Assembly (NCBI RefSeq): GCF_001194135.2
Contig: NC_068986.1
Coordinates: 95,881,700 to 95,945,699 of the forward strand
DNA from: Octopus bimaculoides
Taxonomy: Eukaryota
Length of the DNA: 64,000 bases
Direction of reading: 5' to 3'
Below, in pieces: positions 1-64,000 of the stretch. The first letter of the stretch is position 1, and each line of letters begins with the position of its first letter. The notes beneath the pieces were generated by a model that was not told where the DNA came from, ran no database searches, and saw nothing but the letters and a program-made list of their open reading frames with translations. The translations under genes and the position numbers were made by a program.

Positions 1-1006
1 ACCACCACCAGAAAACCCGATATGCTAGAAACAACAGCTAAATGTCTGGAAAATACTTTTTTCTTCTGATTTAATGACTTTGTTTTTCTTCTGTTTTTTT
101 TTTTTTTAATATAAACGATGTAATTACCCGCAAAAAAAGATCCAAATTTTGTTTTCAGGTGTTTTATATATGTTGTACGATTTCTGAAAAAAGTTCATTT
201 TAAGTTTATATTGAAGATCAGGATTTCAGTAGAAGTTGAGCTGTAATTTTACGCGTGCACACAGCAAAAGAAGATTGCCGAAGGTTTTTTTATTTTTATG
301 CCAAGCCACATATTATTATCATGTTTTGTTTATATAGAAATACCAAATAATAATCCATACTGAAGAGTTTGTCTGTCCTAGAACTATGTTTATCCACAAC
401 TAAATTCTGTGTGAAAGTGTGTTGTGTGTGTGTGTGTGTGTGCGTGCAACAGAAACGTACACAGAAGTTTGGTATCAAAAGAAGTTAATTTAAACATACT
501 TTTCTTAATTCCAAAACATTGCAGGCATGGCTTGTGGTAAAAAGCTTGCTTCTCAACCACATGATTCTAGGGTTCAGTCCCACTGCATGGTACCTTGGGC
601 AAGTGTCTTCTTCTATATAGCCTNNNNNNNNNNTCCATGCTGGCATGGGTTGGACGGTTTGACTGAGGACTGGCAAGCTAGGAAAATCTATTCGGGATTA
701 TTATATATATATTATATCCAGTTATTTTAAAAGGTTGGAAAAAGATATTTTGTTAATATTTTACTTTTACTTCATTTCACTCATACATGCAAAAACTCTA
801 ATGTGTTTTTTTTTAAGATGAATTTATCGTCTATCTCTCTACACTTCGTTACCATTAACTTCTATAACCTCTGCATCTTCACTTATTCATTCCAAACTTC
901 TTTGAATTTTCAATCTAATGTAATCCACACACTCTCGAAAACGTATTTCTGCAAAATATCAACCAAGATTATGGATAAAGAAAGAAATAGCCAAAAATAT
1001 TTGAAG

Positions 1007-1582
1007 ATGGGGGTGAGGTGAAATTTCCGAGGGTTCCACTCCACCTCACCCTGTTTTCCGGACCCAAAAAGGGGTTTTGTAGCATATTAGGAGGTCACCA
1101 GAATTCAGTCAACGGAAAAAAAAAAAATTTCCCATGATTCCAGGATAGGTGGGGGTCCGGTTTCCCACCCACGGCTTTTTTTCGAACAAAAATAAGAGGT
1201 TTTCAGCATATTAGGAGGTCATGGTACTTGATTCCATGCAAAAAATCCGAGTTTTTTTTTTTTCTTAGTGAAAATCGGGCCTGTGAAAAGATCAATGGGG
1301 GTGGAAGGGGAAATTTCCGAGGCTTCCACCTCACTCCACCCCCCGTTTCCCCCCACCACCAAAGGATTTTGTAACATATTAGGTCACCGGATTTCATTCG
1401 ACGAAAAAAGAAATTTCCAATGATTCGGGATATGGGGGGGGGCGGTTCCCACCCCCTTTTTTCCGAGTAAAAATATGGAGTTTGCAGTATATTAGGAGGT
1501 CAAGGTACTTGATTCCACGCAAAAAATCCGAGATGTTTTTTTTTGGGGGGGGGGGGTGAAAATTGTGCGGGTGAAAGAATCA
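1007..1582. repeat. Two tandem diverged units of about 290 bp
   Basis: AAATTTCCGAGG...CATATTAGG...GGTACTTGATTCCA.GCAAAAAATCCGAG occurs at about 1020-1250 and 1310-1530. Confidence 0.75.
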
Positions 1583-1992
1583 AATAATTCCCTTTTTTAC
1601 GTTTTTCCTTAATTTTGCAGGTTATGCATCTCGTTTTACTTGGCCACTTCTGGTATCTTCTGCCTTTCTATCACTGCCAAAATCAATTTCTCTTCCAAAG
1701 AGAGAGTAGATTTTACCTCTTTCCTTAAATTTTTCATTAGAATGCATGGAGAGAATATGTTGTCACAAAAATGTTAAAGCTTTGCTAACGTGATCGATAT
1801 GAGAGTAAACCTGGATTAAATTTCATTTTATACACACTTTGCTATCAATTATATAGAGAATTGCAAACATGGCATGTAAAGATAACTTATTTTAATACAA
1901 TATTTATGTGTGTACATTTCCATAAATCGTTTTCTTGAACACTCACACCAAAATTATTAAATCAAGTGAAAAACGTGACAAAAATAATTGAC

Positions 1993-2071
1993 CCGGAAGA
2001 AGGCCGTAGTCTTTTCGTACCTCTATATAAAGAGAGTAACCGGGAATTTTCAATTCCTTTTCACCGCCATT
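1993..2071 (+). promoter_or_regulatory. RanGAP1 core promoter candidate
   Basis: ETS-like CCGGAAG 1993-1999, TATATAAAG 2024-2032, YY1-like CCGCCATT 2064-2071, locally CpG-richer, about 90-160 nt upstream of the ATG. Confidence 0.55.
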
Positions 2072-2156
2072 CTTTGAAACTTCTTGTCGGGTTTTGCTAG
2101 CTTAAATTTAGTTGGGTCTCCTGGTTTGTTTCTCTTTGCTATTTGTACGCGCTGTT

Positions 2157-2319
2157 ATGTCCTCCCCTTTTGTGTTCAAGTCTGCGGACACGCCGACTAC
2201 ATCGGATCCGAACGATGTTTCCAGTATAACATCATTACTTTCGCAAACTACAGTAGAAGATGAGAAAAACGAGTTAAGCTTCTCTGGCCGGTCTCTGAAA
2301 TTGAACGAGGCTGAAGATG
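2157..2319 (+). CDS. RANGAP1: RanGAP1 coding exon 1 (MSSPFVFKS...[15 protein letters not shown])
   Basis: ATG at 2157; [11 protein letters not shown] matches the RanGAP N-terminus; phase-1 donor GTCCGT at 2320. Confidence 0.88.
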
Positions 2320-5300
2320 GTCCGTATTTTATTTTGTTATTGTCTTGTTATTGTTTTCGTTGCTTTCCTTTCATTCTTAAATCNNNNNNNNNNNNNNNNN
2401 NNNNNNNNNNNNNNNNNNNNNNNNNNNNNNNNNNNNNNNNNNNNNNNNNNNNNNNNNNNNNNNNNNNNNNNNNNNNNNNNNNNNNNNNNNNNNNNNNNNN
2501 NNNNNNNNNNNNNNNNNNNNNNNNNNNNNNNNNNNNNNNNNNNNNNNNNNNNNNNNNNNNNNNNNNNNNNNNNNNNNNNNNNNNNNNNNNNNNNNNNNNN
2601 NNNNNNNNNNNNNNNNNNNNNNNNNNNNNNNNNNNNNNNNNNNNNNNNNNNNNNNNNNNNNNNNNNNNNNNNNNNNNNNNNNNNNNNNNNNNNNNNNNNN
2701 NNNNNNNNNNNNNNNNNNNNNNNNNNNNNNNNNNNNNNNNNNNNNNNNNNNNNNNNNNNNNNNNNNNNNNNNNNNNNNNNNNNNNNNNNNNNNNNNNNNN
2801 NNNNNNNAAAGAGGTCTATCTATATAGAAAACTATTGATTACCTTGTTTTCTTAAATCATACTTGCGAATAACACGTTCAAGGTGTTCATTCACAAGAAT
2901 AGATTTACTAAAGCCTTAAATTAAAAGATCAACGCACATAATCGCCATTCAGGACACCTTGTGAGGACTAACTTCTACTATATATATATAGGCATAACTA
3001 CAGGGTTTTACCCCCCAGACTTTGGGAGGTCATAACTTTCAGAAAAATGAAACCCTGTAGTTATGCCTATATATATATTGTGCGTGTGGAAACAAAATTG
3101 TTTTCGACCGCATTTGAGTAAAAGCTTTTGGCGGACTAAATCTACGTCAGTTGATAAAAGCTTAAAGCTCATAGAATATCATTATTGTATTTATTTGCGT
3201 CCATGTGTGTTTGTGATTATAAATAGAAGGCAACAAATATACGTCATTTGTCTATTCGTAATCATCAGAAGTTATGTTACAGTAGACGTCAATTACTATT
3301 CCTTGGCTGAGGTAAAGAATACGCACACCACCCGTTTTCGGCGTAACCCTGACCCCCAACCACCGGGTGTGCGTATTCTTTATCTTCACCCTATTCCTTC
3401 AGGTATCCGAGTTGTGAATTATAGTAAAGAAGTGTCCTAATTTGTTTTTCAGTGACCGACTCACATATATGTAATCAATATTCGAAGTGAATGCTCGATC
3501 TTAAGTTTCACCTACCCATTGTGCCTCCCACCCGTCTTTGTTTTCTAACTTTCAGAAAAATGGATATTTTTTAATAACATCTTCCACAAATACGCTTCTG
3601 ATGATGTAGATTTCGTTTACATCTGAATTTTTAAGTGCGTAGTGCAAAATAAAATTGAAACAGTCCGTCTTGAGGGCCCTGGGAAGGGCCGGAAGGGAGT
3701 AACAAAATCAAATTTTCGAAATATTTTTTTTATAAGAAGCGCCCCACTCCGAACCATTTAGATGTATTTGGTGGAAATAAAAAATGGAAAAATCCCTGTC
3801 AAAGCAAATAACCCAACGTATGTGTGCGTGCTATTTCAGATCTCCACCCGTAATTTATTGTAAGCATTTTTTCCCGGAGTGGGAAGAGGGGTTTCGAAAA
3901 ATTTACACTAGGCGGTTTTGTTTCTTCATAACTCAGAAAAATGGGCATGTTTAGATGAAACATTCTACAAATACCTTTCAGAGTGTGTAGATTACGATTA
4001 TATCGGAATTTAATGTGGTTAAAAAAAATTGGTTGGTACACAGCATATGTATGTCAACAAAATGAAACTAGAAATTTCGAAAAAAATTGTGATGTCAGTA
4101 TGCACAATTCCTATATAATCGTAATGTAACCGTCTGAAAGGATTTTGTAGAAAACTTCAAAAGTTATGAGGAGACAAAGCCGACATCTGTGAATTTTTCA
4201 CCACAAATTCCGACCTGCAGTAATTTCTCGCCATATCACGGTTCACCACCTATCGCCGTTTATTATTTAAGCTTATGGTATTGTTTTGCATTTATAATAA
4301 AATAAATATATACAAATGAAAATTTTAAAAATATATATATACAGTATAGTACTGTTTCTATTTCGCGGATTTTCAGGTTTAGGAACATAACATCCACGAT
4401 AGTCGAGGAATGACTGTACTCAAAATCTATCTACACCAGTTGAAGTGTATTTCATTAAAAAAAAAACCATCCATTTTTCTGAAAGTTGTGAGGAAACAGT
4501 CGGTGGCAGGGCATGTGTAGGTATGCTGTAACTTGAATAAGCTGAAATTCATGTTCAAATGATTAAGAAATGAGCTTATGGAATTTTTTTCATGACTAAA
4601 TTAACAACATAATTCCAAATATTTAATATTATATAAGTAGTAGACCTTAGTTTAGATCTCTGATGTATTCTATCAAGCAGATTGGTGCTTCTCATCTGGG
4701 CTTTACTTCCTCATAACTTATTGCAAAATGCAATGAAACTTTGTAGAGATACGTATTAAAAGGTTTAGATTACAATTATATTGTTAAAATTTATTTAAAC
4801 AAAATTGATTGAGGCGTTTTGGACTGTTTTCTTCTCACTCTGACTTTGTCACCCATTTTTATCATCCAAATATTTTCCTCTCGGTTTTCAGATTTATATT
4901 TGAAATTTTAGCATTAAGCACACCACAATCTCAAAAGCCATATTTCTGCAAAATATCAGTTAAAAAAATGTGCATAAGAGATAACAAAAGATTTCTCTTT
5001 CAGTGTGTGTATGTATTTCTTTGTAATAAAAGGCATTGGCTGGTGTATGAAAGAAGATCTATGCTGGTATATGTCAAATATGTTATGAATTTGGTGGTGG
5101 AAGCTACCCCTTGATAGACAGTTATTTTACATTTTAGTTAAGAGAGAAGAGACATTGCCCATGATATGAGCAACCAAATGCATTAATTTCTAAACTGTTA
5201 GAAATAAATTTATTTGGTTGCTAATATTAGTGTAGGACCAAAGAAGACTTAAGAAGTAAAGTTAGAAGGGACATGATTTTGAAAGTACACATGCCAGCGC

Positions 5301-8300
5301 CACGTAAAAAGCACCCAGTACCCTCTGTGAAGTGGTTGGCATTACGAAGGGCATCCAGCCATAGAAACCATGCCAAAACAGACAACTAGCACCTGATGTA
5401 GCCTTCAGTCAAACTGTCCAACCCATGCCAGCATGGAGAATGGACATTAAATGCTAATGAAGTGATGAACATATGTGGAGAAATGTTATACAGTGTAATA
5501 TAAACCTTTCAACATAGTATTGGTATTGTAAAGCTGATGTTAAAATAATAATGATACCTATGAACTTTAAATTTTGTCAAATTCTGTAATATTTATTGTT
5601 ATCTTTTTTTCTATATAGCACAAGAAATCATTGATGCAATCAATGATTTCAAGAATATGTGTGTGTTACGTATGGATGGGAATACAGTAGGACTGAATGC
5701 TGCTAAGGCAATTGCAAAGAGTTTGGAAAATCATCCAGAATTTAAAGTAAGTTGTTTGGAAATTACTATTATTATTGTTTTTTAATGTATGAAAAAAATT
5801 TAAAGTGATATGTGGTGTAGACTTGTACCATAGTCAGAAGTCTCACAGAATCATCAGCATCATGGCAGAAATGTTAGCACACCAGGCGAAATGCCTAGTG
5901 GTATTTCGTCTGCTGTTACATTCTGAGTTCAAATTCCAGGTTGACTTTGCTTTTCATCCTTTCGGGGTTGATTAAATAAGTACCGGTTAATCACTGGGGT
6001 CGATGTAATTGACTTAATCCCCTTGTTTGTCCCCTGTATGTTTAGCCCCCTGTGGGCAATAAAGAAATAAATAATAATTATATGGCGTGGGAATGACAGT
6101 GCTAGCGGAAATACACAATAGTTATTAGCTTATCAGTTTCAAGTTCAGAGTTCATATCCTACTGGTGTGGACAGTTACTTTTTCCTTAGAGTCAATAAAA
6201 TAAAGTACCAATCAACTCAATTCGTTATTAGATCCCACCGTATTTATGGCCTTGGATCATCATCATCGTTTAACGTCCGCTTTCCATGCTAGCATGGGTT
6301 GGACGATTTGACTGAGGACTGGTGAAACCGGATGGCAACACCAGGCTCCAATCTAATTTGGCAGAGTTTCTACAGCCGGATGCCCTTCCTAACGCCAACC
6401 ACTCAGAGAGTGTAGTGGGTGCTTTTACGTGTCACCCGCACGAAAACGGCCACGAGAATTTATTGTTATTTTTAGAATCGTTAACACACTGCAAAAAATG
6501 CTTAGTTGTATTTCTTCCAGGTTTATATTCTAAATTCAAATACTGAGGTTGACTTTGCCTTTCATTTCTTTTGGTGTTGATAAAATAAGTACTAGTTAAG
6601 CACTAGCTCGATGTAATCAACTTAGCCATCTACCCCTTAAAATTCTGTAGATTAGCAGAATTGTTAGTGTTGAACAGAATGCTTTGCAGTATTTGCCTGT
6701 TTTTATTATCTGAGCTCAAATTCCACCACGATTAACATTGCCTTTCATCCTTTTAGAGTCAATAAAATTAAGTATCAGTCAAGTACTGGAGTTGATGGCA
6801 TTGACTAACCTCCTCCTAAAATTACTGATCTTTTTCCTAAATTTAAAACAATTATAATAAATTAAAATTTAAAGCAATTATTATTATTATAACTAGTGGC
6901 ACCTGTGAATTTTTCATGGAATTAATTATAAACCTATTGGGTTATTTCTGATAACTTTATCCAAAAAACTGAAAGTGTAGCCTGTGTTGTGTGTGTATGG
7001 AAAGATAGTCGCTCATCTGCAACTCATTGAAATGTGAAAGGAATTGGAATACGATGATTACTTAATGCATTTTGTATATACACTTTATGCACAATTTTAT
7101 AGACTTAATACACACCACTCACAAAATGAATATTCACTCTTATTTTTCCATTTTTCCTATAAACAAAAAAAAAGAATATCCTATACATATGATACAACTT
7201 TTAGTTAAATTGCATATGTCTGCCACGTAAATAAGAATATTTCATGGAATTGCACTTATGCACATGTTAAGTGATAGGTTATATAAAGTCTTAGTTCAAT
7301 TTTTAAAACACACTTTTCACTGTCCAATCACCACTGCCATCACCACCATTTCTCTCCCTCCTCTCTCTCCCTTCTTTCCCTCCTCTCTCCCTCCCTTTAA
7401 TCTCACCATCAGAACATCACCCCTCTGCTAAAATTATTATGTTCCTCCTACCTCACGTCACAGACACTTCTCTCTCTCTTTCTTTCTCACCCTCTTTCTG
7501 TCCCACTCTTTGCCTTATCCTCTTTCTCTCTTTTTTTTTCCTCCTCTCCTTCCCTTCAACTAATCATATGAGAGTGTTACAATTACATTCCCTCTACCTC
7601 ATGTCATGGACACGTCTCCTTCTTTCCTCCCTCCCTCTTTTTTCCTCTCCCTATTTTCTTTCTTCTTCATTTTCTCCAATCACATGAAAGCGTTACCGAC
7701 AGGCTAAGTAATGCAATGACAAGCAGAATTATAATAAGATATTAAAATGCTGTGACATGGCAGAAATAAATTGCTGCCTAAATCCCTTTCCTTAGTTCTG
7801 TACCTCGGTGTTCAAATATGACCAGGTTCACTTTATATTTCATCCCTTTAGTGTCAATAAGTACTAATTATGTTATTCTACCTCCCTCCTTCTCAAATTT
7901 GTAGCCTTTTGCTGGTGGCTATTGATTGGAAGAATCACTAGAGCATTGAACTGAATGTTCTGTGATATTCAGTTTTCCTCTGTACATTATCAGTTCAATT
8001 CCTTCCAAGGTTGATAGAATAAGTATCAGCCAAATACTAGTATGAATACAATGAACTATATCTAACAACCTGAAATATATTAGAAATCATTATAGTCCTT
8101 GTTTTCCATCAGCCATTTCATGCTAATATTAGTGGTACAGGTTTTATAGTTTTATAGATACTTTTATGCTAACCACTGAAGTATGGGTTAAAAGTGGCAC
8201 CTACTTATAGTTAAACAGGCTTGAAGCAAATAAAAATGTGTTTTTTAAGGATGCAATGCAGCAGATTGCACTTAGCCTATAAGTAGGTTGGCATGCCATT

Positions 8301-11300
8301 GTTGTGAAGGCATGTGGCTTAGAGGTTAGGGTGCTCAACACATGATCATAAGGTCTTGGAATCAATTCCCTAGCCTGGGTTGCACATTGTGACCATGAGC
8401 AAAGCTTTTCATTTTACACTGCTCTAGTTTAATTAACTGTAATGTGTGCCAGCTGGGTGGTGGTTGTCTCCCCTGCCCTTCTAACAATCACATCCTAGAT
8501 GTTCCTTTAGGTTAGAGTGGAAGAGCAAAGAGAGTGTCTATGTCTGCTTGCAACTATACCAACATCATCATCGTTTTACTTATTTCATTTTAATATGTTT
8601 GAAAGAAAAGCAAAATCAACCAGAATATGGTGACAGTGGTTCCAACAAAATAATTTGCAACTCAATGAAGCAGGTCTTTGACCAAGGATTTCACTAACTT
8701 CCATTGTAAGTTTTAAATCCTTCTGTGGGCCTCAGACAACAAAATACCCATTCCATTGTTGCCTCCTTTGAAGGATTTGACATTTTCAGTTGTACCCTGA
8801 TAAACCAATGGGTTTGTAAGTTATTTTAGAGAGATCAACGTGTTTGTTGTAGAGTTTGAACTTGTGACCATCCAGCACATTAACCTCCTTGCTACTATGT
8901 ATTTCAAAACTAATTTTAATGTCATTTTTCCTTTACTCCATTTTCTAGAGAGCTCTATGGAGTGATATATTTACTGGACGACTAAGGGAGGAAGTTCCAC
9001 CCTCATTGGTATGTAGAATTTTGTTTCACTATATCTCTTCAGCCCTGTTTTCGTCTCTCTTCAGCCTCCTGTCTTTGTCGTGTTTGAAATAATAATGATG
9101 CTATTGTTATCAGTTTCATTTTCCAATTTCAGTTGTTTCCATTACCACTTATTACACCACTCATATTGTGGGGCCTTAAAATTATGACAGTACCCATTGT
9201 GCAGATTTTGTTAGTGTTTTTCTCTTAATAATTGTGAATAAGAAAAACCGGGGCTTTGTGGTTAAGAAGGTTGCTTCCCACCCATGTGGTCTTGGGTTCA
9301 GTACCACTGTACAGCACTTTGGGCAAGTGTCTTTTACTATAGCCCTTAGCCAACCAAAGTCTTGTAAATAAATTTAATGATGTCTAGACAAGGATACACA
9401 CACATATATTATGTGTGTGTGTGTGTATCCCTGACTAGACTTCATGTAATGGTTGTAAATGAGCATCACCATCATACTAATGAGATTGTTCATTTCCAGT
9501 CTTCTGTGAAAAACAGGTCTGGCCTTGGAGAAATATTATTATACTTGGAAACAGGCAAGGGTTGGTGACAGAGCATCTGGCTGTATAAAATTTGCCTCAA
9601 CAAATTCCATCTGACTTGTGGAAGCATTAAATGCTGATGTATGTGTTTGTCTCTTTGTCTTGACATTGCAGGATGACTGTTAATGGGCATCATCATACGA
9701 ATTGGTGTTGTTTGTTTCCTAGCCTCCGTGAAAACTTGTCAGGTCATGAGGAAATATTAACTTGCTTGGAAACTGGTGGGGGGTTGATGACAAGGAAGGA
9801 ATCTGACCATAGAAAACCACCCTCAACAAGATCCATCTAATCCATGTAAGCATGGAGAAGATGTTAAAACTAACATGATGATTTGGGTGATATAGAAAAT
9901 GGATGCCATTTTGATTGTGATGGGTATAAGCCTGTATTTTCGAGAGATGTAACAAATTTGAGATTTTACTAGTTTGGATACTTTTGTGTGATTTTTTTGC
10001 TTGGGTGTAGTTGTTTGTGACGATATCTAATCAAGAAAACCAATAACCACTTTGTCATTTGTTGGGACTAGTCCTTTTTAAAGGCAAGAACAAGAGATTT
10101 GGCTGCTACTTCTAGCAAATTGGGTATCCATACCATGTTTCTGTTATTGGTTTTTCTGTGTATTGTATCAAAGAAAAGTGGCTTCCACTACTCAGGAAAT
10201 CCTAACTTCATCATCATCATCATTTAACATCTACCTTCCATATTGGCAAGGGTTGGACTTCTGTCTGTTTTTGGCGGGGTTTTTACAAATGCATACCCTT
10301 CCTAATACCAACCACCTAGCAGATTGGACTGAGTGCTTTTTACGTGGCACAAGCACAGTCGAGGTCAGTTTTGGCATGTTTTTACAGCTGGATGCCCTTC
10401 CAAACGCCAGCCACTTTACAATGTGGACTGGATGCTTTTTACATGACATCAGCACTGGCAGGGTCATCAAGTAACTTGCAAGACAAAGACCCTTTGAGAG
10501 GGGAAGGAGAATCTTGTGTCAGATAATGAAAGGTTGTAGTAAGACAGGAACAGGTGTAGAGGAGGTACATGGTTACCTAACCAAAGAGAGAGATTGAAAT
10601 CTGTTGTATTGTGTGCTGCAACAACTATTGAAAGTAACTTTCTGTGTCTGGTCTTCTGTAACTTTGGCCCACTAACCACTAAACCTTGAAATGAGGATGA
10701 CTGTGGTTAATATAGTTTTATCATTTGTATTTTCCAGAAAGCTTTAGGTGCAGGTGTTATGACAGCAGGAGCTCATCTGGTGGAACTAAATCTCAGTGAC
10801 AATGCATTTGGTGCTATTGGTGTGGAAGGAATTGAAGAACTCTTGCTCAGCAGCTGCTGTTATTCTTTGAAAGAGCTTTACCTGAACAATAATGGACTTG
10901 GTATCAGTGGTGGAAAGGTAACTATTTTCTTGTTTGAACATATGAACGCATCTTATGTAATGACACATGTACATAATATCTTACCTTGTTTTCTAATGAC
11001 ATGTCTACAACATCTTGCTTTCTGATATATGAGCATAACATTATGATACATGAACAATGTTACATTGTGATACATGAGCCAAACATGTTACATTGTGACG
11101 TGAACATATTTTATAACACATACTCTACTTACTTGTGCACAAGTTGCACTATTTTATACTTGATTTTAACTGGAAAAACTGGGGTGCAATGTATACATAG
11201 GACGATGTAAAGTTACGAAGGGGGGAAAAATTTTGTACTAAGATTTAACAAGATTATGCACAAGTAAATACAGTAAATCACCTCAATTTAAAAGATGTCA

Positions 11301-14300
11301 TTGAATAATTAGTCACAATTTTTATACTCTTTTTTTTCTTTTTGTATTTTTACTACTTGTTTACCTGGTCTTTAAACCTCGGTCTATTTAGTCCTAATTA
11401 CTGTTGGGTAGGTAGGGACTATTTTCCACCAGGCAGAGTTATTGTTCATTGTAAATGTTTTATTTATAATTCAAGGAATACCCAGACATATGACTTGCAT
11501 TGAATTCTGATTCTGTGATTTAATTTTAGCTTTATGATAATGATGATAATAATCCTTTCTATTATAGACACAAGACCTAAAATTTTGTGGGAGGAGCTAG
11601 TAAATTATATAGCCCCCAATGTTCAACTAGTACTTATTTTATCAGCCGCGGAAGGATGAAAGGCTAAGTTGACCTTGGTAGAATTTGAACCCAAAATGTA
11701 AAGAGTGAAAAAAATACTGCAAAGCATTCCTTCCCATACCCTAATGATTCAGCCAGCTTGCTGCCTTAATACTAACAATAAACGCCCTCCCCTCCTTTAA
11801 TAGGAATGAACAGGCAGTTTTACTTGTGTCTGATGGCTGTGGTAAATGTGTCGGGAACAATGTTGAACGAATTGATGATAGACACCTTCATCTTTCGTCA
11901 AGTCCTCATCTACTTTTTCAAGTTCCACTTGGAAAGGAATTCGAGTGTGAAGAGGGAAGTGCTCTCTTCTGAATTATCAAAGGTGGATGACTAGTTAAAA
12001 TGGTTAGAGTGAATGGAACCACTCAAAGCATATGTCTGTACATTGGAAAACATCTGTTGGAAGAGAGCATATACTCTTGGTGGATCTGTGGAGTTTCTTG
12101 ATTGGACCTCATTGGTGGCTCTCTTGTATCTGGAGGACTGTATCATCGTATATTTTGTCTATTATGTATACTTTTCAACTCATTTCTCTCTTTACTTTCT
12201 TTCCCTCCTCACCTTATTTTATGTACCCACCCCGTCTATGTTGTAGCTTGTCTTGTAATGTCCTCTTTTCTGATGCCTCTGCGATGAATAAAAGAAATTA
12301 TTTCAAATACTATTGTGATTATGAAAAAAAAAACCCCAACTATTTCTAATTTGAAATACTGTAGATTTCTCTATTTTGTAGCTGCTGGCCAAAACTATGT
12401 TGAAGTGTCATGAAACCAGTGTGGCTGCTGGCACACCATTTCAGTTGAGTGTTTTTGTATCTGGACGGAACCGGTTGGAAAACGAAGGAGCTACTGCTCT
12501 TGCACAGGCCTTTAAGGTAGACTTTCTACTTTTGCATTTGTTGAAGACATTGAATTACTGCGTTTGTCTTATGCGACTTATGTCGTATATTTTCCCTATA
12601 CCATTCTATCTTTCTCTCTCTATTTTTCTTGCAGACCATTGGTTCATTGGAGCGTATTGAAATGCCACAGAATGGAATCCAACATAAGGGTATTTTGGCC
12701 CTTGCTAAGGCTTTGGCCTCAAACCCTTCCTTAAGAACTCTTAACCTCAATGATAACACATTTTCAGAAAACGGAGCTCAAGCTATGGCTGAAGTAAGTT
12801 ACAAGAAACACTGGCAAAGTCAACTATTGCTTTTTTAATTCATTAGTACAAGTTCTTATACTGGTGTCATATAATCAATTATACTCTCCCTCCAAAAACT
12901 TGCAGTCTTGTGCCAAAGGAAAAAACCTTATTGCATTCATACATTTTCTACAGAAACGGTTTAGGAGCTTGCAGTTCTTTATTCTGTTCCCCATCCAATC
13001 TATTTTTCTGTAACTACACTAAATGTTACCAAAATAGCAAACATTTTACTGTGAACGATAAGCATCAAAATGAGAAAGAAAAGAGGAACAGGCCAACTGA
13101 TTAGCCTGTCCTGCTTTTGCAACTTGATTAATATGCTACTGCTTCTCTACTGTTGAAATAATCCACTTCCGTATAATTTGAGTGACTATTTCTAGTTAGT
13201 CTCCAGCCCATTCCCTTCAATATCTCAGCTGCCAGCCGTGAAAGACCTCTTACTTTCCCTTTCTCCGTCATGTAACAGTTATACTCTGTACAGATCTCTA
13301 CAACTAACCTCTATGTTGGTTCATCTCACTTGGTGTGTCCCCACTTATATTTTTTGTTGCAGTCTTTCTTTATGCCAATGGGGAAGGTTCCCTCATTGGC
13401 ATAAAGAAATTTGCTGTAATCTGACCTGCTTGGAATAGCAACCAAATTCTCTCAAATCATATCTTACTATTTTTAAAAAGTATGGCACATTAAATAATGT
13501 AATCCTAGATATATGAAAGGGTGGAATACTCATAGTTCAGTTGGTATTGACCTTATTGCTGTTCAATTTCTGTCCTGGGGCTAAACAACAAATCATGAAA
13601 TTTTCATGATTCTCTGTCATTATTAGCTCAAAGGTTGTCGGCAGAAACAGTTAAGCACAAGATTCATCTGTCTATTGTCTGAGATATATACTATATACTA
13701 AGAAGTTTACTATGTCAAGGCACATAGTTTAGTGATTAGTGGTGGACTCGTGATTGTAAGAGTGTGGCTTCAATTCATGGTCTGAGCAAACCACTTCATT
13801 TCACGTTGTTCTAATCCTCTCAGCTGATAAAAAATGAGTTTTCCTGTGATGGACTGGCATCTCATCCAAGAAGAAATGTACGAAACTGGGAAACTAGCCC
13901 TATGTTCTTTACCGGGTAATCTCAACTAACCAAGAAGCTTACTGGAATTAGTTCATTCACTTATACATTGCACCTTCTGCATAATTTGCTTTGTGACTAG
14001 TCAAGAGAAATCATAATCGTGTTGTTATTTAAATCCTTAGTCACAGCTCTGATTGTCGAACTTGAGATAAATTTGGTTGTTATTTCTTGCAGGTCAAGTA
14101 TCTACACAGACACTTTACACCTTGGCTCATTATTATTATTGGCAGAATCAGTAACATTCCGGACAAAGTGCCTTGTGGTATTTAGTTATATACTTTTACA
14201 CTCTGAGTTCAACTCCTACCAAGATCTTTTACTCTTCAAAGATGAATAAAATAGTACCAGTCAAGTTCTAAGAACAATCTAGTTTTCTGCCTCTTTTGTC

Positions 14301-17300
14301 AGAACCTGTGTCTATGTATCTTTGTTTGAAAAGATGATAAACGTTTAGCTGAACCTGTGACCCTGTTTTGATACCCACGTAAAGCATTTCTCCTACATTA
14401 TATTCCAAATATTCATTAAAAAAAGAAAAAACAAAATAATGAAACTGTAAAATTTTCTATTCTTGTTAATTTGTTATTACTTTCTGCTTATGTATGAGAT
14501 CAAGATTTTGTCAATGTCTTCTCTCTAGGTCCTTCCAAAACTGCAGAGGCTTGAAGTAATTAATTTTGGTGATTGTCTTCTGAAGACTGGAGGTGCAAAA
14601 GCTATAGGTGAAAGTTTGAAGACATCACACACATGTTTAAAAGTGAGTTGTATTCATTTTATTATTGTCAGATTTGTTGACTTGCTAGTGTGGTAGGAAT
14701 TGTGAGAGTTTTTAGATAGATAAACTATTGTACTGCGACTTTCCTTTTTCTTGGTGCAAACCTAACATTAAGGTATTGTGTAAGATGTCAAAAGAATTTG
14801 GGGATCGGACTGCTGATCAATTAATTGTCTCTATCTCTAGTTTAATCATCTTATTGCCATATTTCTAATGACGTATACTGCTTATGTGCTTCAGTAAATT
14901 CAGAAATTGACTAGGAATGCATATGTATCTCGCAAAATAACTTTATCATTAATTATGGTGTTTGTATGCAAATCATCCTCATTTAACATGTTTTCCATGC
15001 TGGCATGGATTTGACAGGAGCTGTCCAGACTCCAATTGTCTGTTGTGGCATGGTTTCTATGGTTGGATGCCCTTCCTAATGCCAACTACTTTACAGAATG
15101 TGTTGGGTGCATTTGCGCAGCCCAGTATTAGTGCATTTTATGTGGCACCAGCACCCGTAAAGGACAAGCCTGTATGTGTGGATGACCGTGATTTTACTTA
15201 GCTTGACATGTCATCTCATGTACAGCAAATTGCCACAACTCTCAGTCCCTTGTCATTTTCTCAGTGATAAAGTTATAACAGAAGGTTCTGATTTGTATAT
15301 GATCATTTTCAAACAGACAATTTTTTATAATAGAATCAACAGCAGTGTCAAGCAGTTTGGTTTGGAAAAAAAATCAAATCTCTTTATAATAATTTACTAG
15401 AGTTGTGTGTGTGAGTGAGTATATGCTTCCTAGCCATGTAGTCTTGGGTTCAGTCCCACTGCATGGCACCTTTGACAAGTGTCTTCTACTGTAGCTCCAA
15501 GCCAGCCAAAGCCTTTTGAGTGGATTTGGTAGACTGAAACTGAAAGAAGTTCATTGGTGTGTGTGTGTGTGTAACAGACACGTACATCAAGTTAAATATA
15601 ATTGTCTAAAAACTTGTCTTACTGCTTTGAGTTGTATTCATAAAACTTGCCCCTGGATCTTAGTGGTTGAGCAACTTAAGGCCTAGGCCTGTCAGAACAA
15701 GAGTTTTGCTCCTAAGTAAGGATGGTGTCATGAGGAAGCTTTGATTTATAAATTCTAGATCTACCTGTAGATGGAAGTCATGTCGAGGAGAGAACTATTG
15801 ACTTCATCAAATGATAATCACTGCAGGATACATTTTGTTTTTCATTATGCATGTTCACACATGAACATAGCTTACACCAAATGACTTTCTAGGTACATTG
15901 TCTGGTGGAGAGCTGGCAATTAGAAAAAAAAGAGTAAGAAGTAAATGGAGTTTTGTTACATTAGCTGAATGAGGAAAAAACGGGTATAGGTTCATTATCT
16001 CAATGACTTGGTAATGACAATGATAATCATTTCAAGATTATAAATTTTGTGAATTATTAAACTAATTTTTAGGATATTTATTTACAGTATTTATATCTAC
16101 AGTTTCAATCACTTCAATCTCTAGTTGTCATTTGGTAAGATCCCAGTTTAGATCTGTCAAATGTAATGCTTATTTCTTCATATTGACTTCAATTAATCAT
16201 GGCTTATCTTGAAAGTTTTGAGATTTCACTAGTGTGATTGCTTATTTTTAGAATGACATTGTACAGTATGCATGAGAGGTTGGATCTGGTTTGTTTGAAC
16301 ATAAAACTAGTAGATTATTTAGGCTAGGTATAGCCATTCTAAATGCTAAAGGGTTAAATTCAGTTTAGGATCATGTAGATATCCAGGAATTCAACACTTG
16401 TTGATCTGTGATCAAGTGTAAATTGTAGGTATAAATATTTCAATACACCCACTAAAGATGATATTAAAAGATTGGAAAATTAATTTAATCAATCCATCTC
16501 AGATATTTAAATCTTTGATAATTACTGCTTGTATGATAATGTGACTTTTTCAAATATAAAAATATATTTTCTCCTGTTTGTAGCAACTTATATTAAGTGG
16601 TAATGAAATAGGAAGAGACGGCGCCACTATTGTAATCAAAGCAATGCAGAATAAAGAAAATTTGGAATTTGTAGAGCTCAATGGTAAAGTCTTTATTTAT
16701 TTATTTGTTTGTCTGTTCATTTATATTTTAATGAAATAATTTGAACTCCTGCCTATTGCATGGAACTGATGTGAGAGCACTAGTGTGGTTGTTCGACCTA
16801 TAAGAAATAACAGTGAAATATCCCTTAAATCAACTCTTGAATGAAGGTGGCTTTGGATACTGTAGTCATAGACATAGCAATATAACTGTCTGAAAAAAGA
16901 GATTAGGTAAAGCACCTTGCTAAATGCATTTCAAGCCAATAAGGAAACCTATATATGGTCACTTGACTGGCTAGAAATAGCAGCAAATCTCCGTCAAATA
17001 ACTTATTACTGTCTTAAGAAAAGTACATATTGTATACTTAGTCCTGAATATCCTACAAAGACAGGATGGTCCTAGCTGAATGCCATTGATCAGGGATGAC
17101 TTGCAGCTTAACAACTGGCAGCATTCATTGGAAAGGTAGTGGAGTGACAGAATCAGTATAATGGTAAATGAAATACTATGTCCTGTTTACTATTTTATTT
17201 TACTTGTTTCAGTCATTTGACTGCGGCCATGCTGGAGCACCGCCTTTAGTCGAGCAAATCGACCCCGGGACTTATTCTTTGTAAGCCTAGTACTTATTCT

Positions 17301-20300
17301 ATCGGTCTTTTTTACCGAACCGCTAAGTGACGGGGACATAAACACACCAGCATCGTTTGTCAAGCAATGCTAGGGGGACAAACACAGACACACACAAACA
17401 CACACATATATATATACATATCTACGACGGGTTTCTTTCAGTTTCCGTCTACCAAATCTACTCACAAGGTTTGGTCGGCCCGAGGCTATAGTAGAAGACA
17501 TTTGCCCAAGATGCCACACAGTGGGACTGAACCCGGAACCATGTGGTTGGTAAGCAAGCTACTTACCACACAGCCACTCCTGTGCCTATAATTGTTTCAT
17601 TACAATTCCATTATGTCCTAAGTTCAAATCTTACCAGGCCAGATTTGACCTTTCATTTCCCATAGGTTAATTAAGTCACTGAAGCTGTTGTGAGCTTAAA
17701 GTACTAGTGATACAGTGAGGGTTGATTCAATCATTTTTTATTTTCATTTTCTCTACATACTTCTGCCCTTATTTCTGTCTAAAAATCATTATTAGAGATA
17801 AATATTACTTTACAGTGTTTTATTCTATCTTGTTTTCTCCTTAGTTCAATTCTTTTTAGAACTGGTTTCCTTCAGTTTTGTGCACATGTGTGTAGCGTGT
17901 GCACACATATCTGAAAAAAAAAAACATTTACATGTTGACATGCATAGATGCATACATCTGTCCTGTAATTGTAATTTTATTATCGCTAATGCATGAATTT
18001 CTTTTCTTCTTTTGCTTTATGATTGTTGTTGCTATCTTTCAGAAAATTGCATAGGTGAGGATGGAATAGAGAACATTAAGGTTTATATGGAGTCTATTGG
18101 GAAACTTGATTCTCTTGGCTCATTCAGGTAAGTGTCATATTGTTTGATAAAATATTTAGTTCAGTTCGTTCTTGTATCGATAACTGTATTGCTTGTTTAA
18201 ATGCCGTGGAAACCAGGGTAAACTCTGGCATAATAAACTTGTAGGCTTGTGGTGGACCTAAGATGAGGCAATGTAACTAACATTACCCTTTAAGTTAGAA
18301 ACTATTATTACAACAACAATAATAACATTAATAATAATTCAGTGACACACTTCTGATCCACTAATTATACACTTCTCATATTTGTAAAGCACCTTTGACT
18401 AAAGTGTTAAAGACAATTTTCAATAGTTGAAAGGTTTGTATAGACCAGTATCTATATCTTCACTTTCTGTAGTATCTTCCATCATAGTTATGTGTAAGAA
18501 ACATCTGGTAAGTTATGTTCCAAGAGAATGGATGAGGATAACTGTGAAAAACTATCACAACCTAGTGGTTGAGGGAACCTATGGAAGAGATAGACCCAGG
18601 AAGACCTGGGATGAGGTAGTGAAGCACAAGCTTTGAACATTAGGCCTCACCAAGGCAATGACTAGTGACCGAGACCTTTGGAAATATGCTGTGCTTGAGA
18701 AGACCGGGCAAGCCAAGTGAGACCATAACCTGTGGCCTATGCCAGTGGTGTAACCAGCCCACTTATGCATACCTTTCTTTCATTGGACACTAAACTCTGC
18801 TTGTGAAGATCTGTTGAGGCAAGTGAAATTGAAATAAAATTCGCTGACGTGGCCTATGAGAGCACCACCTGACTGGCTTCCATGTAGTGTAATGTTAAGA
18901 GCACCATCTGAGCATGATCGTTGCCAGGGCCGCTGACTGGCTCCTGTGCTGGTGGCACATAAAAAGCACCATTCAAGCGTATCGTTACCAGCGTCGCCTT
19001 ACTGGCACTTGTGCCGGTGGCATGTGATAAACATTTGAGTGAGGTCATTACCAGTGTCGCTGGACTGGCTCCTGTGCAGGCGGCATGTAAAAAACACCAT
19101 TCGAGCATGGCCGTTGTCAGTACCACCTGACCAGCCCTTGTGCCGGTGGCACATAAAAGCACCCAATACTCTCTCGGAGCAGTTGGTGTTAGGAAGGGCA
19201 TCCAGCTGCCAGATCAGATTGGTGCAGCCATCTGGCTCGCCAGCCCTCAGTCAAACCGTCCAATCCATGCCAGCAGGGAAAGCGGACGTTAAGTGATGAT
19301 GATACTTATTTTCAAAATTAATTAAAACAAATCTGATAGATAATTCTAGAAATATATTCAGAAAAGGGTTTAACAAGTATTCATTTGCTCAATTAGTCTC
19401 ACAATTGCACTCTAACCTTATAATGATTTGGCTTTGGTTTCATTTCTTTTTCAACTCTCAAAAACTATTGTTCAGTGATTGTAGATTCTTAAATGGTGGT
19501 GGTGTTGGTGGATCTCTGTCATACACCAATGAAAATTCAGTTATTCAGTCAACTGAACACATAATCAGCGGAAATAGTGTATGCTCTTAACATAAACAGT
19601 AGAATCAGCATGACACTGTGTGTGACAAGGCTGTATCTTTGGAATTACAGGCACAATCCTTCTATACAATTTCCATCTATTGGTATGGCTTAAACTTGAG
19701 GCTATAGAAAATGAAATTTGCCCAGGATGCTATGCTGTAGGATCAAACCTTGGATTTTGTGTATTCAAAGTGAACTTCTTAATCATTTGGTTATATGATG
19801 CCTACAGATTCTTTGAAGACCACTAACTAAATGCTTTTTCCCTTGAAACTGTAACGTTCTGGAATTCCCTGCTCAACATTTTTGTCAGGAGCTTTGTATT
19901 AACTGCAGCCACTTAACCAGTTTAGGATTTTGGCCTTTAAAGGCCCTGAACATTGCCTCTCTTGTCTAACAAAATTATAAAGATTTGTTATTTATTTTCT
20001 ACAATTCTCTTCTTACCTATGTTTTTCCAGCTGACATTGACCTGTAAATAAATATGCAAGTAAAATGTAAACTGCATTGTACTCTACATGTATTTGATGT
20101 AGTTCTGAAGTTTCTTTTCCTTTTCTCAGTGATGATGAAGGTGATGATGAAGAGGAGGAAGAGGACGAGGACGAGGATGAGGAAGAAGAAGAAGAGGAAG
20201 AGGAGGAAGAAGAAGAAGAGTATGAAGTGAGAATTTTTATTATTATTAAAAAATATTTTCTGCTAGTTCTCCACATTTGCACAAATGAGTTAGCTATTTG

Positions 20301-23300
20301 TAGGATTAATTGCATTTACAACAGTATGAAATCACTTTCTACTACTGACCATGAAGTAGAAGTTTTTTTTTTTATCCCATATGATGTAATCTGTTTGCTG
20401 ATGTATCATTTGCTCTCTTGAAGTGTGATGTTCGGTAGTGAATGCACAAGACTGGAGGTAAATGAGTTGTATATATACATATATATAGTCAAATCATCAT
20501 CATTTAATGTCTTTTGCAAGCTAGCATGGCTTGGATGATTGAACAGAATCTAACAAGTTCATACTTCAATGCCTGCTTTGGTATGGTTTTCATCTCTAGA
20601 TATCCTTCCAAATACCAACCACTTTACAGAGACTACTGGATGTACTCACTCTAATTTGTAAGACTAAGGTCCCACTCAGCTGAGTGGCACTGTGGTAGAG
20701 GGAGATGACTTTGAAAGGTTAAAGTATGAAAGAAAGGAGAGGGATAGGTTTATTGCTGTATAGGAAATACATGGCTTTTTTTGTTTAACATAGGATTTAA
20801 TTTGAGGAAGATTTGGCTGCTCTTTCTCCCAATTTTGTAACTGTGCAGAGGCTTTTTCTTAGCTTAAGTGTTTAAATCAGACAGGTGAAGTAATGCATGA
20901 TGAGAAACAGTATTGTAGACCAAAAGAAGGGATACGAGATCATGGGGAGAATGAGTTGCTCTGTGTATAACCAGTAATCTGTTATCCAGTATAATCTGTT
21001 GTGTGGTCAAGTGTAACATCCTATCCAGGTAGATATTTCTCAACTGCTTCTTACAAGCATGCAGCTTTTTGGAATTATACATAGTATTACACTGGTTTAC
21101 TCCTATTATTTTTTATTTATTTATTCACTTATTTCTGTAAATTCCGTTTTGTGACAGGATGAAGACATTGAAGGAGAGGAATATATGGATAGCCTTAAAG
21201 CCAGCGAATTGATGAAGACTCCACCACATAAGGTAATAGATTCTTTCCTCTTATAGAGACTTTGAGATGATGGTTAGGTTTATCTGTCTTGTTAATGTTT
21301 ACTAACAAAGCTTAATTTGTTTGTTATTATTTCAGTTTGATTTTTGTTCCAACTCGATTGTAATCATAGTAAAACTCCTGCACTTTTTTTCTAACTTTCT
21401 GCTGCTGATACCAGATTATAGATTGAGATGGAGTAATTAAGTGCAAGACATATATTTAGTCTTACGCCACTGTAAATTTTGGATTAAACTTGTAAAGAGG
21501 AATGTACCTGGCTGCCAGTTTAAAATAATGTCACTTCAGCCATGTTGGATCTCATTAAGTTTATGCATTACATTGGATTTCAATAAAGGGTAGAAGATAA
21601 AAGAAAAGATGATAGTGATGGAATGCCATAGCACAAGGCTTTTGTATTGTGAGTGCATGTCTGTGCACGTGCCAGGTTGCTTTGAGTATTACTGGTAGCA
21701 TGTAACTCGGTACAATCTGTTATATTGTTGGGTTGTTAATAACTAAATTGACATCCCCGGCAGGACAAAGAAATGTGTCAAAAGAGAAGATGAACCTAGA
21801 GATAGCCTTTACCTATCTAGCAATAGTGCATAAGCACAAATACTCGTGATGGTGGTAAATGAATGAGCTTTAAGACTATTTTGGATGTGATGAACTCTTA
21901 TCAAAATATCTGTCTCGCAAAGAGGTTGGTAGGGTTCCATAGCCATGGTGAGGGCAACACTTATCTGAACTGTTCTACACCTTTCTGGGTGAGTTCAGAA
22001 CAATGAAGGCTAGGGGTGGGGGTGGGGTATTCTGTAGGGAAAAACAAACTGTGACATTCAGTTTTAAGGCAGTTTCTAACAGATTGGTTTTGCAGCTAGG
22101 AGGAAGTAACAGTTGTCTCGGGTAACTCTTACCACTGGCCCTATCTCCTTTGTAGTTAATGATACTAGGAAATGTGCACCTCAGTTCCACTTTTGAGTAT
22201 CATTGCATAGATATCTTCTCCTGTAATCTAGATCATGGATCTTGGATATGGTTGTTGTGGAAGTTGGAGCATAATGTATGTTTGTAACATTGAAATACCA
22301 CCACTTCCATAGTTTACTTACAGTAGGTATAGCATAAGCTGTACCACTTGCAATTTTCCAGTCACCTGTGTAGCCGCGTTCTCTGTTAATTGTCATCAAA
22401 ACATCTGCAACAGGAGATGATGGTTATCAGTGAATTTGACAGACAATTATAAGCATACGTGTGTGTCTGTATCCATGTTTTAGAATAGGTGCACTATCTG
22501 TGAGTGTTGTTGTATGAGGTGACTAAAAGAGATGATATCAGAGAAGGCATCCAGCAATAAAACGGTGCCTGAAAAAGTCACACACATCCCATACTAACAT
22601 AGAAAGCTTAGAGAAAAATAATGAGATCTATATATATATATATATATGTGTGTGTCGTATAACTGGCACTCATGCCGGTTGTGCATAAATGACACCCAGT
22701 ATGTTGTTCTTGAGAAGACTTGTCAAGCCAAGTAAAATTGTAGTCCTGGCCGATGACAGTGTTGCATACCTGGCACATAAAAAGCACCCTTTGAATTTTG
22801 GGCCTCACAGAACCAGTGACAAGTGACTGAGATCTTTGGCAACATACTGTGCTTGAGAAGACTTGTCGAGCCAAGTAAGATCATAGTTGTGGCTGATGCT
22901 AGTGCTTAGAAACTGGCACTTGTGCCAGTGACATGTAAAAAACACGCACTACATTCTTGGAGTGGTTGGCATTAGGAAGGGCATCAAGCTGTAGAAACCT
23001 GGTGCAGCCTACCAGTATAGTCAAACTGTTCAACCCATGCTAGCATTGAAAACAGACTTTAAATGATGATGATGATGATGCATGTGTGTGTGATGAGAGA
23101 GAGAGAGAGACAGATCTGAGGCAAAAGGTCTTTAATGTGCAGCATGCAGGTGAAAAGGCAGACAAGATAAAAGGAGGAACTGTGTATTACATCTATCAAG
23201 AGGGTGAGGGCATCAGAGCAAAAAGCAAGGCCTACAACATCTGAAGAATGTCACTGACTCCTCAGAACTGGATGGCATTCACTCAGCAGCACAATTTGTC

Positions 23301-26300
23301 AAATGCTTGTTTTTTCATGTTTAGTAAAAACAATTTCTTTTTCAATTCATTAAAGAATTTACTGATTTTTCAAAGTGGAATCTTCATTGAACACATACAT
23401 GCATACATACAAACGTATATCCATACATATATACTCTAGGCATGGTTGTGTGGTTGAGAAGTTTGCTTTACAGTCATATGGTTTTGGGTTCAGTTTCATT
23501 GCATGCACCTTGGGAAAGTGTCTTCTGTTTTAGTCTCAGCCAACCAAAGCCTTGTGAGTGGATTTAGCAGATGGAAACTAAAAGAACCTGAACATGTATA
23601 TATGTATGTGTTTGTGTTTTTCTATTCTTGTTTTAACATTGTCTACTAATTGTAAACAGATGTCACTGCCATACAGATGGTATTGTTTGTTTACAATCTA
23701 CAATGAAATCTTGTCCAGCCATCATGCTGCTCATGTTCAAAAAAAGCTAGAAGAAACATTACATTGCTTTGAAACCAGTGCGGGTTAGTGACAGGAAGAG
23801 CATCTGGATAGAGAAAATCTGCATCAGTGAATTTTGTCTGACCTATGCAATTATGGAGAAGAGAACATTAAAATGATATGGATAATGTGTGTGATTGTTG
23901 ATATTCCACTTGCTACTGCTTGAGTGAAACGGTTAAGATGTTTGCATTCCTTCTTGATATTATGTTCAAACACTGCACTTTTGAACACATGTAAGAGTTG
24001 CCAACAAGAAAGGTATCCGGTTGTTAAATTCTCCCTCGGTTATGTTCTCATCTAACTCATACTAGCATAAAAACAAACAAACATTAAATTAATATAAATA
24101 CACATTCACCATCAATAAATGATTTTAGTGAACCATGTACAAATAAACTTGGTTTTCCACAATACTTGGAAATCCGTATAGGTATTTTTCTCAGCAGGTT
24201 TTACAGGTTGGAATTGGAGCATGTAATCTTATAATTGAAGTTAAAATATTTTCTTGCTACATGACACCCTAGAATGATTACTCAAAGACCTAATCCCATA
24301 AAGAAATATAGATAATAGCAGATTTTGATGAAGTTGTTTGTCTGTTTCCAAGTTTCTGCTAATGTAAAGAAAAAGATACATAATGTGTGCATTGTCTCTG
24401 AGTTAAATGGTAATAATAAGAATCACTGAGAGAGGGTGAAAATGAGAAAAACGAACAAAGAAAGAAGGCTGTATGATGTAAAACAATGTGAGGGGAAGTA
24501 TGATAAGATGAAAGACATGTTCTAAGTTTCCCTTACATTTTTAATGTGTACATTGCATGTATGCATGTGTGTATATATATATATATATGTACATACATAT
24601 GTGTGTGTATTAGAGAAAGCTGTATAAATAGAAAAGAGCTTTTCTTTTAAATGTGTTATATTAAAGTTACAACTATATTTGAATTGGATCTTTTTTTTTT
24701 TTTTCTGTTGGTGATTTTCCATATTTCTTTTTTAGCCCTTTTTGTTATTTTGAAACACTACTATTCTTAAATCCATTTGTCTATTACCATTTTAAGCTCC
24801 AGTCCCATCCTTGAATTAAAGTGATGGTAATAATGCTGTGTTATTCATGTATTTCACAGTAGTTCATAACTAATACTGAAATTCTGTTAAAACTGATAAA
24901 ATAATAATTATACTAGGGCTAAACATTGCTAAATTTCATGACTATTTTGGCATTTACTGTTGATTTTTGGTTTCGATTCTGCTGTTAGTGATGCCTCCAC
25001 AGTTACCATATTTTGTCGCATTCACTGTAATAAATCACAAATCAGCATACGGATACATCACACAATGGACAGTTTTATTTGTTGTAACAGTGTTCTCTTG
25101 ATGCTTTGCAACCAACTGCAAAGCATGGATGGACCAATGAATGTAGGAATGCAGTTGCTTCAAAGTAAGTATAAAGGGCAAATAAAGAAAGTCTTAATAC
25201 AAAAGATCAAACTTAAACATAGTCATGTCTAGAAAGGTTGTTTCTTTTCCTCTCTCTCTCTCTCCTTCTCCCTCCCTCTCTGTGCTTGCACATACACACA
25301 TAAATGGAAAAACTGAAGGCACACGGCTTAGAGTGTTGGGCTCACAATCATGAGGTAGTGAGTTTGATTCCTGGCCCAGGTTGTGTTGTGTTCTTGAGCA
25401 AGACATTTCATTTCACGTTGCTCCAGTTCATTCAGCTGTAGAAATGAGTTGCATGGAGAAGGGAGGCTGATATGCATGAACAACTGCTAGTCTTCCATAA
25501 AGAACCTTGCCCAGGCTTGTGCCTCAGAGGGTAACTTTTTAGGTGCAATCCCATGGTCAGTCATGACTGAAGGAGGTCTTTACCCTTTATATATGAAAAA
25601 AAAAAAAAAAAAAATTTAATTTTAAAAAGTATAAAAAGAAAATAATTTATAAACAAATGGAAAATGAAGACATAATTTTCTTAAATTACAATATTCAATA
25701 GTTAAGAATTGACTCCTCTTCAGTGAGTTTGTTAAATTAGTTCACTACTTTTCTTCTAGTTTTGTTTGAAAGTTTCATTGTGACTAGTTGTGCATATATC
25801 AGAATCATTTCATATGGTGAAAGTAAACATTTTTTTTTTTGTGTTAGCTTCCATATCGGAGAAATCAGTGGAGCTTGATAATACAATTTGTTCTTTTGGT
25901 CCTTGGTATGTTCTGTGGTATTTCATGAGTTCACTGTCCTGTGGTTTGTCATATTGCATTGTGTAGTCTTTGGTATGTTAACTATGTTTTTAGTGTTGCT
26001 ATTGTGTTAGCTGTTAATATTTTCTCTTCACTAACCAACTGTGAACGGCTTTTAATGGTTTCTACATTAATCAGTTCTTGCTTCATTATTTTCTTATTTG
26101 TCACTCCTTGACATATTCATTTGCTTTAGTTTCTAAACAACCCCTCTTTCACATAATGTATTGAAACTGTGCTTGTTTGTTCTACCCTTGGTTGAGCTTT
26201 TCTTTTATCTACTCCTCATATAAGCTCACTAACAAGACAACAATCTAAAATACTCTCTAGTACCAGGTCTCTATGCTCTCTGCACCAGAACTCCTCACCT

Positions 26301-29300
26301 TCAGTTCTGACTGTTAGTTTTGAAGACTGGCAGAAGGAACAGGAAGATTGCATGTGTGACCACTGGTTACATTGTTGTAGTGACTGTGATATGTACTTGT
26401 GTTTGAAAACTGTTTTCCTGTTCTGTTTGCAGGGTGACATTTGTGATGAGCTTGAAGAAATTTCTCTAAAACTGGAGAAAACCCAAATTTGTTGTGACCA
26501 ACTTGAAAATACAGATCTTTAAACAAAACCATTAATTTCTCTAGTTTTTGTTGTTGTTTTTTTTTATCATTGATGTTGTCTGACCCTAGGCCCCTATGTA
26601 GGTTATTGATCAATCACCAAGGTACAACACACAGGTCAATTGTCTGAGGTATACCATATCTCCACTTAGATGAAAACCACACTGTCATACTAACATACAA
26701 TATGACAGTGTAGACATGCACTCTCTCCACCATCTGTCTATTTCCATATACCTGCTGTTGTTGGTGTGCTTGGTCAGAGCCATGATCAAATGTTTTTCGA
26801 CTATCATCATTATCATTTAACATCCATTCTCCACACTGGCATGAGTTGGACAGTCTGACAGAAGCTGGCCAGCCAGAGAGCTGCCCAGGCTCCATTTTGT
26901 CTGTTTTGGCAGGGTTTCTACAGCTGGATGCCCTTTCTAAAGCCAACCACTTTACAGAGCGTACTGGGTGCTATTAACATGGCACCAGCTCCCACAAGCC
27001 CACAAAACTAGGACCTCTCAGCTGAATGAGGGACATAGAGGACATGCCTATGATCATTCATTTCTTTTATCAAGGACTTCATTGTCAAATATTTCCTTTT
27101 ATTCAAGAGATTTGATTGTTATTTTGTTGGTTGTGTATGTCAGCAAATTCTGCTGATGTGTCCAAGGTCTTCCTCTGCATTTATCACATGTTGCTGTTGT
27201 TTTAAAACCAGAATGAGATCAATTTTCGAGGTCTCTGATGAAGTCATTTGCTTTCTTCAAAGAAAAAACTCAAAAATCTCATTTACATCTAATTAATTTT
27301 AGTGCTGTATGCTAATTAAAATGCAGATGTTTATTACCTGTTATAACCTGTACTTCTTAAGATCTAGTTTTGGGAAGACGAGCTGAATTACAATGTCTTT
27401 TGTTTCACACTCAGAATAAATTTGAAAATAACTGTCCCTGATGCCTTCAGAGTTTGTTTTTGTTTAACCTTAGTTCAACCGAGGTTGAACAGTCCTATAA
27501 TCAAAGGCATTCCTACCAGGACTATCCCAACTTTTTAAAGTTATGCAGGACTGCCCTGTTTAACATAGCCTTTCCTTATTTAAAGCAGTAGAGTGTGATA
27601 TGTGGAAGATATGGCTGCCTGGCCCTAATAGGTTAGATGACTATGTTGAGGCTCCTGGGTCAACTACTTTCCCAGTAGAGATTTTCAAAGACCAGTGCTT
27701 ATGCTAGTTTATCGCAAATGACTGTGCTAGTCTGGTACACATTGATGACATCTGGGTGGAGTGAGCAGTAAGGAATAAAAGGATTTGCCCAGATTCTCAA
27801 CTAAGTTCCGGCAGTATGTTTGAACTCATGAGTCATGGACGGGTAGTCTAACACTTTACCCAAATAGCAAATATGTTGAGTTGTCACTGTACTACTAAAG
27901 ATCATATTCCATTCCCACTACATTCCATATTTAATTCATTTAATTAAATTTTCCAGAGTTGTTTGTCTTCTGTTTTAGAGAATTTCATTAAAATTTCTTT
28001 TGGTGCTCCACTATGTTATACCCATTTTACTGTTAAGTTATCATGCAACAGGCATCTCTGGATGTTTTTCCCCAAGTCATTTTTAAGTTATTATGCCACT
28101 CTGTGTTCATTTACTAAAATTCTATATATACTTCTCTAATCATTCTAAGATCTACAGAAATGGTTGGACTACACTAGCAGGTCCAATGAAACAAACTTAT
28201 TCAAAGATGTCACTATACATCTAAAACCAGACTTGCCGCATCTTGTTTTTTGCTATAGTCAGTTGTTGTCTCCTTTATGAGGCTCAGCATCGTGATGTCG
28301 TCCTTTGCCACATTTTCACATGTTTTCTTGTTCTGCAGGCACCTTCCATATGGATCTTTGGACACATTTTTACTTAACTCACTTTCTTCATATGCATCAT
28401 ATGCCTGTATCAGCGCAGCCTTTTTTGCACACTATAGTTCTTATGTCTTACTCCCATGCAGTATTGTATTTCACATGCAAGCAAAATACAGTCTATCCTT
28501 CCCTCAAAGTAAAAGTTCATTTATTGCCATAAAAGGTGGTAATTACTTAACTTTTCAAGTCCTTGTTCACTCTGGCTACTGTGCATTCATAACATCCACT
28601 CCCACTGTTGATTTGGTCAACAGAAGCTATCAATTACTTCTAGCAAACTTTCATGGATGCTGTTACTTATATAGGTAGCGAAAGGCAGACTGTGAGATGC
28701 ATGTACATGAAGTGCAGGCACAGACATTGAAAATGGAGAATATGTTACAGCTGTAAAGAAATGCAGCAAGCATCCTTCTCTGGATGTGTAATGTCATGTT
28801 GTTTCTTACCCCTGCTGCCCTGTTTCACTGGTTTTGATAGGGTACCAACAGCTCTCTTGCCAATGCTGCTGTGGTAGTTTGAACCAGAAAAGACATTTTT
28901 CAATTTATTCAGTTCACCTAACTGTAAATAGGTAGCATGGTGAAGAAGGGATCATTGGTATGAGAGATGCTAAAAATAAAATTTAAGATCTTAGACATAA
29001 CATTATAGAGAGCTGATAACCTTGTAATCTGGAATTACACAAACGACTGCTTAAGTACAAGGTGGTATCGAGAAGTTTCTGGGCTACTTCTGTAGTGCAC
29101 CAACAGATGGCAGTACATGGTTGTGTGTGCAGTGAATGACAGCACTGTGTTTACTTCACAAGTCGTGAAATTTGTGTTTTTTTTGCTCATGTGTATGCGA
29201 TTTTGTCATGGACAGGAAGTTGGAACAAAGAGCCAACATGAAATTTTGCATTGAACTTGGGAAGTCTACTACAAAGACACTGAGCATGCTTCCACAAGCT

Positions 29301-32300
29301 TATCGTGACAAGGCAATGGGTCATATGCAATGTTTTGAGTGGCATGGGCACTTCAACAGTGGAAGAACATCTGTCGAAGACAGTGAGCAATCTGGAAGAC
29401 CTACCACGAGCATCAACCCCAGAAATGTGGTATTGTGCATCATGAATTCGTCCCCCAGGGCCAGACCATCAATCAAGAGTTCTACTGCAACATTTTGAAG
29501 CATTTGAGGGAGGACACTCAGCAAAAGTGACGGGATCTGTGGGTCGCTAAGAATGAGTTTCTCGCCAAAAACAACATGGTATTGTTTCTGCACCCACCCT
29601 ACTGCCAGATTTAGCACCTGCGGACTTCCATCTCTTCCCCAAGATGAAAATGCAGTTCAATGGTTGCCGTTTTAACACTATTGTTGAGATCCAAAGTGAA
29701 TCACAGAAGGTCCTTGACTAGCTTACAGAAAACAACTTCCAGGCTGGATTCCAAAAGTGGCAGGAATGCTGGGTCTGGTGTATTGCTGCACAAGGTGATT
29801 TTTTTTCAAAGGAGAGGATGTTAAAACTTAGGTAAATAAGTTATTTTTTATTAAACATAACTAGTCCTGGAACTTTTTGATACCACCTCATATAGCAGGA
29901 ATGGAATTACCATGTTCAAGGAATTTAATCTTAGTATTACAATTACTACCAATATAGACATATTTATCTTCCTAGGTATAGCACTAAACCAAGCCAAAAG
30001 AAAGCTTATATAATTAAAGGTTCTAAACATCCTCTTGGTATAAAAAACATTTTAGTCAACAATACAGGTAGCATTATATCCAACATGTCTTCAGATAATA
30101 CAACCTTCAAAATAACAGTTAGTGCAAGTGGATTTCATGAAAAATTAGTTTTTTGACCAAATAGACTCAGTAATAGAACAAACATAGGAAACAACATTAT
30201 CTAGTTTAACTTGCCTTCTGCAAACAATTTAGAAATAAACACAGCTACAAATTCCTTAGCCTTCATTTAAAAGAACATTTCCCAATCAATTATAAATACT
30301 ACGCATTGTTTAACAAAAATAGCATCTAGGTCAGTTACTATTGTGCAAAATTGTTGGCAATTTGAAGGACCAGTCTGAACAAACCCCCAAGAAGTCAAGT
30401 GAAACTACAAGACAAAGCAAACTTAGTATCTCCATCATAGAAAAGACTTAACAAAAGGAATTATCTATAAATTTGGTCAGTCTGCTCAAGATTGCTCAGA
30501 TTAGTTTATCTTTGTGTGGCACTTGCACCATATAATAAATGAACTAACAGACACTTCAAACAAAAGGACAGAAATATTATTAAAATGTCATCACCAGTTT
30601 TGGTGATGCCAATTACAGAAAGTTTACAATATATTGTCTTTTGGTATTGAATGCAAATAATAATTTTGTTAGCACTGGAAACATCTTTTCACTGACATAA
30701 CATCTAATCATTGTCTGTAATAAAATAAAACCTGGAATATTTAGTATGTGTGTGTGTGTATGCATATGAGTCTACACACAAACACATTATTCATTACTAT
30801 TTTTTTAGTTGCACTTGTTTAGCAAATAATTTGATCTGAGATCATGTGTTTTCATTGTACATTTAAAACCTCATCATTGAAGCTCCATTTGCTGACTATA
30901 CACACACTATTGTATCACATATAGTCACTGTTGCTATAAAAAATACACATATACTGTTGTGCTCCCTTTTACTTTATTATTTTGTAATATGAATGTGTGT
31001 GTGTGTGTCAGTATGTTTGCATTAGTGCTCTACAAAAGTGTTCAGGAGCTACAAGCAGTATTGTTATAGCTTCTCCCCTATCAAGAAATTGTCTTGCTTT
31101 CTTTTATGAAAATATGTGAAATAAGAGATCTCTTACTTGTAAAGGGTTAGCAACAGGAAAGGCCTCCAGCTGTAGAAAGAAGCAGTTTCTTAATAGTATA
31201 TCCATCTAGCCCATACTACCATGGAAAAATAGATGTAAAAATGAATGAATGAACTTGCAGGGTTTGTGGAATTACACATTTTATAAACATTTGTATTTCT
31301 ATTTTGATGCATAAATTTATAGATCTTCATACCATTATTTCATTACATTAAAGAATTCAGTTACATCTTCCATTTCATTCCTTAAGTCAACTTGTTTAAA
31401 GCATAATACATAAACTTGTTTCAATATATTAAAGCATTCATTTCTTAGTTAAGCTTGTTTCAAATTTGAACACACAAACACTATGAGGAGCAACATAATG
31501 TCATAGTTTTTGGCATCAAAGTCTTTAGTAATATGTTTATGATTTAGTCACTCATACTCTGCTTCATAATAGTGCTGCTGCTTGAAATAGAGGGAAATAG
31601 TATGCCAGGGATTAGAGTACAGTTTAATAATCAAAGACTAATACATAATAAGGTGAAAGTAAATATGACAATGTATGTGTGTTTTTTTAATCTGTTAGCG
31701 TTTAAACTGGCCTTACCTGGCCCAGATATTCTACTTGTTTTTTGGTCAGTCATTCGAAAGCATTAGAATAATCTGAATGCTAAAGGCTTCAGTGTGTCTC
31801 TAGCATGATGATATAGTTTGTTGTTCTTGTTTCCATATTTTTAAGATTCTTATTCCTTCACTTTCAGGTGTCTGCCAGGGATTTCCTTGCCTTCCCGTCA
31901 CCTAGTAAACTATTACAAATGGGTACTGCTGATACAATAACAAAAAACATTAAAGCAGAACTTGGGGTGAGTGACACACCCTCTATTTTGGGGTGGTGGT
32001 CATTGTTGCTATATATTGTCAATAATTGTATATAAGATTACTTAAAGGTATCGTGATGGTGGTAGTTGTAGGAGTGTGGTTTTTGTGTGATTGTTTACTG
32101 TGCGTATGCTAGCTTAGATTAAGTACACTATGTCCCTGCATGTCTTAAAAAGCAATTAAAAGAGTTTTTGATGTGAAGGACAGTAAAAAATTGCTTCTGA
32201 GAACCTGTCAACTCATACCAGCATGGAAAGGAGAATGTAAAGCAATGATGATGATGAAGTACTGTGGTGACTATAGTAGCATGGTATCCTGCTTAGTAAA

Positions 32301-33117
32301 GTTGTTACTGTTGTGTTGTAGTCTTTTATGATGGATGTAGCAGTGTGTTGATTGGTGTACTAGTGTTGTGCTTGGTAGTGGTTATAGTCATGTAGTGACT
32401 AGTGTGTGGTGGTTGGTTAAGCTGTAACAATATAAATGCAAACGTATTATAACCGTAGAACCCACCAACTCATGTGAACATGAAAGTAGTAAATGTTCAG
32501 TAGTAAAATAATTATAAAATAGCAAGTAAGAGCAGGTGAGAGGGAATAATTTTCAAAACTGCATACTCTTACTTAAGCCAGGAACCAAATGTAGATGTCA
32601 AGAAGTGAGTGTAGAAGAGGGCAAGTTGGCTGCAATGGACAGAAATAAAAGATAGCTTTAGAAAATATGGACAGTTGATTACATGGTGGATAGCAGTGGT
32701 TCTCCGTAGTTTTGACTTCATGATCCATGGAAATCAAGTAAAAAAAAAACCATTAGCACATTTCACATGTTAAATGGAACAGAAAAAAGTATATTAAAAA
32801 TTATTGCTTATCCTGTATTTATTAATCATCATCAGGATTTTAATGTTGGACAGAATTCCTTGAGGCAGATTTTCTACAGCTAGATGCTCTTCCTGTCACC
32901 AATCCTCACCTGTTTCCAAGAAAGGCAATATTTGTCCTTGGCTGGACATGTTTTGATTGAAAATGAAGGGCATCACTTATATGTTGATGCTCATTTACAA
33001 ATGTCGCACACTGTCAAGATTTGAAGACTGAGACAAACACACTCTTGCATACACATTCTTTTATTCGTTTCAGCCATGCAGCTGAAGCACCATCTTGGTT
33101 TTTAAACTACATCACAT

Positions 33118-33159
<42 letters not shown>

Positions 33160-33583
33160 TTGTTTAAAAGAGTTCCNNNNNNNNNNNNNNNNNNNNNNNN
33201 NNNNNNNNNNNNNNNNNNNNNNNNNNNNNNNNNNNNNNNNNNNNNNNNNNNNNNNNNNNNNNNNNNNNNNNNNNNNNNNNNNNNNNNNNNNNNNNNNNNN
33301 NNNNNNNNNNNNNNNNNNNNNNNNNNNNNNNNNNNNNNNNNNNNNNNNNNNNNNNNNTTCAATACTTTCTTTCATGGTGCCATCCATTTTAATTTTATTT
33401 TATATTATATTATATATTGTATATTCCATATTCTATACCCCACATTGGTTCTGCAGGAATATAAATAAAACATAAAAAACAGACAGTGTTGGAACTCTTT
33501 TAAACAAAATAATATATTCCTCTATACACAATCATACAAAAAAACAAAAAAAAACCCCACCTTTTGTATTTATTTTTACTCGC

Positions 33584-33617
<34 letters not shown>

Positions 33618-36600
33618 CTATGGACAGGTTTCTTTCAGTTTCTGGCTACCAATTACACTCAAGACTTTGCTCAACCCAGGACTATAGTAGAAAACACTTG
33701 CTGTGTGGTGGGGCTGAACCTGAAACCATGTGATTGGAAAGCAAAACTTCTCAAGCACACAGCCGTGCATTCACTTAGCATGCTTGTGTATAACAATATT
33801 ATGAATAACAGGTTATTAAAGATACTTAAGTATTAGTGTGGATTTTCTATAGACATAAATTATATTTTCGAAATTCTGCAGCACACCTCCTATGACACAT
33901 TGGTCAAATGAAGCACTGGTACACACTCCTTTAATAACTGAATTCTGATAGTGCAGATTTTAGTATTGACCTAAAAATCCACTGAGTTTAGAGTTGACTT
34001 AAGAATAGTGAAATCAAAGATTCCATTCAAGTTTACTATTGCTGAAATACTTCTGTTTCTGCTATTCAATTCAATTATCTTACCATTTTCTTCAACTATT
34101 TCAGGAATCTTGTACAAATGTTGATGAAGTTGTTAAAACTTTCTTAAAGGTAAGTCCTTGTGTTGTTGCTTGTGAACTTGACTTAGGTTTTGTTAAGGAA
34201 AGATGATGCTAATGTTGCTTAGCCCTACATCAGCTCTGACTGTAGATTTATGATCAAAAGCGTTCCTACCATGACCATCCACAATCTCTCAGATGGTGTT
34301 TGTTATTTACTTGGGCATACATTATACAGTGTTCCTCCTTTCTCAAAATAGCAGGTTGTAATCTGAGGGAGTTTTGCTGCTATTTCTAGATTCTCAAACA
34401 ACTGTTGAGACCCTTTCATTGGCTCTAAGCTCCCTTCAGCTTGGTTGTGTGTGTATGACTAATTACCAAGATAATATCTCAGACTGCACACCTTCACATA
34501 CTTACTGTCATATTCATTCGTGTTTACATGTGCATATTTATAAATGCCTGCTTAAATATGCAATCATTATAATATGGTGATAAGCTCCCAGCATGCATGC
34601 TAAGCTCACAACTTGGTTTCATCTCTTAGTTGAGCTAATTTAGTTGAACAACATGTACCCATGTTAGAAAACATTATTATTAAAAGGAGTGTAACGAGGG
34701 TGGGGATTGACAGGGCCTGGTAGTGTTTCTCACACCTCTTTACATTCTAAGTTCAAATCCCAGTATGGTCAACTTTTCCTTTCATCCTTTCAGGGTTGAT
34801 AAAGTAAAGTACTAGTCAAGTACTGGGGGTCAATATAATTGACTAACACCCTCCCCTCTAAAATTGCTGACCTTGTTCCTAAATTAGGAACCATTATCAG
34901 AAAGGCAATAGATTGCAGAATCAGTAGAGATCCAGACAAAATCCTACTACTACAGAAATTGTAAAAAAAGAATATCTGAGAATTGGAATAAAGGCCTTAT
35001 AGTAAATTCTGAGCACAAATCCCACCGAAGTACTGGGTGACTGCACCTCTCCCTCAAATTTTGTGACCTAGTGATTCAGTTCAAAAACAGATGTTACTGC
35101 TACAACTACTGTTGTGGTAATAAACATTGATCGTTTAGATTCATTTATGTGAACTCCATGGCAAATAATCTCTGTGCTTGTAGTATAAAAACAGGAGAGG
35201 ACTTTCTAAATCCTTCCAAAATATGAAAAAATATGTATGTAAAAAGGTATCAATTGTTAAAATTTATGTTACTGATATTACAAAAAAAAAAGTGGAGTAT
35301 TTTAGGAAATAGTGTTATAAAAGAAATGCTGGCTGCATATTCAACTGTCTATATATACCAGAGATCTGTATTTGTTAAAGAGTGGGAACGTCTTGTAACT
35401 CTACACACTGAAGCACTAACTTAACAGATGTTTTGTTAGCCTGAACTGCTAAATTAATGAGCTTCATGGACACTATGGCACTCTAGAAATAACAACCAAA
35501 TTGTCCTCAAATCTCACCATACTGTTTTAAAAGACTGAATGGTTATAGCTATTGTAGGTCTGCTCAGTTAGGGTTAACTTAGTACTACAGAGCAACAGCG
35601 ATAGCCACCATATTAAATACTATAGATATTGTGAGAGACTGCTTTGTGACCTGCTGGAAAAAGCAGCCAAATTTCCTTCAAATCACATTCTAATGTTTAA
35701 AAAATAAAGGAAGGACAGATTAGATAATATAGTTCTAGATACACCAAATACAGATGGGAAGGATACAACAGCATCACATTTAACCATAGATAGATCTGTG
35801 ATATTTGGGCCAACCAGGAGCCAGACAACAACCCTAGATGCACTACATGAGATAAAGTCTTCAACAGTACTCTTGTGATCAATTGATTTACAGGACTTAC
35901 CTACATACTGTGTTGTGTTTATAGTGTTCTATAGTTTTATGTCACTGGAATTTTGTATTAGGATTGCCTTCAATATTTATCTTTGTATTGTAATTTCCAT
36001 GTTTCTTCCTTAACAGATAGCATCTGTTGTGGATTCTCAAAATGAAAAGTTAAAGAAAACTGCCAACCAGTGTACAGGTAAGTTGTTCTTGGATTCCTTT
36101 GAATCATACAACAAGGCTATTTATTGCAAAATTAACCTGCTTTTTTCATTAACCATCTTAGATGTTCTTCAATATTTATATATTGTCCCTATACAATATA
36201 TAATTCATGCTAAATTCAGTGCCCAAATCTTGCCTAAATTTGTACACTGAACCCTGGCATAATGAACTGGATACCAGAGTGCATCTTGTCCAGCTCTTTA
36301 CTCACTGCACCAACTCAGCTGTTTTACGTCTGTTTGGAACAATGATTTTTTTTTATATAGATATAAAACATAGGCGTAGGAGTGGCTGTGTGGTAAGTAG
36401 CTTGCTTACGAACCACATAGTTCTGGGTTCAGTCCCACTGAGTGGCGCCTTGGGCAAGTGTCTTCTACTATAGCCTTGGGCCGACCAAAGCCTTGTGAGT
36501 GGATTTGGTAGATGGAAACTCAAAGAAGCTTGTCGTATATATATATATGTTTGTCCCCCCAACATCGCTTGACAACCGATGCTGGTGTGTTTACTTCCCT

Positions 36601-38574
36601 GTAACTTAGCGGTTCGGCAAAAGAGACCGATAGAATAAGTACTAGGCTTACAAAGAATAAGTCCTGGGGTCGATTTGCTTGACTAAAGGCTGTGCTCCAG
36701 CATGGCCAAAGTCAAATGACTGAAACAAGTACAGGAGTAAAACATTATCTTTGTGGTTGATGTGGGAAATGGGTTGATGTCATGTTCATAGCTTTCATGA
36801 AAGCAATGAAATCTGAATTAGTAACAGTTGGATTATTAACTTGCAGACTTTGCTTCCTTTTAAACTTAGCTGCCAGCTAACTCCTCTTCATATGTATTTG
36901 ATAAAACTATTTTCTCTTGTTTTCTTTGTAGATTCCTTATTTTCAGAGCTTTTAAAAGCAAATCCAGAAGAAAATACCTCATTATTGTTCAACTCACTCT
37001 TAGTCCACATGGGTTTACTTAAGGTAAGTTCAGTAAGTTTATCCTACTGAGAACAGTATTGTTTATTTGATAGTATTTACCTTAAATATATATCTACTGT
37101 ATAGGTTACATATAATTACTCTATTCTATCTGTAAACACTGTTCTCAGTGAGTTAACTCTTAGGCAGGTTGCATCTACTGGTACCACTATTACTTATAAC
37201 TATTTTAACCATTAACCCTATTGTTAGTGATTTGTCCATATTATCATTTCAGTTGGTAGTACTGTGTAACACTTGCTGTTACTGTTTTTTAACTGTTGAG
37301 TACTACTACTTATGACTGTCCAAATTATTAAACTTTGTTATCTGTGTATGAACCCTTTCTTATTACTGCCAAAGTATTTTACTATGTGCATCTCCGTTTT
37401 TAGAATAGGTACACCATGTCCTTACATGCCATAAAAGGCATCTAAGTGGTTAGCATTCAGTGAGTGGCATTCAACCATAAAACACTGTCTCCAAAAGCCC
37501 TGCCCAACCCATCTCAGTATGGAGGTGCAGATATGAGTAGCATAGGATAACTTGCAGTAGTTTTCTGAATTAGTATGGCATATTTAAATTTCTGATTACA
37601 TAAACATAACATATTAAAATTGTGTAACCTAGTCTTCTAGTTCTGATAATGTGAGCAATTTCAGTTTTCCTTGGATCAAATTTTTTATTATTTACATAAT
37701 ACAATACATGATGCTTTCTTTACCACACATAATGTTTGTGAAATTCTATTTTTCTGTGTAACGAAGTGTAATATATGGTGTACTCTGTACTATATGTAAT
37801 GTTTGTTAAACTATTGCTTCAGTGATGTCACCTGGTTTAAAATGAGCAATGTCTCATAAGGCTTGCTAGAAGAAAAGTTTGCATGTGTTTGATGTAATAG
37901 CTATCATTACATTTATGTGTGTGTGGATTCAGAGTTTGCTTTAAAATCAACTTGTTTCAGATCCTGTCTCTCTGTGGGACACCTTGAGCAAATGTATTCT
38001 TCTGTACCTTCAAGCAACCAATGCCTTGTGAGTGGAATTTTCAAAAGGTGTATGTGTGTGTGTTTTATCATGTGCTAGAAAGACAAACAACAAAGTTGGC
38101 CTCAGCAGGATTTTGAATTCAGAATGTAATAGAAAGGAACTAAAAGAACCACAAGTCATTTTGTCTGATGCTCTACCATTTCTGCTGGCCCAGAGGTGTT
38201 ACTATTATGTGCAATTATTAAAATAAATTTTGATGTGAATTTAAAACCTAAAGCTGATGTTGACTATATGGGTTAACAAAATTTTTATAAATGTTTTTGA
38301 TAGTGTTGACCATTTATTAAATTTGTTGGTTTTTCTTTTTAAAAGGGAGAAGACAAGAAATATAAATCACCTGGAGACCTCAATGGTACCTTGATAGTTC
38401 TAGAACATTGTGTACAACAGGCTTACTTCCCGAGCTTTGGGCGAGATATTCTCAGTGCATTCATTAGCCGGTGAGTAATAGTAGTAGTACGACAACAGCA
38501 GCGGCATCTTTGCCTTCTTCTTCTTTGTTGATGTCTTTGTCTTTTTTGTCTTCATCATCATCATCATCATCATC

Positions 38575-38611
<37 letters not shown>

Positions 38612-38738
38612 TCTGTCTATATCTGTTTACTCGTCAGTAAGCACCTCAATATATTTCTATATTTGCAGGCCATCCACGATGTTAGAAAATTGTAGTGAAA
38701 TGCAGCACAAGTTTTTGCAGACTGTCAACAAATTTTGA
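2157..38738 (+). CDS. RANGAP1: Ran GTPase-activating protein 1, complete spliced CDS (17 exons, 1788 nt, 595 aa)
   Basis: Exons 2157-2319, 5619-5746, 8949-9008, 10738-10917, 12382-12516, 12635-12793, 14529-14642, 16584-16683, 18043-18127, 20130-20226, 21158-21232, 31868-31966, 34105-34149, 36017-36077, 36932-37023, 38346-38470, 38669-38738. All introns are GT-AG with matching phases. Motifs: WSDIFTGRL (arginine finger), [23 protein letters not shown], acidic tract, [18 protein letters not shown] (SUMO site psi-K-x-E). Confidence 0.97.
5619..5746 (+). CDS. RANGAP1: RanGAP1 exon 2 ([43 protein letters not shown])
   Basis: TAG acceptor, GTAAGT donor, LRR motif GNTVG. Confidence 0.95.
5861..6070 (+). 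mobile_element. SINE with Deu/Nin-like core (family B)
   Basis: GTTGACTTTGCTTTTCATCCTTTCGGGGTTGATTAAATAAGTACC core. Further copies at about 6490-6830, 34720-34890, 45740-46020, 57340-57530 (+) and 11610-11760, 51460-51600 (-). Confidence 0.7.
6258..6454 (-). mobile_element. Young RTE-tail retroelement copy
   Basis: Reverse complement of the 19170-19300 tail; about 98 percent identical to 60461-60660 by eye. Confidence 0.8.
8949..9008 (+). CDS. RANGAP1: RanGAP1 exon 3 ([20 protein letters not shown]), carries the catalytic arginine
   Basis: TAG acceptor, GTATGT donor, conserved WSDxFTGRL. Confidence 0.96.
10738..10917 (+). CDS. RANGAP1: RanGAP1 exon 4 ([25 protein letters not shown]...[11 protein letters not shown])
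   Basis: CAG acceptor, GTAACT donor, 180 nt, LRR motifs. Confidence 0.96.
11795..12300 (+). mobile_element. Tx1/L1-like LINE 3' end
   Basis: [23 protein letters not shown], pyrimidine-rich 3' UTR, AATAAAAGAAA end; same family as 46110-46575. Clade assignment is tentative. Confidence 0.6.
12382..12516 (+). CDS. RANGAP1: RanGAP1 exon 5 ([11 protein letters not shown]...[18 protein letters not shown])
   Basis: TAG acceptor, GTAGAC donor, 135 nt. Confidence 0.96.
12635..12793 (+). CDS. RANGAP1: RanGAP1 exon 6 ([15 protein letters not shown]...[18 protein letters not shown])
   Basis: CAG acceptor, GTAAGT donor, 159 nt. Confidence 0.96.
14529..14642 (+). CDS. RANGAP1: RanGAP1 exon 7 ([38 protein letters not shown])
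   Basis: TAG acceptor, GTGAGT donor, INFGDCL motif. Confidence 0.96.
16150..16357. mobile_element. Second copy of the TTAA-flanked MITE (opposite orientation)
   Basis: Ends AAATGCTAAAGGG|TTAA; internal sequence is the reverse complement of 43138-43352. Confidence 0.65.
16584..16683 (+). CDS. RANGAP1: RanGAP1 exon 8 ([33 protein letters not shown])
   Basis: TAG acceptor, GTAAAG donor, phase 0 to 1. Confidence 0.94.
17196..17586 (-). mobile_element. Full-length tRNA-derived SINE (family A)
   Basis: Reverse complement of 36373-36731. Partial copies at about 525-623, 9250-9420, 15420-15570, 23440-23600, 51640-51790 (+) and 33615-33770, 59690-59860 (-). Confidence 0.85.
18043..18127 (+). CDS. 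RANGAP1: RanGAP1 exon 9 ([29 protein letters not shown])
   Basis: CAG acceptor, GTAAGT donor, phase 1 to 2. Confidence 0.94.
18500..19303 (+). mobile_element. RTE-clade LINE 3' end with repeated 3' UTR and (GAT)n tail
   Basis: [20 protein letters not shown]...[17 protein letters not shown], then five units of about 63 bp and the tail GGAAAGCGGACGTTAAGTGATGATGAT. Confidence 0.8.
20130..20226 (+). CDS. RANGAP1: RanGAP1 exon 10, acidic tract ([19 protein letters not shown]...YE)
   Basis: CAG acceptor, GTGAGA donor; poly-Glu/Asp domain expected after the LRRs. Confidence 0.92.
21158..21232 (+). CDS. RANGAP1: RanGAP1 exon 11 ([25 protein letters not shown])
   Basis: CAG acceptor, GTAATA donor, phase 0-0, acidic linker. 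Confidence 0.85.
25091..25164 (+). CDS. Candidate alternative RanGAP1 exon A ([24 protein letters not shown])
   Basis: TTTTATTTGTTGTAACAG acceptor, GTAAGT donor, open in phase 0, exits in phase 2. No homology recognised. Confidence 0.35.
25319..25590 (+). mobile_element. tRNA-derived SINE, degenerate
   Basis: GGCTTAGAGTGTTGGGCTCACAATCATGAGGTAGTGAGTTTGATTCC head; related pieces at about 8300-8440 and 13730-13890. Confidence 0.6.
26225..26312 (+). CDS. Candidate alternative RanGAP1 exon B ([30 protein letters not shown])
   Basis: Pyrimidine tract plus AAG acceptor, GTTAGT donor; phase 2 in and phase 0 out complement exon A. Confidence 0.35.
26433..26522 (+). CDS. Candidate alternative terminal RanGAP1 exon C ([29 protein letters not shown])
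   Basis: Strong acceptor TGTTTTCCTGTTCTGTTTGCAG, phase 0 matches exon 11 or exon B, TAA at 26520-26522, NES-like spacing. Confidence 0.5.
   Translation, partial: GDICDELEEISLKLEKTQICCDQLENTDL
28210..28520 (-). mobile_element. Old degenerate RTE LINE ORF 3' fragment
   Basis: Minus-strand remnant [18 protein letters not shown]...MEGACR resembles the RTE C-terminal RRLRWYGHVMRM...EG segment. Confidence 0.55.
29058..29890 (+). mobile_element. Mariner (Tc1/mariner) element, internally deleted, both TIRs and TA duplication retained
   Basis: Left TA|CAAGGTGGTATCGAGAAGTTTCTGGGCTA; right end is the reverse complement of TA|TGAGGTGGTATCAAAAAGTTCCAGGACTAG. Transposase remnants [16 protein letters not shown]...[24 protein letters not shown] and HPPYCQDLAPADF; the WVPxxL/first-D region is missing. 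Confidence 0.92.
31868..31966 (+). CDS. RANGAP1: RanGAP1 exon 12 ([33 protein letters not shown])
   Basis: CAG acceptor, GTGAGT donor; FLAFPSP starts the C-terminal domain. Confidence 0.95.
34105..34149 (+). CDS. RANGAP1: RanGAP1 exon 13 ([15 protein letters not shown])
   Basis: CAG acceptor, GTAAGT donor; resembles VVSAFLK of orthologues. Confidence 0.92.
36017..36077 (+). CDS. RANGAP1: RanGAP1 exon 14 ([20 protein letters not shown])
   Basis: CAG acceptor, GTAAGT donor, phase 0 to 1. Confidence 0.92.
36373..36731 (+). mobile_element. Full-length tRNA-derived SINE (family A)
   Basis: Head GGAGTGGCTGTGTGGTAAG...GGTTCAGTCCC (A/B-box-like), core CTTGGGCAAGTGTCTT, (TA)n spacer, tail ATGACTGAAACAAGTA. 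Confidence 0.85.
36932..37023 (+). CDS. RANGAP1: RanGAP1 exon 15 ([31 protein letters not shown])
   Basis: TAG acceptor, GTAAGT donor; LLVHMGLLK ends on the SUMO-acceptor lysine. Confidence 0.95.
38346..38470 (+). CDS. RANGAP1: RanGAP1 exon 16 ([29 protein letters not shown]...AFISR)
   Basis: AAG acceptor after a T-rich tract, GTGAGT donor, phase 0 to 2. Confidence 0.94.
38669..38738 (+). CDS. RANGAP1: RanGAP1 exon 17, terminal ([22 protein letters not shown])
   Basis: CAG acceptor, TGA at 38736-38738. Confidence 0.93.
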
Positions 38739-38946
38739 GAAACCTTCTGCACTATCACCACCACCACCACCACCATCATCATCATCAACATCATCATCAC
38801 CATCTTATTTACACACCTCTGCACTACACACCAAGATTGTTTATACAATTGCCCATCTCCCTCATCCCATCCTGACCTCATGAATGGAATGCTTTGGGAA
38901 AGCCATAATATTATTTACAGTGTATGTATACACAACGAAAACATTG

Positions 38947-38952
38947 AATAAA
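38947..38952 (+). other. Candidate RanGAP1 polyadenylation signal AATAAA
   Basis: First AATAAA after the stop codon (209 nt downstream); a further cluster starts at 39817. Confidence 0.4.
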
Positions 38953-39860
38953 CACATACAGGAAAACTAGAAAACAACAAAAAGGACAATTGGTGAAAAA
39001 TTTTTAGTGAGACAATGAAAAGGATGTATATTTTTCCCCAGACACACAACACAATGGCTGTAGCTACTGTAAGATTTGAACTGGTTAAAATGTGAACTTT
39101 AGTGATCAAGGTCTTTATCTTGCTTTACAGTCATTTATGTCTCCTTTCAGCTTTCTCAATTTGGAAATATTTCTTTTTTGCAGTTGGCCATAAAACATGG
39201 TTGTTGCAGTGAAATAAAATTATTTTCTTTTCAATTCTGAGAATTGTCAAACGGCTATAAAGAAATTTAAAAATAATGTTCTGTGTATTTCTCTGTGATC
39301 CTCTCTGGCTGTCTCTTTCTTTTTTCTTTCTTATACTTGCGTAAGTCATACAGAATTTTTTGAGACAGCATGGCTAGATGCCCTTCCTGTCACCAACCTC
39401 CACCTATTTCCAGGCAAGATAAATATTTCCCCATGACCAGACATGTTTTTCAGTGAAGATTTGGAAATGAATGAATCACTTGTATGATGCTTGCTTGTAT
39501 GTTTTTATGCATATATATTGCATTCTAAATTATTAACAAGATGTAATTAAAACTCATGTAAACAAGAAAATACCATATGCCCACGGGCATATGGCATAGT
39601 GGTTAAGAGCGCGGGATACTAACCCCAAGAAAATACCAATTTAGTCCATTTACGACCCATAATTACACAATTACCAGATCACTCGTTAATAATTTGGAAC
39701 ACTGAAAGTTCGTGGAAATCCTGCAAATGGCTGAAGTTTGTTTACACTTGCACAAACGTCATGTATTTTTACATACCACATGCATATAACTGCTGAATTT
39801 TAATGAGTTGTTTTTAAATAAAATAAACAAATGTTATGTCATTAATAATTTGAAACGCAA

Positions 39861-39894
<34 letters not shown>

Positions 39895-39973
39895 ATTATT
39901 ACAAATTAAAAGGGTGAAGCAAATGCTTGCTGATCCCTTAATTATGTTTATATATATATATGTATATATATAC

Positions 39974-40260
39974 ATACAAGGTGTTATTAAAAAACTCACC
40001 ATTTTGATTTAGTCTCCTTCAGGTGTAGCCATCTTTGAACTGATTGTACCACTTCTTTATTTGTGTTTTTCCCATAGCATCATCTCCAAAGGCCTTCTGA
40101 ATCTTTTCGATAGCCTGGGCTTGCGTGTCACCAAATTTTTGGCAGAATTTAATACAGTATCTTTGCTCAATGCACTCAATCATCTTGGCTCAAAAAGAAA
40201 AATTACACAGCACACTCTTCATCTCTGTACTTAACACGTCATTATGGGTGAATGGCGCAA
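39974..40260 (-). mobile_element. Mariner transposase N-terminal relic between RanGAP1 and IFT22
   Basis: Minus-strand translation IEQRYCIKFCQKFGDTQAQAIEKIQKAFGDDAMGKTQIKKWYNQFKDG; TIR-like TACAAGGTGTTATTAAAAAA near 39976. Confidence 0.75.
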
Positions 40261-40721
40261 CCTACAGGCATGAACATTTTTGTGCATGCTCAGGAAATAC
40301 GCGGCCACCTAATACCCATGCAGATTTTGCTCACACATTCTGCAAAACATTTTGTCCCACCATTCCTACATTTCCATCATCTGTTACTTCAACAATAAAT
40401 ACCAGTCGTGTATTGGGTTAATATCAATTGCATTGCAGCTCCCCAATTTTGAGATGTTGTGCTATCATTATAATGTTTATCTACTATTTTAATTATAATT
40501 TCTTAAGACACAGCACCTCAAATATAAGGTATAGAATCGATAATATTGACCCCAGCTGTTGACTGGTACATATTGTATTGATCCTGGAAGGATTTGAATC
40601 CAGTATATAACTGAATATCACAAAACATTTTGTCTGCTATTCTAATGATTCTGTCTATCCAGAGCTATCAATTAGTAATAATAACAAATAACAAAATATT
40701 ATTTCAAGTAACAAAAACAGA

Positions 40722-40727
40722 TTTATT
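40722..40727 (-). other. Candidate IFT22 polyadenylation signal AATAAA
   Basis: TTTATT on the + strand about 145 nt past the stop codon. Confidence 0.4.
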
Positions 40728-40870
40728 TTGTGATATGTCTTCCCCCACCCCCCACCTACTCTCTCTCTCTTTCCCTCCCTAGAATTGTCTGACTCCTTCA
40801 GATCGTTCACTGATAAGTTAAAGCCATGTATGAAACAGCAAGTAACTGGGTCCAAGCTACTACCACTTCA

Positions 40871-41025
40871 TCATCTTTTATTCATGATGCTGAGTTCCTC
40901 TTGGTCACGTTTGTCAGTCATGGCTACCAACACAGTCATAAGAAACTTTTCAAGCTGCTCTCTCAGATCTGCTGAACTGGACTCCAAATTTGCTTCAATG
41001 CACTGGATGTTCTGAAATGATGGAG
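40871..41025 (-). CDS. IFT22: IFT22 exon 6, terminal (PPSFQNIQCIEANLE...KRDQEELSIMNKR*)
   Basis: CAG acceptor, TGA at 40873-40871; resembles the RDREEMSIM C-terminus of orthologues. Confidence 0.94.
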
Positions 41026-44000
41026 CTGAAAGGAAAAATCAGGAAATTAATATTTGGTTGCGAAGAAGAAAATCTTTTGACAAATGTTATTATGTATCTT
41101 GTACTTCTGATTACACACACATGCACAGTAACAAACTTCTTTGTGATCAATCAACTTATTAGATTTAGCAGTTAAATCACTCTTAAATCATACTCTACCT
41201 TCTTACAAAATCAAGAATGTAGATATAAAAAAAAAAAAGGAGAAACAAGATGGTCATGGCTGGAATACCTTTGATCATTGACCTTCTCAATTAGGGCTGA
41301 TTTGAGGCTAAACAATAACATTTCACATTTTTTTCAGACTGGGCATTCTCTTCGGAATCAAAAAATACTGCAGCCTTAACACATGCTTCAGTAGATTACT
41401 ACTCACACATGAGGAGGCGCAATGGCCCAGCGGTTAGGGCAGCGGACTCGCGGTTTTGATTCCCAGACTGGGCGTTGTGAGTGTTTATTGAGCGAAAACA
41501 CCTAAAGCTCCATGAGCCATCCGGCAGGGGATGGTGGCGAACCCTGCTGTACTCTTTCACCACAACTTTCTCTCACTCTTTCTTCCTGTTTCTGTTGTGC
41601 CTGTAATTCAAAGGGTCAACCATGTCACACTGTGTCATGCTGAATATCCCTGAGAACTACGTTAAGGGTACACGTGTCTGTGGAGTGCTCAGCCACTTGC
41701 ACATTAATTTCACGAGCAGCAGGCTGTTCCGTTGATCGGATCAACTGGAACCCTCGACGTCGTAAGCGACGGAGTGCCAACAACAACTCACACATGCGGG
41801 ATGATGCATCTATCATCACATATACTAAAGACTATCCAAGAAAAGGCTGATAATATAAGAATAACTCACCACTGCGCTACCTCTATGTAGTCTCTCGATC
41901 TGCAAGAAATAGCAACTAAATCTCCCTTCAAATTACATCCTACATACTGCCATAAAATAACTAAAGGTGACATTTGATAACGTAGTCCTCGATACATTGA
42001 TTCCAAGTAAGACAGAAAGCTATGGCTGGGACACCTTTGATCATAAGTCTATGTGATCAGGACTTGCTGTTTTCTATTACTGTTACAACAGTGTCTGAGT
42101 GAGTTAGCTACCATATTGGTAGCTAACTCACACAGACAAAGCCCTCTTGATCCACTCCATCAAAGCCCTCTTGACCCACTCCATCAAAGCCCTCTTGACA
42201 CCACTTGTTACTTCTACTGTGTAACGCCTTCCCCAGATCTTACACTAAATAATTTAACCTTCCATCCAAATGTATCTCCTTGAATTAACTTCCAGTTCAT
42301 TTCATGTTTACTCTACTGAACAATAATTGCATCAATCACTATAATATACGCACAACCACAGGTATTATGGCATAGAAAATAACCTTTGTATACACCCTGT
42401 TGTGTGGGAAAGAAAATGAATAGGGACAATGCAAAGCGAAAATTCTAAATTTAAAAATAATAATAATGAAATTATTGTATACAGTGCTCAGGTGCACTAC
42501 AATTTGTCAAAAGTGCATATAAAGCATATGCAGTAATGTACAAATGTCTTGAAAGTGAACAGTGTATGAGTCAGATACATGCTTGCGTGTGTATGGAGGG
42601 GAGAAAATCAGGTGTAGTGTTGGCGAATCTCAGGAAGCATGGAAGTTTTGAAGGATGCAGTGCTCCGACAACTAACAACTGATGCTGGCAGGTTTTTTTT
42701 TGTTTTTTTTGCTGTAGTTTCAGCTCAGAGCTGCGGCCATGCTGATGCACCACTGTTTCAGCAACTCTTAGTGTGAAAAAGTGTTTCCGAAAGTCATAGG
42801 AGCTGTGCTGTTTTCTGACTTTGTAAACATGTCCACAGGTGTTAGACAGGTGGAATTTGAAAAGGTGCTCAGAGTTATCGTTGGTAAGCTGGTTAATAAT
42901 TTTATGGGCGTCTGCCAAGTCAGTTGCCAGACGTCGAAGTTTCAATGAATCCATGCCCAGGTAAGTAAGGCGTTCAGAATATGGCAAATGCCTGATATAG
43001 AGTATTCTCTTGGTTGCACATCACTGAATGGTTTCCAGACGATTAATATCCTGGGCAAGATAGGGGTTCCAGACCGGAGATGCAAATTCCAGGTGAGGCT
43101 GCACCATAGCTATATAAAGCCTCAGATTTGTGATTAACCCTTTACCATTTAAACTGGCCATATCTGGCCCAAATATTCTATGCTTTATGTTCAAACTAGC
43201 TAAAACTGGCCTCTTTCACCTACCCTACAATGTCATTCAAAAAATATATAATTGTATTGAAATCTCAAAGCTATGAGATAATGCATGATTAATTCCAAAC
43301 AATATGAATACATAAACATTGTATTTGACAAAGTAATCTGAATGCCAAAGGATTAAACAATCTCTCTGGTATTATTAAGTAAATTGGAAACACTTGTAGT
43401 GGCACGAAATTATAGCCGCCATTGAGGAAGTACTATTCACCACCGGAAGCCCCTCGAGTTGCGCATGCGTAGTAAAACTCGTACTTAAACAGTTACTTTC
43501 ATTATCTCGGTGAGTTGAGCTCAGACCTACATGACAACACCTCGCTCCTCCACGAAGCACTTTTACACTGTTCTCTGGCAGGCATCAAGGAAGCCCTTAA
43601 CCTTCCATTACCAAACTACAACCTAATCAGCGGCTGCTAAGCAGAATGACAGGAATTGTGAAACCAAGCATCATAGTCATAAATAAAACCTTTTTAATAT
43701 GTTGTTAATTGTTCTGATGTCTCTTCATTCATAATGCTGTTGAAAGGTGATAGAGAGACTAAAGTCTCTATGACAACTATCATACCTTTTACACACTCTA
43801 GGACAGTGAAGCATTTTTAGTCTTGGTGAGAGCAGGATGATATTTCTAGTGCTTTGAGAACAGTGTGTCCAATAGATCCATGGGTGTTAAGTTTGGGCTT
43901 TAAGTCGGACAGAAATCCTCCTTACATTGTTGATGTAAAGGAAAGATAGAAAAAGGATGTAAGATTTTAGTGTTCACATAAACTGAACACATATATGAAT

Positions 44001-47000
44001 GTTACTTAAGAAGAGTAGCCTGTGTTAAGCTTCTTTGCCCTATAATCACAACATGAAGGCATAAGTTTTATAGTGATTGTGATCTTACAGCCTGGACTTA
44101 CTGTTATGACAACAAGTCATACCAGAAAAGCTTCAATAAATACAACAAAAGGGAATCTATGTGATCACTCAGGCTGCTAGAAATAATTGCCAAATCACTC
44201 TCATCACACTACACTATCTTCAAAAAGGGAAAGACACATAAGATAGTTCTAGATGTCTTTTGATCATAGGTTAGCTAGATCAGGATTGACATGGAGTTAA
44301 AAGGTAACTCAACATACCTGAGAACCTATAATAAATACCTGAACAACACACACACACACAGCAAACAACCTGTAATACCTTTCAATAAATACAACAAAGA
44401 ATATTCAGGAGTCAGCACATACAGTATTTATACATGTAGTAAAAATCCTTGTATTAGATGGCTTACTCACGGAGATCATAGGTCAAAGCATTACATGGAT
44501 ATTGTAAGACGATTAAGATACATCGTTTGGGGCTTATTTTGCATGATCGGACAAAATAGCTGTATCTGGGATAAAGAAAGCAAAGCAGTTAGTATTGGTG
44601 GCACTAGTGATGATGGTATGGTGATGATTAAAGCAATGAGTAGTGGCCATTGAGGTGATGGTAGGTAGAGATTGTAGTGTTGGGTGAGGTGGAGTAATAG
44701 TAATGAGTGATGATGGGAATGGTGATGAGTGATGGACAGGGAGTAGTTATGGTAGGTGGAGGTTGTGGTGATGACGGTGTCGCTTGTATAATGGTTTTGT
44801 AGGGACGGAGTGGTTAGTAGTGGTGGTGTCATTGATAATGATAGAGTTGGTGTCAGAGCTGACTTGGTTTGGAAGGGATGGTTGTTGATAGTTTGAAAGT
44901 GTGATTATGGCTTTGATGAACAGATGTAGTGATGGAGGAGTGAAGAGGTGACAGTGGAAGCTGATGGCACTAGGCTTATCTGAGTTATCAGTGGAGTAAT
45001 GTGTGCAGTGGCAGACATGAAAGAGCAAAGAGCAATTGATGAGTGCAGTGGCAAGCATAACAAAAGCAAACTGTGAGAGGCCAATGTTAGACTGACATAC
45101 AACTAAGTAATAAGTGTGTATACTGCTAAACTTTACGAAACAAACTGTGAGAGTCTGAGCATAGTGTAACATGTAAGTTGAGTGTGAGTGTGAGTACAGT
45201 GCTAGACATGATTAAAACATAAATTAATAAGTTTAAAAAAAAAAAGAAAAACTTCAATAATTTGTGGAGAGAGGGATTTAGCTGCTAAGTTGACAGATGT
45301 GACACTTGAAATACACTATAGCAGCATGTGACAATTTAAATATTGTTATAGCAACAAACATAGTTGTTTAAATATGTCTACCAAAGTGTTGTCATGGTAT
45401 TCATGCCTTGTTGCAGTAAGCTTGCTGAAGTAAGTTCAGTGTCATTGCAGCAGACTTCCCAAGTTTAATGCAAAATTTCACATTGTCTTTTTGCTTCAGC
45501 TACCTGTCCTTGACAAAAGTTGCAGACTACAGAATACAAGTGATCACAAAATCACACAAATTTCACAACTTGCAAAGTAAACACAGTGATGTCATTTGTC
45601 TCATGAAGGTCACTGCAAGCTCTCGTTACACATGCAACTGTGTGCTGCTATCTGTTGGCCTACAACAGAACTAATCTGGGAACTTTTTGATACTACCTCA
45701 TAACCCTTTCTTCGATCATGCTTTCCAAACAAGCCAGACAAAATGCTATTGCTGTTTCTTCAGACTCTTTGTATTCTGAGTTCAAATCCTGCTGAGGTTT
45801 GACTTTGCTTTTCATTCTTTCAGGGTTGATAAAATAAGTATCAATCAAGTACTAGGATTAATATAATCAATTGCCCACTCCTTCAAAATTTCAAGGCTTA
45901 AGAATTGTTAGCACACCAGACAAAATGTGTAATGGCATTTTATGTTCTGAGTTCAAATGTCACTGAGGTCAACTCTGCCTTTCATCATTTCAAGGTCAAT
46001 GAAATCAGTACCAACTAACCCAACGAAATCATCTACCCCACTCCACGAAAATTCCAGGTCTTGTGCCTATCATAGAAAGGACTATTATTATTATTATTAT
46101 TATTATTATAATTGTGTGGTGGTCTAGACTGAAAGGGCTGAAGACAGATACTTTTCTCTTTGGTCTACCCCATATCCACTTTTTTAGATACCATCTGAAA
46201 AGGAAAGTGAGGGTTGAGAGAGAAGTGCTGACTTCCAGCAAATTTGTTAAAAGGTGAGTGAATGTGGCAAAGATGGTCCATATCAATGGGCCTGCTTTGA
46301 GCATGCGCTTTTGAGTTTCCAAGTCTGAGAGAGAGAGAGAGACAAAGATGGAGAGAGGGCTCTTGCCCTAGTGGTCCAGGTGCCTGTGGATTCTTCGTGG
46401 GGTCTCCATGAGTAGCCCTGAGTTGCTTGCCTCTTTTAAGCATTTTCTTTGTTATATTTTTCATTGTTATTGACTTTTTACATGACACTTTATGTAACCC
46501 CACTTTATCCTTCGTGTTTTGTAATGTCCAGTCTTATTTTTGTTGGCCCTTGTGGCTAATAAAGAAAGGATTATTATTATTATTATTTCAATAGTTTAAA
46601 GTTGACTACTTTGCTGCAATCATCAGGTGGCATAGCAATGAAAAATTAAGAATACTTAAGTTATGTATGTATATATGCATGCATACAAGTTTGAGAGATT
46701 GAAAGCATCACAACAGAAAGCCAAACATAAAATAGCGGTGATGATAATGTTAGTGATGACAAGAGCTGTGTATGTGTGTGCGTGCACGTGCATAGAGATC
46801 CAGCTGCAAGATGATTGTACTCACGGAGTTCACTGCGAACAGGGGCATTGTAAGCCTCAGCTCTGACATTGCTCACACAGAAGCAGTGGTTGGTGGTAAG
46901 GCCTGTCTGAGGTAGGAAATAAGCAAGTCTAGAACATGTAAAAGAAAAAAAATAAATGGTAGGTTAGCTGAACTTCACTCAGAGAACCACCATTTTTATT

Positions 47001-50000
47001 TGGAAAGAATATGGTACAAATTGATCCCAAGTGCCAGTATTCAGGTGCCAGCATTGCTGATAATAAAAATTTCTAACCCAGGCATAAAGACCCAAAGACT
47101 GATATTTTAGTTTATCAGAGGCAAAGTTAGGCCCAGCATGACCTCAGTTATGTCTCTTTGCAAGGGATATGACTAAAAAGACAATAACAACATTTTGCCA
47201 ACTTTACAGTCTTTATAATAATGATTTCTAACTCAGACACAAGGCCAGTCAGAAATTCAGGAAAGAGTAGAGCTGATTACACTAATGTCCGACCTGAGTA
47301 TTTGGCTGGTATTTAATTTGAATCTTTAGAATGGTGAAAGATAACTCAGTACAGCAAGGCATTCCAATTCTACCTCTTCATTTATATTATAATATTAATA
47401 ATGATTTCTAATACGTTTACATATTCATATCCATTTCACCATCAGATGTAAATGGATAGGTGGGAGGTAAAAAACCCCTTCAGTTATGAATGACCATGGA
47501 ACTGCACCCAGAAATTTCCCCCCAGGCACATGTCCGGGTAAGGTTGTTTGTTAAAAATTAGCAGTCACCCATGCATACCAACCTCTCCACTCCACACCAC
47601 TGATGTCATCCAAGAGAAAGGCAAAGGCCAATACAGCTTGACACCAGTGACCCTGTTGGTGCTGTGCCTCATAAAAAGGCACCCAGTGCACTGTAAAGTG
47701 GTTGGTGTTAGGAAGGGTATCCAGGTGTAGAAACCATGCCAAAACAGACGATGGAGCCTAGTTCAGCTCCTAGCTATGCCAGCTCAAGTTGACCCATCCA
47801 ACCCATGCCAGTATGGAAAATGGATGTTAAATGATGATGATATATAAGTGCATGTGTATGTACTTATATACACACACATATATGAGATGCAGGCACAGCT
47901 GTGTGGTTAAGATGATCACTTTGGTGTTAGGTTCAGCCCCACAGTCCAGCGCCTTGAGCATGTGGCTTCTATTACAGCCCAGAGACAACCAACAGTGTGA
48001 ACGAATTTGATGTATGAAAACAGCAGGAAGTTTACCCTGTGTGCACATGAAAGCGTGTAAATGTAGACTTCCCACAGTTTTGTTTGAGTGAAACATATTA
48101 CCAACAAACAAGAAGTCAACACTTCATATCTGTCAGCCACTGCAGCTCGGTGAATTGAAAAAAACCCCATGAAATATTAAAGTTGTATGATAGAGAGGTG
48201 AACTGTGAAATGTATGAGGAAATGAAGAGTGTAACATGTGAGAAGAGAAGAGAGAGAAAGAGTAAGAGAAAAGAATCTTACAGCTCTTCAAGTTCTTTGT
48301 TGTGGTTGGTACGGTCTGGGTTATAAACAAAGATAATACCATTGGCATCTTTACTAAATGCTGCCCAACAGGATTCATATCTGAGACACAACACAGAAAA
48401 CAAGGTAAATTAATAAATTACAGTGACAGGTTTTCATTAATGTCCCATGACAACACAACCTCTTCATGGCTTATTGTGCACCACTAATTTTTGCAATGAT
48501 TTAAAGCAAAAGTCAAGCTATTTCTTACAGCTGGAGCATTGTCAGAATAAATTAGCTTTATTTTTATTCCCTACTTACTATGAATAAATCTGGTGTCCAG
48601 TGTATTATTTAAAATGTTAACTGGCTCAGCCTATAACTGGAACTTATCAATGATACATTTAACATGTTAACTGCCACAGCCTGTTACTGGAACTTACCAA
48701 TGATACCACGTATTTTATGCGGTCACACCGCATACTGTTTAGTTACAGAGAAATGTACTTTTACAATATTTCATAACTGAATTTCAATATTTAGCATTCA
48801 TGTTATTTGAATATCCTCAAAACCATGTGAGCTGAACAACCCCGTAGACGAAAATGGTGTTCATCTTAGAGGATACCGACAACGTATGTATGATCAATGG
48901 AGAGAAAGAAGATTGTTTCAACTCACGGAACAGAGATTATGTGATCAAGCTAGAGCTTGATCACATTTTATGATGGGATTTTATGATTCAGTGCGACCAT
49001 GAGAGAGAGAATAAGAAAACAGATGTAGTGTTAATTGAGAAAGAAAGCAAACAATGCTGGATCAGAGATATAACAAGCCCAACTGACAAGGTATGCGATA
49101 AGGAAGAAAGAAAAGTCAATAGATATTACAGGTTAGCTTGGAAATTTAAGCAGTTGTGGTCACTGAAAAAGGTGGTAGTAGTACCAATAACTGTTGGAGC
49201 CCTGGGAACAGTGAGTAAAAATCTTGAGTAGTACATGGAACAAATAGGGGCTGCAATAAGGGTGGAGCACTTGCAGAAAACAACACTGCTTGGAACTGCT
49301 CAAATACCCTGGATGGCACTCAAAATATAAGGGGTGTTACCTTAGTTCACTGCTAGTGAACAGCTGACACTGTAGTACATCTCCAGCAATAGAAACTGTG
49401 CAAAGACGATAAATAATAATAATAAAGACTTGTAACATAGGCACAAGACCAAAAATTATAAATTAGAGCAACTGAAGAGTAAATGGACACTAGACATAAC
49501 TAAATATTACAAAGCAATTTTTCTGTTCAACACACTGTTAATTTTGTCATACATTATCATCAGTAAATTAGGAAAGTATGAGTGGAATCCTGGGTTCAAC
49601 CAGAAGAATGTGCTTTTCTTAAGGAGTTTGTTTGAAAGTTGATGTGATACACTAGCTTTTAATCCAGTGGATATTTCACACATTCCATTCTAAATGATAG
49701 AAACTGGAATGAAGTATTGGCTCTATGGTGACTGGATGTTTCTAAAAGGATTAACTAAACCTAACTTTATTGTATTGATTACAGATATATAACAGCACAA
49801 CTACTGTATTGGGTGATAGATGCCTTTTTGCTAAAAAGTGTAGTGCACTATTACACATCATGGGACAGTAATGCTATTTACATGTTGTACTAAAATTGGA
49901 CACAGCAAATTCATATAAATCTACCTTCACAAATGATGTATAAGCTCCATTATGAAATGTAACTGGACAACGTGTTTAGACATGAATTCCATCTCAAAAA

Positions 50001-50178
50001 CTATCCCTCTTATAGATTCAAAGAAAAAAGGTAAAAAATGACCATAACAAAACATAACAATATCTGTTTCAACACAGGGTTTCACATCAGCAATCAGGCA
50101 AAATAAATTCATAAACACACACACACACATATATATCATCATGATCATCATCATTTAACATCAACTTTCCATGCTGGC

Positions 50179-50248
<70 letters not shown>

Positions 50249-50480
50249 CACCATTTCAATACTGCTACAAGCCTGTAATCACCATTGTAAGACAACTACT
50301 ACTACATACCTATGATCACCACTACAATCCCATAATTCGATATCAGCAACAGTATTACGACCATCCAGAATCATTGGCTGTTCAAACTCCATTATTCTGT
50401 TCAGAGAAAGAAAGAAAAACAAAATATATAGGTTTATAATTTTGGGAATGACTGCTAGTCTCATTTTCAAAGTTGAATTT

Positions 50481-50525
<45 letters not shown>

Positions 50526-53500
50526 GTATATACACACTCACACCCAATCAAATAAATTCATACCCATGTTCTGGTTGAGGCTCCCCTCCATCTTATCTCT
50601 TGTACACAGCACACATCTACTTATCACAGCTTCAGCATCTCTACAATCTCTCCAGATCTAACAGTCTTTCAGGTGTTAATAAGATATTTTCTTCACCTGG
50701 AGGATGATACATATTGAGACAAAAATCTGAATGGCAATAGAATGAATTGTCAACATCGAATATATATATAAGAGATTTTGCAGAAAATACTTGATGCAGT
50801 CACAATATTTGAAGAAAGATTTTCTTAAAAGTTACTATCTATTTTAAAAAGCTTTTTAAGAAAGTTTTTGTATCGTGCATTACTTTGCTGTTTGACTTTT
50901 CAAGCACACATGTCCTGGGCTTATGTATGTGTACATCATCATCATCATTCCTCCCATCACCATCCTCACCACCAATAAAACCTCCTTTAATACAGTGATG
51001 ATAATACACTGAGGAGCCTCAAGATAGTTATCTGATATACTAGAAATAGTAGTCAAATCTTTCTTGCATCACACCATACAACCCTTTGAAAAGGATAGTT
51101 TGAATAATATTGTTCTTCATATGTTATATCAGACAAAAATTTTTGTAAAAATGGAATACTTTAGGTCAAAGCATCTTTCATCATAGCTTTGCTTGATCAG
51201 GTCTGATATCAGGTTAAACAACCAACAACTGCAACAACAACAACAATGATGAAAATCAAGAAGAAATTAGTTAATTCTAGAGTATGTCACTCACCTGACC
51301 CCAACAGTAGGAGAAATATTTGTAACTTCAGTGGCTTTACACAGGAAATTAGCCAGGACTGTTTTGCCACTCTGAAAATAAATGGAGATAACATTGGGGC
51401 TTCAAAGTTTGACACAAGAGCATCAGTTTTGGGAGATATGGTAAGGTGATTACATCACTTCCAGTGCTCAACTAGTACTTATTTTATCGACCTTGAAAGG
51501 ATGAAAAGCAAAGTCAACCTCAGCAGAATTTGAACTCAGAGCATAAAAATGGACAAAATGCTACTAGGCATTTTGCCCAGCTAGTTAAAGATTTTGCTAG
51601 CTCAAATGGAGAAAATATTAAACTATAACAAATCCACAAAGAGATTTTGAGCTTGGTTTCCAACCATAGGGTTTCAGGTTTACTCCTTAGGTAAGTGTCT
51701 TCTCCTATAGCCTCAGGCTGACCAAAGCCTTGTGAGTAAATTTGGTAAGTGGAAACTAAAGTCCATCATGTGTATATGTGTGAGAGTGAAATGCTTGTAC
51801 CCTTTGTACTGCGGGCAAATTCCACAATATCATGCCTTCTGATGGTTTGTATACATTTAGTACGATACCCAGATGGTGATTTTAGACGATATAGACTGAA
51901 AATGCACTCCTATATAATTAGGCTATATATCAATTTCTCATGGAACCTTTAGTAATGTCTCACAGAATCCTATGGGAATACTCATCTAAAATAAGGCTAT
52001 ATATGTCATAAACATATAATTATACTTCGGTATAATAAATTGTTTAGTTTCCCATCCTTTATTAGTGTAAACAGAGAACAAACAAAGGAGGATATTCTAC
52101 AGAGACATTGCATTCTTGCAGAAAAAGAACACAGTATCTGGTCCTACAAGGAATTTCCTTTCAGAATAGTAGCGTAGGGTGGCTGAGTGAGCTATAGACC
52201 AAAATAGTTGCAACATTGTTGCTTTTGATGGATAAAACGTGCATGTTGAGTTACATATCATTATAAGTGAATCCTGGCTGTCATGCATCAGTTAAATTCA
52301 TTTTTTGTCCCAGCTGTAGCAACTATCACAGACATTGATCATGTGTTTAACCCAGATACATGTCTTTTGGGAAGACAAAGTAGGTAGGTTTACAGTTCCT
52401 GAAGCTTGTATGGTCCAAATTCTACTTAAATATTATCCATCATCACACCAACACCAACTTAAGGAGTCAGCATTGATACAGTAAATTGTTAACAAAAGAC
52501 CACTTACCACTAAGAATCAATATGTAAAAAAAACAACTTTTACAACAAAAACTATTTGCATACATATTGTCTCATAGTGATAAGGTGTTTTGCTGAAAAC
52601 TGACTTTATTACTTTATATATTTATTAATGCCTACTGCCTGCAGAGTGTATTTACTCACTATTTACTGTTTAGTCTAAATGCTTTACAAACAAAAGGATG
52701 CAACAAGCACTGACTGACATCACAGCACACTTGGCAGAGTTACGAGGGTGGGCTGAAAAGTTAGTAGGCTGACTACGAAGGAGTGATGCTAGAGCTGTGA
52801 AATCATGCATGATTTCATTTCAACTCTCCTTATTAATAACTGCATTGTTTCTTTCCATGCAAACTGATATCTGACTGGTCAAAGAAAACTTCAGCTTTGG
52901 CAGCAGTGCAAAAGTGGGCAGTTAGATTTAGGAGGAGGGAGGGTCCTGAAGATGACTCAAGGTATGGACTGAAGATGACTCAAGGTCCTACAACTGCCAC
53001 CACTGAGGAAAACATTGTGTTCACCACATGGTGATTGACTATAAATCAAATAACCAAGGCTGTTAGTATATCCCGTGAGAGAGTTGAGAATATACTGCAC
53101 AATGAACTTGGCATGACAAAGGTTTCTGCTAGCTGGGTACCATGTCTTCTGACACCTGATCAAAAAGCACACCAGACGGATCACATCAGGAAAATCTGAC
53201 ATTGTTTAAAGCAGATCCAACTCTCCCTTTGATCTGTCTTGCAAAATGATACATTTGAAATGTAGTCCAACATATGTTTGGATGAAAAACAGGGTGACCA
53301 CGATAGAAGGTCCTTGGTCATAGGTCTGCTTGATTAGGGCTGACCTTGGGCTAAAGAACACTAACATTAATTCCCATAATGTAGTTTTGACATTTTCTTG
53401 CACAGTTTGTTTTATTTTCTGAAGTTAGTAAAACAAAGTTGTGGATATTTCAATGGAGGGGTAGAGGTAGTAAATGTCAAATAATGCAAACGAAGGAGTA

Positions 53501-54062
53501 ACTAAGTCTTATAGCAACTAAATCTCCCTCAAACCACCTCTTACCATCTTTAAAATGGACACAATGGTTAATACTGTGCTTGTAAATGAAAAGATGTAGT
53601 GGTCAATACTAGAACGCTTCAGATCAAAGACCTGGTTATTTAGTGTTAGCCTGAAGTTAAAGACAATAAATGTAACGTTGAATATCTGCGAGTTTTCGAA
53701 TCTTCTTCTTTGTGGGTGGAGATGAAATACGGCAGAATGAGAAAATCAAGAGTTTTTTTTTAATAGTTGTCATTTAGTCTCCGGCCAGCCTTCATGTAAC
53801 AAATATATGATAAAAGACTTTCCAAACATGACCATCATTTTTTAATTCAGACTTAGTGTATATAGAACTTATGCAGTGTGTCATTTCATTTAGAAAGTTT
53901 GTGTAATTTGAGGGAGGCTTAACTGCTCTTTCTAGCAGTTCTCTCACTGGTTCGGTCTTAAGCCTAATCAAGATAATTTATTGACATAACAACACTATTT
54001 TAAGCAAATACACTTACTTCCATCGGCCCGAGAAGTAAAACTTTGGCTTTGAACATAGACAT
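40871..54062 (-). CDS. IFT22: Intraflagellar transport protein 22 (Rab-like 5), complete spliced CDS (6 exons, 567 nt, 188 aa)
   Basis: Exons 54062-54018, 51371-51295, 50396-50310, 48380-48282, 46928-46825, 41025-40871, all GT-AG with matching phases. Motifs: MFKAKVLLLGPMESGKTVLANFL (P-loop), SPTVGVRIMEFE, ELWDCSGD, YESCW, KRDQEELSIM. A second in-frame ATG lies at 54056. Confidence 0.95.
41411..41787 (+). mobile_element. Full-length tRNA-derived SINE (family C) with (AAC)n tail
   Basis: GGAGGCGCAATGGCCCAGCGGTTAGGGCAGCGGACTCGCGG head, CpGs retained, ends GGAGTGCCAACAACAAC. Confidence 0.75.
42137..42199 (+). repeat. 24-bp tandem repeat, 2.6 copies
   Basis: CAAAGCCCTCTTGAYCCACTCCAT repeated. 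Confidence 0.85.
42455..43130 (-). mobile_element. CR1-clade LINE 3' end
   Basis: LYIAMVQPHLEFASPVWNPY and YSERLTYLGMDSLKLRRLATDL...GH.YKVRKQHS..DFRKHFFTLRVAE; (ATT)n tail near 42460. Confidence 0.85.
43134..43356. mobile_element. TTAA-flanked MITE (piggyBac-like non-autonomous element)
   Basis: TTAA|CCCTTTACCATT ... AATGCCAAAGGA|TTAA, about 215 bp; related copies at about 16150-16357 and 31690-31790. Confidence 0.7.
44150..44380 (+). mobile_element. Abundant dispersed repeat (family E), copy bracketed by an 18-bp direct repeat
   Basis: GCTAGAAATAxxxGCCAAATC...TTTGATCATAGG core. Other copies at about 16968-17115, 41900-42070, 51030-51235, 53505-53670, 58670-58830 (+) and 27530-27660, 56150-56345 (-). 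Confidence 0.65.
45370..45700 (-). mobile_element. Mariner 5' fragment, same family as 29058-29890
   Basis: TIR TA|TGAGGTAGTATCAAAAAGTTCCCAGA; shared leader and AAATTTTGCATT-AACTTGGGAAGTCT transposase start. Confidence 0.85.
46110..46575 (+). mobile_element. Tx1/L1-like LINE 3' end
   Basis: IHFFRYHLKRKVRVEREVLTSSKFVKR*VNVAKMVHING; ends GGCCCTTGTGGCTAATAAAGAAA plus (ATT)n. Confidence 0.6.
46825..46928 (-). CDS. IFT22: IFT22 exon 5 (LAYFLPQTGLTTNHCFCVSNVRAEAYNAPVRSEL)
   Basis: TAG acceptor, GTGAGT donor; the only segment found that bridges phase 2 to phase 1; divergent sequence. Confidence 0.82.
48282..48380 (-). CDS. IFT22: IFT22 exon 4 (YESCWAAFSKDANGIIFVYNPDRTNHNKELEEL)
   Basis: CAG acceptor, GTAAGA donor, phase 2-2. 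Confidence 0.95.
48614..48707 (+). repeat. 50-bp tandem duplication
   Basis: ATGTTAACTG.C.CAGCCT.T.ACTGGAACTTA.CAATGATAC at 48614 and 48664. Confidence 0.8.
48830..49425 (+). mobile_element. R4/Dong-like non-LTR element, internally deleted
   Basis: N-terminal GYRQRMYDQW...TEQRLCDQAR joined to the C-terminal endonuclease region WDFMIQCDH...DVVLIEKE...VVPITVGALGTVSKNL; (TAA)n tail. Confidence 0.75.
50171..50246. repeat. Compound microsatellite (TA)n(TG)n
   Basis: Direct observation. Similar tracts at 33120-33155, 38555-38610, 39865-39895 and 46083-46110. Confidence 0.9.
50310..50396 (-). CDS. IFT22: IFT22 exon 3 (IMEFEQPMILDGRNTVADIELWDCSGDHR)
   Basis: CAG acceptor, GTATGT donor, G3-like WDCSG. 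Confidence 0.95.
51295..51371 (-). CDS. IFT22: IFT22 exon 2 (SGKTVLANFLCKATEVTNISPTVGVR)
   Basis: CAG acceptor, GTGAGT donor, 77 nt. Confidence 0.95.
52743..53220 (+). mobile_element. Mariner 5' fragment, second family
   Basis: TA|CGAGGGTGGGCTGAAAAGTT TIR; ILHNELGMTKVSASWVPCLLTPDQK (WVPxxL motif). Confidence 0.85.
54018..54062 (-). CDS. IFT22: IFT22 exon 1 (MSMFKAKVLLLGPME)
   Basis: ACCATG context, GTAAGT donor. Confidence 0.93.
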
Positions 54063-54448
54063 GGTTTTTCTGGTGTGGTTTATGTGTTACTTGGTAACCA
54101 GGCTCCTGGTACTACTGCCGCCCTCTCTTGGCAAAACATTACACTAGCAGTAATAAATATCATTAGCAATGCGGTGGATCAAATATACCAACATATAAAC
54201 ACGTTTTTTACAACTATTTTGCCACCAATTTTATTTACACATTACCATAAAAAATACATTTCTTAGGAGTGAATTATGTTTGATAAAAGGCAAAAAATCT
54301 AGCTATGTAGGTACATTTTTTTGTCTCTCGACGAAGCTGAATAAATATTACACAGGAACTAGACACCGTTTACACGTGGACGGTTACTCGTTTTATGGGA
54401 ACGATGGCGGGATTTCTGATATAAATATTGACATTTTGGTTTGTAAGT
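54063..54448. promoter_or_regulatory. Candidate bidirectional promoter IFT22/BRIP1 with putative BRIP1 non-coding exon 1
   Basis: E-box CACGTG 54373-54378, YY1/E2F-like GATGGCGGGA 54403-54412, donor GTAAGT at 54443. Confidence 0.5.
54086..54098 (-). promoter_or_regulatory. RFX X-box upstream of IFT22
   Basis: Minus strand GTTACC-A-AGTAAC matches GTNRCC(N0-3)RGYAAC, 24 nt upstream of the first ATG of a ciliary gene. Confidence 0.7.
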
Positions 54449-55924
54449 AGATTTATAAGAATCGGCACTTTAATCTATTAACTTTACCCTTCAAATTATC
54501 TCATTTGTTTTGCATTCATTTACTTAGTAACTTTTAATGTATTCCATTACAAACTTAAACTAAAGAAGAGCGCAAGTACGCAGGCGAATTAAGCTATCTT
54601 AAATAAGTAAACATTCAAATGATAAATAAATATGTCTTTTTCCTAATAGAATTAATGACAGTGTGATTTTAAAGAAGCTTTATGACTATAGTGGTTTCTA
54701 AATTTCAGTTTACTAATATGCACTAACTTATGTTAATTACGTTTTCTAGTGAAACAAGTGTGTACTTCGCTTCTTGCATGTTTTAGATTTGCTGTCGAAA
54801 CAAGATGATTACCGCTTACGTTGCTTGTTAAACATTGTCTTTTTAAACATTTTCTTTTCTTATTATTTTTCCCTTTAAAACATTGTCTGTATTCGATTGC
54901 TTCGGACAGTCTGAAAGTGAAATAACTAGTTTCTCTAGAATTGTTCAGCTTCCCCCGATTTTTCACGAGAAAAAAAAAAAAACGTCTTTCTGTGAATACC
55001 AAAAATGTCCGCTTTAGTAAGACACACCGATTGATATATATATCATTTTGCCTTTTAGTTCCTAACTTTTAAACTAGAAGAGAGTTTACCTATCCGTTTT
55101 ATACTGAATGACACTGTAGGATATTGTTTGAATCATCTATCGATCAGTTCACTGTATTGCCAGAAATCACTTCCTGTTTGATTACTGCTAACAGGTGATG
55201 CTGAAATTGACGAACATTTGGTTAGTTTCCACTCTTGAAATCAAGTCCCTTCATGCAAGCCAACAAGGGTAATTCCATGTAGTTGCCTTTCCTTTTAAGT
55301 CATACCTTATTGTCTCAAAAGAAGAAAGGCAATGCAATCCTACATACATGAAGTTGGGCTGATCACAGCTGAGATACTGTTTTCGATCATAGATCTGTTC
55401 AATCAAAATTCTTTGCATAGATCTGAAGAAAGTTTTAGGTCATCCTTGATTGCATGGACCTGTGATCAGAAGTATTCCAACCATGACCATTCCATTTTTT
55501 CTAGTACTTTTCCCTGATGCTGTGCAATCAGGACTGTAGGGTGGGATTTGAAAGAAATTTGATTGTTGTTTCAAGCAGATCAATAACTACTTAAGTGCTC
55601 TCGTTATCTGGAACACAGTTACACACACACACACACACACACACATTTATATATTAAAAGCTACATGTTCAAATGCATGCATTGTGTGACTATTAAAACT
55701 ACAGAAAATATGAAATTAAGGATTGTTTACAAGTATATTAGTAATTCACCCAAAATAGCATTTTCTGATAAATATGAATATCAGTAATATGCTAGGATTC
55801 ATCTAAATGCTATGTAAGCTCTGTGGTGACCTGTTTGCTTGTGATATTATTTGAGAATTATTTAACTAGTACAGCAACATGTTTCTGTTTTCATCAAGGT
55901 TTCTGGCTCCTTCTGTCAGCAACA

Positions 55925-56014
55925 ATGGAAAGCACGGAGGTGTATCATATTGGGGGTCATAAGGTTATGTTCCCCTTTAAACCTTACCCTTCCCAGTTTG
56001 ATATGATGAATAAG
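55925..56014 (+). CDS. BRIP1: BRIP1 coding exon 1 ([30 protein letters not shown])
   Basis: ACAATGG start context, GTAAGA donor; AAG acceptor ending at 55898 implies an upstream non-coding exon. Confidence 0.92.
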
Positions 56015-59000
56015 GTAAGAAATCAACTCAAACGCTTTTGTTGTTATTTTTCTATAGGTTGTTCTTAAGTATTTTAATATATTCTACATTGTGTATATAT
56101 GTCTATGTATTAGTTGTTTAACCCCTAGCTTGTTCAGAACAAGGAGACCTGTGAGCATAGACATTACAGTTGCTTTCATCCCATCTTTTTTAGGTATGAA
56201 ACACTAGATGTTGTAGTCTGCACCATCTGGCGTTTCCTACCATTTTAAATAGGAAGCATCTAATGTTTCCTTGTGTCCTTTACTTATTTAAGGTAGTACA
56301 GTGTGGTTTGTGGGAGATATGATGACTATTTCTAGCAGGTTAAGTAACTGAGATGTTCCTTTGAGTTGCTCTATTTACGTGTGTGTGTATGTTATAATTC
56401 CTTAGACTTTACTTATGTCAGTCTACCTAACTGTAAATAGCTTCTACTACTTCCTGCTACTTGCACTGTATCATGTCACCTTCAAACATTGTACAATGTG
56501 ACATACATTACGTGTATATGTAATGTTGTTTAGCTCCTGGTCAGTTCTGGTCAAAGTGTCCCACCCTTGACCATCCCATTATTTAACAATTTTTCCAGGA
56601 TAACGTTATCCTCTGTGTCCTTCTTTTGTTTAGATTATAAAGTGTGATTTGAAAGAAATTTACTATTTTCTTTAGTAGGTTTGAGTATGTATACAGAGGC
56701 TTGTTTGTTGGGTTATAGTGTTTGGTGTTTGTATGTTTGTTGTTTACTTAAATTAATTTGTTGTTGTTATTTAAATGTATTTATTTTCATATAATTTCTG
56801 CTGGGGTCTGGCCCCCTTTGTCTCGTTCCTTCTCAGATTCTTAGTGGATTGGACAAAAGACTGAACTGTCTCTTGGAAAGTCCTACTGGAAGTGGTAAAA
56901 CACTCTCCTTACTTTGTTCAAGTTTAGCTTGGCAGAAAACCGAGGCCGGTAAGTTGATCATCTCTGTTTTTTTTCTTGTGTATATATATATATGTCAGTG
57001 TAGTTTGACTCATTTATATAAGTGGAGTTCAGTGAGAAAATAGGGTTTGTGTTTGTTTTTCTTTTTTGTTTTTTTTTTGCTTTTGAATTTACTCTCACTA
57101 TTATAACATGATTGACTCCTTACTTGATGAGTTTGAGTGGATGCTCTTGATGAGTAAACAAGACTTACTCTTTTCATGATGTACTTAAGAGCAGCTTTGT
57201 GAGATTGTAGAATTTATCTTCCTCTTAGCATGTTTGAGTGACTCTCAGTGACAGAGTATGACTCTTTCCTCAATGTTTTTGAGTGTAGCTTGTTAAGACA
57301 ACAGGATTTATCTTTTTCTTATTAACATTATTTCATGCCAATGGATTGGCAGAATCTTTAGGGTGTTGGACAGAATACCTAGGAGTATTTATTCTAGCAC
57401 TTTGCATTCTGAGTTCAAATCCCAACTTCGCCTTTCATCCTTCAGGGATCAATAACATACCAGTCAAGAATTAAGGTCAATATAGTTCACTGTTTCCTTC
57501 CCTTCAAAATTTCTGTCCTTATGCCTATGTTAGAAACATTAACATCGTCATTATCATCAACATTATTATTTTTTTCTTTGTTGCAGCTAAAATTGAAATA
57601 TTGAATAAGGAAAACCAGAAAAGTAAGAATTATTTATATATTTCGCCCCTATTGTCGTATTAGTAGTGGGAATAGAGACAGTCAAGAGGTTGCTGTTTCA
57701 TATCCTGTTAACTACATTGTGTTGTATCTCTGGTCAAGAAACTTAATTCGTAAATAGCTCAGTCCACCTACCTAAAAGTAGATACCACAGAGTAAGAAGA
57801 GCCTTTGTTGTTGCTTAGCACTCGGTCATCTGTGATTAAGTAGATTGGAGGTTTTCCAACTATGAGCATCCCATTTTTGTCTTTTTGAGACTTGTCAACC
57901 TTCTTTAAGATAGTAAGGTGTTATATGAAGGAGATATGGTTGCTATTTCTAGCAAGCAGAGTGACCACTTAGAGACCTTAAGCCTATGCTTGAGCAACAA
58001 CTTGTTCTAAGTCAGTGATTCTCAAACAGGATATATTTGCTCCTTGAGGATAAAAATCTATGTGGCAGGGCACAAATTATATTAAGACCTAAGAGAAGTC
58101 ATACATATATTACATAACAGCAGAAGAGATGCAGTGTAATGAAATCCTGATAAATTGCAGTGCTTTGCTATATATACTGTCTTGCATGGGAGTAAAGGTA
58201 TAAATTTGATGGAGAATAAATGACAGAAAGAGATGAGAGAATCACTGTTGTAAGCAGTGGCAACATCACTGTAAATGTGGTAAGTAGTGCTGGTTTCAGG
58301 TTTCAACTCCTCTTGCAGATAATAGAGCTTAGAGAGCTGTAGGTTCCATCAGAGTCATTTGCTCTAAGCATCTTTGTACACTAGAGAGAGATTGAATCTG
58401 TATTGATTCAGAGTGGATACACCACTATCGGTATTGGTTGACAATAGTGCTTATAGAACATGGTGATTGGTGGTTGATATCTGTACTACCATGTAGTATA
58501 GCTATCAGCTGTAGTTACCACCCACTGCTGTCACCTCTATTAACCAGCCACTTCTGTACCAGCATGACATACTTCTGTTCCATTACTGCCCACCATCATC
58601 ATGTGTCAATGTCACTATAATCTATCTCTGCTTTTTCAAATTAATGAGTGAAGCTCTGCATAATTGTTTTACTTGTTAGAAATAGCAGACAAATCTTCAG
58701 ATCACACCCTTAAAAAAGAAAAACACATTGGATAATATACTGGGTTTTTAAAAGTATATTGGCTGAAATGCCTTTTGATCATCAGTCTACTTGATCAGGG
58801 TTGACCTGGGCCTCAGCTAAACGGCAACCTCCATTGTAGCTACTTAATCATCCTTTATCACCACATATCCATACATCAGTTTGACCTGCCTCATGAACCA
58901 CTATCATGACAACAGTTAAAACATACCAGTTTCTACCATGTTTTAGTCTAGGCAATATGATCTGACTACCTACCACACTACATCCCATACAAAACCCCAC

Positions 59001-62000
59001 TGCTAACTAAACCTTACACAGAATGACCTCACTAATACATTACTTCCCTCACAAACCAAACAACCCTGACAATTCCAATGTACACTTGTCATGGACTAAC
59101 TGGGGTTATTCAACAGTGATAAGGAAAAGCGATATATAATCTAAAGAAGGGGTTTATTTGTTTCTTTTCTTCAGATATCTGTGAGTTTTGCTGGGATCCA
59201 CATCGTTACCATCGTACATACCATCTCCAACCAAAACAGAAGACAAATAAGAAAACAAACTCTAAAAGTAAGTCAGGTTTCTTTTGATTTTTTATCAAAT
59301 ATTTCTTTCTCTTTTTTTTTTTTTTCATTTTAGTTTTTGTATAATCCCTGCCCTACATCCCTAACCTCCAAGGTTTGTGACCTTCGTCTAATTTTCTTTT
59401 ATGGCCAGTGACTTGCTCAATTGAATTCAGTTCCCTATTCTTTGTTTGGGCACAGGTATTGATGAGTGGGTAAAAGTTTTGCACCACAACCACATAATTC
59501 TGGTTTCAATCCTAGCACATGAAACCTTGGGCAATTTCATCTATGATTGCGTAACACATGAAAGTACTAGTTTATTTCAGTATTGTAAAATTATAAAAAT
59601 TGCAAATGATAACACATGAAAATCATACTTGTGCCAATATGACAGAGATGCTCTTTTACAAATCCTCACTTGCTGCCAAGACAAGACTCCACACAGATAC
59701 ACACGCATACTTATATATATGACGGGCTTCTTTCAGTTTCTGTCTACCAAATCTACTCACAAGGCTTTGGTTAGCCTGGAGCTGTAGTAGAAAACACTTG
59801 ACAAAGAGGCCATGCAGTGCGACTGATCCCAAGACCACATGGTTGGGAAGCAAGCTTCTTAACTTGTGCCAAAATGCGAATGTGTGTCAGTATTGTAGTG
59901 GCAGATGAGAGAAAAGATGTTTTTTTTAAAAAATTTTTATACCAACAGGGGAACTGTTAATAGTTACCAAACAAAATTAAGTTATGTGTATGTATAATTT
60001 CATTTCATCAGCTGAAACCCACACTGGCAACTAGTTACAGTTTTCTTGTACGAAAGGTGCAGTTTTTCAGGTTGCCATATTAGAATGAAATTTAATAAAA
60101 AAAGAAGCAATATTAACGTGAACACATTCTCATTGGTTTGCACAAATTTCATTTTCGTCTTGGATATATGCACAAGGATAAGATCAAGAACTTTCTGTAG
60201 TTAAAACAAGGGAGATTACTTTGGAGGGATGAAGTATGATGGGAGGTAATCCACATAAGAAATTTGGCATAGTTAATGTAAGATTGATTACTGAGTCAAT
60301 TCAGAGAAGAAATAGAGAAGTGAGGGATTGAATCCTTTAGAAAGAATCTTTCAGTCAGCTTTAACAAACGCTGATTGATAGATTGGAGTATGTTAACTCC
60401 TATATTTCTCCAACTATACACACACACATACACATATATCCGGGTTTTTATCATCATCATCATCATCATCATCGTTTAACGTCCGCTTTCCATGCTAGCA
60501 TGGGTTGGACGATTTGCCTGAGGACTGGTGAAACCGGATGGCAACACCAGGCTCCAGTCTGATTTGGCAGAGTTTCTACAGCTGGATGCCCTTCCTAACG
60601 CCAACCACTCAGAGAGTGTAGTGGGTGCTTTTACGTGTCACCCGCACGAAAACGGCCACGCTCGAAATGGTGTCTTTTATGTGCCNNNNNNNNNNNNNNN
60701 NNNNNNNNNNNNNNNNNNNNNNNNNNNNNNNNNNNNNNNNNNNNNNNNNNNNNNNNNNNNNNNNNNNNNNNNNNNNNNNNNNNNNNNNNNNNNNNNNNNN
60801 NNNNNNNNNNNNNNNNNNNNNNNNNNNNNNNNNNNNNNNNNNNNNNNNNNNNNNNNNNNNNNNNNNNNNNNNNNNNNNNNNNNNNNNNNNNNNNNNNNNN
60901 NNNNNNNNNNNNNNNNNNNNNNNNNNNNNNNNNNNNNNNNNNNNNNNNNNNNNNNNNNNNNNNNNNNNNNNNNNNNNNNNNNNNNNNNNNNNNNNNNNNN
61001 NNNNNNNNNNNNNNNNNNNNNNNNNNNNNNNNNNNNNNNNNNNNNNNNNNNNNNNNNNNNNNNNNNNNNNNNNNNNNNNNNNNNNNNNNNNNNNNNNNNN
61101 NNNNNNNNNNNNNNNNNNNNNNNNNNNNNNNNNNNNNNNNNNNNNNNNNNNNNNNNNNNNNNNNNNNNNNNNNNNNNNNNNNNNNNNNNNNNNNNNNNNN
61201 NNNNNNNNNNNNNNNNNNNNNNNNNNNNNNNNNNNNNNNNNNNNNNNNNNNNNNNNNNNNNNNNNNNNNNNNNNNNNNNNNNNNNNNNNNNNNNNNNNNN
61301 NNNNNNNNNNNNNNNNNNNNNNNNNNNNNNNNNNNNNNNNNNNNNNNNNNNNNNNNNNNNNNNNNNNNNNNNNNNNNNNNNNNNNNNNNNNNNNNNNNNN
61401 NNNNNNNNNNNNNNNNNNNNNNNNNNNNNNNNNNNNNNNNNNNNNNNNNNNNNNNNNNNNNNNNNNNNNNNNNNNNNGGTAAGAGCTCTCTAAACTTTGC
61501 CCAGGCTATTCTTATTCTAGCAGCTACACTTTCAGCGCACCCACCCCCACTACTAACTTGGTCGCCCAGATAGCGGAAGCTATCGACTACCTCTAGTTTT
61601 TCACCCTGGAATGAGATAGAAGTTGTTTCCTGTTTGTTTGCAGTCTTTATTGCACCTGAACATCTGCCACAAACAAAAACTAACTTGCTAGTTAACCTGC
61701 CTTTGATGTTGCTGCACCTCTTATGTGTCCATAGCTTGCACCGGGTACATCTTATGAGAATATATTAGTCAATGAAATTGCAACTAAGTCTGATTTTCAC
61801 ATTTTATTATTTGCAATTTTTACAATTATACAATATTGAAATAAACTAGTACTTTCATGTGTTATGCAATCATCAGGTTTATATAGTGACAATCATGTTC
61901 CAGAATTGACAACTGTTGTCAATTCTGGAACATGACTTTATTCAGTGTGTTCTTCCTGATTTAAAGTTGATTTGACTGCTATTTCTAGCAGATCAGGTAA

Positions 62001-62414
62001 CACTGTAGAGGTTCCATCATTGGCTCACTGTACAATCTTGTATATTTACTTAATAATTTGTTCATCATTATATCAGTATGTATAGTGAAGGGTATGCCTT
62101 ACTGATGAGGTCAGAAGTCTCCTATATTTGCTTAAAAAATTAAATACCAATAATAGTCATTAACATCATTGCATTTTAATTTCTCATTAGTTTTTTAATG
62201 CTCTGGACATTAAATATATTAACACTAATGTAACTGTTGTTGTTATCTTACTGTTTCTATAGAACAGTGCAAGACCGGTATTAAGGAAGAGGAGACAACC
62301 TGTTGTAACAAGGAAGCTGATGTCCTAGAAAAGACTGAGGAAACATCTTCACAACAAGATGATGATGATTTCAGAGATTTCTCAGAGATCATAAAGGAAC
62401 GACATACTGCACAG
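55925..62414 (+). CDS. BRIP1: BRIP1/FANCJ-like Fe-S DEAH DNA helicase, 5' partial (first five coding exons)
   Basis: Exons 55925-56014, 56837-56948, 57587-57622, 59175-59267, 62263-62414. [23 protein letters not shown] (Q motif), [23 protein letters not shown] (Walker A), and a DDDDF insertion motif typical of FANCJ. RTEL1 is the main alternative call. Confidence 0.85.
56837..56948 (+). CDS. BRIP1: BRIP1 coding exon 2 ([37 protein letters not shown])
   Basis: CAG acceptor, GTAAGT donor, Walker A motif. Confidence 0.95.
57587..57622 (+). CDS. BRIP1: BRIP1 36-nt microexon ([12 protein letters not shown])
   Basis: Strong acceptor TTTTTTCTTTGTTGCAG, GTAAGA donor, phase 1-1. Confidence 0.7.
59175..59267 (+). 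CDS. BRIP1: BRIP1 candidate exon ([31 protein letters not shown])
   Basis: TTTCTTTTCTTCAG acceptor, GTAAGT donor, phase 1-1, open frame; lies in a poorly conserved insertion. Confidence 0.6.
60451..60685 (-). mobile_element. Young RTE-tail retroelement copy, running into an assembly gap
   Basis: (CAT)n then CGTTTAACGTCCGCTTTCCATGCTAGCATGGGTTGGACG; near-identical to 6258-6454. Confidence 0.8.
62263..62414 (+). CDS. BRIP1: BRIP1 exon ([18 protein letters not shown]...[20 protein letters not shown])
   Basis: TAG acceptor, GTGAAG donor, phase 1 to 0, DDDF motif. Confidence 0.78.
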
Positions 62415-62689
62415 GTGAAGCACTGCTACCATTCTATCACACCTCAACATTTTCTGCTTCCAGCCATCATCAATCAGTTTACAAGGTTTATTGCAAAGTC
62501 ATCTCTATATTGTAGCTGGAAAAATTGTGATGTTCTTTTTAATCTTCTCTCCAATATTTAACCGCTGGACTGATTTGAAAGAGTTAATAGAATTTATTTA
62601 TTAGGAATGTGGCACAACTTAATCCAATCCAAGCACCCATTATTCAGTGATACAACAGTGCTGATAATTTTGCCACATTCCATTGTTAA

Positions 62690-63430
62690 CTTCACTTACC
62701 AGTTGTGTCTTCTTAGACAAAACACTACTTACCACAATCTACTTCTTTCTACAGCCGTTGTTTTGTGTTTCCTTAAACAAAGCACTTTACTTACCATAAT
62801 TTATGTAGCTGTATAACAGATACCACTGTGACCTGCTACAGCCATTGTGTTACGTCTCTTTAAATGAGACACTATTTGCCATAACCTACCTTGCTACATA
62901 AGAGGTAGCAATACTTCCTGCTAGAGCCATTGTGTTATGTCTCCTCAGATAAAACACACTACTTATCATAGCCTGCCTAACTGTATAACAGACACCTCTA
63001 TGTCCTGTTTCAACCATTGTGCTGTGTCCAGTTGCCCAAGACACTCTACTACTGCCATCTACCTAGCTGTATAATAGGTACCATCATACTAAGCCATGTT
63101 ATATCACCACCAACCTTATTGACTCTTGTACTACTTAACCTCTACAGTTAAGAGACCACTGTGTAAATTGTACGCTTCATTTTGGAAAAGACTATTCTAT
63201 TAACTGGCCACAATACCAACTGTCTAGTAATTTAATTGACCATTACTTTACCTTGACCACAACACTAACAAGTCAGTCACATTAACTGGCCACAATAGCA
63301 GCTGACCAGTAATATCCAGTAGCTACTATATTCATTTGACCACAACATTAACTAACCAGTTGCATTAATTAGCCACAGTGCCAACTGACCCATGACATCT
63401 ATTAAGCATTACATTAACCAACCAGTCATA
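62690..63430 (+). repeat. Two adjacent degenerate minisatellite arrays (about 80-85 bp units)
   Basis: AGCCATTGTGTTA.GTCTC...ACACTA units at 62690-63080; ATTAACTGGCCACAATA...GACCACAACA units at 63200-63430. Confidence 0.65.
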
Positions 63431-64000
63431 ATAAATGACTACATCAAATTTTCAAAGACATATATTTCTGAAGTTAATGAGGATCTCATAGGATACAGCA
63501 TTAGATTTAATGAGACAGTAGACTTTACCATGGATAGGGAGCGATGCCAAAAATGGGTGGCCAGTATTGAGTGCACGATATCACTTACTCTGTTGCATAG
63601 AAATTAAAGAGGATGTTCAAGACAATGAACACCAACTAAGCAGTTATAAAAATGGACATAGCATACACAACACTGTCACTGATAGAAACAACAGCTAAAT
63701 CACCATTAGATAACGCCTTTCTATTCACATGCTGGTGCCATTTTAAAGCACTCCTTGCACTCTGTAAAGTGGTTGGCATCAGGAAGAGCATCCAGTTGTA
63801 GAAACCATGCCAAGGCACACAACTGGAGCCTGGTACATCTCTCCGGCTTTCTACCTCCTGCCAAACTGTCCAACCTATACCAGCATGGAAAGCTGATGTT
63901 AAATGATTAAAGTTATATGACTATGATTCAGTGCCATCATTTATAGCCCAATGTGTTTTTACATGTCTAAGAGGAAAAATTTTCCCCGAGAATATTTCCA

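Follow-up and report, generated by a model that had tools for sequence, protein, structure and literature searches.

According to the textbook view, fungi possess a soluble RanGAP, while animals added a SUMO-modified domain through which RanGAP1 is anchored at the pore, on RanBP2; the soluble pool of animal cells is held to be unmodified full-length RanGAP1. A C-terminally shortened form is described in Drosophila, where the Segregation Distorter product Sd-RanGAP keeps its GAP activity while the C-terminal region is absent. This selfish product, which is mislocalised, goes back to a gene duplication that truncated the copy. In fungal Rna1p (S. pombe, PDB IDs 1YRG and 1K5D), the sole product of its gene, the LRR GAP domain is followed by an acidic tract and a short tail, without any SUMO/Ubc9 domain. 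The C-terminus of the S. pombe protein has been verified to be ...KELADELSKAHI, and the end of the protein has also been read as ...EEEKEDKELADELSKAHI. In human RanGAP1, cryo-EM and deletion identified the N-terminal helix (residues 5-17) as an NES lodged in the CRM1 groove (PMC12246119). A C-terminal NLS has been reported for mouse RanGAP1 (PMC4624696).

Shorter animal forms are known from database annotation, in which they are pipeline predictions; a search of the literature found no paper describing a RanGAP1 splice isoform devoid of the C-terminal domain (CTD). Thirteen CTD-less RanGAP1 proteins share the ending D-Φ-xxx-Φ-xx-Φ-x-Φ, with a stop 0-3 residues past the last hydrophobic position. 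Their sources are gastropods and bivalves, an annelid, a hemichordate, a crinoid, a sponge, and two sharks. With two further tails found later, those of Batillaria and amphioxus, the class-1a spacing is observed in 15/15 metazoan tails. Short-isoform examples are Halichondria panicea X2 (XP_064404921.1), Saccoglossus kowalevskii (XP_077864731.1), and Owenia fusiformis (CAH1777387.1), together with the bivalves Sinanodonta woodiana (KAL3880177.1) and Mactra antiquata (KAL4230322.1). Four annotated isoform pairs, spanning sponge (Halichondria X1/X2), annelid (Owenia), bivalve (Sinanodonta, under one locus tag), and hemichordate (Saccoglossus), split at the junction equivalent to the end of exon 11 of the gene described below: the members of each pair are identical through the exon-11 equivalent and then read either the tail or ..DFLxFPSxxKL... 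Where genomic DNA was read, the tail exon is spliced in phase 0 and resides in the equivalent intron. In Saccoglossus (contig L001) it is found at 24918, between the exon-11 equivalent at 23426 and the C-terminal-domain exons at 28361, and in Mactra (contig L003) at 22863, between 21530 and 30144. The Anneissia contig stops ~0.5 kb past the tail exon, and an intronless Logan contig from another species (L002) harbors a complete short isoform followed by 484 nt past the stop. No short isoform was found among the tetrapod and insect proteins listed, while sharks and amphioxus possess one.

The stretch of DNA analysed here, hereafter the window, comprises 64,000 nucleotides of Octopus bimaculoides (contig NC_068986.1, positions 95,881,700 to 95,945,699 of the forward strand). 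Its + strand carries a RanGAP1 gene, the first nine coding exons of which were delineated by tblastn to RanGAP1 homologues, junction search, and CDS assembly. Coding exon 1 (2157..2319), whose putative start codon is the first ATG of the open frame, encodes an N-terminal helix at 2220-2255. This helix ranks first among ~124,800 window positions in a scan with an N-helix matrix, and is recognised as the counterpart of the human CRM1-bound NES. The LRR GAP domain is already represented in coding exon 2 (5619..5746, with AG/GT borders), which precedes coding exon 3 (8949..9008), the LRR exons 4 (10738..10917), 5 (12382..12516), 6 (12635..12793), 7 (14529..14642), and 8 (16584..16683), and exon 9 (18043..18127), in which the LRR domain ends. 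The GAP domain matches human RanGAP1 (PDB ID 9B62 chain G) with 441.8 bits (E = 2.5e-131) and S. pombe Rna1p with E = 7e-49, and Pfam LRR_6 is matched as well. Exon 10 (20130..20226), placed by junction search and CDS assembly, holds the acidic tract (...EYE) that follows the LRR domain. Exon 11 (21158..21232), the last one common to both isoforms, ends in ...KTPPHK at a phase 0 donor, gtaatag; its counterpart by alignment in other animals is the EGD..DPxLQVKGxAIxPxKQ exon.

Downstream, exon 12 (31868..31966, phase 0, acceptor cactttcag), located by tblastn, opens the C-terminal domain and supplies the competing acceptor, used for the long isoform, whose junction reads ...KTPPHK|VSARDFLAF.... 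Further C-terminal-domain exons of the + strand were located in the window at 34105..34149 and, by tblastn, at 36943..37023 (putative 5' border, ending in ...LVHMGLLK), 38346..38470 (GEDKKYK...), and 38669..38738, the last exon of the long isoform; at least one more exon should lie between 34.2 and 36.9 kb. Over the joined exons 31868-38738, RanGAP1_C (PF07834) is matched with 95.9 bits. The 37023/38346 junction assembles MGLLK|GEDKK into an LKGE sumoylation consensus (ΨKxE), the site that a previous reading of this DNA from its letters alone (the sequence-only reading) had assigned to the C-terminal domain. The long isoform is of the canonical metazoan type exemplified by human RanGAP1 (PDB ID 9B62 chain G). 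It shares exons 1-11 with the short form and continues into RanGAP1_C with the LKGE site that tethers the protein to RanBP2 at the pore, which the short form lacks. Nor would the short form retain the C-terminal NLS that has been reported in the mouse protein (PMC4624696).

Intron 11, between 21232 and exon 12 at 31868, measures 10,635 nt, in agreement with the 10.6 kb given by the sequence-only reading, which had proposed that the intron contains a strong acceptor and, behind it, a 29-codon frame in phase with exon 11. Both are found: 29 codons and a TAA, at 26433..26522 of the + strand, form the coding part of the candidate alternative last exon, with exactly the proposed translation. They are preceded by a polypyrimidine tract and a cag acceptor (26411..26432, + strand) with 15/19 pyrimidines and no AG in -22..-3. 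The border reads ctgttttcctgttctgtttgcag|G, an acceptor of the cag|G type without upstream AG. It is equally good as the constitutive acceptors of the gene, which display 11 to 17 pyrimidines out of 19, and only 3 of the 650 AG dinucleotides of intron 11 are as strong. The frame opens in phase 0 as ...KTPPHK|GDICDE..., and the 12 exons joined, with AG/GT borders throughout, yield exactly the 461 amino acids that had been predicted. Pfam recognizes LRR families only in this product, without RanGAP1_C; it possesses the acidic tract and ends in a tail with the NES pattern. AlphaFold2 predicts residues 435-458 as a single helix (pLDDT 77-89), preceded by a disordered linker (pLDDT <50). A further junction put forward in the same reading, 26312^26433, is not retained, as no in-phase exon upstream supports it. 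Neither the antisense ORF 26314-26613 nor the long open frame 26196-26519 gives a credible Pfam match. Within the window, bases 26150-26800 occur only once, and the nearest interspersed repeat lies at 26803-26989.

The 3' UTR of the short isoform putatively extends over 26523..27440 (+ strand), its 3' end being placed from the two nearest poly(A) hexamers, an ATTAAA (27315-27320) and an AATAAA (27415-27420). The sequence-only reading had given the latter as the nearest AATAAA, and it is indeed present; the ATTAAA is closer, 793 nt past the stop, as compared to 118-484 nt for the first hexamer in other species. This segment also harbors, outside the coding exon, a SINE-like interspersed repeat (26803..26989, unstranded), of which the window carries at least 10 copies, 75-83% identical.

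A matrix built from the CTD-less tails of the 13 animals was scanned over the full set of 124,811 six-frame positions of the window. The first rank (10.29 bits) is occupied by a copy of the D-Φ-xxx-Φ-xx-Φ-x-Φ motif at 26436..26468 (+ strand, copy 1), which MAFFT aligns beneath DLADQLDKLNL and which is read as the orthologue of the conserved short-isoform tail. Copy 1 fits the class-1a CRM1 NES spacing Φ1-xxx-Φ2-xx-Φ3-x-Φ4, as the sequence-only reading had recognised, and this pattern is kept in the 13 tails of the matrix and in the two found later. To note, the NES pattern is common to many amphipathic helices. Whereas the tails of other animals stop directly past the motif, the window exon continues for 17 further codons, an extension that is treated as a lineage-specific elaboration. 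An overlapping register at 26454..26489 (+ strand) is similar to the NES helix at the RanGAP1 N-terminus (TLAKTQV in human) and ranks fourth of ~124,800 positions with the N-helix matrix, which bears out the likeness to the vertebrate N-terminal helix put forward by the sequence-only reading. A second, degenerate copy of the tail motif, with a Thr at Φ3, is found at 26487..26519 (+ strand, rank 3/124,811, 9.24 bits); it lies 51 nt downstream of copy 1 and abuts the stop codon, like the orthologous tails. The exon may have undergone an internal tandem duplication, which is kept as no more than a possibility because the DNA similarity between the two copies is weak (shuffle p = 0.036). The N-helix-like register and the degenerate second copy are features of the window exon alone, and its tail is also more divergent: held-out orthologues score 19-23 bits, the window tail 10.3.

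Could such a short frame have arisen by chance behind an acceptor-like site in a long AT-rich intron? Its size, a score only ~1 bit above the best unrelated match of the whole window (9.43 bits at 10090), and the E value of 0.67 obtained with a 16-column HMMER tail profile are compatible with this, although the profile placed the tail-exon ORF first among 669 intron-11 peptides. The HMMER profile was replaced by the ungapped matrix scan combined with a positional argument, which tells strongly in the other direction: the top match of the entire window lies within the orthologous intron on the correct strand, reads in phase 0, and starts one codon past a strong acceptor, while a second match 51 nt downstream ends at the stop. 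The next unrelated match of intron 11 is 4 bits below the window exon, and from the matrix and acceptor counts only ~3e-4 chance matches are expected beside one of the 3 strong acceptors. On the grounds of sequence and position, the 26433-26522 frame is not a chance ORF, and a fortuitous origin is hardly credible. It is quite improbable, too, that the exon is a relic, descended from the ancestral tail exon and now unspliced or spliced at noise level, leaving the long pore-anchored isoform as the only product. Such a fate would be consistent with a tail that is the most divergent seen, with the loss of the usual stop directly past the motif, with a first poly(A) hexamer unusually far away and a repeat inserted downstream, and with the lack, in the protein collection, of a short-isoform protein closely resembling the product of this gene. 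However, the molluscan classes split a long time ago, and an unused 30-nt motif would not keep its four hydrophobic positions, its frame, its phase, and one of the top-3 acceptors of a 10.6-kb intron. As for the protein collection, its silence is uninformative because it returned no close protein even for the LRR region.

Several searches bear on the exon and its tail. With the LRR exons and the tail as protein query, the best identity is ~58%, without any close relative, and short isoforms of other phyla surfaced. A search with the tail only returned 2 candidates with shared words, neither of them scored; it is uninformative, since exon 9, although conserved, matched nothing either. A profile of 14 tails run against a collection of 5.8 billion proteins and another of 1.84 billion representatives retrieved only exon-11-equivalent fragments and the Batillaria and amphioxus tails, with no cephalopod sequence among its matches. 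A degenerate DNA pattern for DICDELEEI gave 5 matches in metagenome contigs, all of them unrelated and due to chance. When the 24-residue tail was compared to the PDB, the sole match was a designed coiled coil, which was rejected, and a longer query then confirmed the end of Rna1p.

The segment 26433-26522 is probably the coding part of a RanGAP1 alternative last exon, orthologous to one that dates to early animals. The sequence-only reading had proposed an alternative terminal exon within intron 11, through which splicing, with no duplication involved, would deprive RanGAP1 of its SUMO/Ubc9 domain; this proposal is supported by the tail exons in the equivalent intron of a hemichordate and a bivalve, by the isoform pairs of four phyla that split at the same junction, by the best window match to the tail motif, and by the class-1a pattern common to the tails. 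Like the annotated short isoforms of other animals, the window form would split after exon 11, lack RanGAP1_C, and end in D-Φ-xxx-Φ-xx-Φ-x-Φ. The short isoform as such is known from database annotation in other animals, and the window exon is, as read from its DNA, a new case with an unusual extended tail bearing two to three NES-like registers. The proposed mechanism involves two routes. Exon 11 would be spliced to exon 12 at 31868 or, alternatively, to 26433, in which case cleavage and polyadenylation would follow inside intron 11, at a putative site near 27.3-27.45 kb. In the 461-residue product of the route via 26433, the LRR GAP domain would come after the N-terminal helix and be followed by the acidic tract, a short linker, and a C-terminal amphipathic helix of 24 residues. 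This product would lack RanGAP1_C altogether, and with it the lysine that accepts SUMO and the surface on which Ubc9/RanBP2 dock. The short form would thereby adopt the architecture of fungal Rna1p and be a RanGAP without pore tether, presumably soluble. We infer that the exon is spliced in Octopus bimaculoides and that its tail, as a predicted class-1a CRM1 NES, would bind CRM1 and act beside the N-terminal NES in keeping GAP activity out of the nucleus. In contrast with Sd-RanGAP, there is a single locus here, and the truncation would result from the choice of the last exon in an intact gene, with a conserved tail added.

The likeness of the tail to the end of Rna1p had also been noted by the sequence-only reading. 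It stands for the last 11 residues of S. pombe Rna1p; the terminal ...KELADELSKAHI resembles the animal tail DLADALDKLKL, both being at the extreme C-terminus. For the terminal 13-mer of S. pombe the score is 5.36 bits (p = 1.4e-4 to 2e-3, for a single position specified in advance, in the one fungus tested). Since S. pombe Rna1p ends in this way, the tail looks ancestral, and what survives in the short form is probably the ancestral C-terminus. Unlike in fungi, where the Rna1p-type form is alone, it would be here one of two isoforms. The human N-terminal NES resembles the tail too, as an amphipathic helix with equal hydrophobic spacing. It is located, however, at the opposite end of the protein, is present in both isoforms, and has been shown to bind CRM1, whereas the NES role of the tail is predicted. 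The resemblance of the 26454-26489 register to this N-terminal helix may be convergent.

The exon could also be real and used, with a tail that, for instance, binds another partner, folds back on the GAP domain or the acidic tract, or self-associates instead of serving as a CRM1 export signal. The NES assignment comes from the pattern alone, and the helix pLDDT of 77-89 is high for a free peptide; besides, RanGAP1 already possesses an N-terminal NES, so that a second one is not obviously needed, and Φ3 is an Ala in the S. pombe tail and a Thr in copy 2 of the window. Against this, the acidic flanks, the free C-terminus past a linker predicted to be disordered, and the spacing kept in 15/15 metazoan tails form the typical context of a working NES, and the verified human N-terminal NES also displays a Thr at Φ3 (from the human sequence and PMC12246119). 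Such an alternative role is considered rather unlikely, though less so than a relic exon.

From sponge to shark, a conserved alternative last exon provides many RanGAP1 genes of animals with a dedicated Rna1p-like isoform. A broader reading can be offered tentatively, with somewhat more doubt than trust: animal RanGAP1 genes may, through the use of an alternative last exon, have kept the ancestral opisthokont (Rna1p-type) C-terminus since before the sponge split, with the tail as a second CRM1 NES defining a soluble, untethered pool. In the lineage of the window, the exon may have grown to encode a helix of 24 residues carrying two to three overlapping or tandem NES registers. The absence of the short form from the listed tetrapod and insect proteins would suggest a lineage-specific shift, in which the soluble pool comes from unsumoylated full-length RanGAP1. 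The window gene should carry two annotated 3' ends, and its divergent, expanded tail would help in finding out which of the residues are important. Should the tail be a working NES, the division between pore-bound and soluble GAP would be partly set by RNA processing in most animal phyla, and the origin of the C-terminal domain could be read as a set of exons added downstream of the ancestral stop.

The candidate alternative last exon at 26433-26522 (+) lies within RanGAP1 intron 11, according to a gene model that combines tblastn alignments of RanGAP1 homologues with a search for exon junctions. Exon 11 (21158-21232, +) ends in phase 0 with ...KTPPHK and the donor gtaatag, and exon 12 (31868-31966, +), which encodes part of RanGAP1_C, starts in phase 0, giving an intron of 10,635 nt. 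Translation of 26433-26522 returned a 29-residue reading identical to that of the sequence-only reading. The acceptor, described there as strong, reads ctgttttcctgttctgtttgcag, then G: 15 of its 19 positions are pyrimidines, it ends cag/G, and its exclusion zone is free of AG. The 11 confirmed acceptors of the gene, used as a yardstick, have 11-17 pyrimidines of 19, and 3 of the 650 AG dinucleotides across intron 11 are as strong as that at 26433. Spliced together, the twelve exons between 2157 and 26522 have AG/GT at every border and encode the anticipated 461-aa product. The AATAAA noted earlier is present at 27415, with an ATTAAA closer to the exon at 27315. A check for high-copy repeats showed that 26150-26800 occurs only once in the window; the SINE-like repeat present there in at least 10 copies begins past the exon, at 26803. 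Every feature first noted for the exon was thereby confirmed. To note, the exon's reading frame is open over 26196-26519 (+), 79 codons upstream of the acceptor and 108 codons in total, longer than we would expect of AT-rich intron DNA. This frame has no Pfam match, no in-phase acceptor was seen upstream, and it may reflect chance, or may permit read-through products if the upstream part of the intron is retained.

Over its LRR GAP domain, the 461-aa product aligns with human RanGAP1 (9b62_G, E = 2.5e-131) and with S. pombe Rna1p (E = 7e-49); LRR is its only Pfam family. The joined exons downstream of the alternative exon, among them 34105-34149 (+), one ending at 37023 (+) with MGLLK, 38346-38470 (+) starting with GEDKK, and 38669-38738 (+), match RanGAP1_C (PF07834, 95.9 bits), and the LKGE sumoylation consensus is created at the junction MGLLK/GEDKK. 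The search did not recover one further exon of this domain, anticipated in the interval 34.2-36.9 kb. RanGAP1_C is thus encoded wholly 3' of the candidate, and use of acceptor 26433 over 31868 drops the entire SUMO/Ubc9 domain, as had been proposed. The assembly contains runs of N at 2384-2807, directly 3' of coding exon 1, at 33177-33357, in the intron following exon 12, and at 60686-61477. At 20013-20315 (-), antisense to acidic exon 10, an ORF of 100 codons containing a poly-serine run is an artefact that mirrors the GAA/GAG repeat, not a gene.

An initial protein search returned many RanGAP1 proteins of 380-463 aa devoid of RanGAP1_C (CTD-less). The best matches to the window gene are molluscan, with ~48-58% identity, and no protein in the collection searched exceeded ~58%, LRR domain included. 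The C-termini of the CTD-less proteins are markedly similar to one another: a Logan contig (...PDLCDELGKLTLT), Mactra (...DDLVSELDRMKLS), Sinanodonta (...LDIADEMNNLKLS), the annelid Owenia (...NDIAASLDKLKL), Elysia (...DDLADQLDKLNLS), the hemichordate Saccoglossus (...EDLADALDKLKL), the crinoid Anneissia (...DDLTETMANLKL), two sharks (...QDLAAELGKLSFSPE, ...QDLPAQLDNLSLSPK) and the sponge Halichondria (...EDLAEQLESLTL, annotated 'isoform X2'). The motif D-Φ-xxx-Φ-xx-Φ-x-Φ, where Φ is a hydrophobic position, occupies the extreme C-terminus in 13 of 13 CTD-less proteins; further tails were found in the gastropod Batillaria and in amphioxus, and MAFFT aligned an 11-mer of the window exon beneath the motif. 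Tail-only and profile searches of protein collections gave no relevant match, and metagenomes scanned with a degenerate DNA pattern yielded chance matches only. The tail was absent from the bony-vertebrate proteins among the 120 listed. The shark proteins (Mustelus asterias, P0029; Heptranchias perlo, P0039) are 'RanGAP1-like' and either RANGAP1 isoforms or products of a separate short paralogue; their annotated gene ranges, 590 kb and 468 kb respectively, reflect either very long introns or merged models.

The tail exon occupies the same intron elsewhere. In Saccoglossus, the exon-11 equivalent (...EDPALQIQGTAITPRSQDDK) ends at 23426 of the locus, the tail exon (KSTEDLADALDKLKL and stop) lies at 24918-24965, and the C-terminal-domain exons at 28361, 29094 and 29428 are all 3' of it. 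In Mactra, the corresponding positions are 21530, 22863-22913, and 30144, 31018 and 32380. A cluster look-up recovered isoform pairs in four phyla: Halichondria (short X2, 420 aa; long X1, 571 aa), Owenia (CAH1777387, 435 aa; CAH1777386, 521 aa), Sinanodonta under one locus tag (KAL3880177, 434 aa; KAL3880176, 576 aa) and Saccoglossus (428 and 613 aa). In all four, the members are identical through the exon-11 equivalent and then carry either the tail or ..DFLxFPSxxKL..; the window splits at the same junction, ...KTPPHK/GDICDE... versus ...KTPPHK/ followed by the exon-12 reading. The tail exon is conserved far outside the window's lineage. In the Logan contig (L002, 1840 nt; run SRR26439018), a short-isoform ORF of 429 codons runs without interruption and is followed by 484 nt past its stop; the contig carries no break in the frame and looks like a transcript, and the short mRNA is therefore apparently expressed in at least one species.

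A 13-column log-odds matrix built from 13 tails, the window's excluded, was scanned over the whole 64-kb window in all six frames, 124,811 positions in total. The top position is 26430-26468 (10.29 bits) and the third, 26481-26519 (9.24 bits), covers the last codons of that exon, adjoining the stop codon; at 10090, an unrelated site scores 9.43 bits, and the next unrelated match inside intron 11 scores 6.15 bits. With a 16-column HMMER profile, the exon ORF ranked first among 669 peptides, but only at E = 0.67. Held-out orthologous tails score 19-23 bits, hence the window tail is a divergent member. By itself, the matrix score is unremarkable. The evidential weight is in the position: the orthologous intron, the right strand, phase 0, one codon past one of the three strong acceptors. 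From the matrix scan and the acceptor count, we would expect ~3e-4 such coincidences. Three features set the window exon apart from other species, namely a 17-codon extension, a distance of 793 nt from the stop to the first poly(A) hexamer (118-484 nt elsewhere) and a repeat within the putative 3' UTR, so it may be a relic. This is rated improbable, since an unused 30-nt motif, frame and top-grade acceptor would not be expected to outlast such long divergence.

As to function, the hydrophobic residues of the 29-aa peptide match the proposed class-1a CRM1 NES spacing, with three predicted NES-like registers, each a 10-mer. A 2025 cryo-EM study placed the human RanGAP1 N-terminal helix (residues 5-17) in the NES groove of CRM1 and found that RanGAP1 is mislocalised when this helix is deleted (PMC12246119). 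With a matrix of 25 N-terminal helices, the window's exon-1 helix ranks 1 and the alternative-exon 12-mer ranks 4 of ~124,800 positions; the proposed likeness to the helix LAETLAKTQV is therefore real on the pattern level. AlphaFold2 (39-sequence alignment, mean pLDDT 87.3) predicts one helix at residues 435-458 (pLDDT 77-89), preceded by a disordered acidic linker (pLDDT < 50). The short isoform would be a soluble RanGAP, untethered from the pore, whose tail may contribute to cytoplasmic retention; that the helix binds a partner other than CRM1 is a live alternative. Unlike mouse RanGAP1, for which a C-terminal NLS is reported (PMC4624696), the predicted short form would be devoid of one.

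The likeness to the yeast Rna1p tail, also proposed, gains modest support from the C-terminus of one fungus. S. pombe Rna1p (PDB 1YRG and 1K5D) ends ...EEEKEDKELADELSKAHI, and its KELADELSKAHI resembles Saccoglossus EDLADALDKLKL, both at the extreme C-terminus and immediately following the acidic tract. At this single pre-specified position, the metazoan tail matrix gives the S. pombe terminal 13-mer 5.36 bits (p = 1.4e-4 against a six-frame null, 2e-3 against internal RanGAP 13-mers). This modestly suggests that the tail may be the ancestral opisthokont C-terminus, 3' of which the C-terminal-domain exons would later have been added.

Other features were observed in the window. Within intron 11, an open frame at 29169-29680 (+) weakly matches the Mos1 transposase HTH domain (PF17906, 20.9 bits, under the 24.1 cut-off) and appears to be a decayed mariner-type transposon; a fragment of similar appearance at 52840-53196 (+) has no Pfam match. 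The SINE-like repeat (~190 nt, both strands, 67-83% identity; reference copy 26803-26989) recurs at ~5299-5460, 6256-6439, 10210-10453, 15018-15110, 19154-19303, 20570-20642, 22928-23076, 47679-47841, 60462-60645 and 63731-63907, and its translation is the source of recurring 12-residue frames across the window. Exons of a second gene lie 3' of RanGAP1 at 55800-57040 (+), one piece carrying a Walker-A motif that resembles those of RAD3/XPD-family helicases such as RTEL1 or FANCJ; short pieces from this region gave no Pfam match.

A literature search found no published account of the isoform, its tail or the Rna1p link, and Cha et al. 2015 make no mention of isoforms or splicing. CTD-less RanGAP1 made with such a tail through an alternative last exon is already in public annotation for several phyla, and the window exon is a new, unusually elaborated example of these tail exons. 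The biology of the short isoform is apparently unexplored and open to direct testing.
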